Source: Candidatus Enterousia sp. (lineage in GTDB: Bacteria > Pseudomonadota > Alphaproteobacteria > Rs-D84). Taken from it: a stretch of 64,000 bases of DNA. The translations under genes and the position numbers were made by a program. The notes below the pieces were generated by a model. The model saw nothing but the letters and a program-made list of their open reading frames with translations, was not told the DNA's origin and searched no databases. Below are positions 1 to 64,000 of the stretch, piece by piece. The stretch spans positions 26,362-90,361 of the forward strand of contig JAZROX010000045.1 in assembly GCA_045648945.1 (NCBI GenBank), in the 5' to 3' direction. Positions within the stretch are counted from its first letter, which is position 1. The number at the start of each line of letters is the position of its first letter.

Positions 1-23
1 TTAAATTAAACATAGTTTATCCG

Positions 24-629
24 TTATTTTTTGTTTCCTTTGCGCGTTAGAACAAATCCCAAACCCAAAACCAACGCAACCAAGATTACATAAAATACCC
101 AACCGTTATCGCCCGGTTTAGAAACCTTTACTGGGCTATTTTTTTTTTGCGCGTCTTCATCGGCGCTTTCTGTTTTCGGAACTTCGCGTTCAACGATTGC
201 ACCCGGCCGGTCGGCGTGTGCGTTTTTGAATGCATCGGCATCCGCCGCCAATGCCTTTTTATTTTCCGCCGCAACGGATTTTGCATCATCCGTCATATCA
301 ACCTCTATCGCGGCGCGCAAATCGTCCGCCATAGAATCGGCAAAACCCTGGAAGCATTTTTCACCAATAACCAAAACCGGAACGCCACCCGATTCGTATT
401 CACATTTTTTCAATGTATTTGTGAAATCTTCACGGTTTGCCGCTTCACTTACATTGACCAAAGTGACGTGCAAATCTGGATATTCGTAAATCAAATTGTT
501 CGAAATAAAATCACGCGCGTGATGACAATGCGGGCATGTCGGCATATGATAAATCGTAATATCCGCCGCGTTCGCAGAACCAATAAATGCCGCACCTGCC
601 AGTGCCGATAACAATAAAGTTTTTTTCAT
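24..629 (-). CDS. Secreted thioredoxin/glutaredoxin-like protein with a CPHC redox motif, an N-terminal signal peptide and a C-terminal TM anchor
   Basis: ORF translation begins MKKTLLLSALAGAAFIGSANA (signal peptide), carries a CPHC motif and a GGVPVLVIG glutaredoxin-like motif, and ends in a hydrophobic C-terminus. Confidence 0.55.
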   Translation of the reverse strand: MKKTLLLSALAGAAFIGSANAADITIYHMPTCPHCHHARDFISNNLIYEYPDLHVTLVNVSEAANREDFTNTLKKCEYESGGVPVLVIGEKCFQGFADSMADDLRAAIEVDMTDDAKSVAAENKKALAADADAFKNAHADRPGAIVEREVPKTESADEDAQKKNSPVKVSKPGDNGWVFYVILVALVLGLGFVLTRKGNKK

Positions 630-773
630 TTTTTCTCCTTTTTGTGATTTTTGTTTGATTGATTATAGAAATAATATGCGCATCGGTGCAAGCCATTTTT
701 ATAAAAAAATAAACTATTTTTCCTGTGGCGATAAAAAAATTATTCGATACAATGTTTTCCAAAGGAGTTAAAG

Positions 774-1364
774 ATGTTCAACCTGAATGATTTTCCATTG
801 CCGTTTCGTGAAACAGATTTGGTTCCGTATATGTCGGTTGAAACCGTGCGATTGCATCACGATAAACATTTGGGCGCGTATATTGCGAATCTGAATAAAC
901 TTATTGCGGATACAAAATACTCAGATATGGATTTGCGCGAGATTATTGTAAATTCTGTGCGTGACGAATTCGCGCAAAAAATATTTAATAATGCGGCCCA
1001 GGTTTTTAATCACGAATTCTTTTTTAATTGTTTGGGGCGTGGTGGCGATACCACGGTTCCGGATTTAATATCCGACGCGTTTGGCGGCGTGGCCGCATTC
1101 AAAGAAAAATTTAAACGCGTTGCAAACGATGTCTTTGGTTCGGGTTGGGTTTGGGTGACACGCGACGGTGATAAATTTGAAATTATATCCACCAAGAATG
1201 CAGATACACCAATCGCACACGGGAAAAGACCGGTCTTGGCCCTGGATCTGTGGGAACACGCGTATTATATTGATTATCAAAACCGCCGCAGCGATTTTAT
1301 CGATACTTTTTTGGAATACCTAATTGATTGGAAATTTGTAATTGATAATTTGGATGTAGACTGA
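774..1364 (+). CDS. sod: Fe/Mn-family superoxide dismutase
   Basis: Hallmark DLWEHAYY motif and His ligands (HHDKH). Length 196 aa. RBS aaggag upstream of the ATG. Confidence 0.9.
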   Translation: MFNLNDFPLPFRETDLVPYMSVETVRLHHDKHLGAYIANLNKLIADTKYSDMDLREIIVNSVRDEFAQKIFNNAAQVFNHEFFFNCLGRGGDTTVPDLISDAFGGVAAFKEKFKRVANDVFGSGWVWVTRDGDKFEIISTKNADTPIAHGKRPVLALDLWEHAYYIDYQNRRSDFIDTFLEYLIDWKFVIDNLDVD

Positions 1365-1392
1365 GAACAAACGCGGGCACTTGTCCGCATTT

Positions 1393-1695
1393 TTATTTCA
1401 CCATTTGTATAAGTCGCACATCATCAAATTCCGGACAACGATTAAACACAGACTGCGCACGTGGGCACAGACATAAAATCTTGCGCCCGGTTTTACGTGC
1501 AAATTCTACGACACATCGCACCAGGTTTTTGCATATATCACCATCATCATATTCTGGGGCAATGTGCGTATGTTCAATAATCAATCGATTTGGCCCAACA
1601 ATGGCGATTTCTATTTCACCAATTTTCGCGTCGCCACGCCGCGCGCAGAACCCGTGACCATTTTGTAATTCTATGTATTCTATATCGACTGGCAT
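1393..1695 (-). CDS. Small GNAT-like N-acetyltransferase (YjdJ-type, ~100 aa)
   Basis: Internal ATG (MPVDIEYIELQ...) of the long ORF. Length and the GPNRLIIEHTHIAPEY...RKTGRKILCLCP pattern are typical of short GNAT proteins. The N-terminal part of the track ORF overlaps ldh in another frame and is likely not coding. Confidence 0.5.
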   Translation of the reverse strand: MPVDIEYIELQNGHGFCARRGDAKIGEIEIAIVGPNRLIIEHTHIAPEYDDGDICKNLVRCVVEFARKTGRKILCLCPRAQSVFNRCPEFDDVRLIQMVK

Positions 1696-1787
1696 TTCTG
1701 TTTTCCCCCGCATAAAAAAATAGCACGCGCAGGCGCGTGCATAAATATGAATGTTTGCCAACGGGCGGGTATGTTTTCCCCACGCGA

Positions 1788-2717
1788 TTAAATGCGTGAA
1801 AAATTCTTTTGAATAATTTTTCCACTGCGGCGCAGGGCGGCGGATTCGGTCGGCGACATTTTTGGGGCCAATGTCATAACCACACCATTCGCACCAACAA
1901 CGCGCGGCAAAGACATTGCAACCGTGTGCGCACCAGTACCGGCAACAATGGACACCGTTAAAATTCTGTGCTCGTCGTTTATAATGCACTTTAATAAATC
2001 GGAAACCGCGGCACCTATGCCGTCCCATGTTGCGCCACGTCCACGAATTATCTCGTACGCCGCGTTACGCACACGATATTCGATAGTTTCACGCGTTGAT
2101 GCGGTTAATGGAATTTTTGCCTGACGACAAAATTCTTCCAAACAAAGGCCGCCGACGGTGACGCCCGACCAATCGATAACACTGCTATCGCCATGTTCGC
2201 CCAGGACGTACGAATGAATCGATTGTGGCGACACGTCCAGTCCCCGTGACAATATCGTACGCAAACGCGCAGTATCCAACATTGTCCCCGTGCCAATAAC
2301 ACGCGACGGGGGTAATTTGGAAAGCGATTGCGCCAACATGACCATAACATCCAACGGATTCGTGACCAGGATTAAAATCACGCGTTTCGGATCAACATTT
2401 TCCATGACGCGCGGGACAATATCACGAATGACCGCGGCATTGTTTTGTAACAAATCAGTACGCGTTTCGCCCGGCCTCTGGTTTGCGCCGGCGGAAATAA
2501 TGACTATGTCTGAACCACGAATTCCGCGATAATTGTTCGCCGCAGAAATCTTGACATCAAAACCGAAACTGGCCGCGTGGCCCAAATCTTCTGCGGCGGC
2601 ACGCGCACGCACAGCGTCGCGGTCATACAGCACAATTTCGTGAACCAGACCCGTATTTTTCACCGCGGTCGCGACGGCCGAACCGACCGATCCCACACCA
2701 ATAATTGATATCTTCAT
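1788..2717 (-). CDS. ldh: L-lactate dehydrogenase (LDH/MDH family)
   Basis: Rossmann N-terminus MKISIIGVGSVGSAVA. GANQRPGETR loop with Gln at the LDH-discriminating position. 309 aa. Confidence 0.8.
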   Translation of the reverse strand: MKISIIGVGSVGSAVATAVKNTGLVHEIVLYDRDAVRARAAAEDLGHAASFGFDVKISAANNYRGIRGSDIVIISAGANQRPGETRTDLLQNNAAVIRDIVPRVMENVDPKRVILILVTNPLDVMVMLAQSLSKLPPSRVIGTGTMLDTARLRTILSRGLDVSPQSIHSYVLGEHGDSSVIDWSGVTVGGLCLEEFCRQAKIPLTASTRETIEYRVRNAAYEIIRGRGATWDGIGAAVSDLLKCIINDEHRILTVSIVAGTGAHTVAMSLPRVVGANGVVMTLAPKMSPTESAALRRSGKIIQKNFSRI

Positions 2718-2817
2718 GCTTTCATCCCTTTTGAATAATTATACCACAAAAAACATTTGATAAAAACATTTATATTTTGCTAGGATTCTCGTCGTGCGAA
2801 ATGAAAGGAACGGATAA

Positions 2818-3567
2818 ATGAAAAAAATTCTGTGTTTCGGAAATGTGACCGATAAATATAAAAATGCGATTGAACGCGCCATGCGCGAATGCGATAGCAT
2901 TGCGGGTTGGATGTGTGCGCCCGATGGTGACAAATTGCCGGACACAGATGAAGATTTTATTTTGATGAAGTGCGATATTCATTCGGATGATTTCTTGCGC
3001 CACATTATCGCGATAAACAAAAAATTAAATAATGGCAATAAATTTTACCTGACGCATTGTGCGGTGATGTTTAATCGCGCGGGCCGGCGCCCGCCATTTA
3101 TCTTGACCGACGCGGCGTGCGTGCCGATGCCGGACATGGAACAATTAACTCACATTGTGCAAAATGCAGCAAGATTATTCGGTCATGTTTTCGGCACATC
3201 GCGTGCACCGTTTATATCGCTGATTTCGGCGGGCGGTGATACAAACACCAAAATTGCACCGATGCTGCATGAATGGCACGCGGCGCACGCGGGCGATTTT
3301 CCGGCGGATACACTGCGTGTTGAACAATTGGATGTTGCCTTGGATGCGGATATTCGCACCGAAAAACATTTAACCGGTGAAATTGCGGACATAATCGTTG
3401 TTGATAACATAAACACCGGCAATGCGATATTCAAATCTTTATCGGTGTTGGGTAATTGGGAACCATCGTGCTTTTTGATGGGCGGGAAAAATACAATAAT
3501 ATTAAATTCCCGCGGGGCAACGGAACAAACCCTGACACACAATATCGCATTGGCATGCCGACATTAA
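2818..3567 (+). CDS. Phosphate acetyl/butyryl-transferase family protein (Pta/Ptb catalytic-domain type)
   Basis: Motifs IVVDNINTGNAIFKS and ISLISAGGDTNTK match the Pta C-terminal-domain conserved blocks (FPDLNTGN, LSYSTG). Confidence 0.55.
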   Translation: MKKILCFGNVTDKYKNAIERAMRECDSIAGWMCAPDGDKLPDTDEDFILMKCDIHSDDFLRHIIAINKKLNNGNKFYLTHCAVMFNRAGRRPPFILTDAACVPMPDMEQLTHIVQNAARLFGHVFGTSRAPFISLISAGGDTNTKIAPMLHEWHAAHAGDFPADTLRVEQLDVALDADIRTEKHLTGEIADIIVVDNINTGNAIFKSLSVLGNWEPSCFLMGGKNTIILNSRGATEQTLTHNIALACRH

Positions 3568-3570
3568 AAA

Positions 3571-3594
3571 AAACGGACGCCACGGCGTCCGTTT
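3571..3594. terminator. Bidirectional rho-independent terminator between the pta-like gene and proS
   Basis: Hairpin aaacggacgcc acggcgtccgttt flanked by A and T runs. Confidence 0.6.
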
Positions 3595-3609
3595 AGTTTC
3601 ATGTATATT

Positions 3610-4890
3610 TTACTTATGCAGAAGTTTCGTGATTGCGTTTTTCACATCCGCGATACATGTATCGATTGCAAATTCGTTTGGTAATGTGGACGTGTCAAAA
3701 TCGTTCACACGATATTTAACCTCTATCGCATTTTTATCCATATTCTTTTGTGATACAATCAAACGAATAGGTGCGGCAATTAAATCTGCATCGGCAAATT
3801 TTTCACCGGCACGCGCATCGCGGTTATCCAATAAAACCTCCATTCCATCGAGTTTCAAATCGTTATAGATTTGTTCCGCCATCGCAAATGTTTTATTTTC
3901 TTTATCTGGCAAACCGATTACTTCGACCGCAAAAGGCGCGGTTTCCATATTCCAAATCGGGCCGTTATCATCGGCGCTTTCTTCAATAATTGCCGCCATT
4001 GTACGACCAACGCCAATTCCATAGCACCCCATAATCGGGGTCTTTTCTGCACCGTCCGCCGCCGTGTATGTCATGTGCATGGAATCTGTATATTTTTTAC
4101 CCAATTGGAAAATATTGCCAATTTCAATACCACGAACCTTTTGCAATTCTTTACCACATTTTGGACATTTGGTTGAATCTGTATCTTCCAATTCTTTATT
4201 CGCGCGGAAGCCACAATCACAAATATACAAAGTGTCTTCACCCATTTCGTTAATCAGTTGAAATTCATGTGCGACCTTGCCACCCATATCGCCCGTTGAC
4301 GACAAAACATCGGTAAAGTTTTTCAAACCGCAACGGCGAAAGATTCTGTAATACGCATCGAAACAACGTTGATAATATTGTTCCAAATCTTCCTGGGTTT
4401 CATGGAAAGAATATGCATCTTTCATAATAAATTCACGTGTCCGTATCAAACCCGCGCGCACACGCAATTCATCACGGAATTTTGTTTGAATTTGATACAG
4501 CATAAACGGCAATTGACGATAAGACGTCAAAACAGAACGCGCATAATCGGTCACAACCTCTTCATGCGTTGGGCAAATCAAATAATCGGTCCCCGATGCA
4601 CCTTTGAATTTTGCAATAACACTCATCGCGTCATAACGGCCTGTTTCACGCCATAAATCGGCGGTGCAAACAACGGGCATCAAGATTTCTTGGCCATCAA
4701 TAGCATTCATTTCATCACGAATAATATTTTCAATTTTGTGAACAACGGACCAGCCAAGCGGTGTCAAAGTATAACCGCCCTGGAAAGTTTGGTATATATA
4801 ACCGCCTTTGATGGCAATTTTGTGTCCACGGGTTGTTGCGCCGGCGACATCGCCAATTAAACGCCGTACACATAAGTTTTCAATTTTCAT
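3610..4890 (-). CDS. proS: Prolyl-tRNA synthetase (short bacterial form without editing domain)
   Basis: Class II aaRS motifs (FRDE, GCYGIGVGR), a zinc-ribbon insertion CDCG...CPKCG and an anticodon-binding C-terminus. 426 aa. Confidence 0.85.
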   Translation of the reverse strand: MKIENLCVRRLIGDVAGATTRGHKIAIKGGYIYQTFQGGYTLTPLGWSVVHKIENIIRDEMNAIDGQEILMPVVCTADLWRETGRYDAMSVIAKFKGASGTDYLICPTHEEVVTDYARSVLTSYRQLPFMLYQIQTKFRDELRVRAGLIRTREFIMKDAYSFHETQEDLEQYYQRCFDAYYRIFRRCGLKNFTDVLSSTGDMGGKVAHEFQLINEMGEDTLYICDCGFRANKELEDTDSTKCPKCGKELQKVRGIEIGNIFQLGKKYTDSMHMTYTAADGAEKTPIMGCYGIGVGRTMAAIIEESADDNGPIWNMETAPFAVEVIGLPDKENKTFAMAEQIYNDLKLDGMEVLLDNRDARAGEKFADADLIAAPIRLIVSQKNMDKNAIEVKYRVNDFDTSTLPNEFAIDTCIADVKNAITKLLHK

Positions 4891-5714
4891 TTTTTTAAAT
4901 CCTTGGTTTCCATATATTTATCTGAAATTATTTTGTGCATTGTTTCTGCCATTTGTTTTCTGTCCATACCCGCCAAAGGCGGCGGCGGCAACATATACAC
5001 ATTTACGGTAAATCCACCCAAAACCATCACATGAAATATTTGACCAAACGCGCTGCGTTCGCGGGAACACCGCGGGCCTTGTGTCTGTTTTGCATTATCA
5101 AAGTATGCGTAATGTTCGGCCAGGTCTTCTTCACTTATCGGGGTTCCGTCGTGATAGCAATAACGCGTCACGACCGGTTGCACCGTAACGTCGGTTCCTT
5201 CGGCAACGTTGAAAAGGCTGCTTTTGAATTCTTTGACATATGCGCCGTTTGTTGTTGTGCCTTCGGGAAAGATATAAAGCGGGTATTTGATTTTTGATAT
5301 TTCGTCTTGGACCAACTTTAACGCATCCATCGCGTGCGAAGGACGGCGATCAATAAACACCACACCAAACTTATTCGCAATATATCCAACCAAAGGCCAA
5401 TGGCGCACATCGTTTTTGGAAATAAAACTGCCCCCGAACATTACCGGGAAAGTCGCAATTTCGAAAACCGATATATGGTTGCCCGCAACCAATAATGGGC
5501 GTTTTTGTGAAATCTGGCCATGCTTTACAATTTTGATACTTGCCAGAACCAGCAAGATTTTCATAAACACCGCCATATATTTAACAGACCACCGTGACCG
5601 CGACGGCAACAAAATAATTATCGGCAATTGCACCACAACCATTATCCAAAATGCCGTAAAACGCAGAGCCCCGGTGATTGTATTAAAAATATTTTGCTTA
5701 CGAACGTGCGACAT
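4887..5714 (-). CDS. olsA: Lyso-ornithine lipid / lysophospholipid O-acyltransferase (PlsC family, OlsA-like)
   Basis: HX4D motif GNHISVFE plus FPEGTTT. The ATG at 5714 overlaps the upstream olsB-like stop (ATGA-type coupling). Confidence 0.6.
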   Translation of the reverse strand: MSHVRKQNIFNTITGALRFTAFWIMVVVQLPIIILLPSRSRWSVKYMAVFMKILLVLASIKIVKHGQISQKRPLLVAGNHISVFEIATFPVMFGGSFISKNDVRHWPLVGYIANKFGVVFIDRRPSHAMDALKLVQDEISKIKYPLYIFPEGTTTNGAYVKEFKSSLFNVAEGTDVTVQPVVTRYCYHDGTPISEEDLAEHYAYFDNAKQTQGPRCSRERSAFGQIFHVMVLGGFTVNVYMLPPPPLAGMDRKQMAETMHKIISDKYMETKDLKK

Positions 5715-5715
5715 T

Positions 5716-6672
5716 TTAATTATCCTCGGTTTCCGGTGTGTCATCATCAATAAATTCCGCGTCCGCCGCATCTTCACGCAACAAAAATTCAAAGAACGCG
5801 CCCAACATATTCAACGGCCCCGTAATCGGCATTAACATAATTTTACCCAGTGTCTGCATCGGGTGCGGTTTCACATCCAAATGGTCCAGTGCGTTTTCAC
5901 GACCATAGAAATGTTTCTGATACGCGGCGTCCATATTCTTGCTCTGCATCATGACAAAGACATCGTATGTGTTAAACGGTTTATCAATAAACACGCCCGA
6001 CCCAAACGTTGCCCCCATACGCAGGTAACCTTTGATAAGAGGCGTCATTTGTTTTTTTGCAATTTCTTCGTCAACAAATGCGCGCGGCAAAATATTCATC
6101 TTGGACATGCGTGGATCCGCGCCGTCGGCAAAGTTTTCCGGTATCACGCGTGCGCGCAACCGCAACGGTGAAAGATGATTATAGTATAAATACGATATCG
6201 CCTGGGCCGATTCAACGGGTTTCTGGCCAACCCAAGACGCCACACCAAATAGAACCGCAATACGACGACGCAACACATATTCACTTAACCCCGCCCACAG
6301 CATACGCATAACCAACGCATTTTCGCGATATTCGGCGGCCACGCACGCACGCGACATTTCGGCAATATTGTCCGATGCCTTTTTAATCTTGGAAATATTG
6401 AACTCGGTTTCGGTATAGAACCCGCCCATTTTATCGGCGGCCTTTTTATCTATGATTCTGTACGTGCCAACAACCCGTCCATTATGAAACACGGCCATAT
6501 AGTCGGCATACCGGTCAAAATCATCAAATTCTTCGTGCAATTCATGTTGTTCGGCCGTTGCGGATGCGCCTTCTTCTACAACAAAAACGTCATAGCGCAA
6601 ATTGCGCACCATGCGGCGTTCTTCTTTATTCCGTGTAAGGCGAACTTCGAAATCACGAACCTTGATAGCCAT
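5716..6672 (-). CDS. olsB: Ornithine-acyl-ACP N-acyltransferase (OlsB-like, hemolysin-like acyltransferase)
   Basis: 318 aa GNAT-related fold. Conserved adjacency and translational coupling with a PlsC-family gene, as in the olsB-olsA operons of alphaproteobacteria. Confidence 0.55.
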   Translation of the reverse strand: MAIKVRDFEVRLTRNKEERRMVRNLRYDVFVVEEGASATAEQHELHEEFDDFDRYADYMAVFHNGRVVGTYRIIDKKAADKMGGFYTETEFNISKIKKASDNIAEMSRACVAAEYRENALVMRMLWAGLSEYVLRRRIAVLFGVASWVGQKPVESAQAISYLYYNHLSPLRLRARVIPENFADGADPRMSKMNILPRAFVDEEIAKKQMTPLIKGYLRMGATFGSGVFIDKPFNTYDVFVMMQSKNMDAAYQKHFYGRENALDHLDVKPHPMQTLGKIMLMPITGPLNMLGAFFEFLLREDAADAEFIDDDTPETEDN

Positions 6673-6765
6673 AAAACAATCCCTTGGTTATTTGGTAACT
6701 ATTGTATAAAGAATACCAAACATTGCAAGTCCGTGCAATCTTTTTATTTTTTTATTTACAAAAGC

Positions 6766-7182
6766 TTAATGTTGGTGTATTTGTGCCGCGTATTTCGCAA
6801 TTTCGTTCTTTAAACTGGGGTCCGCAGACATGTTTGCAAATTCTGACGGGTCTATCCATTTATAATCGGTGTGTTCATTTGATAATTTCACCTTGCCACT
6901 CAAATATTTTGCCAACAAAGTAATCCCAACGGTTTGTCTTTCTTTGGCCGGTGTCATAAAAGACCATAAAGACCAAGGCCTGAACTCGATTTCAACCTTT
7001 AGACCGGTTTCTTCAAAAACTTCGCGCTTTATTCCGTCAACGATTTTTTCGCCATATTCGATTTTTCCCCCAGGAATATCCCACAGTTCTGCGAAAACAT
7101 CTTCTTCGTTGCTGCGTTTTAAAACCAGAATTTTTCCGTCTTTTTGTATAATTGCTTTCAGTGCAACCTTAAATTCCGCCAT
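6766..7182 (-). CDS. NUDIX hydrolase
   Basis: Nudix box GGKIEYGEKIVDGIKREVFEETGL. The ATG at 7182 (MAEFKV...) gives a typical 138-aa protein. The track ORF uses an upstream TTG. Confidence 0.8.
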   Translation of the reverse strand: MAEFKVALKAIIQKDGKILVLKRSNEEDVFAELWDIPGGKIEYGEKIVDGIKREVFEETGLKVEIEFRPWSLWSFMTPAKERQTVGITLLAKYLSGKVKLSNEHTDYKWIDPSEFANMSADPSLKNEIAKYAAQIHQH

Positions 7183-7260
7183 TTTGCTCTCCTGTGTGTT
7201 GTCCACATTGATATTACCGCATAAATTCACAAAATCAAGATTTTTATAGACAGTCCACCC

Positions 7261-7286
7261 CGAACCAGTGACATACGGATTAACAG
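7261..7286. repeat. 26-bp direct repeat (left copy) bounding the defense island: cgaaccagtgacatacggattaacag
   Basis: Identical 26-mer recurs at 15962-15987. Putative attL. Confidence 0.7.
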
Positions 7287-7299
7287 TTATAACCAATTG

Positions 7300-7830
7300 T
7301 TTTTACTGTATTTTTTAAGTCCAGAGTGAGTGCGGGCTACAGCCGTTTTTTCGTGTAATTTTTGTATAAGTAAAAATAGCGGTATAACAAATGTATAATT
7401 TTGCGATTGTATTTTGTTGGAACATAATGCAAATATATCCAATGTTTTCCGTGGGTTTTGGCGAATTTTCCGTAATTTTGTTTTAAATTTTTCCGTTTGA
7501 TTTTTATGCGATTTTTTGCCTTGTATGAATTTTGGATAAAACCCGAAAAATTGGGATGCTGTGCGATACATTTTTATACACTTGTATAACAACATAAAAA
7601 TTTCATGGTTGTATAAAATTTCGCCAAATTCGTATAACAGCACGTATAGCAACTGTATAATCCAAAAATATATATGCCATGTATAAATTCATGCAAAATT
7701 ACAAATATAACGAATGTATAATTTTGATTTTCTTATTTGCAAACTTTTTGCAAATTCAGTCCGTGACTTACGTTTTGAAAATAGTTGATTATCTGATTGA
7801 TTTTTGTTCAATGATTATATACTATCCTCA
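7300..7830. repeat. AT-rich non-coding region with ~10 iteron-like TGTATAA(C/T) motifs
   Basis: gtataa copies at about 7357, 7383, 7392, 7585, 7611, 7632, 7655, 7681 and 7723. The track ORF 7287-7652 is probably spurious. Confidence 0.5.
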
Positions 7831-7832
7831 TT

Positions 7833-8225
7833 ATGAAACATGTGTTATTTGGTTTTAAGATGTTTATGAAAAATGTGCTATTATTCGTATGGCGCATGGT
7901 TTTTAATTTGGCTTATTATATAGCCTTGTTATTTGTACCGTGTTTTAGTAGCAGATTAAATTTTTGGCATATGGTTTGGTTTGTGATAACGACTGTGTAT
8001 TTGTATAACCATTTGGGGCAGGCAATGGTTTTTGTTCCGTTTAATGGCTATGCGTTAATTTTTATTGTATGGGTTTTTATGATAATGAAACCATTTATAA
8101 AAACAGTGGGCTGCCAATTGGGAACTCTGGAATTAAATAAAGCGGATAGTTCTAAACAGGAATTTGAAGAAAAACTTAAACAAGCCAAAAAGAATTTGGC
8201 TCTCAAGAAGGGTGAGGGTAAATAA
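7833..8225 (+). CDS. Hypothetical small membrane protein (island cargo)
   Basis: 130 aa with 3-4 predicted hydrophobic helices and a Lys-rich C-terminal tail. AT-rich codon usage matches the rest of the island. Confidence 0.45.
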   Translation: MKHVLFGFKMFMKNVLLFVWRMVFNLAYYIALLFVPCFSSRLNFWHMVWFVITTVYLYNHLGQAMVFVPFNGYALIFIVWVFMIMKPFIKTVGCQLGTLELNKADSSKQEFEEKLKQAKKNLALKKGEGK

Positions 8226-8617
8226 TGTTAAAACATGTTTTTGATTTTGGCGACAATAAAAATTTGGCAAGGAACAAACTGTTTGAAGTGGTTTCTAAAG
8301 GTGTTGATTTGTTAGCTAGTGATTATATTAACGAAGAATTGCTGAATTCTTGGAAAAAATATGCAAAAACCGTTCTTGAATTAGTGGATGAAGCGTACGG
8401 AACGCATTATTCGTCAGATTTTTATATATCTGATACGATGCTTGGAAGTAGTTATTTTAGTGCATATTCTTTGCATTTACATGATGTATATAACCACATC
8501 ACTCCGGGATTAAACCCGATACACATCCCATATGGACAATCTCCACAAGATTTTAAAGGAAAATTACAAAGATCTCTGAATGAATTATTAAATATTTTGT
8601 CAAAATTACAGAAATGA
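8225..8617 (+). CDS. Hypothetical protein (island cargo)
   Basis: 130-aa ORF whose start overlaps the stop of the previous ORF (coupling). No recognisable motif. Confidence 0.4.
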   Translation: MLKHVFDFGDNKNLARNKLFEVVSKGVDLLASDYINEELLNSWKKYAKTVLELVDEAYGTHYSSDFYISDTMLGSSYFSAYSLHLHDVYNHITPGLNPIHIPYGQSPQDFKGKLQRSLNELLNILSKLQK

Positions 8618-8632
8618 TATGAAAGTGACATT

Positions 8633-9535
8633 GTGCACTTTTCTTTTATAATTAAAAACGAGCATATATTGTTAAACAAAGAATTTCCTTTACAACACCC
8701 ATTAAAAAACGATGATATAGATACCTTGATGAAAAAGTTAAGGATGATGGTTCGTACCATGGAACAATTTCATCCCCAAGCGACAACAGATAAAGGATTG
8801 ATGGGAATCCATAGTTTAACCGCTGCAATCATATCACTAGCCGCAGAAGCGTATGATGCTTTGCAAAAAAATAGAGTATTTGTAGCATCTTCAATTGCTT
8901 GTCAGATAATAGAACTTTACATACAGTTGTTGTGGTTAGATAAACATTTTTCAACACACGGTGCAGACTATATTGATTTTGGATATGTTGAGCAAATAGA
9001 TATGCTGCGAGTGCATCCAGACCGAAAAGATGAAGTTTTGGCAAAAATAAAGCAAAATAACTGTAAACGTTTTTTGTTAAATAAACCTAAGAATGACAAT
9101 TTGTTGGATAAGCGAAATTACAGACCACATTGGTATCCTGGGACATTAAAGACAATTTCTAATGAGTGTTTTAAAGATATGTGGGACCAAATCAAAAATG
9201 TGCCACAGTTAACTGATTATTATGGTGACATGGATGTAAATTATGAGAACTATCAAATATTTTGTGGATTTAAACATTTTTCGCCGTACATAGTTCGTAA
9301 ATGCTTTGCGACGATGAGCTCCTTTGCAGAGGATGCACCTGAAGATACTAAGTGGATCGCTAGTGTCATTGTCGTTCAGAGTTTGTGTGTTATTTGTGAA
9401 ATAATGGAACAGCATGGAGATCATATTTTCAATTCAAAACCAGTTGCGACAGATGGACTGATGCTATCGTCTATACAAAACTTGATAAACGGTGACAATG
9501 TATTGTATTCTGTGAATTATCAAATAATTATCTGA
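8633..9535 (+). CDS. Hypothetical protein (island cargo)
   Basis: 300-aa ORF with no recognisable motif. The true start may be an internal Met (~8738). Confidence 0.4.
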   Translation: MHFSFIIKNEHILLNKEFPLQHPLKNDDIDTLMKKLRMMVRTMEQFHPQATTDKGLMGIHSLTAAIISLAAEAYDALQKNRVFVASSIACQIIELYIQLLWLDKHFSTHGADYIDFGYVEQIDMLRVHPDRKDEVLAKIKQNNCKRFLLNKPKNDNLLDKRNYRPHWYPGTLKTISNECFKDMWDQIKNVPQLTDYYGDMDVNYENYQIFCGFKHFSPYIVRKCFATMSSFAEDAPEDTKWIASVIVVQSLCVICEIMEQHGDHIFNSKPVATDGLMLSSIQNLINGDNVLYSVNYQIII

Positions 9536-9581
9536 GAATTTTTGTATGAAAAGTATTTAATGAATACTGAATTGTATATTT

Positions 9582-11009
9582 TTAGTTATTAAAAGTTAAA
9601 AGCAGTGAATTGGTAAATATGGTCAGAGTTTTACATGCACGAGTTGCAGCAACATAGAAGTTCTTTTTGTCAAGCAAATGAGCGTCCAATATAATTACAT
9701 TATCAAACTCTAGGCCTTTTGTAAGTAGGGTGCTGCCTATACATTGTTTATGTAAATTTCGTCCTGTTCTGCGTATATGATTTTTATAATCGTACATCGC
9801 ATTACAAATAGAACAGTTAGATACTATAGCATTTTGTAAAACTTTTATTATTGTGTTTAACAATTCGGGTCTTTGATACTTTAGCTTCAATACATCTCGC
9901 ATAAGCTTTATAATGTAAAATAATGATGTTTTACTGATTTTATCGTCGAGCAAGTTATCAACATGTTGTTTTAATTGGTTTGCCTTCTCTTTTTCTTCGA
10001 TTTTTGTTTTCTTTTTCAATCCGTTATTATTGAACCACGTATCAATATCTGTTTTATTGAACAAAAATTGTTCACACGTTTCTTTAAAAAGAGAGAATTG
10101 ACTAGTAGATGTGAGTAACGTGTCTAAGCGTATAGCTAAATTATAAAAATCTGGATCGTCTATGGCTTCTAGCAACTGAAAATGCGATAATGCTAAATTG
10201 TTTCTCAACGATTGTCTTTGCCGTAACATGGAATTTGCAATTATCAAAGTGTTCGGAATTCGTGATAAACGTAAAACTTGGCGTCTATAATTAAGATCGT
10301 TATAAACTGTGCCAGTGACGTGTATAATGTTTATGGCCGGCCAATTTTGCGATAAATCAACATCATTGCCTTGTTCCAAATATTTTCTTAGTGTTTTTAA
10401 AGATTGTCCTAAAATAGGGTTGTTGCCGTTGAGCTCCCATCTCCATGGCTGTTCCAGTGAGCCCGATGCATCAGAAAAATCGTTTAGTTCGCTATCAAAA
10501 TCGACCAAAGGTTCACCAAAATTGAAAATTCCTTGCATTGGGTCCCCCAATAAATGCATAGGTATCGCGTCCTTTAATTGCATAAGCATATTATGCTGAT
10601 TTGCAGTGCAATCTTGATATTCATCAATAAATATCCCTGAGTATGTTTTTTTTATTATATTACGTATCGGCTGCTTAGAAAACAATTCGGCCACCTTAGG
10701 TATGATGTTTTTATAGTATCCATTGGTGTTTTGTTCTGGTACAGATGCAGTAGCAAAGCCCAACACATATTTTTGGGCATATCCACATATCGTTTCTATA
10801 TTATATGCAGAACTGGGGATGCCACATTTTAACAATTTTTCCCTTATTGATGCGATTCCTGCATGAGTATGTGTTAAAATAAGTTGTTTGCCTAAGTTTC
10901 TGTCGTTAGCAAATTTTACGCAATCGGCGATAAAATGGGTTTTGCCATATCCAGCAGGCGCTATAATTTTTGTTTTTATTCCCATTACAAATTGTTCTAT
11001 ATTTACCAT
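9582..11009 (-). CDS. gajB: Gabija GajB, UvrD-like helicase
   Basis: Walker A APAGYGKTHF, UvrD motif II FIDEYQDC and motif VI VAATRA. 475 aa. Immediately downstream of, and coupled to, the OLD-family ATPase gene. Confidence 0.8.
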   Translation of the reverse strand: MVNIEQFVMGIKTKIIAPAGYGKTHFIADCVKFANDRNLGKQLILTHTHAGIASIREKLLKCGIPSSAYNIETICGYAQKYVLGFATASVPEQNTNGYYKNIIPKVAELFSKQPIRNIIKKTYSGIFIDEYQDCTANQHNMLMQLKDAIPMHLLGDPMQGIFNFGEPLVDFDSELNDFSDASGSLEQPWRWELNGNNPILGQSLKTLRKYLEQGNDVDLSQNWPAINIIHVTGTVYNDLNYRRQVLRLSRIPNTLIIANSMLRQRQSLRNNLALSHFQLLEAIDDPDFYNLAIRLDTLLTSTSQFSLFKETCEQFLFNKTDIDTWFNNNGLKKKTKIEEKEKANQLKQHVDNLLDDKISKTSLFYIIKLMRDVLKLKYQRPELLNTIIKVLQNAIVSNCSICNAMYDYKNHIRRTGRNLHKQCIGSTLLTKGLEFDNVIILDAHLLDKKNFYVAATRACKTLTIFTNSLLLTFNN

Positions 11010-12641
11010 TTACTCACCGATCCATTCAGATAAAGCAGTCCATGTTCTTTTTGTATAACAATCAGGTATTGTATCCCATTTGTCAAATATAGTTTTCCCT
11101 AAAGCTTCTCCCTTGTCGATTCTTTTATACCATTCGTTTCCTTTGTCAATGGCATAATTAGCAATTTTGATTCTATCTTCTGGGCAATCCTGCAACCCTG
11201 TTACAGACGGATGTGATAATAAGAGTTCTTCTATTATTGACCATGGTAAATCCTTAAAAATTTGATGCTCTATATCATTACCATTCTCGCAATCAAAAAT
11301 TTTGACGTCTAGGACTTGCAAGTCTGCTTTCTTATCATTTATATCATTTTTATCAGAATCAATAAAAACGCATGTATCAAAACCCAATTCTTTGAGTTTT
11401 TTTGCTCGTTCTATGGTGGTGCTTCCTTCGCCTAGAATATAGAAACAGTCATTTAAGGACATGGAATTTTTATTATTTTTTTGTCGCCATTTGTCCAATG
11501 CTCTACAAATACCTATCTCTGTTTTCCCTTCGCATATGATGATTTTTTTACAAAAAAAACCTTCCGGATTTGCCCTAACGACAGCTTGCCAATTGTCTTT
11601 TTCAGGAATGTTTGTAATAGAGACAAACTTGTTGTCATCGGACTTTTTTACAAGATACAAATCACTTGAAGCAAGTTCCACAATAGCATCACGTGAATGA
11701 GTAGTTAGAAAAATTTGCCCATTGTTTTCATCTTTTAATATTGATACAATTTGTTTAATTCTATCTGGTTCTAATCCTTGTTCTATTTCATCTATTAACA
11801 CTATCCCCCCTTGTTTGGTCAATGCTAATTGGATAGCTATAGAAAAAATGCGTTTTGAACCTTTACCTCTTAAACGTAAAGGTATATTGTTATAATCGTT
11901 TAAACAAATTTTAGTGTCCTTTATAGCAATATCCCTAAAATCGATGGATGTTTTTAAGCCTTCTGCGTTTAATCCGAGTTTGGTAGAAGTTTGGCTTATT
12001 TCATTGGTTGTTTCTAATGTTTGTGGAAAATCAATATTATCAATTTCAGATTTCACTGCTCTCAACCTATCGATAATTATGTTAGAATTTTCTGGTGCTC
12101 CAGAAATCTCTTTAAATAATTGATACAGTGGAGAACCTTTATTCCACGAAAAGTGATTGTCAACATAATCTGATATAAAAAAACAATTTAATTTTGCTCT
12201 ATCTGTTGCACTTATTGCTTTAGGTTCTTGGCGATTTGTAAAGATTTCCCATTTCGGTTCTAGGGTTTTATCTACGGTCAGCCTTATTGTATAAACATCT
12301 TCTAAATTATCATCGTCAGTTAAATCATCTATTACTTCTTTTGTGCTTCTATTATACTGTCTCTTATACAATCCAAACTTTTCTTCTGTTTGTAATACGT
12401 CTGGTATTTCAGAAAGAGTAACTTCGATTTGTATTTGTTGGTTTGTATCACCATCAAAAAAATCTGTGTCGTAAAACTGGAGAGTGTAATTAGGGCATAA
12501 AGCATAATAAATTGAATTTAAAACCGTTGTTTTCCCGCAATCATTCCTACCAATAAGACAAACAAAGTTTTTATCAAAGGTTTCAGATAATGATTTTATT
12601 GTACGAAAGTTTTTTATATCTAATTTTACTATCTTGCTCAA
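11010..12641 (-). CDS. gajA: Gabija GajA, OLD-family ABC ATPase fused to TOPRIM nuclease
   Basis: Walker A GRNDCGKTT, Walker B VLIDEIEQGLEP, and TOPRIM motifs IIICEGKTE and FIDSDKND in the C-terminal third. 543 aa. Confidence 0.8.
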   Translation of the reverse strand: MSKIVKLDIKNFRTIKSLSETFDKNFVCLIGRNDCGKTTVLNSIYYALCPNYTLQFYDTDFFDGDTNQQIQIEVTLSEIPDVLQTEEKFGLYKRQYNRSTKEVIDDLTDDDNLEDVYTIRLTVDKTLEPKWEIFTNRQEPKAISATDRAKLNCFFISDYVDNHFSWNKGSPLYQLFKEISGAPENSNIIIDRLRAVKSEIDNIDFPQTLETTNEISQTSTKLGLNAEGLKTSIDFRDIAIKDTKICLNDYNNIPLRLRGKGSKRIFSIAIQLALTKQGGIVLIDEIEQGLEPDRIKQIVSILKDENNGQIFLTTHSRDAIVELASSDLYLVKKSDDNKFVSITNIPEKDNWQAVVRANPEGFFCKKIIICEGKTEIGICRALDKWRQKNNKNSMSLNDCFYILGEGSTTIERAKKLKELGFDTCVFIDSDKNDINDKKADLQVLDVKIFDCENGNDIEHQIFKDLPWSIIEELLLSHPSVTGLQDCPEDRIKIANYAIDKGNEWYKRIDKGEALGKTIFDKWDTIPDCYTKRTWTALSEWIGE

Positions 12642-12709
12642 TTTTTATTTCTCCTAAAAGTTTTATATGCATGTGATTATGGCGAATGGTTCTTGTTGTA
12701 TTATAGTTT

Positions 12710-13606
12710 TTATTTCAATAATTCTTCCAACACACCTTTTTGCACCATGGCAATGTTCAAGATGTAATCTGTGGTGTTAAATGTGTCGTGCAATGGGCGT
12801 TGGGCAGTTTGCCAACCTAGACCATCAGTAATCCAAATGAATTGGTGACCGTCTTTAGACCATTGTTGATAAATTTTTGCATATTCGCCTGCTGTGGATT
12901 TTAGTTTTGAACCGCCACCACCGTAAAAGTTGGTTTCGATCAGATATAATTTATGTGGTGTGTTTATAGCAAAATCTATTCGTTTGGAAGAGTTTGTAAC
13001 GGTTATATGCTTACCCCATTCACTGTAAATTTTGTCTGCGGTAGCTTGGGCAATGTAGTCATATCCGTTTCTTTTACAAATATCTTTGATAAATAATTCT
13101 GTCAATGTTTCCATTGATGTGCCACTACGATTTTTGCGACCATTTGAATCAAGCCCGACTTCTACACCAAGGAAATAATCTGGAACGGATTTTATTGTTC
13201 GGTCAGAAATCAAATCTAATAAGCCAGATTCTTTCATGAATTTTGCAGCGTCTTTTGCGGACATTGGTTTTGTAAAATCAAAACTAGTTGTAGCGAAAGA
13301 GTTTGCGTGATCGATCAAAGAAATTTTTTTATGGCGTTCTGCGAGTAATGCAGGAATAATCTTAATTATATTTGGATATTCGCTTAAAAGTTGCTCTGCT
13401 GCCTTTTCAATATCTGGTTTGCCAATAAGGGTGTTAAGCAAATTCAATGATACTTCCGCTTCATGGTAATTTTTACATACCTTTTGCCAGTTCACAAAAT
13501 AATCCCAAGATTTGATAGTTTCTTTCAAATTATCAATCAAATACGCAAATACTTCGTCTTCGTTTTTACAACCTAGTAATTTATCAAATATTTGGGAATA
13601 TTTCAT
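12710..13606 (-). CDS. DpnII/MboI-family type II restriction endonuclease (predicted GATC-specific)
   Basis: 298-aa ORF terminal in a Dam-MTase / second-MTase / REase cassette, the same order as dpnM-dpnA-dpnB. Family assignment rests on context and size. Confidence 0.55.
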   Translation of the reverse strand: MKYSQIFDKLLGCKNEDEVFAYLIDNLKETIKSWDYFVNWQKVCKNYHEAEVSLNLLNTLIGKPDIEKAAEQLLSEYPNIIKIIPALLAERHKKISLIDHANSFATTSFDFTKPMSAKDAAKFMKESGLLDLISDRTIKSVPDYFLGVEVGLDSNGRKNRSGTSMETLTELFIKDICKRNGYDYIAQATADKIYSEWGKHITVTNSSKRIDFAINTPHKLYLIETNFYGGGGSKLKSTAGEYAKIYQQWSKDGHQFIWITDGLGWQTAQRPLHDTFNTTDYILNIAMVQKGVLEELLK

Positions 13607-14388
13607 TTTTTATCCTTTTTTTCAGATATATCATATAACCTTTTTTCAGCCAGTTCAACAAATTGTGACTCTTGGTCTATGCCAACAAACAAACGTCCAT
13701 GTTTTATTGCAGCAACACCTGTTGTGCCACTGCCCATAAAAGGATCCAGAATCAAATCGCCAGGATTTGTAGATGCCAAAATAATACGTTCCAATAATTC
13801 TACTGGTTTTTGAGTCGGGTGTTTGCCAAATTTCTTTTCTTCTTTAGTGGGTGTTCCAATAGCCCAAACACTTCGCATTTGGCAACCTGGCTTTTTAATA
13901 AAGTCTTTTGGGAAATCGCCATTCTTCATAGCTTCATAATTAAAAGTATGTTTTGCTTTTTTGTTTTTGCGCGCCCAAAGTAGGGTTTCGTGACTTGCGG
14001 TAAAGTACCGGCAAGACATATTCGGACTGGCATTTGGCTTAAACCAAGTTATGTCGTTTAAAATATGGAACCCAAGTAATTGCATAGCAAAGCCGCACGA
14101 ATATATGCTGTGGTATGTGCCGCTGACCCATAATGTGCCATTGGGTTTCAAAACACGATGACAGGCACAGAGCCATTTTTTATGAAATTCAAAATCATCA
14201 CTAAGACCGTGTGATTTATCCCAATCGCCTTTATTCACAGATACAACACAACCATTTTGACATGTGATACCACCGTTGGAAAGCATGTACGGTGGGTCTG
14301 CAAATATCATATCAAATGTATTTTCCGGAAGTTCAAGTAACTTTTCAAGGCAGTCTGCACAATAAAGACGATACGATTTCTTAGTCAT
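13603..14388 (-). CDS. DNA N6-adenine/N4-cytosine methyltransferase (DpnA-like second methylase)
   Basis: FADPPY catalytic motif near the N-terminus and a SAM-binding DPFMGSGTT motif near the C-terminus (beta-class order). Confidence 0.75.
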   Translation of the reverse strand: MTKKSYRLYCADCLEKLLELPENTFDMIFADPPYMLSNGGITCQNGCVVSVNKGDWDKSHGLSDDFEFHKKWLCACHRVLKPNGTLWVSGTYHSIYSCGFAMQLLGFHILNDITWFKPNASPNMSCRYFTASHETLLWARKNKKAKHTFNYEAMKNGDFPKDFIKKPGCQMRSVWAIGTPTKEEKKFGKHPTQKPVELLERIILASTNPGDLILDPFMGSGTTGVAAIKHGRLFVGIDQESQFVELAEKRLYDISEKKDKK

Positions 14389-15313
14389 AGTTAGTTATAA
14401 GTAATTCACGAATTGCATCACGACCATCTGCCTTGGAATTTATAAGACGTTTAGCCAAAATACGGTTAATTTTATAATCTTTGTACAAATCATCGAAGAA
14501 TGGATCATCAATGTAATTGGTTGGATCTGAATTGCTCAACATCTGCAAAGCCCCCATTTGATGACATTTATCAAAAACCTGTTTCAAACGTTCCTGTTCT
14601 GCATCGTCAAAATCGCCAACGGCATAAGAATTGAAAGATGATGTTTCACGAATTGGACGATATGGAGGATCATAATAAATGAACGTATCGGCTTTTACAT
14701 AATCTGGTGTAGCCCCAAAGTCTGCCTGCATAATAGTAGCAATTTGCAAAGCTTCAGACACGTTGCGTAAGTTTTCTTCATCCAAAATACGTGGATTTGT
14801 ATATTTGCCCATTGGAACATTGAATTTGTTTTTGCTGTTTACACGGAACAACCCATTAAAGCATGTCCGGTTCAAGAATATCGTTAGGGCAGCGCGGCGA
14901 ACAAAACTTGTGCGGTATACATTGGCATCAACATTTTTATCACAGTCGTTATATTCATCGCGTCTGGCATAATAATATGCCTTTGTGTCATCTGTATGTC
15001 TGTATTCGGTTTGAATTTTAGTTAATTCAACAATCAAACTTTCCACATCGCGTTTTATGACGTTGTAAAGAATCACCAATTCTGGGTTGATATCGAATAA
15101 AAACGCTTCCCGGATTTGATATCTATTATATATGTCAAAGAATACGGCACCGCCACCGACAAAGGGTTCTATATACCGTTTGATGCCCCCCATCTTTAGT
15201 TTCAAAGGAAGTTTTTGTTCAATTTGTTCCAACAATTGCCCTTTACCGCCGGCCCACTTCAAAACAGGGCGACATTCGGTATAATCTGGCAATCTGGCTG
15301 GTATCGCTATCAA
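14381..15313 (-). CDS. Dam-type DNA adenine methyltransferase (DpnM-like, GATC)
   Basis: N-terminal LKWAGGKGQLL motif typical of Dam/DpnM (D12 class), plus DPPY. Confidence 0.8.
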   Translation of the reverse strand: MIAIPARLPDYTECRPVLKWAGGKGQLLEQIEQKLPLKLKMGGIKRYIEPFVGGGAVFFDIYNRYQIREAFLFDINPELVILYNVIKRDVESLIVELTKIQTEYRHTDDTKAYYYARRDEYNDCDKNVDANVYRTSFVRRAALTIFLNRTCFNGLFRVNSKNKFNVPMGKYTNPRILDEENLRNVSEALQIATIMQADFGATPDYVKADTFIYYDPPYRPIRETSSFNSYAVGDFDDAEQERLKQVFDKCHQMGALQMLSNSDPTNYIDDPFFDDLYKDYKINRILAKRLINSKADGRDAIRELLITNYD

Positions 15314-15361
15314 AAATTATCCTTTCCTTATTGCTATATTAGAAGAAAATAGCAGATAAAA

Positions 15362-15625
15362 TCAAGGTGTTTTATAACGTTTTTGTGGTTTGTTTTTCCA
15401 CATGGCTGCCATTTGGAATAATTTGTGCTGGATACGGCGGAGCAACCATGCTTGCCGGCAGGTTAGGTTGCCGTTGTTTGTTCTGCGTATGGCGTTCTCT
15501 AATTCGTGCAGTGATCGGCATGCTGCGAAATAAAGCATAATAAAATCGGTTTTGTTACTGGGTTCAATTTCCCGAAAATGTTTGTACTTCATAGACAATC
15601 CTTTTAAGGTTGTCGCATTCATCAA
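15362..15625 (-). CDS. Small basic hypothetical protein; possible regulator or recombination directionality factor of the island
   Basis: 87 aa, Arg/Lys-rich. A perfect palindrome at 15706-15738 lies upstream of its start. Confidence 0.3.
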   Translation of the reverse strand: MMNATTLKGLSMKYKHFREIEPSNKTDFIMLYFAACRSLHELENAIRRTNNGNLTCRQAWLLRRIQHKLFQMAAMWKNKPQKRYKTP

Positions 15626-15705
15626 TATCTTTCGGAGAAAGTCCAGTCATTTGTTCGTTTCCTCGCAAATAAACATTTTTCGCGCTGATATAACAAATGT
15701 ATAAC

Positions 15706-15738
15706 GGTGACATACTTCCGGACGTTCCGTATGTCACC
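15706..15738. promoter_or_regulatory. Perfect inverted repeat GGTGACATAC-N13-GTATGTCACC (operator or recombinase-binding candidate)
   Basis: 10-bp arms. The GTGACATAC half-site also occurs inside the 26-bp island-boundary repeat. Flanked by ATAACAAATGTATAA repeats (15690-15704, 15811-15825, and 7384-7398 at the other island end). Confidence 0.5.
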
Positions 15739-15942
15739 CATTTTTGGAAGTTATGAAAGCCTTGTAAATCTTGGTATAGCGGGTTTGCCAGTAATTGAAA
15801 AAAATCCCGTATAACAAATGTATAATTTTTTGATTATATTTGGCTGTATTCTGGTATTTTTAGGTCGTATTTTTTCTGAAAATGTAAAGTGGTTTTTGGG
15901 ATAAAAAACGCCACAAACACGCGGGTTTGTGGCACTAGATCG

Positions 15943-15987
15943 TGGCTCGGGCAACTGGACTCGAACCAGTGACATACGGATTAACAG
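15943..15987 (-). pseudogene. 3' tRNA fragment (T-arm, acceptor 3' strand, CCA; anticodon loop CTGTTAA resembling tRNA-Asn GUU) forming the right island boundary
   Basis: Reverse complement reads CTGTTAATCCGTATGTCACTGGTTCGAGTCCAGTTGCCCGAGCCA: perfect T stem-loop ACTGG-TTCGAGT-CCAGT, 7-nt acceptor strand, discriminator, CCA. No complementary 5' half is present. Contains the second copy of the 26-bp direct repeat (15962-15987). Confidence 0.55.
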
Positions 15988-16239
15988 GGGGGGATAGAGG
16001 TGGGCTTGTAGGACGGCGTGTGAGGTGCAGAAAAACGTCGTTTTTTTGCGCGCGGATATGTTACAACTGTGAGGTGTTTTTGGATTTGTGGCCCAGTGTA
16101 GCAAAAAAATTGCACTATCGTGTAGCCACATGTGCCTAAATGATGCAAAAGGAAGGATATGCCGGCCGTATTCGCGGAATATTTTTTCGCTTGTGGAAAA
16201 GTATCATAACTTGTACTATCCAATTGAAAGGAGTCAAAA

Positions 16240-17265
16240 ATGAAATGGGCGATTATATTCGCAATCATCGTACTTGGAATCGCTGGATACTTTATGTTTT
16301 CCGGTAATAAATGGGATAAAACATTTGATCAAAATCCAAATGTTATAACCCAGAAAGTGCATTTTACAAATCGATATGGTGTTGATTTGGTTGGCGATTT
16401 ATATATGCCAAAAAACATAGATAAAAATCAAAAATATGCCGCTATCGCTGTATCCGGTCCATTTGGTGCGGTCAAAGAACAAGTCTCGGGTCGATATGCC
16501 CAAGAAATGGCAAATCGTGGTTTTGTGACTTTGGCCTTTGACCCGTCTTTTACCGGCGAAAGCGGTGGCAAGATTCGGGATGTCGCGTCGCCCGATATAA
16601 ATACCGAAGATTTTTCTGCGGCGGTGGATTACCTGGTGACTTTGCCATTTATCGATGAAAATAAAATTGGCATTATCGGTATTTGTGGTTTTGGTGGTTT
16701 TGCATTAAATGCGAATGCGATGGATACACGTATTCGTGCAACCGTCACATCAACAATGTATGATATGACACGTGTTTCGGCGCATGATTATAATGATACA
16801 AAAAGTGCCGAGCAATTATATGCCGAACGTGTTCAAATGAATAACCAAAGAACCGCGGACGCAAAAAGTGGCAAAATCGCAAAATCCGCCCCATTACCAG
16901 CCCCAGAAACTTTGACCGATGATACGCCGCAATTTGTGCGCGATTATGTTGCATTTTATAAAACGCCACTTGGCTATCATAAACGTTCGGTTGGTTCACA
17001 ACGTGGTTGGAATGCAACATCTGGGTTGTCTTTGATAACTATGCCGATATTGGCCTATGCAGACACAATCAAAAACCCGGTGTTAATGATACACGGCGAA
17101 AACGCGCACAGCCGTTATTTCAGCGAAGATGCGTTCAAAAAATTGACCGGCGATAACAAAGAATTATTGATTATTCCGGGGGCAAATCATACAGACCTGT
17201 ATTATAAAATGGATGTGATACCGTTTGATAAAATGGAACAATTCTTCAAAACAAATTTGAAATAA
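16240..17265 (+). CDS. Alpha/beta-hydrolase fold protein (dienelactone-hydrolase-like, Cys nucleophile GICGFGG)
   Basis: N-terminal TM/signal. GxCxG nucleophile-elbow-like motif. 341 aa. Confidence 0.5.
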   Translation: MKWAIIFAIIVLGIAGYFMFSGNKWDKTFDQNPNVITQKVHFTNRYGVDLVGDLYMPKNIDKNQKYAAIAVSGPFGAVKEQVSGRYAQEMANRGFVTLAFDPSFTGESGGKIRDVASPDINTEDFSAAVDYLVTLPFIDENKIGIIGICGFGGFALNANAMDTRIRATVTSTMYDMTRVSAHDYNDTKSAEQLYAERVQMNNQRTADAKSGKIAKSAPLPAPETLTDDTPQFVRDYVAFYKTPLGYHKRSVGSQRGWNATSGLSLITMPILAYADTIKNPVLMIHGENAHSRYFSEDAFKKLTGDNKELLIIPGANHTDLYYKMDVIPFDKMEQFFKTNLK

Positions 17266-17277
17266 AAAGGATAACAC

Positions 17278-17835
17278 ATGAAAAAATTACTATCTGTTTT
17301 AATGATGGTTTGCGCGGTATTCACAAATGCGAAAGCAGAGGAGGCGAATATGACGAACGATAAAATCTTGGTTGCTTATTTCAGTGCCACCGGAAACACA
17401 AAATCTGTAGCTGAAAAGTTGGCAGCCGCGATAAATGCCGATTTGTTCGAAATTATGCCTGAACAACCGTATACAAGCGATGACTTGAATTGGCAAAACG
17501 ACCAAAGTCGTTCTTCTATTGAAATGGGTGACAGAAGTTCAAGACCAGCAATCGCATCAAAAATCAAAGATATATCACAATATAAAATTGTATTTGTTGG
17601 ATCACCAATTTGGTGGGGACGTGAACCGTCAATTATGGATACGTTTATTGAAAGTTATGAATTTTCGGACAAAACGGTTATCCCGTTTGTTACATCCGGC
17701 AGCAGTGGTATCGGCGATTATGGGGCAAACCTGCAATCGTTAGCCCCAGGAGCAAAAGTCCTGACCGGCAAACGTTTTACAACCGATGTTACCGCGGAAG
17801 AATTAAAAGCCTGGGCTACTGCGCAAATGCAATGA
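17278..17835 (+). CDS. Flavodoxin-like protein with N-terminal signal peptide
   Basis: VAYFSATGNTKSVAEKLA flavodoxin FMN-binding signature. IVFVGSPIWWG motif. Confidence 0.7.
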   Translation: MKKLLSVLMMVCAVFTNAKAEEANMTNDKILVAYFSATGNTKSVAEKLAAAINADLFEIMPEQPYTSDDLNWQNDQSRSSIEMGDRSSRPAIASKIKDISQYKIVFVGSPIWWGREPSIMDTFIESYEFSDKTVIPFVTSGSSGIGDYGANLQSLAPGAKVLTGKRFTTDVTAEELKAWATAQMQ

Positions 17836-18176
17836 GAAAGGAAATCATAAAATTCATAGATAAAAAATATAACGCCGCCCCAGAATATCTGTGGAGGCGT
17901 TATCCAACATATTGCGTCTTTCGGCATGCGGGCAATAAAAGATGGTTTGTGCTGGTGGGCACCGTTCCACGCAGCGTCTTGAAACTGCCGGGCGATGGCG
18001 AGATTGATTTTATCAATTTAAAAACCGGCGATGCGGAATTCTTTCGTGGCGTCAGGGGTATTTTACCGGCATATCACATGAACAAAAACCATTGGATTAC
18101 GGTATTGCTGGATGGAACATTGCCGATAAAAAACATTCAGCATTTGATTGAAACATCATATGAATTAACATTGTGA
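17832..18176 (+). CDS. MmcQ/YjbR-family protein
   Basis: 114 aa. The pattern YLWRRYPTYCVFRHAGNKRWFVLV is characteristic of the YjbR family. Start overlaps the previous stop. Confidence 0.55.
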   Translation: MRKEIIKFIDKKYNAAPEYLWRRYPTYCVFRHAGNKRWFVLVGTVPRSVLKLPGDGEIDFINLKTGDAEFFRGVRGILPAYHMNKNHWITVLLDGTLPIKNIQHLIETSYELTL

Positions 18177-18196
18177 CAAATCAATTCGCGGGGAAA

Positions 18197-20428
18197 TTAT
18201 TTTCCAAATTTCCCACTGCGTGGGAATCCGACCGGAATGGTGCGGCCCTGGGTCGCGCGTTTACCCACCCATGGTTTCCAATCGTCCAATTTTGTTGTGC
18301 CACGGCCCGTCGTCCATCCAAAACCATCCGCCGCATCAAAGAACATCACATCCAAAACGTATGTCCGTTCGGCATTATACTTTTGCAGAATTACGCCCTT
18401 GCCACGAATCATTTCTGGGATTTCAGATGTGGCGAATATTAGCAATTTATCGTTTGAACCGGACATTGCGATTGTGTCCCCGGCAACCATCACACAGAAT
18501 GCCGCCGGATTTTTGTCATCGACATTCATTACCTGTTTCCCGGTGCGTGTTTGTGCAACGCAATTTTCGCCCGCAACGATAAACCCGTTTCCATGTCGTG
18601 ATACCACCAAATATTTTGCAGATGTATCCAACACGAACGCGCGCACTATATTTTCTTCGGCCCCAATGTCCGCCATCATACGCACAGATTCGCCAAATCC
18701 ACGTGCCGATGGCAAATCGTTTGCGGCCAATGTGAACATGCGCCCCGATGAACCGAACAGATTTATTTTATCGGTGGACATCGCATGGAACGCGCACTGT
18801 AATTCATCGCCTTCTTTGAATTTCAAATCCAAAGAATTCAAATCCAAATGTCCCTTGGCCGCGCGAATCCAACCCATGGTCGATAAAATTATCGTAAGTG
18901 GTTCTTTTTCAATAAATTCATCGGCATTCACGGTTACCTCTTCGGTCAATGCCGCCCATGTTGTGCGCCGCCGCCCCAAAGCAGTTTTTTTATCATATTG
19001 TTTTTTAATATCGGCAAACCATGCCTTGATCTGCGCATTTTGGATGTCCGTATCGCCCAACAACGCGATAAGTTGTTCCCGTTCCGTGCGCAGCTCTTTG
19101 TCTTCGCGCCGAATTTCCATTTCTTCCAATTTTCGCAATGCACGCAGACGGGTGTTCAAAATAGATTCAACCTGAATTTCGGTCAGACTGAATTCCGCCA
19201 TCAATACCGCCTTGGGGTCGTCTTCGGTTCGGATAATTTCAATCACACGGTCCAGGTTCAAATACACAACCAATAAACCGCCCAATATTTCCAAACGCCG
19301 GTCAATGTTGCCCAGGCGCCATTTTGAACGCCGCAACAGCACGTTCTTTTGATGCGCGATAAATTCCAACAAAACATCGCGAATGCCCATAACCCGCGGC
19401 GCGCCATTGGAATCGATAACATTAAAGTTCATATTGAATTTATATTCCGCATCCGTCATTGCGAACAAATGCGCCATCATTTTATCCGCCGGAATATTGC
19501 GCGACTTTGGCGTTATAACAATACGAACATCGGTGGTGGATTCATCGACAATATCGTCAATCAGTGGCAATTTTTTCGCGTCAATCATTTCGCCAATTTG
19601 TTCCACCAATTTGGATTTAATAATACCGTATGGAATCTCGGTAATTACAACCTGGTACCCGCCGCGTTCCAATTCTTCGATTTCATACCGTGCACGAATG
19701 CGGAATGCGCCTTTGCCCGTTTCATAGTTTTTTACAATTGTGTCAAAATCGTCAATCAATACACCACCTGTTGGAAAATCGGGGCCAATCATTTTACGCA
19801 TAATCTGGGCGGTTGTAGAATCAGGTTTGTCCACCATTAACGTCAATGCATCACAAACCTCGGCCACGTTGTGTGTCGGAATGTTTGTTGCCATACCAAC
19901 CGCGATACCCATTCCGCCATTTGCCAACAGGTTCGGAAACGCCCCCGGCATAACCACCGGTTCGGTTGTAGTGCCATCAAAGTTCGGCATCATATCAACA
20001 CTGTCTTCGTCAATGCCGTCCATAATCAGCATTGCCGCCTCGGTCATTTTTGATTCGGTATAACGATATGCCGCCTGGGGGTCGCCATCAATATTTCCAA
20101 AGTTACCCTGGCCATCAATCAATGGATAACGCACGGAAAAATCCTGGGCCAATCGGACCATGGCATCATAAACGGACGAATCGCCGTGCGGGTGATAATG
20201 CCCCAACACGTCACCGACAACCGTTGCACATTTGCGGAATGCCGCCGCCGGCGATAATTTTTGCCGCAACATAGAATATAAAATACGCCGGTGCACGGGT
20301 TTCAGACCATCACGCACATCGGGCAGGGCGCGCGACACAATCGTACTTACCGCATAGGACAAATACCGCGTGGAAAGCGCGTCTGATAATTGTTGTGAAT
20401 CAATTCTTTCTTGTATTTCTTTTACCAT
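18197..20428 (-). CDS. parC: DNA topoisomerase IV subunit A
   Basis: Type IIA topoisomerase A-subunit motifs ([12 protein letters not shown], catalytic Tyr region AAMRYTE-like). 743 aa without a GyrA-box-rich long C-terminus. Confidence 0.75.
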
Positions 20429-20474
20429 AGCAACATAAAATTAGAACATTTGAAAAAAAATAACAACCAAAAAA

Positions 20475-20583
20475 TAGTGGCTAGTGGCCAGTGTTAGTGG
20501 TTAGTGGATATCTGGAATTATTTTGTAATAACGGAGAAATTCCAGAAATTACTAACCACTATCCACTAACACTAACCACTAAT
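20475..20583. repeat. Long imperfect inverted repeat built from TAGTGG/CCACTA hexamer arrays (5+5 copies) around a central tctggaatt...aattccaga
   Basis: Left arm tagtggctagtggccagtgttagtggttagtgg. Right arm ccactatccactaacactaaccact. Lies between parC and the small-protein operon. Confidence 0.6.
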
Positions 20584-20850
20584 CTTGTTTTTTATTTCAC
20601 GTATGCGGGCCAAAATTTCCCGCAAATCGGCGTCAGTGATGGATGGAGCAGGGCGGCTGCGCACTTCGTCGGCCAAGACAATACAAAGCGTGGCCAACAA
20701 TGAATTTTCTGGTAATGGCCCAATTTTATCAAGGATTTGGCGCGCGCGGGCATCCACCATTTTACCCAATTCAACCAGGCGGCCTTCTTGGCCATCTTCA
20801 CACCCCATTGGGTAGTTTTTGTTTACAATAGGTATCGATACGACGCTCAT
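20572..20850 (-). CDS. Small conserved protein, possibly ZapA-like cell-division protein
   Basis: 92 aa. The LLATLCIVLADEV segment resembles the ZapA IAALNIAxEL helix. 4-bp overlap with the upstream coiled-coil ORF. Confidence 0.3.
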   Translation of the reverse strand: MSVVSIPIVNKNYPMGCEDGQEGRLVELGKMVDARARQILDKIGPLPENSLLATLCIVLADEVRSRPAPSITDADLREILARIREIKNKISG

Positions 20851-21056
20851 GTTAACTTCTTTAATAATGTCACCGATTGATCAATCAATTCGACCGCATG
20901 GGCGTTTTTTGCGCGCAGGTTACGAACCTGTTCGGTTAAAATTGCGACTTCAAGGTCGGTTTGTTTGCCGGCGTTTACGGCCGTTGCCCGCAGACGGGCC
21001 GCCGCCTCGTCCAATTTGGTCAATTCTTGAAAAATCTGGTCCTTGATATCCGACAT
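20847..21056 (-). CDS. Small coiled-coil protein (ZapB/ZauP-like candidate)
   Basis: 69 aa with heptad-like Leu/Ala spacing and an ATGA overlap with the downstream ORF. Confidence 0.3.
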   Translation of the reverse strand: MSDIKDQIFQELTKLDEAAARLRATAVNAGKQTDLEVAILTEQVRNLRAKNAHAVELIDQSVTLLKKLT

Positions 21057-21140
21057 ATCGCTATTTTAAGATATTTTTTATATGCGTTCAACCCTAAAAT
21101 GTGATATAATCGTCCTGGAAAAGTTTTTTAGGAAAGCAAA

Positions 21141-22010
21141 ATGAAAAAGAAAATTGTGTATATATCGGGCGCAGATGTGTTTGATGTGAACGATGTCCGT
21201 GCCGCTTTTGACGAGGTTAGAAATGCCCTGAATCTGGATTCAGATACGATATTGTTTGGTGTCCCCGTGGACGAGGCCGAATCTGTGCAGAGTGCAGATG
21301 CGTCCGCGGCGGCGGCCCAAGTGGACGCTGTGGTGCCCCCGGTTGTTGATACCGAATCGGAAAATCCCGGGCCAGATAAAGAAGAAACAGTTATCGATGA
21401 ACCGGTATCCCCGGTCAAAGATTCCGAGACCGAAACCGGGACACCGGTTGTTCCAATTCTGTCCATATTGGCGTCCAATGAAGATGACGAAATCGAATCG
21501 GAACCCGAAACGGCGACCGTTGAACCGGAACCGGTTGTGGAAATCGAGGAATCTGTCCAGGTTGAATTGAACGAGTCGGACGATTCCGAACCGGATGAAT
21601 CCGAACCTGATATTGCGGACATGATAAATGACGATCTGCCATCAGAACCCGGCGAAAAAACATTGGAAGAGTTATTAGAAACGATGACCCCACTGCGCGA
21701 AGATGCGGCTGCACCCGTCAAGAAAAAGGCAACCAAGAAGTCAGAACCAGAACCCGTTGCAGAACAAATTGATGAAATAGATGCGACACTTGAAAATTTG
21801 GCCAGTGAATTTGCCGAAAGTCAAGACAAAGTTGCCGATTCTAAAAAAAGTTCTGAACGTGGAAAAATTGGCAAACTGAAAAATATATTGCCATTCAAAA
21901 AGGTCAAACGTGATGATTCGGGATTGATGGGCGATTTGTTTGGTTGGGCCGGTATCGCCGCAAACGATGATGATTTTACGATACCCGGTTTTTTTAAACA
22001 AAAGATGTAA
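21141..22010 (+). CDS. Highly acidic, Pro/Glu-rich hypothetical protein
   Basis: 289 aa with long D/E/P/S low-complexity segments (EPEPV repeats), a globular N-terminus and a basic C-terminal patch. The antisense ORF 21128-21736 is rejected. Confidence 0.5.
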   Translation: MKKKIVYISGADVFDVNDVRAAFDEVRNALNLDSDTILFGVPVDEAESVQSADASAAAAQVDAVVPPVVDTESENPGPDKEETVIDEPVSPVKDSETETGTPVVPILSILASNEDDEIESEPETATVEPEPVVEIEESVQVELNESDDSEPDESEPDIADMINDDLPSEPGEKTLEELLETMTPLREDAAAPVKKKATKKSEPEPVAEQIDEIDATLENLASEFAESQDKVADSKKSSERGKIGKLKNILPFKKVKRDDSGLMGDLFGWAGIAANDDDFTIPGFFKQKM

Positions 22011-22013
22011 GGC

Positions 22014-22460
22014 GTGAACAGTATAACACAAATTCAAAAAATGCTTGAAAGATCCGGTTTGCGGGTCAATGGCATTGACGATGGTTTTGTGTATTTAGAA
22101 GACCCGTCTTGTATTTTGCGTGGATTTGAAACGTTTCTGGGGTACGCGTGGGATATTTTATTATTGATAACCGCATTTTTAATCATGGGTTGGGGCATAT
22201 CAATGATACGTGGCGCAAAAAACGATATCATAAACAATATGAAAAATTTGATTTTAATATTTAGTATTTTAACCGCATTGCCACTTATATTGAACGTTAT
22301 TTATGGCGGTGATTTAATTGGTGCGGGTTGCAAAACATTGAAAGTATCCGTTTCCGAAGTCAACGAAATCTTGGCGACCAAGGTTCAAACAAAATCTTTG
22401 GATGCATCGCTTTACGAAGATATTGATATATATGATTCCGGTCCAAATTCAGGTATTTGA
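22014..22460 (+). CDS. Hypothetical membrane protein
   Basis: 148 aa with two hydrophobic helices. GTG start directly after the previous stop. Confidence 0.4.
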   Translation: MNSITQIQKMLERSGLRVNGIDDGFVYLEDPSCILRGFETFLGYAWDILLLITAFLIMGWGISMIRGAKNDIINNMKNLILIFSILTALPLILNVIYGGDLIGAGCKTLKVSVSEVNEILATKVQTKSLDASLYEDIDIYDSGPNSGI

Positions 22461-23159
22461 ATTATACACAATATTGGCGCACCCCGGAATCCCTGAAAGA
22501 CTGTACAGCATATCGCCCGATACAACATAATGATCAATCAGTTTTATACCAACCGCGTCCAGCATTGCTCGTAATTGTTTTGTGACCTCTATATCCTGCG
22601 TTGAAAAAGATGTCTCACGGCGTGGATGATTATGCATCAACACGATACCTTTGGCATCAATCGAGATAGCGTGTTTTACAATTTCTACATTATATAAAGA
22701 CGATTCGTTATATGTTCCTTTGCTGTGCATTTCGTCTTCCAATAACCGACCAATTTCGTCCAGGTATAATACATGAACCTCTTCGACATCTTTGTGACCA
22801 ATCTTTAATTTGCAATAATTCGCCAATTGTTCCCGGTTGTGTAATATCGGCGTGTCACGGAATTTGCATTCGTATCCATCAAGCAAGATTTTTTGAACAA
22901 CCTTGATAAAAATTGCAGTGTTGCGTCCCATGCCACGAACCGTGCACAAATCATCAATTGATGCGCATAGTATCGGATACATGCCGCCAAATTTATTATA
23001 CAGCATTCGTGCCAAAGGTCGAACATCACGACGTGGAATCGCATAACTTAGCAATAATTCCAGCGTTTCATATTTTGCCAATTTATCATCAATGAAATTT
23101 TGACGTAACCTTTCACGATGACCGTTGCGCAAATAAGAATCTTCTGTTTTGTCCGACAT
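22449..23159 (-). CDS. radC: RadC-like JAB/MPN domain protein
   Basis: JAMM-type motif HNHPRRETSFSTQD and an N-terminal helix-hairpin-helix region. 236 aa. Confidence 0.8.
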   Translation of the reverse strand: MSDKTEDSYLRNGHRERLRQNFIDDKLAKYETLELLLSYAIPRRDVRPLARMLYNKFGGMYPILCASIDDLCTVRGMGRNTAIFIKVVQKILLDGYECKFRDTPILHNREQLANYCKLKIGHKDVEEVHVLYLDEIGRLLEDEMHSKGTYNESSLYNVEIVKHAISIDAKGIVLMHNHPRRETSFSTQDIEVTKQLRAMLDAVGIKLIDHYVVSGDMLYSLSGIPGCANIVYNSNT

Positions 23160-23160
23160 A

Positions 23161-23928
23161 TTATTCTTGAATCATTTTTTCTGTGAATATTGTGACGCCG
23201 TCTTCGGTAATTCCCAACGTGTGTTCCCATTGTGCAGAAAGCCCCCCGTCAACCGTGCGTGCGGTCCAACCATCTGCATCAATCTTGCAATCGGGTTTGC
23301 CGGTGTTAATCATGGGTTCGATTGTGAACACCAAACCCGGAACCATTTTGACCCGATCCCACATTTTATCATAGAAATGAAAGATTTGTGGGTCGTCGTG
23401 CATAACCTTGCCGATACCGTGGCCAACAAAGTCGCGCGATATTGAAAAACCATGCGGTTTAACGACCACCTCAATAGTTTTGCCGATTTCGGATAATGGT
23501 ACGCCCGGTGCACATACCGCAATTGCCGCATTCAATGCGTCTTGGCATGTTTGAACCAATTCCCGTGCGCGGGGCGACACATTTCCAATCATAAACATAC
23601 GCGAAGAATCGCCATGAAAACCCTTATATTCTGCGGTTAAATCTACATTTACAATATCCCCATCCTTTAATATAACATCATCACTTGGTATACCATGCAC
23701 AATTACGTCATTTACAGATGTGCAAATACTTTTCGGATATCCCATATATCCCAAATCCGAAGATCGTGCACCGTTTGATTTAAGAAAATCCGCAACCATA
23801 CGATCAATTTCGCCGGTTGATATGCCCGCCTTGATATACGGTGTGATATAATCAAAACAACGCGCAACCAAATCGCCAACCACACGCAGACGTTTAAAAT
23901 CTTTGGGTGCATATACCGATGCCAACAT
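23161..23928 (-). CDS. map: Methionine aminopeptidase type I
   Basis: Pita-bread fold metal ligands (D..D..H..E..E pattern) and VNDVIVHGIP. 255 aa. Confidence 0.85.
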   Translation of the reverse strand: MLASVYAPKDFKRLRVVGDLVARCFDYITPYIKAGISTGEIDRMVADFLKSNGARSSDLGYMGYPKSICTSVNDVIVHGIPSDDVILKDGDIVNVDLTAEYKGFHGDSSRMFMIGNVSPRARELVQTCQDALNAAIAVCAPGVPLSEIGKTIEVVVKPHGFSISRDFVGHGIGKVMHDDPQIFHFYDKMWDRVKMVPGLVFTIEPMINTGKPDCKIDADGWTARTVDGGLSAQWEHTLGITEDGVTIFTEKMIQE

Positions 23929-23929
23929 T

Positions 23930-24919
23930 TTAATTCCTCCGTTTAATAGACATTTTATATGTTTTTAATACCAATTTTAATGCGAAATCGCGCAACAAAA
24001 TCTCCGCCGGCATACCGGTGGTCCGAATTTGTGCCTCTAATTCATTAAGCCGAACCAAAACCGCGGAAATGTCGGGTCCGGTCCATATCTTCATTGCCGC
24101 GTTAAATTTGTCGGTAACCTTCCAAAACAGACGTGGTAATTGCCCATCAATCACCGCGGTCAGCAGTGTTTTAAAGTGTCGGTCCAACATGCGTACCAAC
24201 ATGTTCGGTTCGGCGTTATCATACAACAACCGGTCCAGTGCCAACATCGTTTGTTGAATATGTCCGGCCGTCAAAGAATATAAAAAATCATCGGTGTTCG
24301 CCGCACCCGTATCCGGCAGACATTTTTCCACATCTTCAAAATCGACCGTTTTTTTGTCATCAACATACAATGCGATTTTGTTCAAAAAACCACGCGTAAT
24401 TCCGCGGTCGCCCCCAAGGTGGTTAAGCATATATGACATGGCGTCCGGTGAAATCTGTTTAATCCCGGCATTTGTGAACAATTCGTTCCGTATCAGGTTT
24501 TCCAATGTTTTTGCATCATCGGTATAGCACGCAATTGCCGCAATGTTTGGCCCAGATTCGAACAAAGTTCGCAATCCACCACCCGCCCGCAGGTCACCCG
24601 CGGTGATAATCACCATCGCGTCCAATCCCGGATGTTCGACCAAATCTTTGATAACCTTGGCATCTGAATCGCCGGCGTTTGAAATAATAACCATTTTGCG
24701 GCCGCCAAACATAGATGGGGTGCATGCCTCGGCAAAAAGTGCGTCTTGTTTGTCGCGCAAATCGCCAGAATCCAACGCAAATATATTGTCTTTATCAATT
24801 GCCAAAATATCGATTGATTTATCGCACAACTCATCGACCAAACCCGCATCGGGCCCGTATATTAAAACGGCACGCACGGACAATATACCTTTGGCAAAAT
24901 CAGATTCTTTCCATTTCAT
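23930..24919 (-). CDS. holA: DNA polymerase III delta subunit
   Basis: 329 aa with a LIYGPD N-terminus. Follows lptE as in the conserved leuS-lptE-holA arrangement. Confidence 0.7.
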   Translation of the reverse strand: MKWKESDFAKGILSVRAVLIYGPDAGLVDELCDKSIDILAIDKDNIFALDSGDLRDKQDALFAEACTPSMFGGRKMVIISNAGDSDAKVIKDLVEHPGLDAMVIITAGDLRAGGGLRTLFESGPNIAAIACYTDDAKTLENLIRNELFTNAGIKQISPDAMSYMLNHLGGDRGITRGFLNKIALYVDDKKTVDFEDVEKCLPDTGAANTDDFLYSLTAGHIQQTMLALDRLLYDNAEPNMLVRMLDRHFKTLLTAVIDGQLPRLFWKVTDKFNAAMKIWTGPDISAVLVRLNELEAQIRTTGMPAEILLRDFALKLVLKTYKMSIKRRN

Positions 24920-25386
24920 TTATTGTCTGTTCCGTTTTCATGTTCATATGTTTGTGCGATGACGCGTGCGCTAATTTTATCCGCCAAAACCGTAATAGTG
25001 TTTGATACGGCGTTATTATACGATGCATTCGCCGCAACCAAATATCGCACAAAGGTATACGATTCAGACGCGGTTTCATTGCCGGTGGCAATTACATCGC
25101 CATTGTGTTTTAATACGTATCGTGCGGTCAAACGAATTTCCTGCCACGTGGCGGCGCCGGTTGGTTCCAACGCCTTGTACTGTGTAACCGGATTATTTAA
25201 TGTCACGTACAGGCTGTATGGCGCATTTTCACCATGTGGCCCACCAAACTTTGTATTTAACGCATTACGTAATTCGATACCGTTAATGCCGCGTATCGCC
25301 GGAACATATATGTCCGTGGCATCCCCAGAAAACATCGGCCTAAACCCGCATCCACATAAAAAAACAAACAAAAGAATCTTTTTCAT
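24916..25386 (-). CDS. lptE: LPS-assembly lipoprotein LptE
   Basis: Lipobox LFVFLCGCGF, ~156 aa, immediately upstream of and overlapping holA. Confidence 0.65.
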   Translation of the reverse strand: MKKILLFVFLCGCGFRPMFSGDATDIYVPAIRGINGIELRNALNTKFGGPHGENAPYSLYVTLNNPVTQYKALEPTGAATWQEIRLTARYVLKHNGDVIATGNETASESYTFVRYLVAANASYNNAVSNTITVLADKISARVIAQTYEHENGTDNK

Positions 25387-25468
25387 ATCGCATACCCATT
25401 AAAATAAAAATTTTCTTGAAATTTATTCATATAATACTTAGAGTTTTATTAAATCGCAAGGGGGAAAG

Positions 25469-26710
25469 ATGAATATTTTTTTGGTATTATTGATATCGGT
25501 TTTTATGGCGGGTTACTATATGTTTTTTGGCCCATCCGCCCGTGTCCCGGAACAAGAAACAGATTACGCGATTTCTGTGGCCGACCTGCGATCGGTTGCC
25601 GAATGCGCAATTGCCGCACATAATGCAAAAATTGCGGGTGGGTCATTCGAAGATGTTTGTGTTACACAAAATAAAATCAAAAGTGAATTTATATGTTTGG
25701 ATTCGCGATTTGCAACAACCACATGTGATGCGGGTGGAATCAAACGTCCGAAATACAGTTTTATTATAACAACGACATCGGCGCTGCATTCATCGGATTA
25801 TAACGATATGATGGAAATATTGGAACAAAACTTTTCAACCAGTGGCACACTTGGTATATATCAAGATGGTGTCGTTATCGCCGGTGGAACAACGTCTAAA
25901 CGCACGGTGCCCGAAGCGATTCAGAAAAGTCTGAATTTGGAAAACGGCCAATTGGTTTACATGACGCACTATGATAGTCCGGATCCACAACGTGTCTTTT
26001 CGGGGGGCACATCCGATAATATTACATGCCCGGCCGGAACAACCAAGACATATCGATTTGGCCGATGGCAATGTATTGGATATAATTTAAAGACCAGTTG
26101 CGGCGGCGATACGGTTTGGGATTCTACATTGATGGAATGCGTCCCGGACGAAAGTCGTAAACCATTGTGTTCCGGTGAACAAACCGCCGTCATGGTCGAT
26201 AATGTTTGGGAATGTATAAATCCATTTGGTGAACGCACGTGCCCGAACAGTATGTTGGCCCGATTGAATTATGAAACATTGGAATGGGAATGCGTCGAAG
26301 ACCCAAACAAAATGAAGGCTGCGTCCAAATGTGTCATGGCAAATTCGCGTGTAATTCGCGGGCGCAGTGGTGCAACTTTGCGTTTAATTGCGTCATCATG
26401 CACGGATTGTGAAAAAATGGTTATAAACGAATCAACATGCGAAACGGTCTGTGTTCCCGATGTGGCAAAATTGTCGTTGCCGGGGTGCTATCCGGGGCGT
26501 GCGATGGAATGCACCGGGGCGTCACGCGCGTTCTATTTTGGTTTTCCAAATCGTTCATATGTATCCAACATTGCGGGTTTAAGTCCGTCAGAAGTCCCGT
26601 TTGATTCCGCGCATTCCCAGAATCGTAAATTTAATTGTTTGGATTGCGGAACGGGCACAATAGATAAATCGAAATCGATTTACCCTTATATCGCGGTGTG
26701 CAAAGATTAG
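25469..26710 (+). CDS. Cys-rich secreted/membrane-anchored hypothetical protein
   Basis: N-terminal hydrophobic helix and >20 Cys in repeated CxxG and CxD contexts. 413 aa. No enzymatic motif. Confidence 0.45.
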   Translation: MNIFLVLLISVFMAGYYMFFGPSARVPEQETDYAISVADLRSVAECAIAAHNAKIAGGSFEDVCVTQNKIKSEFICLDSRFATTTCDAGGIKRPKYSFIITTTSALHSSDYNDMMEILEQNFSTSGTLGIYQDGVVIAGGTTSKRTVPEAIQKSLNLENGQLVYMTHYDSPDPQRVFSGGTSDNITCPAGTTKTYRFGRWQCIGYNLKTSCGGDTVWDSTLMECVPDESRKPLCSGEQTAVMVDNVWECINPFGERTCPNSMLARLNYETLEWECVEDPNKMKAASKCVMANSRVIRGRSGATLRLIASSCTDCEKMVINESTCETVCVPDVAKLSLPGCYPGRAMECTGASRAFYFGFPNRSYVSNIAGLSPSEVPFDSAHSQNRKFNCLDCGTGTIDKSKSIYPYIAVCKD

Positions 26711-26717
26711 ATAACCT

Positions 26718-28313
26718 TTATTTTGCCACTTCGAATGCACCGGCATCCAACATTTCACGAACTGCGTAATGCTTAATCTTTTTTGCGGACGTTTGTGGCA
26801 ATTCGTTTTCCGTTATGGCGAAATGATTAACCCATTTATACGGCGCGATTTTAAGGTTAGACGCCTTTAACAATGTTGCCACGCGTGCCATTGATGTGCC
26901 CGGCGCAACCTGAAACACTGCAAATGGAACGATTTTGCCGTTGATGGTATACTCAAATACGGCCGCCGCCAATATTTCATCATTTTGCAGGTATAAATCT
27001 TCCAATTCATCGGGATATACATTTTTACCACTGTCCAAAACGATAACTTGTTTTTTTCGTCCCTTGACGGCCAATCGTCCCCGCGAATCAAAGACACCAA
27101 TATCGCCCGTTTTGTACCAACCGTCTTCAAACGAATCCCGGTTTGCCGCATCGTTATCAATATATGCCGGCATAACCATTGCGCCACGAACCCAAATTTC
27201 GCCAATCCCGTTTTTATCAGGATTATGAATTTTAATTTCGTTTCCATCCAATGGCCCCGCATAGTGCATAGAACCATCCGGCAATTTAAACGCAAAATTA
27301 AAGTTCGCCGGACCCGTTGTTTCGGTTAATCCATAGCAATCACCAACAACAAACCCCATGCTTTCATAGAATCGGCGAATCGATGGTTTAAGTGTTGCAC
27401 CCGCCGAAACCAAAACGCGCGTGTTACCACCAAATATATCGTGGACCGGCTTTGTCACCCGACGAACCAATGCGCCCAATCCAATCGCATTTAAAACATG
27501 ACGCATCGACACAACGATTCGCATCAGCGTATAAACATGTTTTTCCCGCGCCGATTGAATAATCTTTTTATAGAACGTTTCCCATATGCGCGGAACGGCC
27601 GGTATCACTTCGGGTCTATATTCTTGGAAATCACGCAAGAATTCCCGCGGATTTAATATCGGTTGCAACAGCAATCGCCCATCCAATACCAACGGGGCAA
27701 TTATATTTATCACAACACCATATATATGATACAGCGGCAAAAATCCATAGAAGATAAAATTCGGATCTATGACCGCACGATAAAATTGTGCCCCATTGCC
27801 CAATGCCAATAAGTTTCTATGCGTAATTCCGACAATCTTTGGATTACCGGTTGAACCCGATGTAAACGACATCATCGCCAAATCATCGCGTCCACATTTT
27901 GCGGCAACAAAATCTTTTTCATCTGTATCATCAATTGATTCGATATCAAACATTTTTGGCCCATTCGGAATAAAATAAGATTTCTGCGCCAATGCCAATT
28001 TACAATTGGTGCGTTTCATCATATTTATGTGTTCGCTTTGTGCCAACCCGGTATCCAACATCAATACGCGTGCGCCTTGGGATAAAATCGCAAAATAAGA
28101 TTTTATAAATTCCGGTGTGTTTCCGGACAGAATCGCAACGGTATCCCCAGCCTTGATTTTAAACTTTTTTACCAATACCACCGCGCGCCGTTTTACCGCA
28201 CGTAATAAATCAGAATATGTTTCGTTTTGGCGAACAAAGAAAACGCGTTTCTTGTTTTCGTTGCATGCGCGAACCAACATTTCATATACATTTTGTAAAT
28301 CTTGTATTTTCAT
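26718..28313 (-). CDS. AMP-dependent synthetase/ligase (long-chain acyl-CoA synthetase-like)
   Basis: AMP-binding signature SFTSGSTGNPKIVGITHRNL. 531 aa. Confidence 0.8.
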   Translation of the reverse strand: MKIQDLQNVYEMLVRACNENKKRVFFVRQNETYSDLLRAVKRRAVVLVKKFKIKAGDTVAILSGNTPEFIKSYFAILSQGARVLMLDTGLAQSEHINMMKRTNCKLALAQKSYFIPNGPKMFDIESIDDTDEKDFVAAKCGRDDLAMMSFTSGSTGNPKIVGITHRNLLALGNGAQFYRAVIDPNFIFYGFLPLYHIYGVVINIIAPLVLDGRLLLQPILNPREFLRDFQEYRPEVIPAVPRIWETFYKKIIQSAREKHVYTLMRIVVSMRHVLNAIGLGALVRRVTKPVHDIFGGNTRVLVSAGATLKPSIRRFYESMGFVVGDCYGLTETTGPANFNFAFKLPDGSMHYAGPLDGNEIKIHNPDKNGIGEIWVRGAMVMPAYIDNDAANRDSFEDGWYKTGDIGVFDSRGRLAVKGRKKQVIVLDSGKNVYPDELEDLYLQNDEILAAAVFEYTINGKIVPFAVFQVAPGTSMARVATLLKASNLKIAPYKWVNHFAITENELPQTSAKKIKHYAVREMLDAGAFEVAK

Positions 28314-28442
28314 ATAATCCCCCGGGGTTTATGAATACCCCATTATACCCCAGAGCCATAAGGAAAAACAACCTAAAATTGATTTATATCCTATATCTTG
28401 ACCCGATTCACAAAAATCCCGGTTTTTCGGCGTTTTTTGAGT

Positions 28443-28469
28443 AACCCGATTCTGTGACAGAATCGGGTT
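28443..28469. promoter_or_regulatory. 27-bp perfect palindrome AACCCGATTCTGT-G-ACAGAATCGGGTT upstream of the acyl-CoA ligase gene
   Basis: 13-bp perfect arms. Located ~130 bp upstream of the ligase start on the minus strand. Confidence 0.5.
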
Positions 28470-28736
28470 GTCGCCGCAACGCACCGTATTTACGCGAAAA
28501 ATCATAAATGGTCAATATATAGATGTAGATTTATAATTTTTTATCTATATATTGTATTTTTCGTTTTTTGCGAATCGGTTTTCATCAAATTTTTTCAAAA
28601 TTATTGACACAAAACGTGTTTTGGTGCCCGATTCGGGATGTGACGGGCGTCCTGAACACCGCGGATAACCGGCATTTTTAAAAGTCCAGTAAAAAAATAA
28701 AAAAAATTTCATTTTCTTGGTTGTGAAAAAACTATA

Positions 28737-28786
28737 AAAACTATATATTGTTACGGAAATGGTAAAACGAACACAATATCTTGTGT
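28737..28786. promoter_or_regulatory. Tandem NrdR boxes upstream of nrdD
   Basis: acacaatatcttgtgt (28771-28786) fits the acaCwAtATaTwGtgt consensus. A weaker box aactatatattgtta lies ~33 bp upstream. Confidence 0.6.
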
Positions 28787-28812
28787 TTTTTTGACAAAAA
28801 TTGGAGTTTGAT

Positions 28813-30855
28813 ATGTCTGATAATGTAAAAGAGGTTAAAATGCAGGTCGCGCCGACATTTATTTGTAATGTGATGAGCGTTAAAAAACGTTCTGGTGAAA
28901 CCGTCGCGTTCGAGGCCAAAAAGATTTATGATGCGATTAAAAAGGCGGCCGTGGCCACCAACGAAATATCTGATGAGCATGTTGTCCAAATCACAAACGA
29001 TGTTTTGACCGATTTGGACAATAATTTTATGGGCAAAACTCCGTCGGTCGAAGAGATCCAAGATACAGTGATTCGCAAATTGATGGATGCGCGCGCATAC
29101 AAAACGGCCGAGGCATATATTATATATCGTCAAAAGCATTCTGAAATTCGCAACGCAAATATCGATGCGGTCGATGTTATCGAAAGTTATGTTGGTGGTT
29201 CGAATTGGCGTATCAAGGAAAACGCAAATATTGGTTATTCTATTGGTGGTCTTATTTTGCGGACCAGTGAACGTGTCACCGCGGAATATTGGTTGAATAT
29301 GTTCCCCGAAGAGATTGCCGATGCGCATCGCAGTGCCGCGATTCATATCCACGACCTTGGGTGGTTGACCGGTTATTGCGCGGGTTGGTCACTTCGCGAA
29401 TTGTTGTACGAAGGTTTCAACGGTGTTCCGGGCTACCTGCAGTGCGAACCGGCAAAGCACATGGCGACGGCGATTTCGCACATGGTAAACTTCCTGGGTA
29501 CATTGCAAAACGAATTTGCCGGGGCCCAGGCGTTCTCGTCCGTGGATACATACCTGGCACCATATGTCCGCATTGATAAAATGTCATATTCAGATGTGAA
29601 AAATGCGATGCAGACATTGGTCTTTAATTGCGCGGTGCCGTGCCGTTGGGGAACACAGACACCGTTTATTAACTTTACATTCGATTGGACATGTCCAAAG
29701 GATTTGCGTGAACAACGCCCGTTTGTTGGGAAAAAACAGGTCGATTTCACCTATGGCGACCTGCAAGAAGAAATGGATATGATAAACAAGGCGTTTATCG
29801 AGGTTATGACCGAAGGCGATGCCCAGGGCCGTCCATTTACATTCCCGATTCCGACATATAATATCACGGACGATTTTCCGTGGAACCATCCGAACGTCAA
29901 ACCTTTGTTCGATTTGGCGGCAAAATACGGAATTCCGAATTTCCAGAATTTCTTGAATTCTGATTTGAATCCGACGGATGTTCGTTCTATGTGTTGCAGA
30001 CTGCGTCTTGACGTGCGCGAATTGCTGAAACGCGGTGGTGGATTGTTCGGTTCTGCGGAAAAAACCGGTTCGATCGGCGTTGTTACGATGAACCTGGCGC
30101 GCCTGGGCTATCGTCACAAGGGTGATCGCGAAGGCTTGTATCGCGAATTGGAAAGACTTATGAACATGGGGCGTGAAGTTTTGGAAATTAAACGTCGCGT
30201 TATATCCAAGCATATGGAAAATGGTTTGTATCCATTTACCCGTCGTTACCTGGGCAATTGGAATCATCACTTTTCCACAATTGGCGTGAACGGTGCGAAC
30301 GAAATGGTTTTGAACTTTACGGATGGCAAAGAAAACATTGCGACCCCGTTTGGTAAAAAATTCGTTTTGGATTTAATGGACTTTATGCGTGACAAATTGG
30401 CCACGTTCCAAGAAGAAACCGGAAATCTGTATAATCTTGAGGCGACACCGGCCGAAGGTTGTTCATATCGCTTTGCAAAAACCGATGTGAAAAACTTTCC
30501 GGATATTATAACCGCCGGCACGCGTGAGGCGCCGTATTATACGAATTCAACGCAATTACCGGTGAACTTTACCGATGACCCGTTTGTTGCACTGGAGCAC
30601 CAGGAAGAATTGCAACGCAAATACACGGGCGGCACAATGTTGCACCTGTATATGGGCGAACCGGTATCCAGTGGCGAAGCCGCACAAAAGATTGTCCGAA
30701 CAATCTTTGAAAACTACAAGATTCCGTACATGACACTTACCCCGACATTTTCAATATGTCCAAAGCATGGGTATTTGCCGGGTGCGTATGACTTTTGCCC
30801 AAAGTGCGATGCAGAATTGGGAATTTGTACCGAATGTGCATCAAACAAGGCGTAA
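28813..30855 (+). CDS. nrdD: Anaerobic ribonucleoside-triphosphate reductase
   Basis: ATP-cone-like N-terminus, class III RNR core, C-terminal Zn-ribbon CPKHGY...CPKCD...CTEC and a glycyl-radical region. ATG at 28813 follows a ggag RBS. Confidence 0.85.
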   Translation: MSDNVKEVKMQVAPTFICNVMSVKKRSGETVAFEAKKIYDAIKKAAVATNEISDEHVVQITNDVLTDLDNNFMGKTPSVEEIQDTVIRKLMDARAYKTAEAYIIYRQKHSEIRNANIDAVDVIESYVGGSNWRIKENANIGYSIGGLILRTSERVTAEYWLNMFPEEIADAHRSAAIHIHDLGWLTGYCAGWSLRELLYEGFNGVPGYLQCEPAKHMATAISHMVNFLGTLQNEFAGAQAFSSVDTYLAPYVRIDKMSYSDVKNAMQTLVFNCAVPCRWGTQTPFINFTFDWTCPKDLREQRPFVGKKQVDFTYGDLQEEMDMINKAFIEVMTEGDAQGRPFTFPIPTYNITDDFPWNHPNVKPLFDLAAKYGIPNFQNFLNSDLNPTDVRSMCCRLRLDVRELLKRGGGLFGSAEKTGSIGVVTMNLARLGYRHKGDREGLYRELERLMNMGREVLEIKRRVISKHMENGLYPFTRRYLGNWNHHFSTIGVNGANEMVLNFTDGKENIATPFGKKFVLDLMDFMRDKLATFQEETGNLYNLEATPAEGCSYRFAKTDVKNFPDIITAGTREAPYYTNSTQLPVNFTDDPFVALEHQEELQRKYTGGTMLHLYMGEPVSSGEAAQKIVRTIFENYKIPYMTLTPTFSICPKHGYLPGAYDFCPKCDAELGICTECASNKA

Positions 30856-30906
30856 AAAAATAAACAAATAAATTAACAATCAAAAAAAACAGGAAAGGAG
30901 AGTAAA

Positions 30907-31092
30907 ATGATTGCAAATACACAACAAAGAACACCATGTGAAAAATTCTCACGCAGTATGGGATTTATCCGTCCGGTATCTAACTTTAACATTGGGAAAT
31001 ATTCTGAATTCTGCGAACGGAAAACATTCACCGAAGCGAACAGTTTAACCGCCGGTGCACGCCACACCGAATTGATGAAAAAGGCCGCATAA
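30907..31092 (+). CDS. Small ORF between nrdD and nrdG
   Basis: 61 aa preceded by a very strong RBS aggaaaggagag. No known motif. Confidence 0.35.
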   Translation: MIANTQQRTPCEKFSRSMGFIRPVSNFNIGKYSEFCERKTFTEANSLTAGARHTELMKKAA

Positions 31093-31095
31093 GAA

Positions 31096-31797
31096 ATGAA
31101 CACGATTCAGATTGGTGGATTGGTATCATTCACAACGATTGATTATCCGGGCAAATTGGCGTGTGTGCTGTTTTTGGTTGGTTGTCCAATTCATTGTGTA
31201 TATTGTTCAAATCCCCATCTGATACCCGTGGGCGCCGGCGAATACGATCCCGAAAAGGTCTTTGATTGGTTAAAATCGCGTGTTGGGCGGTTAGAGGCAG
31301 TTGTCTTTTCGGGGGGCGAGGCATTAATGCAAGGCCCGGCTTTATTGGATTATATGCGCCGCGTGCGGGAATTGGGTTTTTCCATTGGTCTGCACACCAA
31401 TGGATTTTATCCGGAAAACCTGGCCGCGGCGTCGTCTTTGATCGATTGGGTTGGGATTGATTACAAGGCAACCAAGACAAATTATGAAAAATTGACGGGC
31501 GTAAATATTGCATACGACCGTTTAATTAAAAGTTTGGATACGTGGGCCGCAACCGGCAAACCGGCCGAGGTCCGCACGACATGCGATCCGCGCTTTGTGA
31601 CGCCGGATGATCTAAGAAAAATTGCGCATGATGTTGCGTCGCGTGGTTTTAAAAACTTTGCGGTGCAAAAATATATTCCGCACTTTGAAGACGACGCACA
31701 CGCGACAACGCCCGCAATGCGCAACGCATTTTTTAATGATAACGCGTTGCGCGATGAAATAAATTCCCTGTTTGAAACCGTAACCTGGCGGGAATAA
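31096..31797 (+). CDS. nrdG: Anaerobic RNR activating protein (radical SAM)
   Basis: CPIHCVYC radical-SAM CX3CX2C cluster. 233 aa. Confidence 0.8.
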   Translation: MNTIQIGGLVSFTTIDYPGKLACVLFLVGCPIHCVYCSNPHLIPVGAGEYDPEKVFDWLKSRVGRLEAVVFSGGEALMQGPALLDYMRRVRELGFSIGLHTNGFYPENLAAASSLIDWVGIDYKATKTNYEKLTGVNIAYDRLIKSLDTWAATGKPAEVRTTCDPRFVTPDDLRKIAHDVASRGFKNFAVQKYIPHFEDDAHATTPAMRNAFFNDNALRDEINSLFETVTWRE

Positions 31798-31906
31798 TCC
31801 CCTTCGCTGGCGAAGGGGACAGGCCACCAACGGTGGCGGGGTAGTGGCGTTGAAAAAAATTACGCAGCGAAATAAATTCCTTGTTTGAACCCGTTACCTG
31901 ACAGGA

Positions 31907-32866
31907 TTAATCATTCGGCATATATACCGGCGCATTTCCCATTGTAAAGAATCGATTTGCAACCGTATCGTACATGCCAATTGCATTATCATGCCGCGCC
32001 GGTACATAGTTATGAATCATAACATCGTTTTCATAAACAGTTATATACGCAATATCACCATCAAAAATAGAATGATTGGCATATTGTGTTGAAAAATCGC
32101 CTATAAACCATACGTATGCACTACTTGACAGCGTTCTGGTACCTGTATATTCAATTCCATTTATGGTTCCGTACATATTATCACGTGTTTTGGTGCGGTC
32201 CAATACATCTTCCATTGTGTACCATACTCCTGTAGTTATCGGAATAAGTTTCGATATATTGCCGCCCGCCGGATAATTCGGTACGGTTATTATATGTGGT
32301 GCCCAATAACCGTCGGCGGACACACCAAAAAACATGCCATTATCTGCACCAAAAATCGAGTTATATTTTGTGGTGGACAGGCTGTTAAACCGAAACTTTG
32401 CTTTGACTTTATATGTTTGCAGTGTTGGATACCAACCGTAATCTACTATCGCGTCTTTGGTTGATATGTGTGACAATGCCGTATATCCCGCGGGCATGTT
32501 TTGTTCCACAACACTGTTGATAGACACCAACCAACAATCCGTCGGGTCATTTGGGTTGTATTTTATACACGTGAATTCTGCGTCAATTGCATCCTGAACC
32601 CCGCTGTTAAAGTCACCGGCGGTGACCAAGGCGTCCGTTTGTTCGGCGTATTCGCCGGTCGAATCGTAAATATTTTTTGTGCCGACCGTGCCCGCGGTGC
32701 CGGTGTTGGTCAAAACCTGGGCTACGCCGTCATTCGCCGGAATTGCGTCTTGCTTTTGTGCGACCGCGGTGTCAACGAATGCCTTGGACGTCGCAACATT
32801 TTCGCCCGCCGCAAACACGTCACCAGCCATAAACCCACAAACCAAAAACGTTAAAATTTTTTTCAT
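31907..32866 (-). CDS. Secreted paralog-family protein A (conserved ~100-aa N-module plus beta-rich C-terminal domain)
   Basis: Signal peptide MKKILTFLVCGFMAGDVFA. N-module GENVATSKAFVD...KQDAIPA...VLTNTGTAGTVGTKNIYDS...CIKYNPNDPTDCWL is shared with the ORFs at 54289, 60209 and 60935. Confidence 0.6.
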   Translation of the reverse strand: MKKILTFLVCGFMAGDVFAAGENVATSKAFVDTAVAQKQDAIPANDGVAQVLTNTGTAGTVGTKNIYDSTGEYAEQTDALVTAGDFNSGVQDAIDAEFTCIKYNPNDPTDCWLVSINSVVEQNMPAGYTALSHISTKDAIVDYGWYPTLQTYKVKAKFRFNSLSTTKYNSIFGADNGMFFGVSADGYWAPHIITVPNYPAGGNISKLIPITTGVWYTMEDVLDRTKTRDNMYGTINGIEYTGTRTLSSSAYVWFIGDFSTQYANHSIFDGDIAYITVYENDVMIHNYVPARHDNAIGMYDTVANRFFTMGNAPVYMPND

Positions 32867-33201
32867 AATTTGCTTCCTTTGATTGAACAAAAATAACCGC
32901 CAAGAATCCTGACGGTCGGGGTGTTAGCAAATCACTCATGTTATTGATTCTGATGACCTTTACATATACGTCACCAGCACCCCGACATACGGGGGACTTT
33001 AATATTGCGGTGCAAAAACACGAAATTCGCAATGGATTACGATGCTTTGCACCGAACATGAGCGGGTCTGCTACGACCCCGAACACAGATTTCCATCTGG
33101 TTCAAGCGCATTGTATTAGAAAAAAATTTTTATGGCAAGTGCAAATTAGATTTTTATTTGCGTTTTGAAAAAAAATACTATATGATGGTGCCACGGTTCC
33201 A

Positions 33202-33295
33202 GGATGGTTGGCAGAGCGGTTGAATGCATCCGACTTGAAATCGGACAAGGTATGAAATAAGACCTTCGGGGGTTCAAATCCCTCACCATCCGCCA
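33202..33295 (+). tRNA. tRNA-Ser (anticodon UGA) with long variable arm
   Basis: Acceptor GGATGGT/ACCATCC, anticodon stem CCGA/TCGG with loop CTTGAAA, long extra arm, T-loop GGTTCAAATCC, discriminator G and encoded CCA. Confidence 0.85.
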
Positions 33296-33455
33296 GTAAA
33301 ATCGGGCATCCCGTGGTAATTCCACGGGATGTTCTTTTTCGCCCCGTTTCCGGCAGTTTTTATACACGACATTACCAGTATATATCATTGTTTTTACCAA
33401 CTATGCCATATTTTACCATATTTATATACCTTACCCAAAAACGCGATGCCACTTT
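33290..33455. repeat. Direct repeat copy 1: tRNA-Ser 3' end (last 6 nt), its terminator hairpin and ~130 bp downstream
   Basis: ccgccagtaaaatcgggcatcccgtggtaattccacgggatgttcttttt...attaccagtatatatcat recurs at 38922-39090 with ~90% identity over the first 100 bp, degenerating beyond. The terminator hairpin is at 33308-33339. Confidence 0.75.
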
Positions 33456-33570
33456 TGAGTGCTTTTTCTATTAAAACCAAACAAAAAAACAGTTTCTTGT
33501 TATGAAATTAGTTGACAAAAGTTTTTGATGTGTTATTTTATCGGTGATATAAATTCAAGGCGTTTATATT

Positions 33571-34692
33571 ATGTTGATTGATTATAAAAATTATGTTAGC
33601 TCTTTAATTCGTTTTTTTGCACAAAAAAAATGGGAATATTCCTTTTTAAATGGAGATGTTATTTTTATAAAAAACTATACTGATACTGTCACTAGAAAAA
33701 TTAAACCTGAATATTTATTGAACGACTCGCTGTTTTATTCAAAAGTTGTTGAAAGCTTTTCTGCTCTGAATATACCCGTCAAAATAATAAATTCAATAGA
33801 AAATAAAAATTCTGATACAGATTTTATAATTGCTGGATTACAATTAGCTAATAACTCTTTAAAGAAAGATATCGTGAATCACGAATCTTTTTACTCATTG
33901 CAACCAGTTGTGCGTTTAACAAAAACCTCCATGGGAGGACAAAACAATAATATGCTAACATCGTTTATAAACTTATGTTCGGTTGATATAAACACTTCCT
34001 TAGATGAATATATGCAACGTGTGGATCAATGGATTTCTGTTTTTTCGAACCTTTCTTTACATACAAGTGGCTTTAAATTGATAACCAAAAAAATCCAAAA
34101 TAATAGGTTTTATGATGGGGTACCTTTTTATAATGGATTAAAGTTAAAATTCGTGTATCAAAACGTTGATATAGCCGTTGCTAATTTGTTTACCGTTAAT
34201 TGTAAACAAGGTTCAATTCTGGTTTCTGATTTCGGTTCTAGCTATGAACGTGTGTTAGGATGTATCAATGGGAATGATAACTTTTTTAAACCCATATATC
34301 CTAGTTTTCAGGTTTTATATGGCAACTATGTTATAAACGATAGGTTGCGAACGGCAGTTCTGATGTGTATGTCAGGTATAACTCCTAGTGCACATGGCAA
34401 TGGACAAAAATTAAGGAATATAATAAAAGAGGCTACAACAGTACCAGAAATTAGTAGACTAAAAGAAGTCATAACTTATTATTATATGTATTATTCAAAG
34501 TTTATAAATTCTAAAATAGAGTTGCCGTATGTATCCAGTATGATAGAAAAAGAGATTGAACAACAGCAGAAAAAGATTATTTCTGGTAAATATGATAAAA
34601 AAAATGTTACTAAATCAATAGATAATGTTTGTAGCGAAATCATTTTGAAGCAAGTCTTGCAAAGACAATCTATGTTAACCAAATTTAAATAA
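33571..34692 (+). CDS. Hypothetical protein (AT-rich island gene 1)
   Basis: 373-aa ORF with island-type low-GC codon usage. No confident motif. Confidence 0.45.
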   Translation: MLIDYKNYVSSLIRFFAQKKWEYSFLNGDVIFIKNYTDTVTRKIKPEYLLNDSLFYSKVVESFSALNIPVKIINSIENKNSDTDFIIAGLQLANNSLKKDIVNHESFYSLQPVVRLTKTSMGGQNNNMLTSFINLCSVDINTSLDEYMQRVDQWISVFSNLSLHTSGFKLITKKIQNNRFYDGVPFYNGLKLKFVYQNVDIAVANLFTVNCKQGSILVSDFGSSYERVLGCINGNDNFFKPIYPSFQVLYGNYVINDRLRTAVLMCMSGITPSAHGNGQKLRNIIKEATTVPEISRLKEVITYYYMYYSKFINSKIELPYVSSMIEKEIEQQQKKIISGKYDKKNVTKSIDNVCSEIILKQVLQRQSMLTKFK

Positions 34693-34706
34693 TAAAAAGT
34701 TACATT

Positions 34707-36827
34707 ATGAATGTATTTGAGACCCCACAATTTTTTCGAGAAGAAATATTAAAACTTTCAAACTTAGTTAATCGTGAAGAAGATAAATATACTGGCAAGT
34801 CCTTAATCTGTGTTTTTTTTACATCCTATTGCGGTGTTGGTTGTCCTTTTTGCTTTTTTTCCAGCCCTTCTCCAATACATGGAGAAAATGTAGAAAATAA
34901 GTTTAATGCTGATGGAGTTGATAAATTTATAGAATTCGCTAACAGTGCGAATGTAGGATATCTGCAAATATCTGGTGGTGGTGAACCATTTTTAGAAAAA
35001 GAGGCTATTATAAAAAGTATAGAACATATCAATGCGGATAGAATAATTTTAGTAACCAGCGGCATATGGGCCTGTAATATTGAGAATGCTGAAAAATACC
35101 TATTAGATTTGAAAAATGCTTTAAGTCGTAGAACCAACAAAACAAGACTATCTATTAGATTAAGTGTCAGCAAAGATCATAATATTAAATTGAAAAATCG
35201 TCCTCTTTATAACTTATTACAATTATTTGAAAAAAAATATAAATATGACGAGGATTTCACATTACAGCTAAAGACCTTTGATAACGATGATACTTTGACA
35301 ACTTATCTGGACAAATTTAATCCTGGGTGCAAAATAGAATACATTGGTAAAAATTGTTCTGATGATGAAAATCATATCAAAGTTATGCCACAAAAATTCA
35401 GAGTAATTTTTGATTCTGGTTATTCAGTAATAATCGGTCAATCTAGAATTTTTAATTCCAATCTTAGACCAAATATGAATATTCCAAATTCTATTGCAAA
35501 TACAATTAATGTATACGATCAGGATACCTCACAAAGCCAGTCTGATTTTCCATCTCTAGTTTTTAATTCAAACGGAAAACCAGGAATAGATTGGATTATT
35601 GAGTACAATGGAAATGTTTGTGCATGGCAAAACCGTGTTCAAGACAATTTATTAAACATATATGAAGACAAGTATGATTATGTTGTGAATAAAACATTGT
35701 CAGATCCTTTGACTTTGTCTTTTATAGAAAAGGGCGCAAAATATAGAGAAAAAATCATACAAGAAGTTGCCCCGCACACCGTAAAATTGGTAAAGGCTGT
35801 TAGTATACGTGATTATGCTGGAACATTATTGTTTGAAGATGAAAAGACCAGACTATATTACACATTACGCGTTTTGCAAGATTACATGAAAGAAGGGAGA
35901 ATAAATCAAGAAATATTTAGGCAACTGCCTTCAGAGATTCGATCGATACTGCAATTAACACAACAAGATTTAGTCGCATTGTATAAAAAATCTAATTATT
36001 CAATATTATCACAAGAACTAAGCAAGAATCATAACGCACAAACTTTTGGGGATTTTTTAGAGTTGGTCAAACTAGGACACTATAAACTCAATGCGTATGA
36101 TATACAAAAAGCTATCAAATATTACAATTCCATAAGTGGTTGCCAGATAAGTAGTATAGACGAGATACCTCATTTGACGGGAATTGATGTCGAGAGACGC
36201 TTTACAAAAAGAGTAATGACAATGAAAAAATTAGGACAAAATACAACAGGTTTGAAACATATATACATATACCGTCACGGAGAAACTTTTTGGAATACAG
36301 AAGGTATTGTTAAAGGTCAAATGGATGATCTAAACGTAAGTTTTACTGATAAAGGGTTAGAACAAATAAATACAATTGCGCAAGATATGAAGTTTAATCA
36401 AATTGAAGAAATATATGCATCTGATTTGGCAAGAACTAAAAATACCGCTCTGTTAGCTAATACAGATTTACAGCTTCCATTATCTTTTCATTCTGAATTA
36501 CGCGCATTGAATATGGGAAAATATCAAGGAAAACCATTCAAAGATTTTATTAGTGATCCTGCTGTACAAACAGCTTTCATAAACCACGATATTTGCATTC
36601 CTGATGGTGAGAGCATTAATCAGTTAAATACTAGACTTTTTACATTTTTAAACAAAATTGTATCGCAAACCACAGCTAAAAATATCGCAATAATTATGCA
36701 TAGTGCAGCTATAAGCAACTTAAAAGCCTATATTACAAAAGAAAAATATGAAGATATAGAACGATGTGAAATTTTATATGCAAATAAAAAATTTACAGTA
36801 ATAAAAACTAGACAAAAGACGTATTAA
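34707..36827 (+). CDS. Radical SAM domain protein fused to a C-terminal histidine-phosphatase (PGM-branch) domain
   Basis: N-terminal CGVGCPFC (CX3CX2C) and GGGEPFL SAM-binding motif. C-terminal IYRHGETFWN (RHG catalytic motif) and IIMHSAA second His. 706 aa. Confidence 0.7.
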   Translation: MNVFETPQFFREEILKLSNLVNREEDKYTGKSLICVFFTSYCGVGCPFCFFSSPSPIHGENVENKFNADGVDKFIEFANSANVGYLQISGGGEPFLEKEAIIKSIEHINADRIILVTSGIWACNIENAEKYLLDLKNALSRRTNKTRLSIRLSVSKDHNIKLKNRPLYNLLQLFEKKYKYDEDFTLQLKTFDNDDTLTTYLDKFNPGCKIEYIGKNCSDDENHIKVMPQKFRVIFDSGYSVIIGQSRIFNSNLRPNMNIPNSIANTINVYDQDTSQSQSDFPSLVFNSNGKPGIDWIIEYNGNVCAWQNRVQDNLLNIYEDKYDYVVNKTLSDPLTLSFIEKGAKYREKIIQEVAPHTVKLVKAVSIRDYAGTLLFEDEKTRLYYTLRVLQDYMKEGRINQEIFRQLPSEIRSILQLTQQDLVALYKKSNYSILSQELSKNHNAQTFGDFLELVKLGHYKLNAYDIQKAIKYYNSISGCQISSIDEIPHLTGIDVERRFTKRVMTMKKLGQNTTGLKHIYIYRHGETFWNTEGIVKGQMDDLNVSFTDKGLEQINTIAQDMKFNQIEEIYASDLARTKNTALLANTDLQLPLSFHSELRALNMGKYQGKPFKDFISDPAVQTAFINHDICIPDGESINQLNTRLFTFLNKIVSQTTAKNIAIIMHSAAISNLKAYITKEKYEDIERCEILYANKKFTVIKTRQKTY

Positions 36828-36869
36828 ATGAGTATTATGTAGCTTGGTTAAGTAATAATCTAAGATAAG

Positions 36870-37586
36870 GTGTGTCCGATGAATGTATTATTGAACGGTG
36901 GTGGTTGCGCCGAAAAAACAAAAGAAATTTATACTTTTTTAAATAAAATCATAAACAATTCAAAACCTATATTGTGTATTCCCCTTGCCCGGGATAGAGA
37001 TGATAGTGGATATGAAAATTCTAAGGTTTGGTTGCAGAATGAATTAAATGACATTGATTATTCTGGTTTGGTTATGGCAGATTCATCCGATTATATATCA
37101 AAGATGAATTTAAATGATTTTGGATTGATTTACATTAGTGGGGGGAATACGTACAAATTATTGAAAGAATTAAAGGATACAGAAGCATTTAATAAAATAA
37201 GAGCCTATTTTCTTTCTGGTGGTATTATTTATGGATCTAGTGCCGGGGCGGCAATATTTGGCGCTTCTTTACGTTCCATAGCATATGCCGATAAAAACGA
37301 TGTTAAATTGCAAAATATTCAAGGATATGATTTGTTTTCCGGAATATCAATAGCCGCACACTATACTAATAAAAATGAAGAAAAAACTCAAATTGCAACA
37401 GAATACCTGATACAATTATCAAAAACTGAACCAGTTGTAGCTTTACCAGAAGAAGATACTATATATATACACGATGGTCTTGTTACCGTGTTTGGTTCTC
37501 GCGATTATTACATATTCAGGAATGGTGTTCGAAAAGCATTTACTACTGGCCAAACCATGCCAAAAGAAGTATTTTTGAATCTGTAA
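36870..37586 (+). CDS. Peptidase S51 family (dipeptidase E / cyanophycinase-like)
   Basis: ISGGNTYKL and GSSAGAAIFG nucleophile-Ser motifs typical of S51. 238 aa. Confidence 0.6.
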   Translation: MCPMNVLLNGGGCAEKTKEIYTFLNKIINNSKPILCIPLARDRDDSGYENSKVWLQNELNDIDYSGLVMADSSDYISKMNLNDFGLIYISGGNTYKLLKELKDTEAFNKIRAYFLSGGIIYGSSAGAAIFGASLRSIAYADKNDVKLQNIQGYDLFSGISIAAHYTNKNEEKTQIATEYLIQLSKTEPVVALPEEDTIYIHDGLVTVFGSRDYYIFRNGVRKAFTTGQTMPKEVFLNL

Positions 37587-37640
37587 ACATTACTGAATTG
37601 TTAAAATCAATTGATGTTGACAAATGTAAATTGCAGTTCT

Positions 37641-38525
37641 CTATTTTGTTGCCATTTTTTGGTTGCAGACTAATTGTCCGCATGCGCCTGCAATATCTTG
37701 TCCTTTGCTAATTCTAATAATTGTTTGTACACCTACGCTTTCCAATCTTTGTTTAAATATATTTGCTTTATCCTCTTTTGCACGAGACATTGAGATTGTT
37801 TGCGTTTCGTTATACAATAATATTTGAACTTTAAAATATTTAGGGTCAATCAATTTTATTAGGTCTGCTAAATGCTTTTCAGAATCGTTCACATTGTTTA
37901 TTAACATATAACTTAATGTCACTCTTTTATTGGTCTGAATTACATATTCTTTGCAAGCCCCCAACAGTGTGCTTATATCATATTTTTTATTAACAGGCAT
38001 CAGTTGTGAACGTTGGTTGTCGTAAGGAGAATGCAACGAAACAAAAAATTTGATGTTTTTTAATTCATTTTGTAGCGTGGCAAGCTCTGCTATTTTGTCT
38101 ACTATACCTACCGATGATATAGGAATTGTTTCCAAATTTGGGTCGTATTGGCTTATTCGTTTGCAAAAATGTTTCAAATTGATAAAATTATCTAGCGGTT
38201 CCCCCATTCCCATTACCACGGCACTATATTTAATATTTTCTGATTCTATATTTCTGTATATTAAATCAGACCTGATAAGTCTGATTTCATCCAGCATTTC
38301 ATTATGAGATAAGTTAGCATAAAATCCATTATGACCAGTTGCACAAAACAAGCAGTTCATTTTACAACCCGCTTGTGAAGATATACAAATATGGTATCTA
38401 TCGTACGGGATCCCATTTCTTTGGTTTATTCTGTAGTAAACAGCCTCGCACAAATTACCGAAATTTGTGCGAAATATGTACTTTATGCTTCCGTCTTGAG
38501 ATCTCAAAGAATTCAGAATTTTCAT
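37641..38525 (-). CDS. RlmN/Cfr-family radical SAM RNA methyltransferase homolog lacking the N-terminal accessory domain
   Basis: HICISSQAGCKMNCLFCATG, MGMGEPLDNF and C-terminal DIAGACGQL retain both mechanistic Cys of RlmN/Cfr. Only 294 aa (about 70 residues shorter at the N-terminus). Confidence 0.65.
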   Translation of the reverse strand: MKILNSLRSQDGSIKYIFRTNFGNLCEAVYYRINQRNGIPYDRYHICISSQAGCKMNCLFCATGHNGFYANLSHNEMLDEIRLIRSDLIYRNIESENIKYSAVVMGMGEPLDNFINLKHFCKRISQYDPNLETIPISSVGIVDKIAELATLQNELKNIKFFVSLHSPYDNQRSQLMPVNKKYDISTLLGACKEYVIQTNKRVTLSYMLINNVNDSEKHLADLIKLIDPKYFKVQILLYNETQTISMSRAKEDKANIFKQRLESVGVQTIIRISKGQDIAGACGQLVCNQKMATK

Positions 38526-38921
38526 ATAACAGACCCTTGCTAATTACATATTAGAATAAAAAAAACAAGTTTCAACCGGTTTTATATAAAAAACACAACA
38601 TTCAGCTTGTTATTAGAACACAGATATCCTGGTAATATACTTTGTATCAAATGTGGTGATTCTTGCATATAGACAAATTTTCCCAAATTTCGAACATCTT
38701 TTGAACCATAGGTAATATCTATTTGATATTACTTGATTGTTTGTAAAGACATTACTATCAAAAAGGTGCGTTTTATTTATCACTTTTTTTAACAATGTAA
38801 TCGGTGCTTTTCGCATAATTTTGGCTTTTGTGCACTACAAATATTGTTGGCTGTACTTGTTATAAAATCTATTTTTTCGTTCACACGGGCAAAACTTCCT
38901 GTTTTTCGAATACCTTTTGAG

Positions 38922-39090
38922 CCGCCAGTAAAATCGGGCATCCCGTGGTAATCCCACGGGATGTTCTTTTTTGCCCGATTTTCCGCAGTTTTTGGCTATG
39001 ATATTACCAGTGTATATCATCATCCGCGCCCAAACCGCCAAAATTCACCACAACCATATACCTTGCCCAATTTCCCGATGCCAGTTTTCC
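38922..39090. repeat. Direct repeat copy 2 of the tRNA-Ser 3'-end/downstream segment
   Basis: See 33290-33455. Includes a second copy of the terminator hairpin catcccgtggtaatcccacgggatg and its T-tract. Confidence 0.75.
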
Positions 39091-39145
39091 CTTGAATGGC
39101 CGCGTTTTTCTGTTAATATCGTAACCGATAAACAAAGGATTTTAC

Positions 39146-40162
39146 ATGGTTGATGCGAATTTAAAAACAGAAGCAAAATTGACGTTGCCAGAGAGGGTTG
39201 ATAATAACCTGGGTTATTCAATCAAAGTTTTGTCTGAAGGAGTAGCGTCTTTACTTAAACTTCCAGAGAAAGTTGTTGATACAGTCGTAATATCTGGTGC
39301 CACCTTGTTTAAACCATTGGTCGCATATTTTAACGGTAAGGCTACTATTATAAGTGCACGGAGTTTTGTGGAAACCCAAAATATTCGTAAAGAATTGAGT
39401 CAGTGTCAATTGGCAATCAATGTTGCAAAAAACTTGGCAATTAAACATCAATCTGGTCAAGAAATCCCGAAAGGAATTGTTGATACAGACACTTTATTTG
39501 CTATACAAAACGCAGCAGCAGAAACAACGGATAAAGATTTTTTGGAATTTTGGGCACACTTGTATACAGAAGAAGCATGCAAACCTAATACGATAAGCAA
39601 AAAAACTGTTGAATTATGTAAAGTATTAGATAAACAAGTTGCAGAAATTTTAGAAAAAAAGATATTCCCATACTGTGCTAGCGGATTCTTTTTTGCGGCC
39701 AGAGAATTTAGTGTTTATGAAGTTTCTAAAGCCGAAGATTATGGTTTCCTAACACAAAAGGATATTTTATTAAATCCAAAAGCTCCTAATGATAATGTAA
39801 TATTACAATTTGGTCAGTATACAGTTGTATGTAGAATTGGTTTCAGTGTTTTGCCATCACATCCAAATTTTTCATTATCTATGTCTGGAGAAGAAATACG
39901 AAATATAATTATTAATAAAGGTATGAATATTGACTTTGATATATTGATAAATTGTTTAAAAGAAGCTTCAAAAAATTGGCAATTATCTGATAAATTTAAA
40001 GACCATATTGTTAAATTTGTGCCAGGAAAACAAATTGATACAAATTTTATTGTTGTTCAAAATGATAAAATCATTTACCCGGAGAGTTGGCAGAATAAAT
40101 CTGTACGGGATTATAATAATGCATGTTTAGAAACGTTAGATATCAAATTAATACCAGCTTAA
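39146..40162 (+). CDS. Hypothetical protein (AT-rich segment beyond second repeat)
   Basis: 338-aa ORF. No motif recognised. Confidence 0.4.
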   Translation: MVDANLKTEAKLTLPERVDNNLGYSIKVLSEGVASLLKLPEKVVDTVVISGATLFKPLVAYFNGKATIISARSFVETQNIRKELSQCQLAINVAKNLAIKHQSGQEIPKGIVDTDTLFAIQNAAAETTDKDFLEFWAHLYTEEACKPNTISKKTVELCKVLDKQVAEILEKKIFPYCASGFFFAAREFSVYEVSKAEDYGFLTQKDILLNPKAPNDNVILQFGQYTVVCRIGFSVLPSHPNFSLSMSGEEIRNIIINKGMNIDFDILINCLKEASKNWQLSDKFKDHIVKFVPGKQIDTNFIVVQNDKIIYPESWQNKSVRDYNNACLETLDIKLIPA

Positions 40163-40785
40163 TATAATTGATTTTCTCCAGCAATTGTGAACAAATCATT
40201 AACGTTGATTTTTAATTTTCCAGACAAGATTTCATTGATTTTGTCTGGGTTCATGTATGCGATGTCCAAATAACGATAAAACTGGCGCGGGGACGTGTGC
40301 AGATTGCGGATGATATTATCAACCCCACCATCGCGTTCATATAATTCTCGATACTTCCATGCGGTGGCAAAGGCTTTTAGAATCAGATGGTTGTTGTCGG
40401 TGACATTTAATATACCGTTTTTACCACGGTCGTATACCGTGTTGACGTATTTGCGTAAGAATACTTTTTCAGTAATTGTTATGCTGTTGTCGCCAATTAT
40501 GTATTCCATTTTATCCGCATTTTGGTTTACATAATGTTCAGATACAAATTGTTGCAATTTTGCGGAATCGGTCGTAATTGTATAAATCAGCTGTTCCTGC
40601 GAACACACAACTTTTTCAATCAGAGATTGAATTAAATTGCGTTTTTCTGCGAAATTCATGTTTGCAATATCTATGTGTTTTAATGTAGTGGCCAGGTTTA
40701 TGGGCAGATTCGACATATCACTGTTCAGAAAATCTGTTATCGTTTTTATAACAATTTCATCTACTACGCTAAGCATGCCAAACAA
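40159..40785 (-). CDS. Hypothetical protein
   Basis: 208-aa ORF. No motif recognised. Confidence 0.35.
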   Translation of the reverse strand: MFGMLSVVDEIVIKTITDFLNSDMSNLPINLATTLKHIDIANMNFAEKRNLIQSLIEKVVCSQEQLIYTITTDSAKLQQFVSEHYVNQNADKMEYIIGDNSITITEKVFLRKYVNTVYDRGKNGILNVTDNNHLILKAFATAWKYRELYERDGGVDNIIRNLHTSPRQFYRYLDIAYMNPDKINEILSGKLKINVNDLFTIAGENQLY

Positions 40786-40823
40786 CCTTTTTATGACTTG
40801 TAATTATCAGATTGACATATTTT

Positions 40824-41603
40824 TTATTCTCTGCCTTTGCCTAGATTTATGTGCTGTTGTTCCGACTTCATGAGTTTATATGTCTTTGCACCAGGCTTTG
40901 ATATGATTTCGGTCATCGTTTGATTGTTTTTATCATCTGTTTGAACCATAATTGCGGCCCCTTCATCAACAGCGTATCCCCATTTGTTTTCTTTGGTTAG
41001 CATCTTCCTTATAGAATTTCTGGACACAGAACCTTCAACATCTTTGTTTTCAGATTTAGTATTCCAATGTGGAACGAAATATCCACGAACCAACCCCAAT
41101 GCTGGTTTTGTTTTGAGTGTTTCAAGATTGCCGCTGTCAAAATCATCATCTTCATCGTTGCCATAATACTCAAACCAAGCACATCCACCGGCACTATTAC
41201 CCGCCATAATTATCCCTTGGTCGTATGCTTGACGTAATAGCTTATCAACCCCCGTATCACTCAACACTTTCATGAGATACGTGACATTGCCACCACCAAC
41301 ATAGATAATATCTGCCCCTAAAATAATCTTTTTAAGATCATCTGCATTTGGTCTTTTGGAAGCGTCAATCAAATTCAAATTTTCTACAACACATCCAAAT
41401 TGTTCAGTAAAATACTTTTCGATTGCCAAGAAACGAGATAAATCATCACCATGTGCAGCACCAATAAATACCAGTTTTGGGTGCTGTTTGCCGGTAAGTT
41501 CTACCATTTTTTTATCAATCTCGAATGTTTCCATCGGCTTTTGTATTCCATTCTTCATCTGACCAAACGAACCACCACCGATTGCAATAACGGTTTTTGT
41601 CAT
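40824..41603 (-). CDS. Peptidase S51 family (cyanophycinase/peptidase E-like), second copy
   Basis: GGGNVTYLM and AGNSAGGCAW motifs. 259 aa. Confidence 0.55.
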   Translation of the reverse strand: MTKTVIAIGGGSFGQMKNGIQKPMETFEIDKKMVELTGKQHPKLVFIGAAHGDDLSRFLAIEKYFTEQFGCVVENLNLIDASKRPNADDLKKIILGADIIYVGGGNVTYLMKVLSDTGVDKLLRQAYDQGIIMAGNSAGGCAWFEYYGNDEDDDFDSGNLETLKTKPALGLVRGYFVPHWNTKSENKDVEGSVSRNSIRKMLTKENKWGYAVDEGAAIMVQTDDKNNQTMTEIISKPGAKTYKLMKSEQQHINLGKGRE

Positions 41604-41700
41604 TTTGTATTTCCTTGTTTAATTTTATGGTAATTATAACATATCCCCCTGTAAATTGCTACATTTTTGTGGTATAGTTATTGAAACAAAAGGATAAAAA

Positions 41701-42270
41701 ATGTCTGAATTTGTAAAACCAGAAGAAATAATTGTTGATAATTTTGTGTTGCGACCGATCCCGGCGACAAAGGAATATGCACAAATGATATATGATATCT
41801 TTGTTGCGGACACTGAGACCTTTCGGCACTGGTTTCATGGTGGTATGTGGAAATCTGCGGATGAAGTCCTGGCATATTATCAAAACAAAGCAAAAAATGA
41901 TGAACCTAGATGGAAGTACGCCATGTACGGTATATTCAAAGACGGTGAATTGTTGGGTGAAATCGGTCTAAGCGGCATTGACACCCGGAACCAAACCGGC
42001 CAAATCGGATATTGGTTGAAAAAATCTGCACGTGGTGCCGGGATTGTTGATAAATTGATCCCAGCTATCGAAAAATTGGGCTTTGAAACCCTGAATTTGC
42101 GTAAGATTGATATATCATGCGACACCGATAATATTGCATCTCGCAGGCACGCCGAGAAAAATGGCTATGTGCTTGAGGGGGTAAACCGAGAAAGAGATCT
42201 GTGGCGCGACGGTTCCATCCACAGCACATCCATGTTCGGCAAATTGAAATCTGAATGGAATAATAAATAG
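41701..42270 (+). CDS. GNAT N-acetyltransferase (RimJ/RimL-like)
   Basis: 189 aa with an acetyl-CoA-binding motif region RGAGIVDKLI. Confidence 0.6.
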   Translation: MSEFVKPEEIIVDNFVLRPIPATKEYAQMIYDIFVADTETFRHWFHGGMWKSADEVLAYYQNKAKNDEPRWKYAMYGIFKDGELLGEIGLSGIDTRNQTGQIGYWLKKSARGAGIVDKLIPAIEKLGFETLNLRKIDISCDTDNIASRRHAEKNGYVLEGVNRERDLWRDGSIHSTSMFGKLKSEWNNK

Positions 42271-42395
42271 CCTTGCCCCGTTTTTATATAAATCAGGGCT
42301 GTCACATGGCCCTGAATATTTTTTATCTACCCGCTTGACAAACATATTTTTTAGTGTTATATATACCACCAGACAATAACCAAAAGGGGTCTGTA

Positions 42396-43250
42396 ATGAG
42401 AAAGAGTCTGAATCAAGAATTAAGAGAAGCGTTTGTTGCTAATGATGCAGAACGCGTAAAATCTTTGTTGGCCGCTGGTGCTGATAAGAATCGCCGTGTA
42501 AGAAATGAATATCTGTTATGTAATTGCAGTCACAACGAGACAGAAGAAAATATTAAAGTTACAAAAATGCTGCTTGATAATGGTGCAAACCCTAACTGGG
42601 TTGATCCGGATCCGAGTTGGTATGAAACTCCATTGATGGAAAGTTTGTACTATTTTAACTTTAATCTGGCGCAATTATTGATTGATAACGGTGCCAAGGT
42701 TAACATGCACAGCAGTGGTGACACGCCGTTGACATGGTTTGCCGGCCGAACCGATGATGGTCATTTGGCAACTATTAAATTCTTGCATAAAAACGGTGCA
42801 AACCTTGATGCCAAGAATTATAAAGGCCAAACAGCCCTTATGAGAGTTGCTGGATTTGACACTATCATTTCTGCTGATTTGTTTTGCGATAAAACCGATT
42901 GGCTTATTGAACCGATTGAATATTTGTTATCGAAAGGTGCGAAAGTCAACCTGCGTGATAAGGAAGGCAAAACCGCATTGCTGCATTCGTTGGGTCAAGA
43001 TTGGAACAAATATTACAGTTGGAACAATGAAACGGCACTTCAATACAAAGACAACTTTTCGGCGACTTTCTATTATGAAATTCCAACGATATTGTTGTCA
43101 AACGGTGCGCATGTAGGCATAAAAGATAAATCTGGTAAGAATGCCATGAATTATGCGGCGGCGGATGAAGAAAAAATGGACTTGTTCGCACGTGCAATCG
43201 ATGATTCAAACAAATTCTTGCACAGAAAAATCGTTGTTATGTCCAGATAA
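42396..43250 (+). CDS. Ankyrin-repeat protein
   Basis: At least five ANK repeats (LLAAGADKN, LLDNGANPN, LIDNGAKVN, LHKNGANLDAKNYKGQTALM, LLSKGAKVNLRDKEGKTALLH). ATG at 42396 preferred over the track start. Confidence 0.75.
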   Translation: MRKSLNQELREAFVANDAERVKSLLAAGADKNRRVRNEYLLCNCSHNETEENIKVTKMLLDNGANPNWVDPDPSWYETPLMESLYYFNFNLAQLLIDNGAKVNMHSSGDTPLTWFAGRTDDGHLATIKFLHKNGANLDAKNYKGQTALMRVAGFDTIISADLFCDKTDWLIEPIEYLLSKGAKVNLRDKEGKTALLHSLGQDWNKYYSWNNETALQYKDNFSATFYYEIPTILLSNGAHVGIKDKSGKNAMNYAAADEEKMDLFARAIDDSNKFLHRKIVVMSR

Positions 43251-43277
43251 AAAGACAATAACCAAAAGGTATAAAAA

Positions 43278-44105
43278 ATGAAAAAACGTTTTCCAGGGGT
43301 CAACCCCAAAGAAATCGCCAAACAAGAGGTTGCAAACGCAACTGGCATCAGCAGAAGCACCTTTATGGATGAAAAAGGTATTCCTTCAGCCGGTGATTTG
43401 CACCCTGTTTATGTCAAACCGTACAGTAAACCGAAGTTTGATTTAAAAACATGGCTGTTGACGAATTTAAAGGTAAATTTGTTTGCACCGATTTTTTGGG
43501 CTGTGATCTTTGGTGGTATAAACGAGTATGACCACCCGATACGTGCGATGTTTTATAACGTTTATAACCCAAAACCAAAAGCACAGTCGGAAAAAAGCCC
43601 GGTGCTGGGAATTGAAACGAAAAACAAGCCGTTTTTCTGGGTCAATTTGTCGTTTGCATTATCATATATGCTTCTAACTGCTGGCATCTTAATGCGTCAT
43701 TACCGCAAAGATAAACGTAGCGAGACAGCAAGATTTGCAAATGAAAATGCAACAGTTGACATGATGTTGGCGATTAAATCCATAAAAGAAGCCGGTAAAA
43801 AAGTCAACTTGAACGTAACGGATGAAACCGCCAAGAAACTGATCGAGGTATGTCCGCATATTATATCACGCATGTCTGCCGATGAACGTGTCTATTTTGA
43901 TATGCTGATTGACGGTGATATTGAAAGCAAGAACGAGGAAATGTTCAAAAACTTTGCTCTTGCGGTTATGGATGGACACTTGCGTTCAAATCCGGAAGAT
44001 TTGCAGATGGTTTTGGATGCCTTTGATGAAACATCCATCGCATTATTGCTGTCAGATATGTACAGACAAAATCTGTTATCTCAGCAAAAGCAAAAAAATA
44101 AATAA
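43278..44105 (+). CDS. Hypothetical membrane protein
   Basis: 275 aa with two central hydrophobic helices. Terminator hairpin at 44108-44136. Confidence 0.45.
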   Translation: MKKRFPGVNPKEIAKQEVANATGISRSTFMDEKGIPSAGDLHPVYVKPYSKPKFDLKTWLLTNLKVNLFAPIFWAVIFGGINEYDHPIRAMFYNVYNPKPKAQSEKSPVLGIETKNKPFFWVNLSFALSYMLLTAGILMRHYRKDKRSETARFANENATVDMMLAIKSIKEAGKKVNLNVTDETAKKLIEVCPHIISRMSADERVYFDMLIDGDIESKNEEMFKNFALAVMDGHLRSNPEDLQMVLDAFDETSIALLLSDMYRQNLLSQQKQKNK

Positions 44106-44133
44106 TAAAAGGCCCTCGTTTGAGGGTCTTTTT

Positions 44134-44688
44134 TTAATCTGTTTCTTTACGTTTTTCATAAATCAGAGAATCGCATTTGCCGACACATTTGGCCCATGAT
44201 GCCATTGGCAAGCGTTTGACCAATGTATACCCGTTGCGTTTGGCGACATTTTCAGACATTGTGTTCCCATCGTCTATGTCCAGCGTGATTTTATCAAAAC
44301 CAAATGCAAATAATTCGCTTTCCAGTGCAGTTAATGCCTCACTCATATAACCATGCCCATTTTCCTTTTTAACCAGCCAGTAACCGATTTCACAGCCATT
44401 ATCGTGGATATCAAAGAACCGGATCCGTCCGATAATGTTATCATTCTGGTAAATATAAAAACACACACCTTGATTTGTTTTGATTTGATTTGCCCGTTTA
44501 TTTAAGTATGCCACCACATCTTCAACGGTGTTTAGTTCGCCAAAGTGCCCCTGCCATTCCATAAAATAATCACGATTTTGATCAATAATACTCAAAAGCT
44601 TTGTTGCGTTTTCTGCTGTGGGCGCAACCACACGCAACACCAATCTTGGTGTCTTGATCTCGGTTGGAAATTGCGATAATGCTTTCAT
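44134..44688 (-). CDS. GNAT N-acetyltransferase (RimL-like)
   Basis: 184 aa with a GNAT core. Confidence 0.6.
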   Translation of the reverse strand: MKALSQFPTEIKTPRLVLRVVAPTAENATKLLSIIDQNRDYFMEWQGHFGELNTVEDVVAYLNKRANQIKTNQGVCFYIYQNDNIIGRIRFFDIHDNGCEIGYWLVKKENGHGYMSEALTALESELFAFGFDKITLDIDDGNTMSENVAKRNGYTLVKRLPMASWAKCVGKCDSLIYEKRKETD

Positions 44689-44740
44689 TTGTCTTCCCTG
44701 CCATGCACAAAACTATTAACTATATTTGTACATCTATTGA

Positions 44741-45652
44741 TTACTTGCGTTCTTTGCTTTTATTTATAGTATTTTTCTCAAACCATTTTATGTAATCGGA
44801 CATGGTCCATTCCTGTTCTATTTTATCATGCAGTTTACTTATCATTAAATACTTATGATTTGTACTAAAAGTATACAATTCCCCGTTTATATTTAATAAT
44901 AGTACTCTATAATCTCCATCTTGAGGTTTGATAACTTTTATCGGCAATTTGGAATCTTGCATTAATTTACAGAAATTATATACATTACCGGGTCCATTTG
45001 AATTTATTTGTTTTAATACCGTTTCTATTGCCGCAACAATTGTTTTTGTCTTTCTGTCGCGCTTTGATCCATATTTCAGAAAAGTTCCAAAATCAGAACA
45101 CTTTTTCTCATATTCTGGCCATGACATAACCGCTGTTATTTCGTATGGTATGCCAGCCATACGTTCTTTTATGTGATGTATCTTATTGCCAACTTTTATT
45201 TCATCCATAATGAAAGGGATATCTGGATAAAGTGGATGACATGATCGGTGTTCAACTATATTTCTCTGCGGTTCGATGGCATACCATTTACCATCGCCCA
45301 TTTTCACACATGGTAAAGTATGGTTAGCTTTACTATCTATCAAATGGTCTGGATGCGTGCTTATCATAATCTTAACTTCTAATTGCTCGTTTTTTGGCAG
45401 TGTTGAATTTAGATAACAAAATGTTTTGGCTTCGGTTCCGCACGACCATTGATAACCGCTTTCATAAATATCTTTGCCGCTTATTGCAAAAAAACGTTCG
45501 AAATCTGTAGATTTTTCGGTTATACCTGGGTAATTCTTGGTTCTGTTGATAAGTATATCAGCTTTATCACCCGCGTCTCGATGTTCTGGGTGCCGTTGTT
45601 TTTGCAATATAGCTTTAATCGAATTTATTCTTTGTTCGTCTGTCATAGTCAT
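44741..45652 (-). CDS. Hypothetical protein with possible transglutaminase/papain-like Cys-His core
   Basis: YQWSCGTEAKTFCYL resembles the catalytic-Cys region of transglutaminase-like proteases. Downstream His/Asp candidates. 303 aa. Confidence 0.35.
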   Translation of the reverse strand: MTMTDEQRINSIKAILQKQRHPEHRDAGDKADILINRTKNYPGITEKSTDFERFFAISGKDIYESGYQWSCGTEAKTFCYLNSTLPKNEQLEVKIMISTHPDHLIDSKANHTLPCVKMGDGKWYAIEPQRNIVEHRSCHPLYPDIPFIMDEIKVGNKIHHIKERMAGIPYEITAVMSWPEYEKKCSDFGTFLKYGSKRDRKTKTIVAAIETVLKQINSNGPGNVYNFCKLMQDSKLPIKVIKPQDGDYRVLLLNINGELYTFSTNHKYLMISKLHDKIEQEWTMSDYIKWFEKNTINKSKERK

Positions 45653-45668
45653 AATTATACCATATTTT

Positions 45669-47057
45669 TTAGTTAATTATTATCTGTTTGTCTACATTTA
45701 TATTTTTTGCAAACATTTCATCATGCGACACCAACAATATCGCACCACGATATTGATTCAATGCGTCTTCCAGTATCGCAATACTTTTGATTTCAAGGTT
45801 GTTAGTCGGTTCGTCCAGAATCAGCAAGTCAGGCTGATTTTCGCCGCCCAGTATTGCCGCCAATGTCGCCTTTAATAATTCCCCACCCGACAAAACACAT
45901 GCGCGTTTATTTGACGCGTCCCCGCGGAAACCAAAGTTCGCCGCAATCGCATGTGCATCGTGTTTCAAAACGCCAGAGATATCCATTATATTTTCAACAA
46001 TGGTTTTATCCCTGTCCAGCACCGATAAATCTTGATTCAAATACGCAATTTTACCAAATGTTTTAACTGTGCCGGATTCTGGTTTCAAATCACCACAAAT
46101 GATTTTAAGTAAAGTGGATTTGCCCGAACCATTTTTGCCGGTTATACGAATGCGTTGCCCACCGTACATAGAAAAATCAAACCCGTTAAAGATGCGCCGG
46201 TTGCCATATCCAAAACCCAGGTTCGATATTTGAATCAGTTCTTTGCTGTAAAACGGCTTGCTGGGCAACGGAATTTTGATTTTATCATCCACCATTTGTG
46301 CCGATAATTCCGCCTGCAAATTCATTTGTGTATCCAGTTTCTTTTGAATTATTGCACGCTTTTTTGCTTCGGTCTCAATGCTTTTCCCTTTAAGGGCATT
46401 TGCATCAATACGGCTGCGGCGTGCATTGGCGATTTCTTTCTTTTGCTTTGCCTCGTGATGTTGCCGCGTATTCTGGGCTATGTTGATAGTCTCGGTCAAA
46501 CGGCCAATTTCTTTTTTGGTATTCACATATTTGGAATATATGGTTTCTTGCTCGGCGCGTTTTTGTGCAACATAGAAATCATAGTTTCCGCCATAGACTT
46601 TGATTTTGCCGTTTGCTATTTCAATAATTTTATCCATTTTCTGCAATAATTCCCGGTCATGGGATACAATTACCGTCCCGAATGGGTAAGACATCAAATC
46701 ATTGAAAAATCGTTGTTTGGCATCACTGTCCAGGTTATTTGTCGGCTCGTCCAGCAACAGTATCGCCGCACCGCTGTTAAATGCACGACGCAGTTCGGCA
46801 CTTTGCCGTTCACCGCCACTTTTGGAATCCAATGCGTTTATTTGATTCAGCATGTAAACGGACGCATTTCGTGCAACATTGCCAGCGTCCGGCACGATAT
46901 CACCGGCCAACAATTTCAACAGTGTTGTTTTGCCGGAACCATTGTCGCCAACAATCGCGACCCGGTCTGAATCAGAAAATGCAACAGACACACCATCCAA
47001 AATCGGATTTAATGAATCATAAGAAAAAGATACTTTTGATAAAGAAATTACGAACAT
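45669..47057 (-). CDS. ABC-F family ATPase (tandem ABC domains, no TMD)
   Basis: Two Walker A motifs (GDNGSGKTTLLK, GKNGSGKSTLLK), two LSGGE signatures, and an interdomain linker rich in K/E/Q. 462 aa. Confidence 0.75.
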   Translation of the reverse strand: MFVISLSKVSFSYDSLNPILDGVSVAFSDSDRVAIVGDNGSGKTTLLKLLAGDIVPDAGNVARNASVYMLNQINALDSKSGGERQSAELRRAFNSGAAILLLDEPTNNLDSDAKQRFFNDLMSYPFGTVIVSHDRELLQKMDKIIEIANGKIKVYGGNYDFYVAQKRAEQETIYSKYVNTKKEIGRLTETINIAQNTRQHHEAKQKKEIANARRSRIDANALKGKSIETEAKKRAIIQKKLDTQMNLQAELSAQMVDDKIKIPLPSKPFYSKELIQISNLGFGYGNRRIFNGFDFSMYGGQRIRITGKNGSGKSTLLKIICGDLKPESGTVKTFGKIAYLNQDLSVLDRDKTIVENIMDISGVLKHDAHAIAANFGFRGDASNKRACVLSGGELLKATLAAILGGENQPDLLILDEPTNNLEIKSIAILEDALNQYRGAILLVSHDEMFAKNINVDKQIIIN

Positions 47058-47280
47058 GATAAAAACCTTTTAATATTGTAACCAACGGGCGCATATTTCT
47101 ATGCACAGTTTATTCAGATAAGAATTACAATATTACATACGCATCGGTTTTTATCCTTTTGTTTCAAGGGAATTCTAGCATATTGAGCCCAAAAGTCAAA
47201 TTTTATTTTTGTGCAATATGTTTGTTGACCTGGTATGTTTTGTGGTACAATGGCTCTATAATCATAACAGAGGGGTTATC

Positions 47281-48420
47281 ATGGTCAAAATACCAACAAT
47301 TAAAGAAATGGAAGATTTTTTGCTAAGGGATTCCAAGACAAGTGATTTAGTTGCGGCTGGCGATACAAAGGCGAAATCCCCAGATACAATACTTACCGCA
47401 AGACAAGTCCGGCACGCGGTATCTGTATTCGCGCGTGTGCTGATAAATGTGTATTGCGGGTGGCCTTTTCACAATGAAATACTGAAACGAAAAATTCTTC
47501 GGATATTGACAGATATTTATAACGATGCGCATGAGATTACATCGCTGGAATTACTGGAACAATTAAGACCATGTATTGAAATTATACCAGATAATCATAT
47601 AAGTCTTCGAATGGTTGGGTATGATAAGGGAGTGCGTACAGGATTGCGCAAACAACGACCAAATGTTGGTTCCAATGTTGCAGGTGCCGAGAAGTTTATT
47701 GTCGAGTTAAAAAAAGGTATCGGTATCATTGGTGTTCGAACATTATCAAAATGGTCCGCAGAAGAACAAGAAAGTTTCGAGCAACAATGGCGAATAATTT
47801 TGCCAAAGGCAAAAACCTTGATAGTTGATTTACGAAATAATGGTGGTGGCGACAGTACCCCAACAGATATTTTAGCATCACATATACTGGGGCAAGAGTA
47901 TCCAACAGCACGCCGAGAATTTATCCGTAATAATCCAGATGCAAACGCAGTCAAAAACCTCTACAAACGACCCGACATCGAGAAGTTTAAAGTAGATTCA
48001 ATTGAAGACCCCGTAATTTTTGAAGATAATACTAAAAAACCGTTGCCGAAATTCAACGCCGAAAAGGCGGGATTTAGTGGACCGATATATATTTTGATAA
48101 ACGGTGGTGTAATGTCGTCTGGCGAAATGTTTTGTACCAGTATTCGCAATTATCCAAACGCAAAATTTATTGGTGTAAACACGCGTGGGGGCGAAGTTTA
48201 CGGATATAACTATGCGCACCTCTTACTGCCGCACACCAATATAAAATTCAATGTTGGTTGTGTGTATCGTGAACTGTTTGTTAAGAACATTGAATTGAAC
48301 GGATACAAACCAGATATTGAATGCGAAGATGGGACAGATGCAATGGATGTAGCACTCACGCAGATTGATTGTAGCAATATCAAAAAGCCTTTGACGCGCA
48401 ATAATAGTTTAGAAAAATGA
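47281..48420 (+). CDS. S41-family C-terminal processing peptidase-like protein
   Basis: LIVDLRNNGGGDS motif (S41 signature LxxDLRxNxGG). ATG at 47281 chosen. Confidence 0.55.
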   Translation: MVKIPTIKEMEDFLLRDSKTSDLVAAGDTKAKSPDTILTARQVRHAVSVFARVLINVYCGWPFHNEILKRKILRILTDIYNDAHEITSLELLEQLRPCIEIIPDNHISLRMVGYDKGVRTGLRKQRPNVGSNVAGAEKFIVELKKGIGIIGVRTLSKWSAEEQESFEQQWRIILPKAKTLIVDLRNNGGGDSTPTDILASHILGQEYPTARREFIRNNPDANAVKNLYKRPDIEKFKVDSIEDPVIFEDNTKKPLPKFNAEKAGFSGPIYILINGGVMSSGEMFCTSIRNYPNAKFIGVNTRGGEVYGYNYAHLLLPHTNIKFNVGCVYRELFVKNIELNGYKPDIECEDGTDAMDVALTQIDCSNIKKPLTRNNSLEK

Positions 48421-48453
48421 CATCATAAAACAACCGCTAAATTGGCGGTTATT

Positions 48454-48840
48454 TTATATTTGATGTTGGTCATCTGGTTTGGTACTGTTTTCTATATCCT
48501 GCACCGCACTCATTGCACCAACCACTTTTGTCCCTTCAAGCAATGATTGCCGTGTCACCCGCCGTTTCTGTGTAAATCCAGCTTTATCTGCAAACATGAC
48601 CGTTTTGCCATAGCCAGTTGGCAATTTAAAATAACTGTGTGCTATTTGTTCGTCTGTAAATTTGTCGGACACAAGTTCACGAAAAACCTCAAGTTTTTGC
48701 TTGTCACGCCACGTGGGCCAGGCATCTGCATCGGCTATCTGCCTAGCAAGACCCGCACGTAAAAGTTCTACATCTGTTGTATCCATATTTAGACCCACCT
48801 TATGGCTTGTATTGTACCATAAAAAATTGATATGTACCAT
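48454..48840 (-). pseudogene. Remnant of a helicase/type III restriction-like N-terminus (Q-motif plus motif I only)
   Basis: EQIAHSYFKLPTGYGKTVMF (Walker A-like PTGxGKT) with no downstream helicase motifs. 128-aa ORF. Confidence 0.3.
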
Positions 48841-49333
48841 AAAAACGACAAATAGCGCCCAAATACAGACAAGTTATATTTCTCTCTTTTGTGCCGGTTT
48901 TTGTCGCATCAAATTATAATCTGCCATCATCTTAGCAACGGCCCCTGGTAAATCTTTTTTTATTGCATCAACGGTTATGTATGAATTTGCAAAAGATTTT
49001 TCAAACATTTGCTGAACCACATTTGAAAAATGAAAAAAGTTGCTTAATATGCAAAAAAAAGAAATATGCAAAATAAATTAATATTTATGTATGGGAAATT
49101 GTGCAACAGAATTCTATTCCGCCAGTATTCTCAGGATTACGGTATCCTACATAAAAAGCCTGCGGTTCTGCGGGATTTTTCATGCGTTGACTTATGCTTG
49201 GGCGAAAAATGCCCTTTTTTACGCCATAATATTCCGCTTTCTATACCCCCCCATGTTCCGATAGTCAAAAGACAAAACAAGTTGAACTTATGCGCAAAAC
49301 ATTTATAATATAAACCATGTATAAGAAAAAGGA

Positions 49334-50413
49334 TTGGACATGAAACAACTTATAAAACCGCATAAATTAAATCCAGGTGATTTGGTTGCAACTGTGTCTT
49401 TGTCTTCTGCGATGGCTGGCAAAATTCCGGGACGTTATAATTATGCAAAAAAACAATTTGAAGATACATTTGGTGTTAAAATTATTGAAATGCCAAACTC
49501 GTTAAAAACAGACGAATTGTATAACAATCCTCAATTAAGATTAGATGATTTAATGATGGCGATAAAAGCCCCTTCAATCAAAGCGATTCTTACAAACATT
49601 GGGGGAGATGATACTGTGCGTTTATTGCGTCATATGACTGATGAACATTTTGAGATTATTCGTAATAATCCAAAAATATTTTTGGGTATGTCTGATACAA
49701 CAGGTAATCATTTGATGTTTTTTCATGCGGGTGTTTCTTCTTTTTACAGCGCATCTCTTATGTTTGGTTATGGTGAAAATTGTGGTATTCCAAAAATTAT
49801 GGTTGAAAATACCAAAAAGACTTTATTTGATAATTCTCCAATTGGTGAATTGCCACAATCTGATGAATTTATTGTAGAAAAAATTTATTGGGATGATAAA
49901 AACGATGTGTTAAGAAAACGAACACACACCGATGGGTGGCATTTTATCCAAGGAAATAAACCTGTTCGTGGACGGTTGCTGGGCGGATGTATGGAATTAC
50001 TGGCAATGACAAACGGAACAAAAATATGGCCAAAAATGGACGATTGGGATGGTGCTATTTTGTTTGTTGAAAATAGTGAAATAAGAGCAATCCCAGAACA
50101 ATTTGGCGATTTTTTGCACAATATTGCAGCGATGGGAATACTGGAAAATTTGTCTGGTATATTATTTGGACGCCCAGGTGGTGAATTTTCAGCAGGTAAA
50201 GAATCCGAACAAGATAAGTGGCTGTCTCTTTATCCACAGTTTGAGAAACGCCTTGTTAAGGTATGTGCAGAATACGGTCGCAGCGATATGCCAATTGTTA
50301 CGAATATGGATTTTGGTCATACTGTACCACAAATAATATTACCGTATGGCGCATTAACAGAGATAGACCCAATAAATAAAAAAGTTTCAATATTGGAAAG
50401 TGCAGTATTGTAA
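49334..50413 (+). CDS. S66-family LD-carboxypeptidase (LdcA/MccF-like)
   Basis: 359 aa with a GDLVATVSLSS N-terminus and a Ser-His-Glu triad arrangement (GMSDTTG...H...E) typical of S66. Confidence 0.6.
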   Translation: MDMKQLIKPHKLNPGDLVATVSLSSAMAGKIPGRYNYAKKQFEDTFGVKIIEMPNSLKTDELYNNPQLRLDDLMMAIKAPSIKAILTNIGGDDTVRLLRHMTDEHFEIIRNNPKIFLGMSDTTGNHLMFFHAGVSSFYSASLMFGYGENCGIPKIMVENTKKTLFDNSPIGELPQSDEFIVEKIYWDDKNDVLRKRTHTDGWHFIQGNKPVRGRLLGGCMELLAMTNGTKIWPKMDDWDGAILFVENSEIRAIPEQFGDFLHNIAAMGILENLSGILFGRPGGEFSAGKESEQDKWLSLYPQFEKRLVKVCAEYGRSDMPIVTNMDFGHTVPQIILPYGALTEIDPINKKVSILESAVL

Positions 50414-50564
50414 TATTGCGTATTTAGGTATGGGAAAGTTTGCAACAGAATTTCTCCCCGCCACGAATAGAAAATGTTCGATTAGGCCTTATATTCAACG
50501 GTCAAAAAACTTGCATACAATTTCTATTTCATTATAATCGAAACAAAAATTAAAGGTTCGGCCA

Positions 50565-50876
50565 ATGGTTATGATACACTATAATTCCGATGAATTGATG
50601 AATTTGGTAAAAGTTTTTTCTTATGCCGTTGAAATCATTCGTGATTACACACCACAAAATGCCCGCGAGGTCAGTATTGTGCAGGATTTGCAACGCCTGT
50701 TACAATCCAGAAATTATGACGAGGCGGAAAAAACAATTATGCACGCCAGTGCGGCATTTAAACGCGAATTCGATTATACACCTGTGACGGACGCGGTGGC
50801 ATATTTCAAAGGTGCGGTCCCCACAATAAACGAAAGAAAAATAGCAATGTTTATTCAAAAGATAAAAAGCCGGTAA
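50565..50876 (+). CDS. Hypothetical protein
   Basis: 103-aa ORF. No motif. Confidence 0.35.
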   Translation: MVMIHYNSDELMNLVKVFSYAVEIIRDYTPQNAREVSIVQDLQRLLQSRNYDEAEKTIMHASAAFKREFDYTPVTDAVAYFKGAVPTINERKIAMFIQKIKSR

Positions 50877-51094
50877 CAAATGGCGGTTTTAAACGCGGGA
50901 CATTTGTTGCGGTACAACGCCAACTTTTCGGTGCCTATTGACTTTTAAATAAAATGTCCTATAATTAAAGGCATGAAAACAGAAATTGCATTTTGTTCGT
51001 TCACTTGGTGGCTGTAGTCACAGCCAGTATTTTTCACACCCATTATATTTTTTAACTTCATTTAGTTTAATCAATTAAACCAAGGATTTTTATT

Positions 51095-52093
51095 ATGAAA
51101 AACAATGAACAAAAAGTTATGTTAACCGGTGTGCGCCCAAGTGGGAACCTGACATTGGGCAACTATCTGGGCGCCATCAAAAATTTTGTAACGCGCCAGA
51201 GCCAGTACAAAAGTTATATCTTTGTGGCGGACCTGCACGCGATAACATCGCCACGCGACCCGGCGGAATTACGGACCGCGGTCAATGACTGTATAGCCAT
51301 GTATTTGGCATGTGGTGTCGACCCAGAACAAACAACCGTCTTTCGTCAAAGCGATGTTCTGGAACATGGCATTATGGGCTTTATAATGACATTCCAGACG
51401 CACATGGGCGAATTGTTACGTATGACCCAGTTTAAGTTAAAATCGCAAAACACGGGCAAAAACGGCATTGATACGGGGCTGTTTGTGTACCCGCCATTGA
51501 TGTCTGCCGATATCTTGCTGTATAACACAGATATTGTGCCGGTGGGCCTGGACCAGCAACAGCATGTAGAACTAACGCGCGATTTGGCGCAAAGGTTTAA
51601 CAAACGATATGGCGATACGTTTAATGAACCCGATGTCTATATTGCGCCCGTTGGAAACAAGATATTGAACCTGCAAAACCCGACCGAAAAGATGAATAAA
51701 TCGGACGGGCCGAACCCGGGGACGATATTCTTGATGGACGATTTGAAATTGGTTCGTAAAAAGATAATGTCTGCGGTCACAGACAGTGAATCTGTGGTGC
51801 GATTTGATGAAGAAAATAAACCCGGAATTTCGAATCTGATAAGCATTTTGGCCGCAACGACCGGCGAAAGTATCGAAAGTATCGAGAAACGCTTTGCGGA
51901 CCGTGGATATGGCGATTTTAAGCGTGCGGTTGCCGATGCGGTTTGTGATTTGATTGGAAATATTCAATCAAAATATCAGCAATTCAAGAATCCGGATGTG
52001 TTAAATGCGATTTTTGCCGCGGGCGCCGAACGTGCACGCACCGTTGCATCGGAAACTTTGAACCGTGCCAAGGTCGCATTGGGGTTGAAATAA
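51095..52093 (+). CDS. trpS: Tryptophanyl-tRNA synthetase
   Basis: HIGH-like TGVRPSGNLTLGNY and KMSKS-like KMNKSD motifs. 332 aa. Confidence 0.9.
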   Translation: MKNNEQKVMLTGVRPSGNLTLGNYLGAIKNFVTRQSQYKSYIFVADLHAITSPRDPAELRTAVNDCIAMYLACGVDPEQTTVFRQSDVLEHGIMGFIMTFQTHMGELLRMTQFKLKSQNTGKNGIDTGLFVYPPLMSADILLYNTDIVPVGLDQQQHVELTRDLAQRFNKRYGDTFNEPDVYIAPVGNKILNLQNPTEKMNKSDGPNPGTIFLMDDLKLVRKKIMSAVTDSESVVRFDEENKPGISNLISILAATTGESIESIEKRFADRGYGDFKRAVADAVCDLIGNIQSKYQQFKNPDVLNAIFAAGAERARTVASETLNRAKVALGLK

Positions 52094-52159
52094 TTATATT
52101 TAACTTAACGTGCCACAACAAAAAACGCCCAACCGGGCGTTTTGTTGTTTATGACATCT

Positions 52160-52984
52160 TTACCGTTTCAAGATTTTATTATTTTTGGCCAACAGGGCAT
52201 TCAGGCTGTCATACGCCCTATCAAAATCGGTAAGATTTTTTTCAATAATAGAATCATTTATACTAATATCGGCATTTAATTCCGCTATCTTGTTTTTGTT
52301 TTTCGTATATTCCGGTTTAATCCGTGCAACTTCGCGGATTTTAAAGTTCGGTTCGGTTTTTTCTTCGTCGGCAAAGACCATATCAATATCACGTAAATAC
52401 GCTTCAAATGTTTTCTGTTGATGCGGGTCGTTGAACATATACAGGTACCCCGCATCGATAATCATATCCATAGCCGCGAACTTTTCCGCCGGTATATCTA
52501 ATATACGTATAACACGTTCAAACGTGGGAATTGTTGTCCCGGGTTTTATAGGTGTATATTGCTTGATAAAATTCCATTCCGGGTCGGATTTGTCCATCTG
52601 GGCCACGTACGGCATAACAATTTTGTTCAATTCCGCAATACCGGTGGCACCAAAGAAAGCACCAATCGGGTAACGGGTGTCTATGCGTGAAAAATATTTT
52701 TGTTGTGCACCCAAGAATATATCATTATTGCGGTTTTCCAAAGAATCCACGGTTTTCTTGAGCCTGTGATTTTTGTCGAATTCGGGCGCCTTGATCATAT
52801 ACGTGAATTTCGCGTCTTTATTTTTGCGAATTTCACCGTTCAGGTGCGCAATCTCGTGCCGTGCCTTTTTGCGTTCAAAATAATGCGTAAAGACGAACCC
52901 ACCTAAACCCAAAACCGCGATAATAGCGACGCACAGTGCAATATTGCTTGAATTTCCGGATTTTTGATTATTTTCTTTGTTCAT
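52160..52984 (-). CDS. Hypothetical membrane-anchored protein
   Basis: Starts at internal ATG (MNKENNQ...) followed by a TM helix IALCVAIIAVLGLGGFVF. Terminator hairpins flank the gene (52124-52150 and 53044-53076). Confidence 0.45.
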   Translation of the reverse strand: MNKENNQKSGNSSNIALCVAIIAVLGLGGFVFTHYFERKKARHEIAHLNGEIRKNKDAKFTYMIKAPEFDKNHRLKKTVDSLENRNNDIFLGAQQKYFSRIDTRYPIGAFFGATGIAELNKIVMPYVAQMDKSDPEWNFIKQYTPIKPGTTIPTFERVIRILDIPAEKFAAMDMIIDAGYLYMFNDPHQQKTFEAYLRDIDMVFADEEKTEPNFKIREVARIKPEYTKNKNKIAELNADISINDSIIEKNLTDFDRAYDSLNALLAKNNKILKR

Positions 52985-53092
52985 ATTCTTGGTCCTTTTG
53001 TAATTCTCTACACTTTTATAGCACAAAAAAGCGAAATGGCAACAAAAAAACCACGAAAACGTGTTTCGTGGTTTTTCAGGCATGAAAATCTA

Positions 53093-54091
53093 TTATATCA
53101 GTTTGCCCATCGCGACGGCGGTATCGCTCATGCGGTTTGAAAAACCCCATTCATTGTCATACCACGCGGTCACGTGCAGCAATTTATCATCCAGCACGCG
53201 CGTCTGGGTTGCGTCGAATATTGAACTGTGCGCGTCGTGCGTAAAGTCAACCGACACCAATGGCAATTCGTTATACCCGAACGTGTTCGACACATTTGCG
53301 CGCATCGCATCGTTCACGGCATCCACGGTCGCAGATTTTTTCAGGTTCACAACCAATTCCACCACCGACACATCCGGCGTAGGCACGCGAATCGCAATCC
53401 CATCCAATTTCCCGGCAAGTTTCGGTAACACCAAACCGATGGCCTTGGCGGCGCCGGTACTGGTCGGAATCATAGACAGTGCGGCGGCACGTGCGCGGCG
53501 AAAATCTTTGTGGTTTTTATCCAACAATTGTTGGTCGCCGGTATAGGCATGCACGGTCGTCATCCATCCCGATTCTATGCCGAATTTTTTATCCAACACG
53601 GCGGCGACGGGCGCAAGGCAATTCGTGGTGCACGATGCATTCGACACAATAATGTCATCCGCGGTCAAAGTGTCCTGGTTAACACCAAACACAATCGTTT
53701 TGTCGGCCCCCGCGGATGGCGCAGAAACCAAAACCCGCTTTGCGCCGGCGTCGATATGCACGCGCGCCTTGTCCGCCGCGGTGAACAGCCCCGTGCATTC
53801 CATAACCACGTCAATGCCCATCTCTTTCCATGGCAATTTAGTCGGATCTTTTTCCGAAACGCATTTAATTTTATGTTTGCCGACGATGATAGTATCACCA
53901 TCCAATTTCACATCCATCGGCAATTTGCCGTGCACAGAATCATATTGTAACAGATACGCATTCTGTTCCGCCGGCGCCAAGTCATTGACGGCGACGAATT
54001 CGATATCATCACGTCCCGATTCCAACGCCGCGCGCAGAACCAACCGACCGATACGGCCGAAACCATTTATTGCAACTTTTACTTTTGACAT
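53093..54091 (-). CDS. gap: Glyceraldehyde-3-phosphate dehydrogenase
   Basis: INGFGRIGR NAD-binding motif and active-site SCTTNCLAP. 332 aa. Confidence 0.9.
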   Translation of the reverse strand: MSKVKVAINGFGRIGRLVLRAALESGRDDIEFVAVNDLAPAEQNAYLLQYDSVHGKLPMDVKLDGDTIIVGKHKIKCVSEKDPTKLPWKEMGIDVVMECTGLFTAADKARVHIDAGAKRVLVSAPSAGADKTIVFGVNQDTLTADDIIVSNASCTTNCLAPVAAVLDKKFGIESGWMTTVHAYTGDQQLLDKNHKDFRRARAAALSMIPTSTGAAKAIGLVLPKLAGKLDGIAIRVPTPDVSVVELVVNLKKSATVDAVNDAMRANVSNTFGYNELPLVSVDFTHDAHSSIFDATQTRVLDDKLLHVTAWYDNEWGFSNRMSDTAVAMGKLI

Positions 54092-54288
54092 ATTTACCTT
54101 CCTTTTGTTTACGTTCGCCGTATCATAGCACCATTTTTTTAAAAATCCAATGCGAATTTTTACATTGGGTCGGTCCGAACGTAATGCGTCATCCTGGCAC
54201 AGGCCGGGACTAGATGCCGCGGGGTGGGGGGGTGTATGGAATTATTCTTCAAACATGGCACAAACAAAATGGGCCGCCGCAACGTTTT

Positions 54289-55140
54289 TTAATTTACACT
54301 TGGTATAAAATTATTCGGATTATAATAAGGAAAGAAAGTTGTATATGTGGTCACGCCGTCTTCGACAAACATTGGCGCAAAACTAAATCCACTCATATCA
54401 GTATTTGCATCAATGTAAATACGGACATATTTGACAATATAACCCGTTTGGTTGACATAAGTAAAAGTTTGTCGGTTTTCCTTTGTAAAACGCCAACAAT
54501 CAATAAAACCTTTATTTGGGGTAAGCCATGCGAGCGAAACCGTATTCCCGAACCCTCGGCCGCAATTGCCGTCACTAAACCTTTTGTTGTTCCACAAATA
54601 CATCCCGCCCCTACCGCCATAATACACAGATGTTGGAAACTGGTAATCTCTGGTCAATTCAAATTCAAAATAAGTATCTGCGGTGGCAACACCATTGAAC
54701 GAATACATCCCGTTATTTACCGTAACCGTGACACCATTAAGTGTTTTAGTTTGGTTTTCTGGTGCGGGCAGTCGATTTGGACTCGCACTGCGTATTTGTA
54801 CCAGCCAACAATCCGTCGAATCGTTTGGATTCCATGCAATACATTCAAATTCAGTGTCTATGGCGTTTTGCACGGCGGTGTTAAAGTCCCCGGCCGTCAC
54901 CAATGCGTCTGTTTGTGCGGAATACGATGCGTTCGAATCATAAATGTTTTTTGTGCCAACCGCACCGGGTGTTCCGGTGTTTGTCAGTACCTGGGGCGCG
55001 CCATTGTTTGCCGGAATTATGTTTTGTTTTTGTGCCACGCCCGCATCAACAAAGGCCTTGGATGTTGCGACATTTTCACCCGTCGCAAATGCCGCACCAC
55101 ACATTACCGAACAAACAAAAAATGTTAAAAGTTTTCTCAT
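54289..55140 (-). CDS. Secreted paralog-family protein B
   Basis: N-module ~80% identical to protein A (GENVATSKAFVDAGVAQKQNIIPANNGAPQVLTNTGTPGAVGTKNIYDS...CIAWNPNDSTDCWLV) with a divergent C-terminal domain. 283 aa. Confidence 0.6.
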   Translation of the reverse strand: MRKLLTFFVCSVMCGAAFATGENVATSKAFVDAGVAQKQNIIPANNGAPQVLTNTGTPGAVGTKNIYDSNASYSAQTDALVTAGDFNTAVQNAIDTEFECIAWNPNDSTDCWLVQIRSASPNRLPAPENQTKTLNGVTVTVNNGMYSFNGVATADTYFEFELTRDYQFPTSVYYGGRGGMYLWNNKRFSDGNCGRGFGNTVSLAWLTPNKGFIDCWRFTKENRQTFTYVNQTGYIVKYVRIYIDANTDMSGFSFAPMFVEDGVTTYTTFFPYYNPNNFIPSVN

Positions 55141-55469
55141 AATCCCGCCTCCTTGGTGATAATCAAAAAAACCACTGAAGCAACAGTGGTTGGAGGTTCA
55201 AGACAATTTATGTGCAAATTGTGTGCTTATTTTATCGGGAAGCCCGATATTATTCACAACCCTCCAACCCAACGGTTGGAGATTTTTACGTCATAAAGAC
55301 GGCACATAAACACGGGTCTTGACACCCCACCGATGGAACACCCATCGACGTATGAAATTTACCAAGATTTCAAATTTGTTGCAAGACTTATTTGCGCGTT
55401 CGTGAAATTAATTTTGGAATTTTTGCGCGGGACCTTGAATTTGCGGGTTTTGCCGGTTATAATTGCGTT

Positions 55470-56354
55470 ATGAATAAACATGATTCTTATATTATTACTG
55501 GTCCGACCGCGTCGGGAAAATCAGATTTCGCACATGCATTGGCGCGGCGCGTCCATGGTGCAATCATAAATTGCGACAGCGTGCAAATCTATCGCGGCAT
55601 AGAAAATATTTCTGCCTCACCCTTTGCCGGTCGCGCGATTGCCGATGAAATAGACGGCGTGCCGTATCGGCTTTTTTCTGTTTTAACTTTAGATAAACAA
55701 ATCAGTGTCGCGGACTATATCAAAATGGCGCGCGAACAATACGATGATGTCGTCGCGCACGGCTATGTTCCGATTTTTGTCGGCGGAACGGGGTACTATA
55801 TAAATGGAATTATAAATGGTATTTCGGACATACCAAATGTGTCGGATGAAAACCGCCGCCGCGCACGCGAATTGGTCGCACGCGATATGGCCATCGCACG
55901 TGCAATGGTTCCAAACTGCACGGCGACCGACCCGCAACGCGTTGCCCGCGCGGTCGAGGTTTTCTTAGGCACCGGCGTCCACCTGAACGAATGGCAGAAA
56001 ACACCGCGCGCGGGTGCGATTTTGCCTACGCCGTTCAGAATTCTGATAAATCCGCCAATTGATGAACTGCGTGCGCGAATCGCCGCGCGTATTCCGAAAA
56101 TGATAACCGGTGGTGCCATGGCCGAGGCCGAATATATTATAAAAAACAACCTGAGCCCGAATCGCGCAATCGGTGCAGAACAAATGTGCGCGTATCTGGG
56201 TGGTGAAATTACGCGCGATGCGGCGGTGGAAAATTGGACGATTAAGACAAATCAATATGCAAAACGGCAAAGAACGTGGTTCAAAACACAATTCTTTGCC
56301 GATTTAGTCATCAATCATATTCCGAATGCGGAAGATTTGAATTTGATTATTTAG
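55470..56354 (+). CDS. miaA: tRNA dimethylallyltransferase
   Basis: P-loop ITGPTASGKS and a conserved DSVQIYRG motif. ATG at 55470. Confidence 0.85.
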   Translation: MNKHDSYIITGPTASGKSDFAHALARRVHGAIINCDSVQIYRGIENISASPFAGRAIADEIDGVPYRLFSVLTLDKQISVADYIKMAREQYDDVVAHGYVPIFVGGTGYYINGIINGISDIPNVSDENRRRARELVARDMAIARAMVPNCTATDPQRVARAVEVFLGTGVHLNEWQKTPRAGAILPTPFRILINPPIDELRARIAARIPKMITGGAMAEAEYIIKNNLSPNRAIGAEQMCAYLGGEITRDAAVENWTIKTNQYAKRQRTWFKTQFFADLVINHIPNAEDLNLII

Positions 56355-56937
56355 TATGCTCTTTCAAAACATTCATAAGGTCCGTATTACGGTTCCGGCG
56401 ATATGTCGTAAAGTCGGGATATGTAAACCGTACCACCGTTTTATCGCGCAGGGTGATTTCTTGGATAATTGTGTCGCCCTGTCTTAATATAACCTTGGTG
56501 TACAGAGGTTGGGTTTCCGGGGCACGTGGCGCCGGTTTTGGTTTTTTGACCGGTTTTTGTTCTTTTTTTGTGGCCCTTGCGGATTCAATCCATGTTAAAA
56601 ACCGGTTGTTCAGGTCCGTATACGCACGATCTGTGCGCGCCCGCATATTGGTGTTGTCTGCATATTTCGGCGATTTCGACACATATACCGATAAATAATC
56701 TGCCATGAAATTCGCCAAGGCCCGACGGAATTTCATATCGCACGATTTATCAATTAATGACAAAAATATCAAAGATTTTTTGATAATTTCTTTTTCAATT
56801 TGTTCGGTGTATGCGCGTTGTGTGCGCCATGTTTGCTTGGTTTGTTCAAATGTCTTGAACGAAGAATGGTTTTCATACATGTGTTGCGAAATATAGTTTT
56901 CAAAATCGCGTTGTGTTTGCGTTATTTGCGGTTCCAT
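56347..56937 (-). CDS. Hypothetical protein
   Basis: 196-aa ORF with a basic Pro-rich segment KKEQKPVKKPKPAPRAPE. Confidence 0.4.
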   Translation of the reverse strand: MEPQITQTQRDFENYISQHMYENHSSFKTFEQTKQTWRTQRAYTEQIEKEIIKKSLIFLSLIDKSCDMKFRRALANFMADYLSVYVSKSPKYADNTNMRARTDRAYTDLNNRFLTWIESARATKKEQKPVKKPKPAPRAPETQPLYTKVILRQGDTIIQEITLRDKTVVRFTYPDFTTYRRNRNTDLMNVLKEHTK

Positions 56938-56979
56938 AATATCACCCTTTGGTTGTTTTTATGGAACGATTATAATACG

Positions 56980-57726
56980 TTATTTTGTTTTGTCAAGCCG
57001 TGAGTCCCGCAATCTGTAATATTCACAAATCGCTTCGGGCGCAATGTCGGTCATACGCATTTTGCGGCGAACGCGGAAAATTCCAAAAAATTCCCGCTTT
57101 AACGGCCCGAATCCGGCGTATTCCCAATCTATGATGCCCGTGATTTTCATCTGTTTTGGGTCGACCAAGATGTTGCTGCACATGTCGCCGTGAACCATGC
57201 CTATGTTGCGGCCGCCCCGGCCGGTTGGTCGCATATCGTTTAATTCCGGCAATTCTGCATGAAACAGAGTGTATATGATTTGCCCCAATTCTTGGCCGAT
57301 TTCTGCGCGATGCGCCCGAATTTTTCTAAGTGGTAAATCCATCAAAATTTTCCCCGTAATAAAGTCGGATTCATACACTGTGTATGCACTAACGGTGTGG
57401 ATTTTTATTTTCGGCACGCGTATGGGCAATATCGGCGCAACCGCGTCTGTTATACGTTTTTCGCGGGCAAATCTGATATTGGAATCATCGCGCATGTGAA
57501 ATTTTCGAATTTTATAAACGCGGCCCGATGTGGTTATAAACGCCAAGCATCCGCCGCCTTTGGCAAGGCGAAAATGTCGCCAGTCTTCATTTGGAAATGC
57601 GTTTCGCAGCGCCGTCAATTTCGCATGATAATCAAACAATTTTTCGCGCCGGAACCATTGCCGGGCGCGCCGTGTCGGAATAAAGTATGCCAGGATATAA
57701 AGCGTATTAAAAAATGTTCGCCACAT
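56980..57726 (-). CDS. Aminoglycoside phosphotransferase / protein-kinase-like fold protein
   Basis: Brenner motif HGDMCSNILVD and downstream IDWEYAGFG (APH-like). 248 aa. Confidence 0.6.
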   Translation of the reverse strand: MWRTFFNTLYILAYFIPTRRARQWFRREKLFDYHAKLTALRNAFPNEDWRHFRLAKGGGCLAFITTSGRVYKIRKFHMRDDSNIRFAREKRITDAVAPILPIRVPKIKIHTVSAYTVYESDFITGKILMDLPLRKIRAHRAEIGQELGQIIYTLFHAELPELNDMRPTGRGGRNIGMVHGDMCSNILVDPKQMKITGIIDWEYAGFGPLKREFFGIFRVRRKMRMTDIAPEAICEYYRLRDSRLDKTK

Positions 57727-57792
57727 AGATTATCTTTTGTTTGGTAAAATAATACTGTTGAAACATTGAAAAAAAATAGGTATTTTATCCAT

Positions 57793-59994
57793 ATGTTTAA
57801 ATCGGGAACAATTGTAAAAGTTTTATTGCCAAACGTTGTAAATCGTGGTTACGATTATCGGTTGAATACGGATGCGGATTTGGGTGCCTTTGTTCGTGTT
57901 ACATTGATGAACCGCCCGTATATTGGTGTGATTTATGGCGTGGGTGATGGTGCGGTTGCGCCCGACAAGATTAAAGATGTGTCCATGGTTTTTCCGTGGA
58001 AACTTTCGGTTACCGATTTACAGTGGATTCAAAAAATGTCTGAATGGACATTGATGGCGCCGGGTGCGGTGCTGCGTTTGATTATAAATGTTCCAGATGC
58101 TTTTTCTGAACCCCGGGTCGAACAATTATATTCTTATAACTTTGATGCGCCGAAATCTAAAATGACTGAAAGTCGCCAAATGGTTTTGGACGCGTTCGAA
58201 TTAAACGATAACGAACCAATGTCGGGACCCGATATTCAATCTATTGCGCGCGTGGGGCCGTCGGTTGTAAAAACCATGATTGCACGCGGCATGCTTATCC
58301 CGACCTTGTCGCGCCCGATTGATAAATCATTTGCATATCAATACCACGATATGGGCAATATAGAACTAAACCCGGAACAACGCGCCGCCGCCGATAAAAT
58401 CGGCCACGATATAGAAAACGGTGGCTTTTCGGTGAACCTGGTTGACGGCATAACGGGCAGTGGTAAAACCCAGGTTTATTTTGATTCCGTATGGCGCGCG
58501 TACAGTGCGGGTAAATCTGTATTGTTGATGATGCCGGAAATTGCGCTGACCACCCAGTTTATAAAAAGATTCGAATCCCGTTTTGGTGCGCCACCCGTTG
58601 TATGGCACAGTAATTTAACCGCGGCGCGACGGCGCGATATATGGCGCGGTGTTATGCAGGGAAAAATCAAAATTGTTGTTGGTACGCGCAGCGCGCTGTT
58701 CCTGCCGTGGCAAGATTTGGGTTTGATTGTTGTTGATGAAGAGCATGATTCTTCATATAAACAGGAAGATATGGGAAATTACCATGGTCGCGATATGGCG
58801 ATTCTGCGTGCAAAGTTGGCGGGGTTCCCGGTGGTGTTGGCGTCCGCAACCCCGTCAGAAGAAACAATGCATAATATCGAAATAGGGCGCTATGGCCACT
58901 TGGTTTTGCGGTCGCGGTATGGTGGTGCCGAATTGCCAACAATCGAAACCATAGATATGCGTGAACATCGGCCCGACGAATATGATGTGAACGATGAAAA
59001 CGAAGATAAACGTGCCGGGGCGCTATCGCCAATATTATGTGATGCGATTAAAAACACGTTGGATAATCATCAACAGATTATGTTGTTTATAAATCGTCGC
59101 GGCTTTGCGCCAATTGTTCAGTGTAAAAAATGCGGTTGGGTTGCAACATGTGGCGATTGTTCGGTGGGCATGACATATCACAAAAGAATCGGAAAATTAT
59201 TGTGCCACATGTGTGGGCGCACTATGAGTATGCCGAATGCGTGCCCCGATTGCGGGGGGGCGATTTCTATGCGTGGTGCGGGATTGGAAAAGATAGAAGA
59301 AGAGGTTAAATCGCGTTTTCCAAACGCGCGCACCGCGATTGTATCCAGTGACACAATGATGTCGCGCGGCGCGTTGGAACGTCTGGTTGCAAAAATGGAA
59401 TCCGGCGAATTGGATATAATAATCGGAACACAAATCTTGGCCAAGGGACACCATTTTCCGCACCTTACTTTGGTTGGGGTCGTGGATGCCGACATGGGTT
59501 TGTTCGGGACGGATTTTCGCAGTCCCGAACACACATTTCAACAATTATTCCAGGTTGCCGGTCGCGCGGGTCGTGGTGCGATGCCGGGACGTGTTTTATT
59601 ACAGACATATCAACCGACGCATCCGGTGTTGACCGCAATATGTGCCGGAAATCGTGACGAATTTTTACGCACAGATATGGATGCGCGCCGGGCCGCAAAA
59701 ATGCCGCCGTTTGGGCAATTGATTGCGGTGATTGTCGAATGCAAAAAAGAATCGGTATTAAAAAATTTCTGTGATGATTTGGTGCGCGCAATGCCGAACG
59801 TAAATGGTGCACGAATAATGGGACCGGTTATGGCGCAAATATACGTAGCGCGGAATTGGTATCGTATGCGGTTTTTGATATCGGGTGATGCGCGTGCACA
59901 TTTGCAACCATTGGTAACATTGTGGTTGTCGCGCGTAAGCGTGCCCGCAAACGTCCGCGTCAAAATTGACGTTAACCCAATGAATTTTATGTAA
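57793..59994 (+). CDS. priA: Primosomal protein N' (replication restart helicase)
   Basis: Walker A GITGSGKTQVYF, DEEH box VVDEEHD, and Cys-rich Zn-binding region CKKCGW...CGDC...CHMCG...CPDCGG. Terminator at 60003-60032. Confidence 0.9.
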   Translation: MFKSGTIVKVLLPNVVNRGYDYRLNTDADLGAFVRVTLMNRPYIGVIYGVGDGAVAPDKIKDVSMVFPWKLSVTDLQWIQKMSEWTLMAPGAVLRLIINVPDAFSEPRVEQLYSYNFDAPKSKMTESRQMVLDAFELNDNEPMSGPDIQSIARVGPSVVKTMIARGMLIPTLSRPIDKSFAYQYHDMGNIELNPEQRAAADKIGHDIENGGFSVNLVDGITGSGKTQVYFDSVWRAYSAGKSVLLMMPEIALTTQFIKRFESRFGAPPVVWHSNLTAARRRDIWRGVMQGKIKIVVGTRSALFLPWQDLGLIVVDEEHDSSYKQEDMGNYHGRDMAILRAKLAGFPVVLASATPSEETMHNIEIGRYGHLVLRSRYGGAELPTIETIDMREHRPDEYDVNDENEDKRAGALSPILCDAIKNTLDNHQQIMLFINRRGFAPIVQCKKCGWVATCGDCSVGMTYHKRIGKLLCHMCGRTMSMPNACPDCGGAISMRGAGLEKIEEEVKSRFPNARTAIVSSDTMMSRGALERLVAKMESGELDIIIGTQILAKGHHFPHLTLVGVVDADMGLFGTDFRSPEHTFQQLFQVAGRAGRGAMPGRVLLQTYQPTHPVLTAICAGNRDEFLRTDMDARRAAKMPPFGQLIAVIVECKKESVLKNFCDDLVRAMPNVNGARIMGPVMAQIYVARNWYRMRFLISGDARAHLQPLVTLWLSRVSVPANVRVKIDVNPMNFM

Positions 59995-60106
59995 ATTGCG
60001 ATATCGATTCGTTTTTCGAATCGGTTTTTTTTGCCGATTCGGTGGCGATTTTGGCCTGGTTGACAAATATTTTATTATGAAAGCGCGCTAAGTCATTGAT
60101 ATTTCG

Positions 60107-60125
60107 TTTTTTTTTTTTTTTTTTT
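60107..60125. repeat. Homopolymeric T19 tract (followed by gT7) about 85 bp upstream of paralog-family gene C
   Basis: Read directly in sequence: 19 consecutive T. Confidence 0.9.
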
Positions 60126-60208
60126 GTTTTTTTGCCTTTGACTCGCCGCCGCGATTTTTTCTAAACTTTTAATCAGGGAATGAATAAGCAACAAAGGAGA
60201 AAAATCCC

Positions 60209-60619
60209 ATGAAGAAATCCAAAAATATAATAATTTGTGGCGCAATTGCATCTGTGTGCACGGTTGGTGCATTTGCCGAAAACGAAAACATCGTGACGTC
60301 CAAGGGATATGTGGACAGTGCGGTCGGCACAAAACAAAATACAATACCTGCGGCAGAAACAAACAGCGCCACCCCGGGGACCAGTGTAGTTATGTACACC
60401 GGCACGGCGGGAACAATTGGCGAACGCGCTATATACGACAGTACTACATATACATCCAATGATGCAAATAAATTGGTGACGGCGGCATCGTTAAATGGAA
60501 CGGTAAATAACATACCGACAATAACAACATCTAAATTGACATGTTCGAACAGCCCTGATTGTACACTGTGGGATTTGTCTGACCAGACAGTATTGGGGCA
60601 ACAGCAACAAGGGAATTAA
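60209..60619 (+). CDS. Secreted paralog-family protein C (N-module only, 136 aa)
   Basis: Signal peptide plus ENENIVTSKGYVDSAVGTKQNTIPA...YTGTAGTIGERAIYDS...KLTCSNSPDCTLWDL. Terminates right after the shared module. Confidence 0.55.
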   Translation: MKKSKNIIICGAIASVCTVGAFAENENIVTSKGYVDSAVGTKQNTIPAAETNSATPGTSVVMYTGTAGTIGERAIYDSTTYTSNDANKLVTAASLNGTVNNIPTITTSKLTCSNSPDCTLWDLSDQTVLGQQQQGN

Positions 60620-60630
60620 AATGCTGTGCC

Positions 60631-60885
60631 GTCATCCTGAACTTGGTTCAGGATCCCGTCGATGCCGCCTGATACACGTCATCCCGCCGAAGGGCGGGAC
60701 CCAGTGCGAACGAAGTGAGCACTTGCGTCGCAGACAGTACATGTGTGTCACGCGCATTGCGCGTTCCACATTTCCTGCGGAGCAGTCAACCTTTGCCTAA
60801 GGCTTCGGTTGATGGGTACCGCCCTTCGGCGGTATGACGGGACCGCGACGGAAATGAAGAGATCCTGAAACAAGTTCAGGATGAC
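60631..60885. mobile_element. 255-bp palindromic MITE-like element with 25-bp terminal inverted repeats GTCATCCTGAACTTGGTTCAGGATC / GATCCTGAAACAAGTTCAGGATGAC
   Basis: Nested internal inverted repeats cccgccgaagggcggg / ccgcccttcggcgg. Related fragments occur at about 54190-54235 and 28600-28660. Confidence 0.6.
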
Positions 60886-60934
60886 GTGCAAAAAAGGATG
60901 ACGAAAAAACAATAAACAAAAAAAGGAGAAAGAT

Positions 60935-61864
60935 ATGAAACGAATATTAGCGGGAACGGTGTTGATGGTGATGGCATTACCGTGCTATGGCGCGGGTGAA
61001 AACATACCAACATCGCGTGCGTATGTTGATTCTGCATTAAGCCTGAAACAGGCGAAGTTCCCTGCGGCGAATTCTGGTTTGGGTTCGGGAACCAGTGTTT
61101 TAACATATACCGCGACCAGTGGTACAATTGGTGAACGTGCATTATATACGGACGCGTCCAGTTACGATGCATCGAATGATGCAGATAAATTGATAACTGC
61201 GTCGGCATTAAACGGTGCGGTGACATCATTACAGACAGATACAACAACGAAATTGGTATGTGCGAACCCGGGGACATGCGACCTGTGGAATATTGTTGAC
61301 CAAACGGCCTATGCCGGCGGCAGCAGTTCCGGCGGTGGAACGACGTTGGAACAATGCGTTTTTAGTGGTTTATCGGATTATATGCCTGCACAAGAATATT
61401 ATCGTGACAGCACGTGTTCAAAATTGCTAAACGGTAATTCTGTTGGAAATAGCATTTGCAGTGCAGATGTATTCAATTCATTGTCATACGGTGAATGGGC
61501 GGTTCAATTGGTGGACAAAGAAACAGAAAATACAACCGTTTATGTGCAAGGGACCAGTACTTGTAGTAGCGTAGAGCCGTCCGCCGTGAGTCAGTGGGTG
61601 CTATCGTTCGATCAGAGTCAGCTTCAGCAAGATTATGCATTAAATCTATCCAATGCTCCAACATCCAGTCTAGTAGGTTCGTATTGTCATTGTAAAATTA
61701 CAAATGTGATTGGTACGGGGTGTACCGCACCGTGGGTTTCTTATGATTATGAAGCGTATTACTCAGCAGTCGATTGTGCCGGCAACTGTGCAAATGATTG
61801 TGCGTATCAAGTCTATAACAAGATTAACAACGGCGAAAGTTTGTCCCCGTATCAATATGACTAG
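60935..61864 (+). CDS. Secreted paralog-family protein D (N-module plus Cys-rich C-terminal domain)
   Basis: GENIPTSRAYVDSALSLKQAKFPA...YTATSGTIGERALYTD...KLVCANPGTCDLWNI. The C-terminal 200 aa are unique, with 12 Cys. 309 aa. Confidence 0.6.
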   Translation: MKRILAGTVLMVMALPCYGAGENIPTSRAYVDSALSLKQAKFPAANSGLGSGTSVLTYTATSGTIGERALYTDASSYDASNDADKLITASALNGAVTSLQTDTTTKLVCANPGTCDLWNIVDQTAYAGGSSSGGGTTLEQCVFSGLSDYMPAQEYYRDSTCSKLLNGNSVGNSICSADVFNSLSYGEWAVQLVDKETENTTVYVQGTSTCSSVEPSAVSQWVLSFDQSQLQQDYALNLSNAPTSSLVGSYCHCKITNVIGTGCTAPWVSYDYEAYYSAVDCAGNCANDCAYQVYNKINNGESLSPYQYD

Positions 61865-61926
61865 GAATAAAGAATGTTTATAACAGTAATATTACAAATC
61901 TAAAAAATCGCCGTTTGGCGATTTTT

Positions 61927-62886
61927 TTACACCACCTCGGTCACGGCGCGTAACGACCCATCGCGCGAAAGTTGTACAACACGAATCTTTTTCTTCATTT
62001 CTTCTATCAATTCGCCACGGTCATATGCCGGTTGAGTATGTAAAATGCGATCTGCAAATGCGGCATACGCGGCATCGGCACTTTCGGCATGAATCGTTGT
62101 ATAGAAATGTTCGTGACCCGTCCCCAGCATTTCCCACATAACCGCCGCATTATCCGTTGATATTTCACCGCCGATTATAACATCCGGCGTCATACGCACA
62201 ACCAAATCCAACAATCGTGCATAGTTAAATTCATTTGTCTGTTCGGTGCGCGACAGTACAAAGTGCACGCGGTTTTTTTGCGGAACGCGGACCTCGCGCG
62301 CGTCTTCAACCGTAATCACGCGACTGTTTTGGTCAATCAGTGTCAACATGTGATTAAGAAAAGTAGTTTTTCCGGTCGCGGTTGCACCACTTATAAGAAT
62401 GGGGCTGCCGTCGTTTATCGCGCTCATCAACCGGTCGTATGGATCGTCGGGACGATTCGTTTCGCGTGGTTTAACCTTCATCAATTTTTCCCCGCGTTTC
62501 AAATGATAGTTTTCAAAAGATGTGTCGGTCACGCCCTCGCCACGAATATTTAACGCCACGCCGCCCGTTACATCGCGTTCGTCATATTGAACATTTGGGC
62601 CGGCAATCGCACTGAACCGATGATTCCCCGGCAATGTTGCATAAACAACCGGCATTCCATGAATCGGGTCAAACGGCCGTTCATATATATTTGCGATGGT
62701 ATGAATCAAATCCACCAAGTATTGTTTGGTAAGTGTCGGCGCATCATACGCAACCCACGGCACGCGTGCACCATGCAGACGCATCCAAACCTCGCCTTCG
62801 TGGTTTATTGCGATTTCTTCCACAAAAGACGGTCGGTAAAATTCCGACAATGGTTTCAGTAAAGATTCCAGTACAACATTTGTCAT
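61927..62886 (-). CDS. VirB11/TrbB-family type IV secretion ATPase (orphan)
   Basis: Walker A GATATGKTT, VirB11-type His box, and GGEISTDNAAVMWEMLGTGH. 319 aa. Confidence 0.7.
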   Translation of the reverse strand: MTNVVLESLLKPLSEFYRPSFVEEIAINHEGEVWMRLHGARVPWVAYDAPTLTKQYLVDLIHTIANIYERPFDPIHGMPVVYATLPGNHRFSAIAGPNVQYDERDVTGGVALNIRGEGVTDTSFENYHLKRGEKLMKVKPRETNRPDDPYDRLMSAINDGSPILISGATATGKTTFLNHMLTLIDQNSRVITVEDAREVRVPQKNRVHFVLSRTEQTNEFNYARLLDLVVRMTPDVIIGGEISTDNAAVMWEMLGTGHEHFYTTIHAESADAAYAAFADRILHTQPAYDRGELIEEMKKKIRVVQLSRDGSLRAVTEVV

Positions 62887-62966
62887 CTATAAATTCATTT
62901 TATCATAAATCGGTGCTTGAATCAAAATTGTTTATTTGTTAGAATTAAAAAAAAGAGAGAAAGAAA

Positions 62967-63527
62967 ATGAAGAAAATATTTTTAACAATCTTTTGTTTAA
63001 CCTTGGCCCTGGCGGGGTGCAGCCACGATGACCGGCCGTACAATGCCGAAGATTTTGCAAACGGTGGTGATGACGCACCATATTATAATGAACGGACCAG
63101 TACGTTTATGCAGGCCGATAATGACTATGCCGGAATTGATTCTTATCGTCCAAAATCCGATTTAGAAAAGGAAGAAATAAATAAACGTTGGACAACTTCG
63201 CGTATGGAAACCCGTTGGCAGGAATACAAGGGAACGATGATTCGGGTTCAAATACTTTTGGGAAATACCGATTTGCGTGAAATGCGCCTGCGTTTGATAC
63301 AAAATGCCGATGGTATGGATATTGATGGCGATATTCGCACCGTTTTGGGCAAGGTTGCAGATTATGAAATGAAACGTGTGTGTGGCCGTAATGCCGATAG
63401 CATTGTTTTGGTTTATGATAAACCTTCGTTTGAAACAATGCGGCCATCACCGTTCTTTGATTATAGGATAGAGGCCGATGGCGCGACAATGCGCGAATAC
63501 GGTTTCCGTTGCGTTTACAACAAATAA
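62967..63527 (+). CDS. Hypothetical lipoprotein
   Basis: Lipobox LALAGC after the signal peptide. 186 aa. Confidence 0.5.
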   Translation: MKKIFLTIFCLTLALAGCSHDDRPYNAEDFANGGDDAPYYNERTSTFMQADNDYAGIDSYRPKSDLEKEEINKRWTTSRMETRWQEYKGTMIRVQILLGNTDLREMRLRLIQNADGMDIDGDIRTVLGKVADYEMKRVCGRNADSIVLVYDKPSFETMRPSPFFDYRIEADGATMREYGFRCVYNK

Positions 63528-63553
63528 AAAAAACTAACAAAAAAGGATGAAAA

Positions 63554-63886
63554 ATGAAAAAAATGCTTGGTGTGTTTGGTTTGTGTGGTGCGCTGGTTTG
63601 CGCGGGATGTGATGCGGGTGATGTAACCGCTCAAAACGGCGATACGGTCGTTATCAATTTTGCGGGTTACCTGAATGGTGTTCAATTCCCGGGTGGAACG
63701 GCGGAATCTTACCCGTTGGTTTTGGGCAGTGGCCAATTCGTTCCGGGCTTTGAAGAACAATTGGTTGGTGCGAAAAAGGGCGAAGAACGTGATGTTAATA
63801 TCACATTCCCGACACAATATGTTCCGGATTTGGCCGGCAAAGACGTTGTGTTCAAGGTCAAAGTTGTTGATATTCAAAAGAAATAA
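63554..63886 (+). CDS. FKBP-type peptidyl-prolyl cis-trans isomerase (lipoprotein)
   Basis: FKBP domain signature GDTVVINFAGYLNGVQF...GSGQFVPGFEEQLVGAKKGE. Lipobox LVCAGC. Terminator at 63907-63934. Confidence 0.75.
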   Translation: MKKMLGVFGLCGALVCAGCDAGDVTAQNGDTVVINFAGYLNGVQFPGGTAESYPLVLGSGQFVPGFEEQLVGAKKGEERDVNITFPTQYVPDLAGKDVVFKVKVVDIQKK

Positions 63887-64000
63887 TTTTGAATCGGTTT
63901 AATAAAAAACGTCGGATTTTTCCGACGTTTTTTATTATTTGCTTCTATCCAATTGGGTTTTATAACTGGATTTTTTTGCGTATTTTTCGGCAATAAGTTT

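Follow-up and report, generated by a model that had tools for sequence, protein, structure and literature searches.

The stretch of DNA analysed here (64,000 nucleotides from Candidatus Enterousia sp., referred to as the window) encodes a real, widely conserved and uncharacterised enzyme, in which a radical SAM core, a helical domain and a histidine phosphatase form a single polypeptide. It is tentatively proposed, with somewhat less than even confidence and in the absence of biochemical evidence, that this is a nucleotide-modifying radical enzyme in a mobile operon, whose product would be dephosphorylated, aminoacylated and deacylated to give an aminoacyl-nucleoside antimetabolite.

The fusion protein and its domains

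The fusion is encoded by a single frame of 706 codons, without interruption. Its features are:

34707..36827, + strand: fusion protein (radical SAM, helical domain, histidine phosphatase), 706 aa
34794..35666, + strand: partial barrel of the radical SAM fold, with a twitch-like beta region that has no cluster, residues ~30-320
34830..34853, + strand: CX3CX2C radical SAM cluster motif (C42, C46, C49)
35673..36215, + strand: family-specific all-helical domain, residues 323-503, delimited by model and conservation
36255..36815, + strand: histidine phosphatase (branch 1) domain, identified by Pfam, NCBIfam and fold

A sequence-only reading of this DNA had described a radical SAM enzyme and a phosphatase in one 706-aa protein, had proposed a domain search and phylogenetic profiling as checks, and would have been refuted if the C-terminal RHG region did not adopt a histidine-phosphatase fold. 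The description was borne out by Pfam, NCBIfam and fold matches, and the best PDB matches of the C-terminal region were histidine phosphatases. The motifs cited in it were located at residues 42–49 (CGVGCPFC), 89–96 (SGGGEPFL) and 523–526 (RHGE), with the second catalytic His at 665. In the domain search, the Pfam models His_Phos_1 (residues 519-703, E-value 1.2e-32, 113.7 bits versus a cut-off of 21.7) and Fer4_12 (residues 30-133, 28.4 bits, cut-off 22) scored above their cut-offs, while Radical_SAM (19.5 bits) stayed under its own of 29.5. The GGE SAM-binding motif and the partial TIM-barrel fold of the radical SAM superfamily are both present in the fusion. The full-length AlphaFold2 model was obtained with a pLDDT of 92.2 and a pTM of 0.84.

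One point of the earlier description has to be corrected. What had been taken for a linker of about 250 aa without known motifs belongs, up to residue ~320, to the radical SAM fold, and residues 323-503 are a confidently modelled helical domain. On the other hand, no characterised enzyme with this architecture was found in Pfam, NCBIfam, PADLOC, the PDB or the searchable literature, as had been supposed, and literature searches on radical SAM–histidine phosphatase fusions returned nothing relevant.

Conservation and origin of the fusion

Both domains occur together in about 60 protein clusters (90% identity) of 705-740 aa, and the phosphatase follows the radical SAM core directly and in frame in 17 GTDB species representatives. 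In a neighbour-joining tree, all the fused proteins form a single clade. Its sister is a split form (locus L014), in which His_Phos has a gene of its own beside that of the radical SAM core. The profiling proposed earlier thus showed that the fusion recurs and has one origin, and a frameshift, an assembly error or an artefact of two joined genes can be ruled out on the same grounds. Among phage and plasmid records, only the phosphatase domain was matched, without any homologue of the fusion, and the IMG/VR viral contigs gave no match whatever. A Manganitrophus plasmid on which a radical SAM gene and a His_Phos gene stand side by side was also considered, and it was rejected because its radical SAM protein is unrelated.

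The radical SAM core and the helical domain

The closest solved fold of the radical SAM part is that of EpeE/YydG (PDB 8ai1/8ai2), which was the top match by two methods, with 278 residues aligned and a sequence identity of only 16–18%. As the core profile found no significant match among PDB sequences, this kinship is visible only at the level of fold. YydG (TIGR04078) was the best radical SAM match in NCBIfam, with 36.9 bits versus a cut-off of 300. The three cysteines of the CX3CX2C motif, C42, C46 and C49, are invariant in 72/72 homologues. No other cysteine is invariant in this set, so that no ligands for an auxiliary cluster could be recognised. The position of C305 is occupied by Cys in 58 of the 72 sequences, Ser in 9, Thr in 4 and Ala in 1. 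The hydrogen-donor cysteine of EpeE is Cys223, and its equivalence to C305 has not been established.

The EpeE twitch domain carries an auxiliary [4Fe-4S] cluster (PMC13012085). Compared to EpeE/YydG, the fusion lacks the auxiliary-cluster cysteines and a precursor peptide gene, and has in addition a helical domain of 180 aa, a phosphatase domain and neighbours that are nucleotide enzymes. The helical domain (residues 323-503) matched no known family. It holds many of the invariant residues of the family, namely R347, E353, R368, D369, Y384, R388 and H458, and, rather than being a linker, it forms a conserved portion of the catalytic unit.

The histidine phosphatase domain

The best PDB matches of this domain by Foldseek were 9mmh, CobC (6e4b/6nru) and PhoE (1h2e), with a TM of about 0.77 on the target. 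The fusion shares with CobC, PhoE and GpmB the fold and the Arg-His...Arg...His catalytic core: the RHG histidine, two arginines and the second histidine are all present, with conservation in 49 phosphatase-domain sequences for each of R523, H524 and R576, and in 50 for H665. It differs from them in being joined to a radical SAM enzyme and in lacking the general-acid Glu. In branch 1, the general acid/base is a Glu at the position of PhoE E83. The corresponding position in the fusion, A600, is Gly in 41 of 49 sequences, Ala in 7 and Trp in 1, and never Glu. Consequently, simple hydrolysis of a phosphomonoester is not assured. The enzyme may be slow, it may prefer activated phosphates (anhydrides or acyl phosphates), or its activity may be that of a phosphotransferase or mutase instead of a hydrolase. 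With the NCBIfam equivalogs, every score was under the cut-off (CobC, TIGR03162, 83.1 bits versus 162.9). The best fold matches, CobC and the riboflavin HFP 9mmh, act on ribosyl- or ribityl-5′-phosphates attached to heterocycles.

Neighbour genes and the genomic island

The fusion gene is accompanied by three others in a 5.6-kb island (33.3-38.9 kb) of GC 0.31-0.34:

33202..33295, + strand: tRNA-Ser, anticodon TGA (ARAGORN)
33273..33388, + strand: left direct repeat (0 matches expected by chance), in which a hairpin resembling a terminator lies at 33304-33334
33571..34692, + strand: truncated AlaRS paralogue, 373 aa (family profile versus 2ztg; weak Pfam tRNA-synt_2c match)
36879..37586, + strand: peptidase S51 (PepE/cyanophycinase family), 235 aa (Pfam 4.1e-27, 95.6 bits versus 23.9)
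37641..38525, - strand: N-truncated RlmN/Cfr-like radical SAM methyltransferase of 294 aa, which lies within the island and is convergent to the operon
38905..39020, + strand: right copy of the direct repeat (83% identity with the left one), where the low-GC island ends

The repeat copies align from ...CCGCCA of the tRNA-Ser, the 3′ end of which opens the left copy, and their similarity runs for about 190 nt. The low GC content and these repeats starting at the tRNA 3′ end indicate that the four genes travel as a unit. In locus L012, the same gene set lies beside a phage-type integrase. The window operon contains no transporter or regulator that would mark an antibiotic cluster. No conserved intergenic small ORF or RiPP precursor was found among 11 type I loci; the small-ORF matches between loci that were considered as precursors were all shadow ORFs within conserved genes.

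The stop of the AlaRS-like gene is 14 nt from the start of the fusion. The profile of this family (68 members) matched archaeal AlaRS 2ztg with an E-value of 5.9e-24 over residues 13-257, comprising the aminoacylation domain and the start of the tRNA-recognition domain, without the editing and C-Ala domains. The motif-2 Arg (R115) and the motif D220..E226-R227 are retained. Across loci, the AlaRS-like partner occurs in two very divergent forms (A4 and A5), and the A4-type partners elsewhere lack the GLER motif. A direct comparison of the window protein with the A4 family gave no link by BLAST, by a small HMM or by a 4-sequence hhalign, and the link required a full-database profile search (311 relatives) and the 68-sequence profile. 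It is worth noting that the two forms substitute for one another in close relatives, which indicates that the AlaRS-like function is retained.

The S51 gene starts at ATG 36879, with AAGGTG 6 nt upstream, while the listed ORF begins at GTG 36870. The product has the motifs of the Ser/His/Glu triad: GSSAGA and AAHY align with those that carry the Ser and the His in Lmo0363 and PepE, and LPEE stands at the expected position of the Glu, as read from the sequence. In P0047/L011 the S51 peptidase is itself fused onto the radical SAM–phosphatase polypeptide, and in the split-gene locus L014 an S66 (LdcA/MccF-family) peptidase takes its place. Within the stretches fetched for 23 fusion loci, the AlaRS-like gene was present in 18 and the S51 gene in 20. 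Most of the loci missing one of them are cut by a contig end; L018 and L020 show neither gene in the available sequence.

The RlmN-like protein matched TIGR00048 over model positions 73-346 with 234.8 bits (cut-off 290). It lacks the N-terminal domain of RlmN (about the first 70 model positions), and both its radical SAM motif and its C-terminal Cys motif can be read from the sequence. The same truncated type adjoins the fusion in L001, L012, L016, L017, L025 and L030. The RlmN-like genes (6/23 fusion loci) could nevertheless be coincidental housekeeping genes of small genomes.

The combination of a truncated AlaRS paralogue and a hydrolase has a counterpart in ascamycin biosynthesis, where AcmF, an AlaRS-like protein reduced to the aminoacylation and tRNA-recognition domains, moves Ala to a nucleoside sulfamate, from which the alanyl group is proposed to be taken off by the hydrolase AcmE (PMC12945691). 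The domain layout of the window protein fits AcmF as far as the published description of the latter goes (PMC12945691). There are also differences. AcmF has lost the ATP- and Ala-binding residues and uses Ala-tRNA, whereas the Arg of motif 2, that of motif 3 and the amino-group Asp are all kept in the window protein. The two may therefore differ in their transfer chemistry. Besides, the hydrolase is here S51 or S66 instead of an alpha/beta hydrolase, and there are no sulfamate genes. Concerning other pathways, the microcin C immunity peptidase MccF belongs to family S66, and OxsB/OxsA and PolH/PolJ are pairs of a radical SAM enzyme and a phosphohydrolase in nucleoside antibiotic pathways. The likeness of these systems to the fusion operon is one of pathway logic only, as no sequence kinship of the radical SAM or phosphatase parts was found. 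Literature searches on radical SAM enzymes with Peptidase_S51, and on AlaRS-like proteins with radical SAM enzymes, gave nothing relevant.

Partners of the radical SAM core in other lineages

Neighbourhoods were compared for 48 further loci with a related radical SAM core. The core changes partners across them, and almost all the partners are nucleotide-handling proteins. The kinases found were TMK-like together with adenylate kinase, dNMP kinase and NDK-like proteins, and a PfkB kinase fused to the core. Other partners were NUDIX, an EEP phosphatase, an RmlD-like reductase, RpiB-NUDIX and an NTP_transf_2-like protein. Adenosine deaminase (PF00962) is adjacent to the core in L049 and fused to it in L050 and L054. 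In Chlamydiae, the core is flanked by the family Unk350, which has no Pfam or PDB match. Literature searches on radical SAM enzymes with adenosine deaminase, kinase and defence returned nothing relevant. The sequence-only reading had guessed at a phosphorylated, nucleotide-like substrate from the coupling of the two domains; the partners provide independent support for it, although the substrate remains an inference.

Concerning distribution, the core family occurs mainly in organisms whose life is spent on or within other cells: CPR, DPANN, Chlamydiae and Legionellaceae.

Alternative explanations

The association with kinases recalls viperin, as prokaryotic viperins pair with adjacent nucleotide kinases, and both families place a radical SAM enzyme and nucleotide kinases in variable operons. 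By analogy, the logic shared by viperin and the fusion family is likely to be the radical modification of a nucleotide sugar. A viperin-like antiviral or conflict system would go further: the core would make a toxic or chain-terminating nucleotide analogue for phage defence or host manipulation, the kinases, NUDIX proteins and phosphatases would tune its phosphorylation, and the set of AlaRS-like protein, S51 and phosphatase would be one accessory variant. This seems unlikely, even though it survives better than the other alternatives. The PADLOC match spans only the cluster-binding segment 34-110, the viperin models gave no match across the whole catalytic domain, and the viperin fold match is much poorer than that of EpeE. 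Moreover, no neighbour matches any PADLOC model, known viperin systems give an AlaRS-like enzyme and a peptidase no role, and no homologue was found in phage, plasmid or IMG/VR collections.

Modification or repair of tRNA or rRNA is an improbable alternative. The core would modify a nucleotide within RNA, phosphatases and kinases would heal the ends, and the AlaRS-like and truncated RlmN-like proteins would recognise tRNA or rRNA. It could account for the RlmN-like gene next to six fusion loci and L030, and for the part of the tRNA-recognition domain kept by the AlaRS-like protein; P-loop kinases, EEP, NUDIX and the NTP_transf_2-like protein can act on RNA ends too. However, adenosine deaminase (PF00962), NDK, PfkB, RmlD-like and RpiB partners are small-molecule enzymes, the RlmN-like proteins lack the N-terminal domain of RlmN, and the fusion has no RNA-binding domain that could be recognised.

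A nucleotide-sugar or cell-envelope pathway, with the core acting on an NDP-sugar and the phosphatase removing a sugar phosphate, has precedents in DesII, BlsE and AprD4, which are radical SAM enzymes acting on NDP-sugars. It is very improbable, as the window operon and most related loci lack glycosyltransferases and it leaves the adenosine deaminase, adenylate kinase and AlaRS-like partners unexplained.

The weakest alternative, and likewise a very improbable one, is a peptide (RiPP-like) epimerase or maturase similar to EpeE/YydG, abstracting the C-alpha hydrogen of a peptide that the AlaRS-like protein would extend, S51 trim and the phosphatase relieve of an activating phosphate: the EpeE fold, the YydG match and a possible hydrogen donor in C305 speak for it, and against it stand the lack of EpeE-type [4Fe-4S] ligands beyond the three invariant Cys, the score far below the YydG cut-off, the absence of a conserved small ORF in or beside the operon, and partners across lineages that handle nucleotides instead of being proteases or ABC exporters.

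Proposed function

Among the observations against the reading preferred here, a nucleotide-modifying radical enzyme, is that the nearest solved fold is that of a peptide epimerase and not of a nucleotide enzyme. The fusion is a genuine three-part enzyme. As proposed, a small biosynthetic operon capable of horizontal movement would be built around it, with the substrate and the radical chemistry inferred as follows. The radical SAM domain, with one [4Fe-4S] cluster and SAM, would generate the 5′-deoxyadenosyl radical. Most likely, this radical would take a hydrogen from a nucleotide, probably one of adenine, at its sugar, and the product would be epimerised, dehydrated or rearranged in some other way. 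The helical domain is predicted to shut the active site, its invariant Arg, Asp and His holding the phosphorylated substrate. In the inferred order of steps, the histidine-phosphatase domain would then remove a phosphate via a phospho-His524 intermediate, and the nucleoside so formed would receive a small amino acid from the truncated AlaRS paralogue. The S51 serine peptidase could strip the amino acid off again, for self-protection or maturation. As to the RlmN/Cfr-like enzyme, it might C-methylate the adenine ring, or methylate rRNA as self-resistance. The inferred product would be an aminoacyl-nucleoside antimetabolite, along the lines of ascamycin, microcin C or puromycin, and the biological role is likewise an inference.

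A broader reading is offered with more reserve, as a possibility to be taken as a whole. According to it, the core and the helical domain would constitute a new, widespread and viperin-independent family of nucleotide-modifying radical enzymes, transferred horizontally between symbionts and parasites with reduced genomes (CPR bacteria, DPANN archaea, Chlamydiae, Legionellaceae and gut Bacilli) and combined with modules that can replace one another, namely kinases, NUDIX proteins, phosphatases and deaminases. The fused form would lead to an unknown aminoacyl-nucleoside antimetabolite, aminoacylated by the AlaRS paralogue, with the S51/S66 peptidase as immunity.

Significance

The phosphatase domain, a natural histidine phosphatase without the Glu, is a useful test case for the mechanism of its superfamily. 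If the inference holds, the operon would contain the second natural truncated AlaRS paralogue recruited to small-molecule aminoacylation, and the core would represent, after viperin, a second large family of nucleotide-remodelling radical enzymes, with a product chemistry not yet known. Many antiviral and antibacterial drugs are modified nucleosides, and a new enzymatic route and scaffold would, if true, be directly valuable. Given its host-associated distribution, the family could bear on the competition with hosts or on their manipulation.

Domain architecture of the fusion protein

Translation of the open reading frame at 34707-36827 (+) yielded 706 residues without a stop, and the motifs named in the sequence-only reading were found in it: CGVGCPFC at residues 42-49, SGGGEPFL at 89-96, RHGE at 523-526 and the second conserved His at 665. 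Pfam assigned His_Phos_1 to residues 519-703 (E 1.2e-32) and Fer4_12 to residues 30-133, with a score exceeding the cut-off, while the Radical_SAM score was under it. The nearest NCBIfam models were CobC, GpmB and PspA-type phosphatases for the C-terminus and, weakly, the YydG epimerase for the N-terminus, all far under the equivalog cut-offs. The full-length AlphaFold2 model (pLDDT 92.2, pTM 0.84) had as top PDB matches the branch-1 histidine phosphatases 9mmh, CobC (6e4b/6nru) and PhoE, with TM ~0.77 on the target. The histidine-phosphatase fold inferred from the motifs is thus borne out, as a C-terminal region not modelling in this way, which would have refuted it, was not obtained.

Concerning the radical SAM fold, the fold-comparison figures were 13.7 for SuiB, 13.0 for BlsE, 12.0 for MoaA, 11.6 for viperin and 10.2 for AbmM. 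Foldseek agreed with this comparison, giving EpeE (E 9.5e-8) followed by MoaA, anSME, BlsE and BtrN. EpeE has an extended twitch domain with an auxiliary cluster, which it needs together with the hydrogen donor Cys223 (PMC13012085). In the present family, the only invariant cysteines are the three cluster ligands, C305 being Cys in 58 of 72 sequences, so the fusion protein is outside the EpeE family despite the similar fold. The region between the two catalytic parts had been described as a linker without known motifs. Residues 323-503 indeed gave no match to anything known, but they form an all-helical domain in which many of the family's invariant charged residues lie, and the term linker cannot be maintained. 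Neither the core nor its helical domain is covered by a family in Pfam, NCBIfam or PADLOC, no sequence-level relative was found among solved structures, and no published description of a radical SAM-histidine phosphatase fusion was found in the literature searched.

Distribution and origin of the fusion

A search of 5.8 billion proteins yielded clusters of 705-740 aa that contain both domains. Patescibacteria, Clostridia and Christensenellaceae are among their sources, and NCBI labels them just as 'histidine phosphatase family protein'. The same search gave ~40 further clusters of 510-540 aa ending ahead of the phosphatase. Among GTDB species representatives, the core is encoded at 48 loci. 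The nearest GTDB relative of the fusion protein, labelled Alphaproteobacteria and from goat colon, is 67% identical. An artefact origin was ruled out, the fusion being conserved in ~60 clusters and, with the phosphatase in frame after the core, at 17 of the 48 GTDB loci.

A neighbour-joining tree built from the core places all the fused proteins in a single clade. Its sister group includes P0085 (locus L014), where a separate 189-aa His_Phos gene overlaps the 3' end of the radical SAM gene. As judged from sequence, this points to one old fusion event joining two adjacent genes. It can be taken as established that the protein is a radical SAM enzyme with a single cluster and a helical domain unique to it, and that its joining to a histidine phosphatase happened once. 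In P0047 (951 aa, locus L011), the S51 peptidase was added by a further fusion. Upstream of this triple fusion of radical SAM, phosphatase and S51 lies a class IIb synthetase that is AsnRS-like; in-frame TGA codons at L011 occur at positions where homologues have Gly, so genetic code 25 (Gracilibacteria/Absconditabacteria type) is in use on this contig.

Absence of the general-acid glutamate in the phosphatase domain

In this superfamily, the general-acid Glu supplies the proton to the leaving group and also activates the water molecule that hydrolyses the phospho-histidine. The fusion family keeps the His/Arg core (R523, H524, R576 and H665 are conserved), but in the alignment the window protein has Ala (A600, 36504-36506) at the site of the general acid/base Glu found in PhoE and CobC. 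Across the family this site is Gly in 41 sequences, Ala in 7 and Trp in 1, never Glu, and it is also Ala in the split-gene phosphatase of L014. Because of this absence, the domain may prefer substrates with good leaving groups; alternatively, the phospho-enzyme may be longer-held, or the acid may be borrowed from elsewhere.

The window island and the conserved operon

The fusion gene lies in a group of four genes with the following features:

Features of the island
33202-33470: tRNA-Ser(TGA) and left copy of the direct repeat
33571-34692: AlaRS-like gene, 373 aa, ending 14 nt 5' of the fusion gene
34707-36827 (+): fusion gene
Downstream of the fusion gene: S51 peptidase, Ser/His/Glu motifs intact
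Convergent to the S51 gene: RlmN/Cfr-like radical SAM methylase, 294 aa, without the first ~70 RlmN model positions
38905-39100: second copy of the repeat, ~83% identical, 5.6 kb apart

These genes have the lowest GC of the window (0.305-0.336, against 0.44-0.48 directly upstream), and are bracketed by the ~190-nt repeat, which starts at the 3' end of the tRNA gene and contains a 31-nt terminator-like hairpin. No integrase is present within the four-gene island. The group looks like a small island inserted next to a tRNA gene, and the operon is horizontally mobile. Just 5' of it are NrdD (28801-30855, anaerobic ribonucleotide reductase with ATP-cone) and its activase NrdG (31096-31797), which indicate an anaerobic host. 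Outside the island, a second, weaker S51-like ORF (40824-41603, -) and an S66-like ORF (49334-50413, +) are probably housekeeping peptidases, and a second low-GC stretch (8000-14000, 0.33-0.34) may be another acquired region.

The AlaRS-like protein had no Pfam assignment and just four close homologues; searching 1.84 billion representatives with a profile gave 311 relatives. A profile of 68 of these matched the archaeal-type AlaRS 2ztg (E 5.9e-24); the aminoacylation domain was covered in full, and a weaker match continued into the tRNA-recognition domain. On these sequence grounds, the protein is an AlaRS paralogue in truncated form, in which R115 (the motif-2 Arg), D220 (the amino-group Asp) and, from the GLER motif, E226-R227 are retained.

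Considering the 23 distinct fused-gene loci, the AlaRS-like gene is present at 18 and the S51 gene at 20, and most loci missing a partner are cut by contig ends. The partner type A5 (window, L064) is clearly AlaRS-like. Type A4 is more degenerate, has lost the GLER motif and gave weak Pfam and PDB matches to the AlaRS N-terminus; the match between both types was weak (hhalign probability 67%, E 5e-5). Since the close relatives L001 and L016, whose fusions are 65-67% identical to the window protein, carry type A4, the partner has been swapped with function retained. L014 has an S66 (LdcA/MccF family) peptidase in place of S51; MccF detoxifies aminoacyl-nucleotide antibiotics. Truncated RlmN-like genes recur at L001, L012, L016, L017, L025 and L030, the one of L012 being co-directional and immediately 3' of the fusion, in a Christensenellaceae island adjoining an integrase. 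Cfr-type methylation of A2503 shields ribosomes from drugs binding the peptidyl-transferase centre. That a truncated AlaRS paralogue and a serine peptidase are encoded with the fusion in a conserved operon is well established; no conserved small ORF accompanying this operon was found.

Other genes were observed at some loci. A B12-binding radical SAM enzyme (613 aa) lies between the fusion and AlaRS-like genes in the gut Bacilli 'Mycoplasma sp. CAG:611' (L034 10157-11998; L060, same position). Full-length synthetase genes adjoin the operon at L025 (LysRS, 6562-7977), L064 (ValRS-like, 10037-12670) and L011 (AsnRS-like), and could be housekeeping genes that are there by coincidence, or else resistance copies.

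Partners of the unfused core

Immediate neighbours of cores without the fused phosphatase
L004-6, L026, L028, L029 (Alphaproteobacteria, Nitrospinae): TMK/dNK-like kinase, adenylate kinase
L042-44 (Legionellaceae, Chlamydiae including Rhabdochlamydia): TMK-like kinase, unknown 350-aa protein; L042 also GFO/IDH/MocA oxidoreductase, two NUDIX proteins, separate His_Phos
L007, L008, L035-39, L047 (Chlamydiae, Verrucomicrobia): two paralogous unknowns, possible nucleotidyltransferase, EEP phosphatase where the contig is long enough
L049 (Bacteroides): thymidylate kinase, adenosine deaminase
L050 (Clostridia), L054 (unclassified bacterial MAG): adenosine deaminase fused to the core, then NUDIX and TMK or P-loop protein
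L055, L057-59 (including archaea): RmlD-like reductase; L059 also dNMP kinase
L045 (Clostridia): radical SAM-PfkB fusion upstream, NUDIX downstream
L052 (Clostridium): NUDIX
L048 (Paracaedibacteraceae): RpiB-NUDIX fusion
L030 (Janthinobacterium MAG): NDK-like protein, MFS transporter, AlaRS-like and RlmN-like genes

Nucleotide-handling partners are established family-wide. In addition, at L065 a remote member of the AlaRS-like family has as neighbours a dNK/TMK kinase and a further radical SAM gene.

Some of these loci deserve description. The core-deaminase fusions (~810 aa) are at L050 7995-10424 and L054 7986-10430, and the core followed by a separate deaminase is at L049 8001-10485; NUDIX and thymidylate kinase genes lie nearby. 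At L045 (5797-7440), a PfkB-type sugar/nucleoside kinase is fused to a different radical SAM enzyme two genes 5' of the core, with a small response-regulator-like ORF between them. The Chlamydiae/Verrucomicrobia cassette comprises the paralogous pair (350 aa each, motifs WLETQ, HSSF..GKPVLGAG and ESGHY), the 195-aa possible nucleotidyltransferase and a 230-290-aa unknown protein; its unknown proteins had no match in Pfam or PDB. An independent trio occurs within a glycosyltransferase cluster of a Manganitrophus plasmid (L066, CP114557.1, 4677-7714), where an unrelated radical SAM protein has a kinase of the aminoglycoside-phosphotransferase type on one side and a histidine phosphatase on the other.

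Proposed function

Every functional statement is inferred from homology, predicted structure and gene neighbourhood. The suggestion of a nucleotide-like substrate, made originally from the two domains, gains support from these partners, which are the main evidence for it, and a nucleotide-type small molecule is probable, with moderate confidence. An adenine nucleotide is the likeliest, given that adenosine deaminase, adenylate kinase and RlmN-like proteins are among the partners.

Among the alternatives, a viperin-like conflict system, with chemistry overlapping that of nucleotide modification, is supported by the contexts with a STAND NTPase and kinases, but leaves the AlaRS-like and peptidase pair unexplained and had no match to any defence model. 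RNA modification or repair and a nucleotide-sugar role are possible, though they fit the deaminase, NDK and PfkB partners less well. A RiPP epimerase is contradicted by the missing auxiliary cluster and precursor gene and by partners that are nucleotide enzymes.

On the preferred reading of nucleotide modification, the 5'-deoxyadenosyl radical would take a sugar hydrogen from the nucleotide, and epimerisation or dehydration would follow: EpeE-like hydrogen re-donation would give an epimer, and the reductase partners of other lineages would fit a keto intermediate. The fused phosphatase domain would then remove a phosphate; the oxetanocin and polyoxin pathways contain radical SAM plus phosphohydrolase pairs. 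The nucleoside would be aminoacylated by the AlaRS-like enzyme, and deacylation by S51 or S66 would serve immunity or maturation. The published precedent for these last two steps is ascamycin, in which the truncated AlaRS-like AcmF moves Ala onto a nucleoside sulfamate and alanyl removal by the hydrolase AcmE is proposed (PMC12945691). Taken as a whole, this scheme is tentative, being somewhat more likely to fail at some step than to hold throughout. Both domains belong to known superfamilies and the pathway logic has precedents; there is a realistic chance that the core could define a new family of nucleotide-modifying radical enzymes.

Follow-up and report, generated by a model that had tools for sequence, protein, structure and literature searches.

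The window, i.e., the whole 64-kb stretch of DNA analysed, contains a low-GC, integrase-less island of 5.6 kb that adjoins a tRNA-Ser gene (Table 1). The GC content is 31–34% across about 33–41 kb versus 44–46% in the flanks, and 116-nt direct repeats, the left one starting within the 3' end of tRNA-Ser(UGA), bracket a methylase gene of the RlmN/Cfr family together with three neighbour genes, which encode an AlaRS-like protein, a radical-SAM::phosphatase fusion and an S51 peptidase. The original prediction had placed the gene on an acquired island with biosynthetic-looking neighbours, and both were found. Model matches to ParC, PriA and a short ProRS, together with the closest cassette, suggest an alphaproteobacterial origin of the window.

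Table 1. Features of the tRNA-Ser island, in positions of the window.
Feature	Position	Strand	Details
tRNA-Ser (anticodon UGA), integration target	33202..33295	+	ARAGORN
Left direct repeat, attL-like	33273..33388		116 nt; spans the 3'-terminal 23 nt of tRNA-Ser, its terminator hairpin (33304-33334) and some 55 nt beyond
AlaRS aminoacylation-core paralogue, stand-alone	33571..34692	+	373 aa; plus start of the tRNA-recognition domain
Radical-SAM::histidine-phosphatase fusion	34707..36827	+	706 aa
S51-family serine peptidase (PepE/cyanophycinase family)	36870..37586	+	238 aa; GTG start; Pfam PF03575, E = 4e-27
RlmN/Cfr-family class A radical-SAM methylase without N-domain	37641..38525	-	294 aa; ATG start
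Right direct repeat, attR-like	38905..39020		83% identical to the left repeat; second terminator-hairpin copy 38936-38966

The methylase ORF contains the cluster motif C54-x3-C58-x2-C61, the G106-MGEPL motif and two further cysteines, Cys47, equivalent to the resolving cysteine (E. coli RlmN C118, Cfr C105), and Cys282 in AGAC282GQL, equivalent to the methyl carrier (RlmN C355, Cfr C338). The cluster motif and the two further cysteines, together with homology along the full length of the core, define class A radical-SAM methylases. In RlmN/Cfr chemistry, a cysteine-borne methyl is transferred to an amidine carbon of adenine, and the sequence describes a functional-looking class A methylase with this chemistry. 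What is absent is the N-terminus: residue 4 of the methylase pairs with E. coli RlmN residue 83 in the alignment, canonical relatives exceed it by 64 N-terminal residues on average, and the RlmN N-terminal domain annotated in them (Pfam PF21016) is absent from the methylase and its short relatives.

A start further upstream that restores this domain was looked for and excluded, since an in-frame TAA precedes the ATG by six codons and the interval offers no other start codon. Searching all six frames of the 64-kb window with a profile built on the missing domain revealed no remnant (best E = 0.5, at another site), and the gene is therefore neither split nor frameshifted; with the upstream stop, this also ruled out an N-domain encoded in a separate or frameshifted ORF. 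A 67-aa ORF just upstream of the methylase (38613-38816, minus strand) gave zero matches and has no conserved counterpart at related loci. The methylase gene is convergent with the S51 peptidase gene, with a 54-nt gap between the two.

Among curated families, RlmN gave the best score (TIGR00048, E = 1e-69, 235.1 bits, profile positions 70-346 of 355), which is below the equivalog cut-off of 290 bits. On the Cfr models NF000424, TIGR04432 and PRK14453, the methylase reached 160-166 bits versus cut-offs of 468-550. Against solved structures, the E-values were 4e-42 (PDB 6fz6) and 5e-37 for RlmN and 2e-35 for Cfr, and the core identity to RlmN was 36-40%. Placement relative to the RlmN and Cfr clades, which the original prediction had asked for, was in neither of them. 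In an NJ tree on 245 columns, the methylase fell in a separate, moderately supported short clade (bootstrap 69/100) of about 45 proteins that lack the N-domain and measure 277-324 aa, within which the subclade of cassette proteins reached 100/100. The first cluster cysteine is found at residue about 47-75 in this clade (54 in the methylase). The Cfr core grouped with the full-length proteins P0038, P0083 and P0110 (343-347 aa). Therefore, the description as a 294-aa RlmN/Cfr-family protein with every catalytic hallmark and no N-terminal accessory domain holds, while "truncated" fits the short N-terminus and not a one-off loss, since about 45 N-domain-less proteins form a clade of their own.

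A metagenome scan with the short-clade alignment was dominated by canonical RlmN, with one short-like protein in 80 loci (L115). Phage carriage found no support: RlmN-family matches in IMG/VR were almost all full-length forms, and PHROGs gave generic matches only. In the literature, "an additional small subfamily of unknown function" (Kaminska 2010) may refer to the short clade, and the search turned up no study of short RlmN-like enzymes with a role in small-molecule pathways, nor of the four-gene cassette.

The AlaRS-like protein keeps motif 2 Arg115, Asp220 and motif 3 Glu226/Arg227. Its family profile matched archaeal AlaRS (2ztg, E = 2e-26, residues 11-268 and 336-421 covered), all top 22 Foldseek PDB matches were AlaRS, and Pfam tRNA-synt_2c was matched by 31 of 70 family members; the family comprises 257 cluster representatives. 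The fusion protein, with an AF2 model of pLDDT 91, consists of a radical-SAM domain (about 1-510, C42-x3-C46-x2-C49) and a branch-1 histidine phosphatase (about 517-706, RHGE motif) that resembles CobC/PhoE-type structures. A link to cobamides, through 2-methyladenine as lower ligand and the CobC-like phosphatase, was also weighed and dropped, as supporting context was absent. The radical-SAM part did not match any curated family, and IMG/VR yielded no relative of its family. The S51 gene adjoins the radical-SAM partner in 19 loci. Genomes with members of the partner families come from gut and host-associated bacteria, candidate phyla (Patescibacteria) and archaea.

The methylase is an optional fourth member of a conserved mobile cassette formed by the AlaRS-like protein, the fusion and the S51 peptidase, and its closest relatives share this cassette across unrelated genomes. 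All four genes were found at L001, with 66-72% identity for each protein. At L002 and L011, methylase, fusion and S51 are accompanied by an upstream partner of C4 type, the form carried by most cassettes, which has degenerate catalytic motifs; at L003, methylase and S51 are followed by the contig end. Homology of the window to these four loci is limited to 33571-38548, with essentially no synteny in the flanks. The three-gene core without the methylase was found at L174, L014, L016-18 and L037, and at L023 the methylase gene is broken into two ORFs. Such patchy presence is what a tailoring gene typically shows. In P0167 and at L053, radical-SAM, S51 and phosphatase are fused in one protein.

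Nucleotide-related genes recur in the wider contexts. The radical-SAM family elsewhere neighbours adenylate kinase, dNK-like kinase, nucleotidyltransferase and RelA/SpoT. At unrelated loci, short-clade methylases adjoin adenylate kinase, NUDIX and dNK-like kinase (L004 and L009), a CTP_transf-like protein and an Asn-synthase-type enzyme at L006, and an AMP-binding enzyme, a carrier protein, a carbamoyltransferase and a nucleotidyltransferase at L175. At L178 and L180, a short methylase lies beside a stand-alone class II aaRS core of Asp/Lys/Asn type and an S66 peptidase, i.e., the trio of truncated aaRS, serine peptidase and short methylase is rebuilt from non-homologous parts.

RlmN is a dual-specificity C2-methyltransferase of 23S rRNA A2503 and tRNA A37, and Cfr is the 23S rRNA A2503 C8-methyltransferase that gives PhLOPSA resistance. 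The methylase shares with RlmN (TIGR00048; PDB 3RFA/5HR7/6FZ6) the fold, the cluster motif, both cysteines, GMGEP and the β-sheet extension with SxDGxxK. It differs in lacking the stretch that corresponds to E. coli RlmN residues 1 to ~80, HhH2 domain included, in its separate clade, in several replaced RNA-contact residues and in its mobile cassette instead of a housekeeping context. With Cfr (PDB 9P0P), it shares the catalytic family, horizontal mobility and two active-site residues, whereas it scores far below the cut-offs, has no N-terminal domain and lies outside the Cfr clade. The HhH2 domain anchors Cfr/RlmN on RNA (PMC13001441), and single point mutations there are enough to reduce resistance by Cfr (PMC2836569).

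Of the RNA-contact residues that 76 full-length relatives conserve, several have been exchanged in the cassette subclade, e.g., Cfr R184 for Glu132 and S187 for Pro135. Cfr R185 is Thr133. The position of Cfr R249 is mostly Thr in cassette proteins (Lys200 in the window methylase), that of T325 is Ile, and the residues of the radical-SAM domain that hold the U-turn phosphate are changed. Near A2503, Tyr41 (Cfr Y97) and Ser101 (Cfr S151) are of Cfr type, while Arg43 (W101), His45 (S103), Ile272 (S328), Ser273 (Q329) and Lys274 (F330) are not, with positions 41 and 43 assigned by reading the alignment by eye; the Cfr-type set around A2503 (Y97, W101, S103, S151, Q329, F330) is thus incomplete. 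Since the published discriminator residues form a mosaic, C2 versus C8 regiochemistry was not called. The core of the cassette subclade has a net charge of about +6 (+5.7) and a pI of about 8.6, like many canonical RlmN cores, and with such a basic core an RNA substrate is still conceivable. As a proxy for RNA binding, however, core charge and pI were rejected as uninformative, because even in E. coli RlmN and in Cfr the core is slightly acidic.

For the clostridial Cfr-like proteins ClCs/ClCp, members of the same family, A2503 methylation was undetectable, which is a precedent for other substrates (PMC5062987), although the short clade is another branch than the full-length Cfr group. In the ascamycin pathway, the truncated AlaRS-like AcmF aminoacylates an adenosine analogue, and AcmE is a hydrolase hypothesised to undo this aminoacylation (PMC12945691). 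The cassette likewise pairs a truncated AlaRS-like protein, with aminoacylation and tRNA-recognition parts, with an adjoining hydrolase, and the C2-modified adenosine of ascamycin, which carries chlorine (PMC12945691), may have a methyl counterpart in the cassette. There are clear differences. The cassette protein has retained the residues for binding ATP and the amino acid, which AcmF, with its aa-tRNA-dependent mechanism, has lost, and no close relationship between the two was detectable; AcmE is an alpha/beta-hydrolase instead of an S51 peptidase; sulfamate genes are absent from the cassette, and the remaining enzymes differ.

A second parallel is microcin C. MccF-type S66 enzymes hydrolyse aminoacyl-adenylate analogues, and an S66 peptidase holds the position of S51 beside the aaRS core and short methylase at L178/L180. 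In the cassette, however, the peptidase is of S51 type, and the MccB-type ThiF adenylyltransferase, precursor peptide and exporter of microcin C are missing.

From these contexts, an adenine-containing small molecule is a more likely substrate than the RNA target of a Cfr-type antibiotic-resistance role, as both the missing RNA-anchoring domain and the cassette partners favour it. That the chemistry is retargeted off 23S rRNA, as the original prediction had considered, is a live possibility, and the partners point to an adenine nucleotide or aminoacyl-nucleoside. Our leading proposal, held at somewhat less than even confidence, is that the methylase C-methylates the adenine of such a compound made by the cassette. 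The fusion enzyme would modify a nucleotide and then dephosphorylate it, the AlaRS-like enzyme would bind the adenosine moiety and attach or activate a small amino acid, and the S51 peptidase would hydrolyse the aminoacyl link, for processing or self-protection. As an optional tailoring module of the mobile three-gene core, the methylase would act on adenine C2 or C8 of a free nucleotide, nucleoside or aminoacyl-adenylate-type intermediate rather than on 23S rRNA A2503. The product may be an antimetabolite or an antiviral nucleotide; this role, like the substrate and the order of the steps, is what we infer from gene content.

The proposal is consistent with the co-inherited cassette, the nucleotide/adenylate neighbours, the loss of the RNA-anchoring domain with replaced RNA contacts, the AcmF/AcmE and clostridial Cfr-like precedents, and the invariance of C47, C54/58/61, GMGEP, C282 and E27 across the short clade. 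The context evidence is guilt by association throughout. Against it, the island carries no transporter, regulator or precursor gene, the methylase has retained the SxDGSxK motif as well as K/R where Cfr has K250, and tRNA binding could come in trans from the AlaRS-like partner. In addition, we know of no class A radical-SAM methylase that acts on a non-RNA substrate, and of no product for any member of either family.

Self-resistance is an unlikely alternative, and it is the form in which the immunity or resistance role of the original prediction survives, weakened by the low Cfr scores, the missing HhH2 domain and the replaced RNA contacts. The methylase would modify 23S rRNA A2503 or another rRNA adenine against a translation inhibitor made by the cassette, e.g., a compound of puromycin or aminoacyl-nucleoside type that targets the peptidyl-transferase centre, with protection as by Cfr. 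The complete RlmN/Cfr catalytic set, the Cfr-type Tyr41 and Ser101 and the basic core fit this role; presence/absence in a biosynthetic cassette suits a resistance gene as well as a tailoring gene, and the convergent orientation means that the methylase probably has its own promoter. However, the HhH2 domain, which anchors Cfr on H91/H92 and in which point mutants reduce activity, is missing, the residues at the positions of Cfr R184, R185, S187, R249 and T325 differ, the Cfr scores are a third or so of the cut-offs with the protein outside the Cfr clade, and Q329, important for C8-specific methylation, is Ser.

With a similarly low probability, the AlaRS-like partner would replace the N-domain and present a tRNA adenine (A37 or the acceptor end) to the methylase, with the tRNA end or its aminoacyl group as the target of phosphatase and peptidase. 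RlmN itself naturally targets tRNA A37, the AlaRS-core partner includes the helical start of the tRNA-recognition domain, truncated aaRS cores recur beside short methylases, and the basic core is again compatible. On the other hand, an aaRS-like neighbour is missing from many members of the short clade, which lie amid kinases, NUDIX or carrier-protein enzymes; the upstream partner is mostly the catalytically degenerate C4 form, the Asp/Lys/Asn-type cores at L178/L180 have no anticodon-binding domain, and the contacts to the RNA U-turn phosphate are changed.

A shortened housekeeping RlmN or a decaying, functionless copy is highly improbable: RlmN is indeed the nearest curated model, but the score is below the equivalog cut-off, the gene lies within an island with direct repeats at a tRNA gene, the closest relatives carry the same cassette in unrelated genomes, and the ORF is intact with catalytic residues all conserved across the 45-member clade.

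To our knowledge, no class A radical-SAM methylases other than RlmN and Cfr have been characterised, and RNA is the substrate of both; Cfr has clinical importance as a determinant of multidrug resistance. For RlmN-like genes without the N-domain, homology alone is thus insufficient for an rlmN or cfr name or a resistance flag. The conserved cassette partners, which include two uncharacterised families (the AlaRS-core paralogue and the radical-SAM/phosphatase fusion), make a potential new class of substrates concretely accessible to testing, through adenine C-methylation of free nucleotides or aminoacyl-nucleosides. It is a more doubtful suggestion that N-domain-less RlmN-like enzymes are the first small-molecule class A radical-SAM methylases, and that the trio of aaRS core, serine peptidase (S51 or S66) and short methylase is a previously unrecognised mobile family of compact pathways. 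Such pathways would yield C-methylated aminoacyl-nucleoside or nucleotide antimetabolites with the peptidase as built-in immunity, acting as aaRS- or translation-directed toxins or as antiviral nucleotides.

In PADLOC-DB v2, methylase, S51 and AlaRS-like protein gave no match and the cassette no system call; the fusion protein gave a weak pVip match only (E = 6e-5). Prokaryotic viperins were weakly matched by 28 of the 32 radical-SAM family members (best E = 7e-6), with matches that span the cluster-binding region only and 19 bits for the window fusion versus a cut-off of 180. A likeness to the viperins is found in the neighbourhoods, where relatives of the radical-SAM partner adjoin adenylate or dNK-like kinases.

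The short methylase retained every catalytic motif named in the original prediction: Cys47 ahead of the cluster motif, C54-x3-C58-x2-C61, GMGEPL at 106-111 and AGAC282GQL. In the alignment, Cys47 corresponded to C118 of RlmN and C105 of Cfr, Cys282 to C355 and C338, respectively, and residue 4 to residue 83 of E. coli RlmN. The RlmN equivalog TIGR00048 matched at E=1e-69 over profile positions 70-346 of 355 only, and its 235 bits lay below the curated cut-off of 290; the Cfr models gave 160-166 bits, below cut-offs of 468-550. Pfam recognized only the generic Radical_SAM domain, and among solved structures the RlmN chains scored 148 and 131 bits and Cfr 126 bits.

Full-length relatives exceeded the methylase at the N-terminus by a mean of 64 residues and carried PF21016, which it lacks. 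A TAA lies in frame six codons 5' of the ATG with no start codon in between, and a profile of the relatives' N-terminal extensions found no match in any frame of the 64-kb window, where the whole-family profile matched the methylase ORF alone. Since stop, extension profile and Pfam result agree, the N-terminal domain is truly absent, as predicted and as the structure alignment also supports. The TAA ruled out a true start further upstream and, together with the negative profile, excluded a wrongly called start, frameshifting or splitting of the gene.

Homologues without PF21016 formed a graded series of 277-310 aa, with identity falling from 72% to 37%, followed by canonical RlmNs of 340-375 aa with PF21016 at 34-41%. 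A neighbour-joining tree of 245 core columns (120 database proteins, four fetched-locus proteins and the cores of E. coli RlmN, 6fz6 RlmN and Cfr) separated a branch of N-domain-less proteins from one with RlmN, Cfr and Cfr-like full-length proteins. The short clade had 69/100 bootstrap support, and the cassette-type subclade with the window protein 100/100. The comparison with the RlmN and Cfr clades that had been proposed therefore set the methylase outside both; "N-terminally truncated" holds for the absent domain but not as a one-off loss, since the protein sits in its own branch. This distance tree, with moderate support that stops short of proving strict monophyly, shows that the protein is not orthologous to RlmN and is not a Cfr either. 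By score cut-offs, N-terminal domain and clade placement the methylase falls outside both families, and its chemistry is predicted to be akin to theirs.

RNA contacts from the Cfr-rRNA cryo-EM complex (PMC13001441) were mapped onto the alignment with 76 full-length proteins, and several contacts conserved there were exchanged in the cassette subclade, the branch containing the window methylase. Cfr R184 (Arg in 69/76) is replaced by Glu132, R185 (His or Arg) by Thr133, S187 (Thr or Ser) by Pro135, T325 (Thr in 66/76) by Ile269 and S103 (Thr or Ser) by His45, while R249 (Arg or Lys) is mostly Thr, with Lys200 in the window protein. The HhH2 N-terminal domain anchors Cfr on the H90-H92 junction (PMC13001441), and single substitutions in it, R25A and Q28A, already reduce activity (Kaminska et al., PMC2836569). 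Methylation of rRNA for self-resistance, suggested by the kinship with Cfr and opposed by the missing anchor and exchanged contacts, is one of two main rival readings and rather unlikely. Residues proposed to separate C8 from C2 methylation (10.1101/2025.09.18.677109) form a mosaic in the methylase, so no C2/C8 regiochemistry can be inferred from them.

The GC content at ~33-41 kb is 31-34%, against 44-46% outside. The repeat-bounded interval holds four genes, the methylase being convergent with the other three, and no integrase lies between the two repeat copies. Locus L001 carries all four genes at 66-72% identity for each protein, with adjoining prophage genes. In L002 and L011 (the latter from a goat-colon alphaproteobacterial MAG), methylase, S51 peptidase and fusion are kept at 59-67% and a ~326-aa upstream partner replaces the AlaRS-like gene; all four genes of L002 run in one direction, with a tyrosine integrase gene after them. 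L003 shows methylase and S51 up to the contig end. Translated comparison of the window with these four loci found homology only over 33571-38548 and essentially no flank synteny, which makes the cassette the mobile unit. The acquired island beside biosynthetic-looking genes that had been anticipated is thus borne out by low GC, tRNA-anchored repeats and non-syntenic flanks. ParC, PriA, a short ProRS and NrdDG point to chromosomal, probably alphaproteobacterial DNA for the window itself. Low GC extends past the right repeat over 39021-41603, perhaps an older island that used the same tRNA site.

Features of the window
Feature	Position	Strand	Remarks
Gabija GajB	9582-11009		PADLOC E=2e-117
Gabija GajA	11010-12641		PADLOC E=3e-152
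Type II restriction enzyme	12710-13606		adjoins Gabija genes
Two type II methyltransferases	13603-14388, 14381-15313		adjoin Gabija genes
tRNA-Ser(UGA)	33202-33295		
Direct repeat, first copy			116 nt; begins in last 23 nt of tRNA-Ser(UGA), takes in terminator hairpin
AlaRS-like protein	33571-34692	+	373 aa; no above-threshold Pfam match
Radical-SAM (N-terminal)::branch-1 histidine phosphatase fusion	34707-36827	+	706 aa
S51 peptidase	36870-37586	+	
Short methylase	37641-38525	-	ATG start, 294 aa
Direct repeat, second copy	38905-39020		83% identity
DUF2806/TIGR03899-like protein	39146-40162		
Protein of no family	40159-40785		208 aa
Second S51 peptidase	40824-41603		distant from cassette S51 (38% over 45 aa)
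Ankyrin-repeat protein	42354-43250		weak similarity to Legionella Dot/Icm Ank effectors
Second ORF after ankyrin-repeat gene	43278-44105		33 nt upstream repeated (42371 / 43253)
ABC-F protein	45669-47057	-	462 aa; NCBIfam "ribosomal protection-like ABC-F family protein", 392 bits vs cut-off 380

Profiles mark the AlaRS-like protein as paralogous to the catalytic core of alanyl-tRNA synthetase. Exhaustive search gave a family of 257 cluster representatives, and the match of a 70-sequence profile to archaeal AlaRS (E=2e-26) spanned the aminoacylation domain and ran into the beginning of the tRNA-recognition domain; Pfam tRNA-synt_2c was matched by 31 of the 70 members. The top 22 PDB matches of a low-confidence AF2 model (pLDDT 61) were all AlaRS, with which the sequence profiles concur independently. 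Adenylate chemistry is plausible, since the protein keeps Arg115 of motif 2, Glu226/Arg227 of motif 3 and Asp220, which by-eye alignment places opposite the Asp of DTGMGLER in AlaRS. In many cassettes this slot is occupied by the ~326-aa cluster C4 (L002 1853-2815, L011, L014, L016-L019, L021, L022, L027, L032, L036, L037), collinear with the AlaRS-like profile (hhalign E=4e-5, 251 columns; nothing with four control families). Its motifs 2 and 3 are degenerate; C4 could represent a form that does not adenylate or that depends on aminoacyl-tRNA.

No curated family includes the radical-SAM part of the fusion, whose own family gave recurrent weak matches, in the cluster region only, to viperin (28 of 32 members) and, after it, to YydG, NrdG and MoaA. 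The phosphatase domain is CobC/PhoE-like. Scanning one genome per species for this radical-SAM family, with genes in fetched loci taken as simple longest-ORF calls and neighbours clustered, recovered 47 loci in Alphaproteobacteria, Clostridia, Bacilli, Patescibacteria, Chlamydiae, Verrucomicrobia, Legionellaceae and archaea. The radical-SAM gene adjoins S51 in 19 loci, C4 or the AlaRS-like partner in ~17 and the short methylase in 8 (window, L001, L002, L011, L012, L023, L027, L054); phosphatase-less forms neighbour a dNK-like kinase, adenylate kinase, nucleotidyltransferase-like protein, RelA/SpoT, B12 radical-SAM enzyme or ABC transporters. Radical-SAM, S51 and histidine phosphatase are joined in single proteins in P0167 (951 aa) and L053 (8001-9671), linking the three activities. 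L174 has the three-gene core and no methylase, and this neighbourhood pattern makes the methylase an optional fourth component of a pathway of nucleotide character. Consistent with dispensability, the methylase beside the fusion gene in L023 (10273-11000, a Staskawiczbacteria MAG) is split into ORFs of 146 and 134 aa and is probably a pseudogene.

Several variants were also observed. L019, L032 and L036 (Bacilli/"Mycoplasma sp. CAG:611"-type) combine RelA/SpoT-like, fusion, 613-aa B12-binding radical-SAM, C4, S51 and MBL-fold hydrolase genes, with no short methylase. In Chlamydiae, Verrucomicrobia and Legionellaceae (L030, L031, L033-L035, L040-L042, L046), the phosphatase-less gene neighbours a ~358-aa protein with a hydrophobic N-terminus, a 199-aa nucleotidyltransferase-like protein, a ~275-aa unknown and, in several loci, ABC-transporter genes, which suggests an exported product in intracellular bacteria. 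L024, L025, L028 and L055 have, immediately upstream of the phosphatase-less gene plus kinases, the gene of a ~1,125-aa protein (cluster C11). On visual reading this protein combines a LuxR-type HTH at its N-terminus with a P-loop NTPase and TPR repeats, and it could be either a pathway regulator or a STAND-type sensor.

Other short-clade methylases lie beside a dNK-like kinase, PhyH, B12 radical-SAM, adenylate kinase, SAM hydroxide adenosyltransferase-like and PEP mutase genes (L004); adenylate kinase, PhyH, NUDIX and a choline/aminoglycoside-type kinase (L009); CTP_transf-like and Asn-synthase-type enzymes (L006); or AMP-binding enzyme, HAD, carbamoyltransferase, carrier protein, PLP decarboxylase and nucleotidyltransferase (L175). 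The most telling contexts are L178 (bacterial) and L180 (Nanoarchaeota), with a stand-alone class II Asp/Lys/Asn-type aaRS core (PF00152 E=3e-30 and 9e-27, no anticodon domain), an S66 peptidase and a class I methyltransferase. Both match the window in placing a truncated class II aaRS core and a serine peptidase beside the short methylase, and since this trio is rebuilt from other aaRS and peptidase families, the pattern speaks for a functional link rather than shared ancestry. Nearly all six loci contain adenine-nucleotide-handling or adenylate-forming enzymes, and none offers a ribosomal or tRNA-modifying context. Methylation of tRNA with the aaRS-like partner as adaptor, which the recurring synthetase cores recall and these contexts oppose, is the other main rival, as unlikely as rRNA methylation. 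In L180, a full-length Asp/Asn/Lys-type aaRS with anticodon-binding domain (8026-9330, 434 aa) directly follows the truncated core and methylase; it could be a resistant target copy.

The methylase is thus an intact class A enzyme with no RNA-anchoring domain, altered RNA contacts, a distinct clade, a mobile cassette and nucleotide/adenylate-type partners. A housekeeping or decaying copy, in a clade with every catalytic residue invariant, is very improbable. From gene neighbourhoods, small-molecule adenine methylation within the cassette pathway is tentatively favored. The fusion enzyme would modify and dephosphorylate a nucleotide, the AlaRS-like enzyme would bind the adenosine moiety and add or activate a small amino acid, S51 would hydrolytically cut the amino-acid link to that moiety, and the methylase would methylate the free compound at C2 or C8 of its adenine. 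The role may be an antimetabolite, an antiviral nucleotide or something else. The mechanism is reasonable in light of precedents, among them the MccF-type S66 peptidases, which detoxify aminoacyl-adenylate analogues. AcmF, a truncated AlaRS-like enzyme, aminoacylates dealanylascamycin, a C2-chlorinated adenosine analogue, and the hydrolase AcmE is hypothesized to undo this (PMC12945691); for clostridial Cfr-like proteins, no A2503 methylation was detected (PMC5062987). Searches found no literature on this cassette or on N-domain-less RlmN-like enzymes in small-molecule pathways, and a phylogeny published in 2010 notes a third, small subfamily whose function is unknown. The short methylases are a real, recurrent, uncharacterized branch of a well-known family, with predicted partners; only a demonstrated small-molecule substrate would make them a categorically new kind.

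PADLOC and PHROGs gave nothing specific on the cassette, and no relative of the radical-SAM family was found in IMG/VR. Elsewhere in the window, the low-GC block at ~7-15 kb (9582-15313) is a defence island. The ABC-F gene lies ~7 kb from the RlmN-like gene, outside the repeat-bounded island. The ankyrin-repeat protein and the ORF following it hint at a host-associated lifestyle.

Follow-up and report, generated by a model that had tools for sequence, protein, structure and literature searches.

A promoter-proximal poly-T tract in Candidatus Enterousia as a candidate length-tuned element of a secreted-protein gene family

A run of 19 thymines (T19) in Candidatus Enterousia DNA lies next to the core promoter of a small secreted-protein-like gene, here called gene C, and forms part of a promoter module that recurs, with T runs of other lengths, in front of homologous genes in related gut bacteria. 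We consider it somewhat probable that this slippage-prone tract tunes transcription like the rheostat of the Helicobacter pylori sabA promoter, rather than acting as an ON/OFF switch of promoter spacing. Judged by its sequence features (the length of the repeat, its place in the promoter and the polymorphism seen at homologous loci), the tract is a candidate contingency-locus element of the sabA type. Enterousia and its order, Rs-D84, are described as host-associated inhabitants of the gut whose genomes stay below about 1 Mb and encode many hypothetical membrane proteins (PMC12306168).

The T19 tract and its promoter module

Direct reading and a homopolymer scan of the window (the whole 64-kb stretch of DNA that was analysed) place T19 at 60107-60125, followed by a single G (60126) and T7 (60127-60133), just as the first-pass annotation had described, with GCCT coming next; the T-rich tract T19-G-T7 spans 27 nt in total. 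T19 is by far the longest homopolymer of the window (the runner-up is a T10 at 139-148 and all others are of 8 nt or less), and from the base composition about 6e-6 T runs of at least 19 nt would be expected. It thus exceeds the homopolymer length of about 8-9 nt from which simple-sequence contingency loci are reckoned. The distance to the start codon, earlier put at about 85 bp, is 83 nt from the end of T19 to the ATG of the open reading frame at 60209-60619 (+, 136 aa). The features of the region are:

57766-59994, + strand: priA, by its Pfam PriA domains
60003-60035, + strand: terminator-like hairpin and T8 after priA, with a 9-pair stem and a T-rich tail
60058-60106, + strand: distal conserved block (ggTTGACAA ... 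ctaagtcattgatatttcg), from the alignment and the raw upstream sequences
60107-60125, + strand: T19 homopolymer, predicted to span about -67 to -49 if transcription starts where inferred
60126-60133, + strand: G interruption and then T7, about -48 to -41, with GCCT and the -35 hexamer following
60138-60143, + strand: predicted -35 hexamer TTGACT, from a consensus scan, with TTG conserved at 90% or more in 12 aligned regions
60162-60167, + strand: predicted -10 hexamer TAAACT, preceded by a GC-rich spacer of 18 nt (CGCCGCCGCGATTTTTTC), from the consensus scan and the alignment
60194-60199, + strand: ribosome-binding site AAGGAG, 9 nt 5' of the ATG, by direct reading
60209-60619, + strand: gene C, 136 aa with a signal-peptide-like N-terminus, from the open reading frame, tblastn and homolog searches

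The module was defined from an alignment of 12 promoter regions and a pattern table of 21 loci (the window and 20 homologous contigs), the tracts being sought by a scan for T runs in the 400 nt before each family gene of the retrieved loci. All 21 loci read T(n), 4-5 nt, TTGNNN, 17-18 nt, TANNNT, 34-41 nt and ATG, with two exceptions on the first interval: between tract and -35 there are 12 nt in the window (G, T7 and GCCT) and likewise 12 in L011, whose tract is interrupted like that of the window (T8-AC-T6). The window version is T19-G-T7-GCCT-TTGACT-18-TAAACT-41-ATG, and its letters run gtcattgatatttcg-T19-g-T7-gcct-TTGACT-cgccgccgcgattttttc-TAAACT. In the alignment, the T, the A and the last T of the -10 hexamer are invariant. 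Such conservation among relatives lends support to the promoter predicted by the consensus scan, and the earlier placing of T19 in the promoter region of a gene from a multi-copy secreted-protein family is likewise supported. The spacer of the relatives is also GC-rich and 17-18 nt long (cgccaccccgaattttga); according to the pattern table, most of them have a TATAAT -10 with a TG upstream, and most combine weak -35 hexamers (TTGTGT, TTGCGT) with a suboptimal 18-nt spacer.

An inferred transcription start near 60174 would put the T-rich tract at about -67 to -41, the position of an UP element. The tract adjoins the -35 hexamer in the relatives, with 4-5 nt between them, and in the window, where T7 and GCCT lead up to TTGACT and T19 itself ends 12 nt 5' of the predicted hexamer, within the promoter region. 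On its far side stands the distal conserved block, which may be UP-like or serve a regulator: in several relatives it contains the palindrome TTGACAA-N11/12-TTGTCAA, of which the window keeps the left half only. The block is not an A-box array, and a manual count gave about 66-78 nt from TTGACAA to the -35 hexamer, without clear helical periodicity. Because these distances are not phased, the idea that tract lengths follow 10-nt helical steps (total lengths of about 7, 17 and 27 nt) was dropped.

Tract length at homologous loci

Homologous tracts of T6 to T20 occupy the equivalent site in 20 other loci. Among the paralogs and orthologs, all from Candidatus Enterousia-like reduced-genome gut Alphaproteobacteria, n takes the values 6, 7, 7, 8, 12, 16, 17, 18, 19 and 20; at an equal distance from the start codon there are long runs in L006 (T12), L050 (T18) and L053 (T17) and short ones of T6-T8 in L008, L010, L011 and L022. 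Two cassettes of one sample (ERZ28633805) differ in length, with T18 in L056 and T17 in L180.

In all three homologous loci for which several assemblies are at hand, a 1-nt change of the tract is the sole or nearly sole difference over 1.3-3.4 kb; such differences in runs of more than 15 nt may be artefacts of library PCR, sequencing slippage or assembler choice, these being short-read Illumina metagenome assemblies. The recO-side locus (P0039 or P0038) has T18 in L054, L055, L056 and L181 and T17 in L057, with flanks 100% identical over at least 689+635 nt and, for L181, one mismatch in 3,450 nt. The tsf-side locus (P0033) has T19 in L058, L060 and L061 and T20 in L059, with one other mismatch in about 3.4 kb. 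For a second recO-side lineage (P0049), T17 in L182 stands against T16 in L183, and blastn aligned 2,643 nt with no mismatches and a single gap, which is the tract itself.

The earlier description of the tract as slippage-prone therefore holds for the homologous tracts in relatives, which are length-polymorphic as slipped-strand mispairing predicts; for the window, known from one assembly, variability would be extrapolated from the homologs. No second assembly of the priA-gene C locus was found: exact-protein look-ups of gene C, priA, the VirB11-like ATPase and P0001 returned no contigs, and the left flank specific to the window had 0 matches in a metagenome scan. With a generic left-flank pattern the scan returned 117 stretches, of which one was genuine (the JGI rumen-type contig L122, with T17) and the others were chance matches.

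Long homopolymers are rare in this group outside the module. In 352,670 nt of relatives' DNA there are six of at least 10 nt, and those of at least 12 nt (three of three) are the promoter tract. Pure T16-T20 tracts are retained between loci whose DNA identity is only about 81-84%, which suggests selection for length.

The gene C family, its surroundings and a second type of 5' region

The product of gene C opens, as read by eye, with MKKSK, a hydrophobic stretch and AFA|EN. It has no match in Pfam, PHROGs or NCBIfam and only insignificant antibody matches in the PDB, and an AlphaFold2 model from a 30-sequence alignment is unreliable (pLDDT 51.5). Metagenomes from ENA, Logan, NCBI and JGI supplied 95 homologs; most have about 130-150 aa, the largest about 220 aa, and the handful with a name read 'MAG: Alphaproteobacteria bacterium'. 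The GTDB representative genomes yielded 51 loci of the family, with up to about 8 copies per genome, in MAGs from rumen or gut that bear the labels Candidatus Enterousia, uncultured proteobacterium (RUG/RGIG) or Alphaproteobacteria. Conservation within the family is good in the mature part, which contains two invariant Cys. Within the window, tblastn identified paralogs at 60935-61864 (+), 54289-55140 (-) and 31907-32890 (-), and no poly-T was found upstream of these three. The first-pass annotation had spoken of a surface-protein family: the paralogs and the signal-peptide-like N-terminus agree with this, and the surface location itself stays putative.

Gene C is the small member of a conserved small-plus-long two-gene cassette, the second gene of which is here gene D; in relatives, 22-148 nt separate the two. 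In the window an insertion lies between them:

60630-60886, no strand assigned: MITE-like palindromic insertion of 257 nt between gene C and gene D, with 74-nt arms that are 80% complementary
60935-61864, + strand: gene D, a paralog of 309 aa that shares homology with gene C in its N-terminal domain, from tblastn

The insertion may uncouple gene D from the gene C promoter. Gene C has a close counterpart behind plsX in other samples (L001 1597-2001, L002 219-623). The product of that gene, P0002, shows 97% identity to gene C in the mature part; it has a different signal peptide, and its gene carries a structured-leader 5' region with no T tract. Part of the MITE-like element (gggcgggacccag.gcgaacgaagtgagcacttgcgtcgcagac) also follows this counterpart, there with another inner palindrome. 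P0024, a member of the leader class, occurs behind two different leader variants in different genomic contexts. The patterns of gene C against P0002 and P0024 point to mosaic exchange or gene conversion of cassettes between regulatory modules. Two relatives were discarded as informants on tract variation: P0024, as it belongs to the leader class, and P0007, whose signal peptide is nearest to that of gene C and whose 5' region is unrelated and carries a G8 run (cccgccGGGGGGGGctag; L179, about 2930-2945, 63 nt 5' of the P0007 gene). This G8 run may be another slippage-prone promoter repeat.

The gene C/D cassette adjoins a VirB11-like type IV secretion ATPase at 61927-62886 (-), which matched TIGR02788 with E = 2e-45, below the curated cutoff, and beside it, at 62967-63527 (+), is encoded a small protein with a weakly TrsH/TraH-like N-terminus. 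The paralog at 31907-32890, which bears a leader, has a divergent tRNA gene (33202-33292, +; Rfam RF00005, 57 bits) directly upstream.

In a second subset of the family, a leader of about 230 nt replaces the T-tract promoter:

32880-33110, - strand: structured leader of the paralog at 31907-32890, from covariation analysis
Other loci with the leader: L001 1345-1585, L002, L015 3750-3980, L025 3685-3912, L030, L034, L046, L052, L184-L186 and L189

It consists of a multi-helix junction closed by a GGGG/CCCC helix, includes a 17-bp helix rich in compensatory changes and ends, just 5' of the ribosome-binding site, in a terminator-like hairpin with T's. The covariation analysis found 56 pairs, 25 of them with double compensatory changes, and 94.3% of cells paired, where slid controls gave 36-50%; in 500 shuffles the observed values were never attained. 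No Rfam family matched any 5' region of the gene C paralogs, and the leader had no match in Rfam 15; it is a candidate for an undescribed riboswitch-like cis-regulator. The region 5' of the paralog at 54289-55140 (55141-55390, -) is also long and contains hairpins, and a stem resembling a terminator (ccaaccactg...cagtggttttttt) directly precedes the ribosome-binding site; the region is unlike the leader in sequence and had no Rfam match even at E <= 1. The leader loci L184 and L185, otherwise alike in the roughly 260 nt compared upstream of the gene at 1201, differ at the ribosome-binding site just before that gene, where L184 reads aatGGGGGGaat (G6) and L185 aatGGGGGaat (G5).

How the tract may act, and what it would mean

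In the mechanism that we favour, T19 and G-T7 would be the upstream part of a conserved sigma-70-type promoter module driving a cassette of two secreted paralogs, one small and one long, in Candidatus Enterousia and other reduced-genome gut Alphaproteobacteria of the Rs-D84 type. The tract abuts the predicted -35 hexamer, where the alpha subunits of RNA polymerase would be expected to contact UP elements, and separates the core promoter from the conserved distal block. As a long pure homopolymer, it would gain and lose T's by slipped-strand mispairing, and each change of length would shift and rotate the distal block and the T-rich extent relative to the core promoter, so that transcription would be raised or lowered in steps, like a rheostat, and not turned fully on or off. 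The G interruption leaves only the distal T19 highly mutable; slippage would then move only sequence upstream of about -48, which makes a graded effect more likely than an ON/OFF one. More generally, a core promoter downstream of the tract predicts graded, rheostat-like or phasing-dependent modulation, or no effect, and in the window the effect of slippage could be small, given the 12 nt (G-T7-GCCT) between T19 and the -35 hexamer.

The closest precedent is the T tract of the H. pylori sabA promoter, which adjoins the -35 hexamer and whose effect on RNA polymerase binding and multiphasic output was shown experimentally, with variants from T1 to T21 built and tested and T13 as the wild type in strain SMI109 (Aberg et al. 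2014, PMC4081817); such control next to the -35 is documented for sabA and other genes (PMC4081817). Both systems have a poly-T of comparable length directly upstream of the -35 hexamer, variable by slipped-strand mispairing (between strains or clones in sabA, apparently at homologous loci here), and in both the gene behind it codes for a surface or secreted protein and belongs to a multi-gene family; both bacteria are host-associated and have small genomes. They differ in that output was measured in sabA, whereas the likeness drawn here rests on sequence, in that sabA has defined upstream A-box UP-like elements whereas the conserved block here does not consist of A-boxes, in the interruption of the window tract (T19-G-T7), and in the host, an uncultured alphaproteobacterium as opposed to an epsilonproteobacterium. 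If a regulator binds the distal block, nadA of Neisseria meningitidis would be the closer analogue: there, TAAA repeats upstream of the -35 change operator spacing in a control that involves the repressor NadR and IHF (Metruccio et al. 2009, PMC2791445). The repeat has the same place in both, upstream of the -35 and between distal sites and the core promoter, and the distal block (TTGACAA-N11/12-TTGTCAA in relatives) could act as the counterpart of the NadR operator; nadA, however, has a tetranucleotide repeat and not a homopolymer, and its mechanism needs NadR and IHF.

A different class of promoter repeat is represented by the poly-G of N. meningitidis porA, the poly-C of opc, the poly-A of Mycoplasma hyorhinis vlp and the TA repeats of Haemophilus influenzae hif, which lie between -35 and -10 and give near-binary or three-level switching. 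The proposed system shares with them a homopolymer or simple repeat in the promoter that would control multi-copy surface protein genes by slippage, but here the repeat stands outside the -35/-10 spacer. It is on this point that the mechanism advanced in the first-pass annotation, stochastic ON/OFF expression through altered promoter spacing, has to be abandoned. Beyond a long homopolymer near a promoter nothing speaks for such a classical phase-variation switch, and promoter conservation contradicts it: TTGACT (60138-60143), the 18-nt spacer and TAAACT (60162-60167) all lie downstream of the tract, the spacer is fixed at 17-18 nt in the 21 loci, and there is no alternative -10 at a suitable distance downstream for which the tract could serve as spacer. 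As the core promoter is wholly downstream, slippage cannot alter its spacing, and we judge the switch very improbable. Less credible still is that the tract is the T run of an intrinsic terminator or another RNA-level signal of the priA transcript, as a T-rich run 3' of a gene end might suggest, since priA has its own hairpin with T8 at 60003-60035, about 80 nt 5' of T19, which separates it from the gene C promoter module. A terminator tail was rejected on folding as well: no stable hairpin stands immediately 5' of the tract, the 66 nt there folding no better than shuffles (MFE -11.2 against a shuffle mean of -13.8 kcal/mol, z = +0.95). In relatives, moreover, the gene that precedes the module may lie on either strand; recO, for one, is encoded on the opposite strand.

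It might also be held that the length differences are artefacts of assembly or sequencing and the tract a functionless remnant, for example of replication slippage or a mobile-element target site. Homopolymers longer than 15 nt are indeed error-prone in Illumina libraries, and every polymorphism seen is of 1 nt; yet the tract occupies one and the same place in the promoters of many species and paralogs, in data from different assemblers and projects (ENA MEGAHIT k141, scaffolds of other projects, Logan, JGI and NCBI MAGs), read error cannot explain lengths from 6 to 20, and conservation speaks for function, all of which makes this explanation improbable. The more serious rival, to which we give a real but minor chance, is that of a static upstream element, UP-like and made of rigid poly(dA:dT), which would strengthen or insulate a promoter whose -35 is weak and whose spacer measures 18 nt, the length changes being neutral by-products of slippage. 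UP elements of the Escherichia coli rrnB P1 type are A/T-rich, lie at about -40 to -60, are contacted by the RNA polymerase alpha C-terminal domains and raise promoter strength. The T-rich tract has a similar upstream position, and its -41 to -67 fits the UP-element zone, but rrnB P1 has a mixed A/T element of fixed length and not a long hypermutable homopolymer. The weak -35 hexamers and 18-nt spacer of most relatives make a need for upstream activation plausible, and once a tract is longer than about 17 nt, the zone within reach of the alpha C-terminal domains is T-rich whatever the exact length. The lengths of the long class, moreover, cluster narrowly at 16-20, a range that could equally well reflect a static structural requirement. 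Against a static element, module promoters with T6-T8 and T12 exist, so that a long tract is not required, pure runs of 16-20 nt decay fast unless mutability or exact length is selected, and the sabA precedent indicates that length matters at such a position.

The literature searched yielded no description of T-tract regulation in Rs-D84 or Enterousia-like Alphaproteobacteria or in the gene C family. In small-genome host-associated bacteria at large, repeat-based regulation is common. If the length-tuned reading extends to the family as a whole, which we put forward tentatively, Enterousia and Rs-D84 would possess a family-wide contingency system: dispersed two-gene cassettes, each with its own hypermutable T16-T20 abutting the -35 hexamer, would let a variable repertoire of surface or secreted proteins be tuned independently and in combination, while sister cassettes under an undescribed riboswitch-like leader would add a second control logic, sensory beside stochastic.

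Should tract length indeed tune expression, repeat-based stochastic regulation, so far described mainly from pathogens (Helicobacter, Neisseria, Haemophilus, Mycoplasma), would extend to uncultured reduced-genome Alphaproteobacteria of the animal gut, and an unannotated multi-copy secreted family would be marked as probably involved in host or partner interaction. The conserved module provides a sequence-defined marker, by which tract length can be read across metagenomes and compared with metatranscriptomes without cultivation.

Follow-up and report, generated by a model that had tools for sequence, protein, structure and literature searches.

The four genes A–D of the window (the whole stretch of DNA that was analysed, 64,000 nucleotides) are members of a lineage-specific family of Sec-exported, disulfide-containing modular proteins, in which a conserved module of about 100 amino acids stands alone (C-type), is tandemly reiterated, or is capped by interchangeable C-terminal domains, or tips. 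The most likely reading is that a conserved stalk-like half carries interchangeable binding domains for attaching to other cells. We infer an adhesin-like function, and put at roughly 0.55 the probability that the family consists of binding proteins, secreted or at the surface, that are diversified by recombination and regulated one by one. In this view the module would serve an extracellular structure, probably oligomeric and fibrous, as its stalk or as an assembly part, and the tips would attach to ligands of partner or host cells (the lectin-like tip to glycans); the proteins would then be variable, individually switchable adhesins of an obligately partner-dependent bacterium. In none of them could an outer-membrane anchor, a lipobox, a beta-barrel or a sorting signal be recognised, so they could also be periplasmic or freely secreted. 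Subsets of the family genes carry dedicated cis elements, namely a T tract (gene C), a structured leader (gene A) and a palindromic element (between C and D). That all these parts make up an undescribed adhesion system, a Sec-dependent fibre with a novel module, a tip-less major subunit and tipped minor ones, lectin, Cys-rich and knottin tips shuffled so as to keep pace with the surfaces of partner or host, a riboswitch-like RNA class and T-tract switching, is put forward only tentatively.

All four ORFs listed in the earlier note are present, each with a good AAGGAG-like ribosome-binding site (RBS) ahead of it, and tblastn with each of the proteins A–D returns exactly these four family copies in the window:

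31907-32866, minus strand: gene A, an intact ORF that starts with a signal peptide and the module
32519..32866, minus strand: signal peptide and module of gene A, aa 1-116
54289..55140, minus strand: gene B, 283 aa, an intact ORF; module aa 1-116 at 54793-55140
60209..60619, plus strand: gene C, 136 aa, signal peptide and module only; mature protein from 60278
60935-61864, plus strand: gene D, an intact ORF
60935..61339, plus strand: signal peptide and module of gene D, aa 1-135

The tblastn E-values (1e-54 for A/B, 1e-29 to 1e-32 for C/D, and 1e-13 to 1e-17 across the pairs) place the similarity among the four far beyond chance. The description as a four-member family is accurate for this window; beyond it, members number hundreds. 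The relatedness within each pair also holds, although the figures given for it were too high: over the mature module, A and B are 75% identical rather than about 80%, and C and D 54% rather than about 60%, with 40–42% for A or B against C or D. The signal peptides that the note had placed at the start of all four ORFs are borne out by their three regions, of which the n-region is basic, the h-region hydrophobic and the c-region A-x-A-like, with the cleavage contexts ..VFA↓AGEN, ..AFA↓TGEN, ..AFA↓ENEN and ..CYG↓AGEN. By a simple heuristic, the same pattern is found in 246 of 261 family proteins.

Each module contains one Cys pair, a conserved feature (C100/C111 in both A and B, C112/C118 in C, C109/C115 in D). 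The AF2 model of C (pLDDT 71.6, pTM 0.32) consists of a helix, a hairpin, a second helix and a disulfide hairpin, and the secondary structure agrees in two independent AF2 runs. The dN/dS of the module is 0.06 for C against its L039 orthologue and 0.07 for D against L040; these two pairs were used because P0124 and P0002, the nearest homologues of A and C respectively, are set in other genomic contexts. The module is thus a conserved unit under strong purifying selection, and the idea that the genes might be pseudogenes, which the earlier note had raised against itself, can be set aside. Its statement that the module cannot be assigned to a known family stands as well, with no match in Pfam, NCBIfam, PHROGs, the PDB or phage collections. 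In three long relatives (P0184, P0163 and P0181) partial modules are tandemly repeated, with 10 module stretches in the 1004 aa of P0184 and three 27-aa repeats in P0163, and this fibre-like arrangement suggests a stalk or assembly unit for what the earlier note had called an anchor.

Past the module, two of the C-terminal domains can be described in some detail:

31907..32518, minus strand: tip of gene A, 203 aa, a concanavalin-A-like/LamG beta-sandwich
61340..61864, plus strand: tip of gene D, 187 aa, Cys-rich (10 Cys), with a recombination breakpoint at its 5' edge, at about 61338

A conserved N-terminal module joined to unrelated C-termini, as first proposed, is what the comparisons find: the tips match one another in BLASTP only at E>4, and when B and D were compared by hhalign with an A-type alignment of 34 sequences, the match was confined to residues 1-134/139. 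Compositions likewise agree with the earlier description of the C-termini as beta- and aromatic-rich and lectin-like, as Cys-rich, or as absent. The A tip has 15% aromatic residues and no Cys, and the B tip (167 aa) has 19% aromatic residues and two Cys; C ends in an 11-aa Q/G/N tail. Fold comparison gives the A tip as a two-sheet beta-sandwich (jelly-roll), superimposable on LamG, pentraxin or CBM domains, with no Pfam match (Laminin_G or others) at E up to 1. This ConA-like/LamG tip is the commonest tip type in the family, and the same tip type is found joined to both module subtypes; a homologue search with the A tip alone returned only six close orthologues. The corresponding search with the B tip returned only B itself. 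In the D tip, eight Cys and two Trp are invariant across 10 divergent relatives, which bears out a genuine Cys-rich domain, and knottin-like tails are among the other C-terminal domains of the family.

Exchange of tips is seen most directly in the comparison of D with its counterpart in a sister strain (locus L040, protein P0131). Signal peptide and module are 96.9% identical at the amino acid and 95.5% at the nucleotide level, and the tips share 29.7% amino acid identity. Along the DNA, identity runs at 90–98%, then falls to about 45–53% past position ~61300-61340, and the sequences cannot be aligned beyond the junction. On this DNA evidence, strains exchange whole tips by recombination exactly at the module–tip junction. 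For the C-termini, which the earlier note had termed 'hypervariable', cassette replacement or domain shuffling is the better description. Between orthologues the tip is no less conserved than the module: A and its orthologues P0123-P0126 share 63–69% identity in the tip and 56–63% in the module.

The module represents an unannotated protein family of 676 clusters at 50% identity, and merits a family definition. Every occurrence seen is in uncultured Alphaproteobacteria from gut and rumen that belong to the order Rs-D84 (Ca. Enterousia and relatives), all named sources being Alphaproteobacteria or Ca. Enterousia MAGs. The tip-less C-type is the commonest form, and most homologues have 130–150 aa. 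Among the fetched loci, one MAG (RUG14636) has at least 13 copies. ParC is 94–99% identical in many samples; A, B, C and D, by contrast, each represent a cluster that at 90% identity contains no more than one or two sequences. Short-plus-long tandem pairs like C+D recur in at least nine other loci; in such pairs the abundant structural subunit may be the protein without a tip, the tipped protein being a minor one. In the 10–20 kb scanned per locus, all loci having been picked via family genes, which inflates apparent associations, the family genes are scattered among housekeeping genes and have no conserved export or assembly partner.

Bacteria of this order are widespread in the guts of ruminants, horses, chickens, humans and termites, have genomes under 1 Mb without respiration, and lack the standard uptake transporters (PMC12306168). 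They are thought to live off other cells, an obligate symbiont or parasite lifestyle having been proposed (PMC12306168). The present family is the most obvious candidate for the interface by which they would recognise a partner or attach to it, because it is Sec-exported, swaps its tips, has its own regulatory RNA and homopolymer promoters, and takes up a notable share of the genome. Its tips, and antibodies, offer concrete handles for finding the Rs-D84 partner.

The proposed attachment function has to be weighed against several other readings. The family might comprise accessory subunits or substrates of a type IVb-pilus-like system or of a VirB-type type IV secretion system (T4SS), with the tips giving target specificity and the module docking onto or co-assembling with the pilus, as minor pilin, tip adhesin or secreted factor. 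TcpF and CofJ are examples of Sec-dependent factors secreted by type IVb pili (T4bP). Convergent with D, at 61927-62886, is a gene for a VirB11-like ATPase (full-length match to TIGR02788, E 2.5e-45). At L006 and at L010, VirB3/VirB4-like genes are found about 5 kb, and PAP_PilO, T2SSE and T2SSF genes about 3–6 kb, from a family pair, the same ATPase and platform genes occur about 7 kb from a family gene at L012, and the C-terminal disulfide loop of the module recalls the D-region of pilins. This reading is nevertheless rather unlikely, since the VirB11-like gene is found beside family genes at none of 32 other loci, so that a conserved linkage to it was rejected, and most family genes sit amid housekeeping genes. 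The proteins themselves also lack the class III (prepilin) signal, with no conserved Gly-1 or Glu+5 and no hydrophobic mature N-terminus of about 20 residues. Instead, the N-termini are classical Sec signals with the polar GENxxTSK directly behind them, and the signal in the consensus of 98 sequences ends in ..PAFA↓..; identity as a type IV pilin was rejected on these features. Pilin N-terminal models gave no Pfam or NCBIfam match for A–D or for the 98 members, in which Pfam models for N_methyl and for the T4SS pilus subunits VirB2/TrbC and VirB5 found nothing either. Variable C-termini behind a conserved N-terminus, and their replacement by recombination, would suit secreted effectors or toxins of a polymorphic-toxin layout, whose N-terminal domain delivers diverse C-terminal effectors to competitors or eukaryotic hosts. 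Small Cys-rich tails resemble knottins (P0053 matches Dickkopf_N at E 5e-4, below the cutoff), and the genome encodes T4SS parts and a protein with ankyrin repeats, a hint that eukaryotes may be involved. Against such delivery, no member was found to contain a toxin or enzyme domain, the tip met most often has a lectin or binding fold, and the commonest family form has no tip at all. The loci inspected have no conserved small downstream 'immunity' ORFs, and export is by Sec signal peptides, not by T5, T6 or T7 trafficking domains; effectors are therefore unlikely.

Two further readings concern where the proteins act and where they come from. A Sec signal and disulfides suit the periplasm as well as the exterior. 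The family proteins might be structural proteins of the periplasm or envelope without any role in cell–cell binding, such as envelope scaffolds or nutrient-scavenging binders; the lectin-like members could serve nutrient capture, because Rs-D84 genomes are missing the standard uptake transporters (PMC12306168). This is improbable in view of the replacement of tips, the at least 13 paralogues in a genome of about 1 Mb and the homopolymer promoter tracts, all hallmarks of exposed proteins selected for diversity, and of long multi-repeat members (up to 1004 aa), which suggest extended fibres. Finally, the genes might encode tail fibres or receptor-binding proteins (RBPs) of phage origin, domesticated or borne on a prophage. 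A conserved N-terminal part, a swappable C-terminal binding domain and sharp mosaic breakpoints at the junction make up the classical RBP layout, short repeat shafts can occur in both groups, and ConA-like domains are common in RBPs. The motif LPxGYTxLEYIESTGTQYIDTG, presumably phage-like, carries no weight in the analysis. By contrast with RBPs, the family proteins have Sec signal peptides and sit in a chromosomal housekeeping context, with phage genes flanking no copy, and show no sequence similarity to RBPs beyond a marginal PHROGs hit (E 0.096) on B. Searches of 50,697 phage genomes by tblastn (with C, the 1004-aa relative and three tips) and of 2.9 million IMG/VR contigs returned no relative, and the BFVD fold search gave only generic ConA-like domains. 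A phage origin was rejected on these grounds; it is very improbable and largely refuted.

Several known systems of variable surface proteins invite comparison. PilV, the shufflon-switched type IVb minor pilin and adhesin in the thin pilus of R64 (an IncI1 plasmid), is made as a type IV prepilin and has a class III signal; Rci-mediated inversion at one locus switches its tips. Like the present proteins, it has a constant N-terminal part with alternative C-terminal tips, which set partner specificity and owe their diversity to DNA recombination, and R64-type pilus parts (PAP_PilO, the T2SSE ATPase and the T2SSF platform) are encoded in Rs-D84 genomes. The family differs from PilV in having classical Sec signals, many separate genes and replacement between strains; neither shufflon repeats nor a recombinase was found beside its genes. 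The modular minor pilins PilB and PilC of Streptococcus sanguinis (PDB 7oa8) begin with a prepilin signal, adopt a pilin fold and depend on type IV pilus machinery for their assembly, whereas the family module is without the defining N-terminal features. The variable surface proteins of Mycoplasma (for example the Vlps of M. hyorhinis) are lipoproteins whose variable part consists of tandem repeats, with a tract between −35 and −10. They share with this family a partner-dependent bacterium of reduced genome, a multigene family with a conserved 5' end and a variable remainder, and a long homopolymer at the promoter as a candidate switch for phase variation. However, the tips of the present family are globular domains, the T tract lies upstream of the −35, and there is no lipobox: the Cys contexts in the signal peptides (FLVC-G, IIIC-G and ALPC-Y) do not fit [LVI][ASTVI][GAS]C, and the Cys is unconserved in the family. 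Trimeric autotransporter features (YadA barrel, head, stalk) gave no Pfam match in short, long or repeat-rich members, the C-termini being tips or short tails.

Individual regulation is suggested first of all by the leaders of the two minus-strand genes:

32889..33104, minus strand: 5' leader RNA of gene A, about 215 nt, with hairpin P1, three hairpins enclosed by a long closing helix, and a terminator
32917-32889, minus strand: intrinsic terminator of the A leader, a hairpin and U-run ending 22 nt before the ATG
32986-32978 (GUCGGGGUG) with 32923-32915 (CACCCCGAC), minus strand: possible antiterminator in the A leader
55165..55350, minus strand: leader of gene B, which differs from the A leader, with a hairpin and T-run at 55191-55165, 15 nt before the RBS

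A search by nhmmer recovers 21 distinct copies of the A leader, and each of them immediately precedes a family gene. In the structural model of 58 pairs, 90.7% of cells are paired, against 36–49% in slid controls; 27 pairs have double changes, and the observed covariation score was reached by none of 500 shuffles. Independent MFE folds of 19 of the leader sequences agree with this structure. The A leader is thereby well supported as a new structured RNA, and it has no match at E up to 1 among the 4227 families of Rfam 15. The segment GUCGGGGUG is invariant and can pair with CACCCCGAC, which overlaps an arm of the terminator, so that the predicted terminator and antiterminator pairings are mutually exclusive. 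One compensatory double change (L013) and one wobble-compatible change (L005b) fall in the antiterminator pairing. The multi-helix junction, the covariation and a terminator 5' arm able to pair with an upstream invariant segment are shared with riboswitches and attenuators, from which the leader differs in serving one secreted-protein family, not a metabolic pathway. A riboswitch-like element dedicated to surface-protein genes would, if true, be unusual. The structure of the B leader is weakly supported because there are only two copies; the one homologue (L024) lies ahead of other small secreted proteins and has compensatory stem changes. Repeated CTCCAACC segments in the B leader could form alternative pairings, and Rfam returned no match for it.

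The plus-strand genes have elements of another kind:

60090..60106, plus strand: conserved promoter box AAGTCATTGAnAnTTCG, directly 5' of the poly-T tract of gene C
60107..60125, plus strand: poly-T tract T19, 83 nt before the ATG of C and 12 nt upstream of the predicted −35
60138..60167, plus strand: predicted sigma-70-like promoter of C (TTGACT, 18-nt spacer, TAAACT; consensus scan)
60630..60886, no strand assigned: GC-rich near-palindromic element between C and D, with 74-nt arms that are 80% complementary

The T19 tract of C is one of only two homopolymers of at least 9 nt in the 64-kb window. Only three homopolymers of at least 12 nt occur in 601 kb (window plus loci), all of them T18–20 upstream of family genes, and a metagenome scan added two further tracts of at least 12 nt, again both upstream of family genes. 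The box AAGTCATTGAnAnTTCG also lies ahead of T18–20 tracts upstream of family genes in L018, L029, L033 and L034, with equivalent promoter hexamers after the T tract in L018 and L029. One promoter, otherwise identical, has T18 in L018 and T19 in L034, a one-base difference between samples that is the single case of its kind and may be an assembly error; the T19–20 tracts in the window, L029 and L033 stand at promoters other than this one. Being a long homopolymer at the promoter of a family gene, as expected of a contingency promoter, the T19 of C is a candidate slippage-prone expression switch or UP-like element. The element between C and D has no match in Rfam; its RNA fold has an energy of −150.5 kcal/mol (z −9.8), and two homologous copies adjoin family genes in L020, as do homologues in L022, L028 and L038/L039.

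The family of secreted proteins described in the earlier note, in which a signal peptide is followed by a common module of about 100 residues, is confirmed, and its four genes in the window are present exactly as reported:

Gene A: 31907-32866, minus strand, 319 aa
Gene B: 54289-55140, minus strand, 283 aa
Gene C: 60209-60619, plus strand, 136 aa
Gene D: 60935-61864, plus strand, 309 aa

A tblastn comparison of each protein with the window (E 1e-13 to 1e-54) finds just these four copies. Their mature modules, each with one cysteine pair, group into pairs as had been noted, with identities slightly lower than the first estimates: 75% rather than about 80% for A and B, 54% rather than about 60% for C and D, and 40-42% between pairs. 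The parts C-terminal of the module (tips) are indeed unrelated; tip-versus-tip BLASTP gives E>4, and profile-profile alignment is confined to residues 1-134/139. The tip of D, correctly described as Cys-rich, has ten further cysteines, and the lectin-like tip of A has none. Each gene is preceded by a Shine-Dalgarno sequence; the G+C content of the window is 40.6%.

The module could not previously be assigned to a known family, and this still holds. No significant match was obtained for A-D in Pfam, NCBIfam or PHROGs, for 98 aligned members and the long, repeat-rich relatives in Pfam, or among PDB sequences searched with family profiles. Classical Sec signals form the N-termini; the family consensus is ..PAFA, then polar TSKxYVD. 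Type IV pilins are defined by a Gly-1/Glu+5 hydrophobic N-terminus; the family N-termini lack this segment, which rejects that assignment, and they have no lipobox.

The survey of architecture covers 261 retrieved family proteins. Of these, 89 (about one third) measure 120-160 aa and, like C, are module-only, with tails rich in N, G, S and Q; a second large size group spans 250-350 aa. Partial copies of the module are repeated in other members: in P0184 (1004 aa), ten stretches match it and a Cys..Cys-LW hairpin forms the end, P0163 has three tandem 27-aa units (RGIYDGSTTYxSSxDSDKLITAGAVEPVIS), and P0181 and P0053 behave similarly. These reiterated partial modules suggest that the module may be a fibrous stalk unit, a reading with which the monomer model, low in pTM, would agree. 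The D-type tip is a domain in its own right, in which eight cysteines and two tryptophans are invariant among ten divergent proteins; short Cys-rich, knottin-like tails occur in other members, and the search for relatives of the B tip returned B only. A C-terminal Y/F-[LIMV]-P-x(1-5) ending is found in 56 of the 261 proteins, whose tips otherwise differ (for example NLYLPSGN and GTYMPQNQ), including two in the window:

Ending of A: 31907-31927, minus strand, ..VYMPND
Ending of B: 54289-54309, minus strand, ..NFIPSVN

Shared endings of this kind may function in sorting, docking or capping. D-type tips frequently end in ..R.AVFG.Q.

Modules and tips have separate histories, since D exchanges its tip while the relatives of A keep theirs. 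A single metagenome, ERZ27256916, holds near relatives of both C and D. Its D-like gene is 95.5% identical in DNA to window positions 60846-61338, comprising the 5' UTR and the entire module; beyond 61338, identity drops abruptly to about 45-53%, the level expected for unrelated sequence. The proteins are 96.9% identical in the module part and 29.7% thereafter, and the breakpoint thus falls at the module-tip junction. The tip of A is 63-69% identical to those of its nearest relatives, which occupy other genomic neighbourhoods, and its module 56-63%. The C-termini had been called hypervariable; they do differ, but cassette replacement and domain shuffling describe the pattern better. The 5' end is exchanged as well: the C-like protein P0002 (loci L038 and L039) is 97.3% identical to C in its mature part and just 33% in the signal peptide (60209-60277 in C, 1597-1659 in L038), and both genomic context and upstream region differ, with a poly-T promoter after PriA for C and a leader RNA after PlsX for P0002. 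A cassette of control region plus signal has therefore been swapped. In the conserved parts, dN/dS is 0.07 for D and 0.06 for C, so purifying selection on the module is strong and the genes must be functional; the possibility that they are pseudogenes is not borne out.

A search for the module in other genomes reveals a large family with many copies per genome. A word-indexed search with its profile gives 147 clusters at 90% identity; an HMM search run exhaustively over 1.84 billion representatives gives 676 at 50% identity, of which 108 fall below 1e-30. From the fetched loci alone, and hence as lower bounds, RUG14636 has 13 copies, RUG585 eight and RGIG3338 seven. All named sources are uncultured 'Alphaproteobacteria bacterium' MAGs, and all 32 loci from the species-level genome collection come from MAGs of rumen or gut (the RUG and RGIG series), from Candidatus Enterousia or from one assembly with no habitat in its title, WRCC01000001.1 (isolate Lab288P3bin109). 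Genomes of the order Rs-D84 are about 1 Mb or less and lack flagella, the TCA cycle, respiration and standard transporters; an obligate symbiotic or parasitic lifestyle has been proposed (PMC12306168). The organism is common, because ParC of the window has 94-99% identical matches in many samples, those named being Alphaproteobacteria MAGs, whereas A, B, C and D each represent 90%-identity clusters of merely one or two sequences among 15 billion proteins.

Expression of the family may be controlled gene by gene, through elements of several kinds:

Leader of A: 33104-32889, minus strand, structured, about 215 nt, directly upstream of A
Leader of B: 55165-55350, minus strand, unlike that of A, with a terminator-like hairpin 15 nt before the B RBS
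T19 tract: 60107-60125, upstream of C, immediately 3' of the conserved box AAGTCATTGAnAnTTCG; a predicted -35 follows 12 nt downstream
Near-palindrome: 60630-60886, between C and D, GC-rich, with 74-nt arms (-150 kcal/mol, z -9.8)

By nhmmer, the A-type leader has 21 distinct copies in more than ten genomes, all 21 immediately upstream of a family gene (beyond the window in L002, L005, L008, L012-L015, L017, L021, L022, L027, L030, L035 and L038). Nineteen leaders independently reach a common fold, a 5' hairpin followed by a long closing helix enclosing three hairpins; the 3' end is a hairpin and U-run stopping 22 nt before the start codon. Over the 58 pairs, paired cells make up 90.7%, compared with 36-49% once partners are slid by 1-3 columns; 27 of the 58 show compensatory double changes, and 0 of 500 shuffles match the observed covariation. 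The invariant GUCGGGGUG can pair with the invariant CACCCCGAC, whose overlap with the 5' arm of the terminator makes a classical terminator/antiterminator choice possible; in L013 this antiterminator pairing has the compensatory pair GUCGGGGAG/CUCCCCGAC. Rfam 15 contains no match. The leader is a strong candidate for a new attenuator, riboswitch-like or factor-dependent, that is dedicated to the family, and both it and the protein module are undescribed within the libraries searched. About 100 nt past the 5' end of the A leader lies a tRNA with a long variable arm (33202-33292, plus strand; Rfam tRNA, 57 bits). In L035, 1.2 kb of non-coding DNA (8539-9760) upstream of a family gene's leader contains a direct repeat of about 60-70 nt in three copies (..ATCATATTGGTnTTATATTATGTnnnGTTATAGTGGGCTT..). 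The leader of B has repeated CTCCAACC segments that permit alternative pairings; its single homologue (L024, 3817-4003), in a Ca. Enterousia MAG, shows compensatory stem changes and stands ahead of a cluster of other small secreted proteins.

The box and a T18-20 tract recur together:

Window: 60090-60125
L018: 5257-5291
L029: 9902-9938
L033: 4827-4862
L034: minus strand

Homopolymers of at least 12 nt number just three in 601 kb (window plus loci), all T18-20 in the same layout upstream of family genes, and a metagenome scan with the box added two further T tracts, both upstream of family genes. For one such promoter two assemblies differ, with T18 and T19, a single case that could be an assembly error. 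Contingency (phase-variable) promoters have this layout, which makes the tract a candidate switch.

The near-palindrome is built of GTCATCC...GGATGAC-type hairpins and is seen only beside family genes, with relatives in four other assemblies:

L020: 3-143 and 9356-9541
L028: 171-326
L022: 10546-10619
L038: 2002-2167

It could be a MITE- or REP-like repeat, an intercistronic hairpin setting the C:D ratio, or a recombination landmark.

Taken as a whole, the family reads as adhesin-like, with a probability of roughly 55%. This reading draws on the Sec-type signal, on the disulfide module under purifying selection, on interchangeable tips, a lectin fold among them, with recombination at the junction, on the many paralogues that a tiny genome carries and on family-specific regulatory elements. 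The proteins would leave the cytoplasm via Sec, the module would serve as stalk or assembly unit in a structure outside the cell that is probably oligomeric, and the tips would bind ligands on a partner or host surface; recombination and gene-by-gene switching would let the bacterium alter what is bound or exposed. In its workings the family resembles known variable-tip binding systems, namely R64 PilV shufflon adhesins, modular minor pilins, phage receptor-binding proteins and the Mycoplasma variable surface protein families, which have homopolymer promoters; by the tests that define each group, the family belongs to none of them. Its uncultured, partner-dependent gut lineage is widespread, and the family is the obvious candidate for the cell-cell interface of these bacteria; a new structured RNA comes with it.

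That the proteins are instead accessories or substrates of a pilus or secretion system is unlikely. Rs-D84 genomes do carry genes for VirB3/VirB4-like proteins and for an R64-thin-pilus-like set (PAP_PilO, T2SSE ATPase, T2SSF platform), within a few kilobases of family pairs in L006 and L010:

L006: 2235-4954 and 14060-18740
L010: 763-3482 and 13960-18649
L012: 131-2840

The clusters showed no pilin gene; they are possible export routes, with nothing tying the machinery to the family. Secreted effectors or toxins are slightly less probable again, and non-adhesive envelope or nutrient-binding proteins, for which a lectin fold could also serve, are improbable. Phage-derived fibres are very improbable: despite the likeness in tips, there are 0 tblastn matches in 50,697 phage genomes for C, the 1004-aa relative and three tips, no IMG/VR relative and no phage genes near the copies.

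Pairs arranged like C and D, in which a long tipped gene comes after a short module-only one, recur at nine or more other loci in several genomes (L006, L010, L016, L017, L019, L020, L021, L023, L025), often with a D-type tip on the long gene. Outside such pairs, family genes are scattered among housekeeping genes; those in the window include GAPDH, MiaA, PriA and, by sequence, an anaerobic ribonucleotide reductase activase. Three further genes in the window are:

VirB11-like ATPase: 61927-62886, minus strand, convergent to D (TIGR02788, E 2.5e-45, below the curated cutoff)
Lipoprotein-like ORF: 62967-63527, 186 aa, next after the ATPase
Ankyrin-repeat protein: 42354-43250, plus strand

The ATPase is rejected as a conserved neighbour of the family, its linkage not being kept in other loci. 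The ankyrin-repeat protein weakly matches NCBIfam models of Legionella Dot/Icm Ank effectors (E ~1e-10, far below cutoffs), which hints at interaction with a eukaryotic partner.
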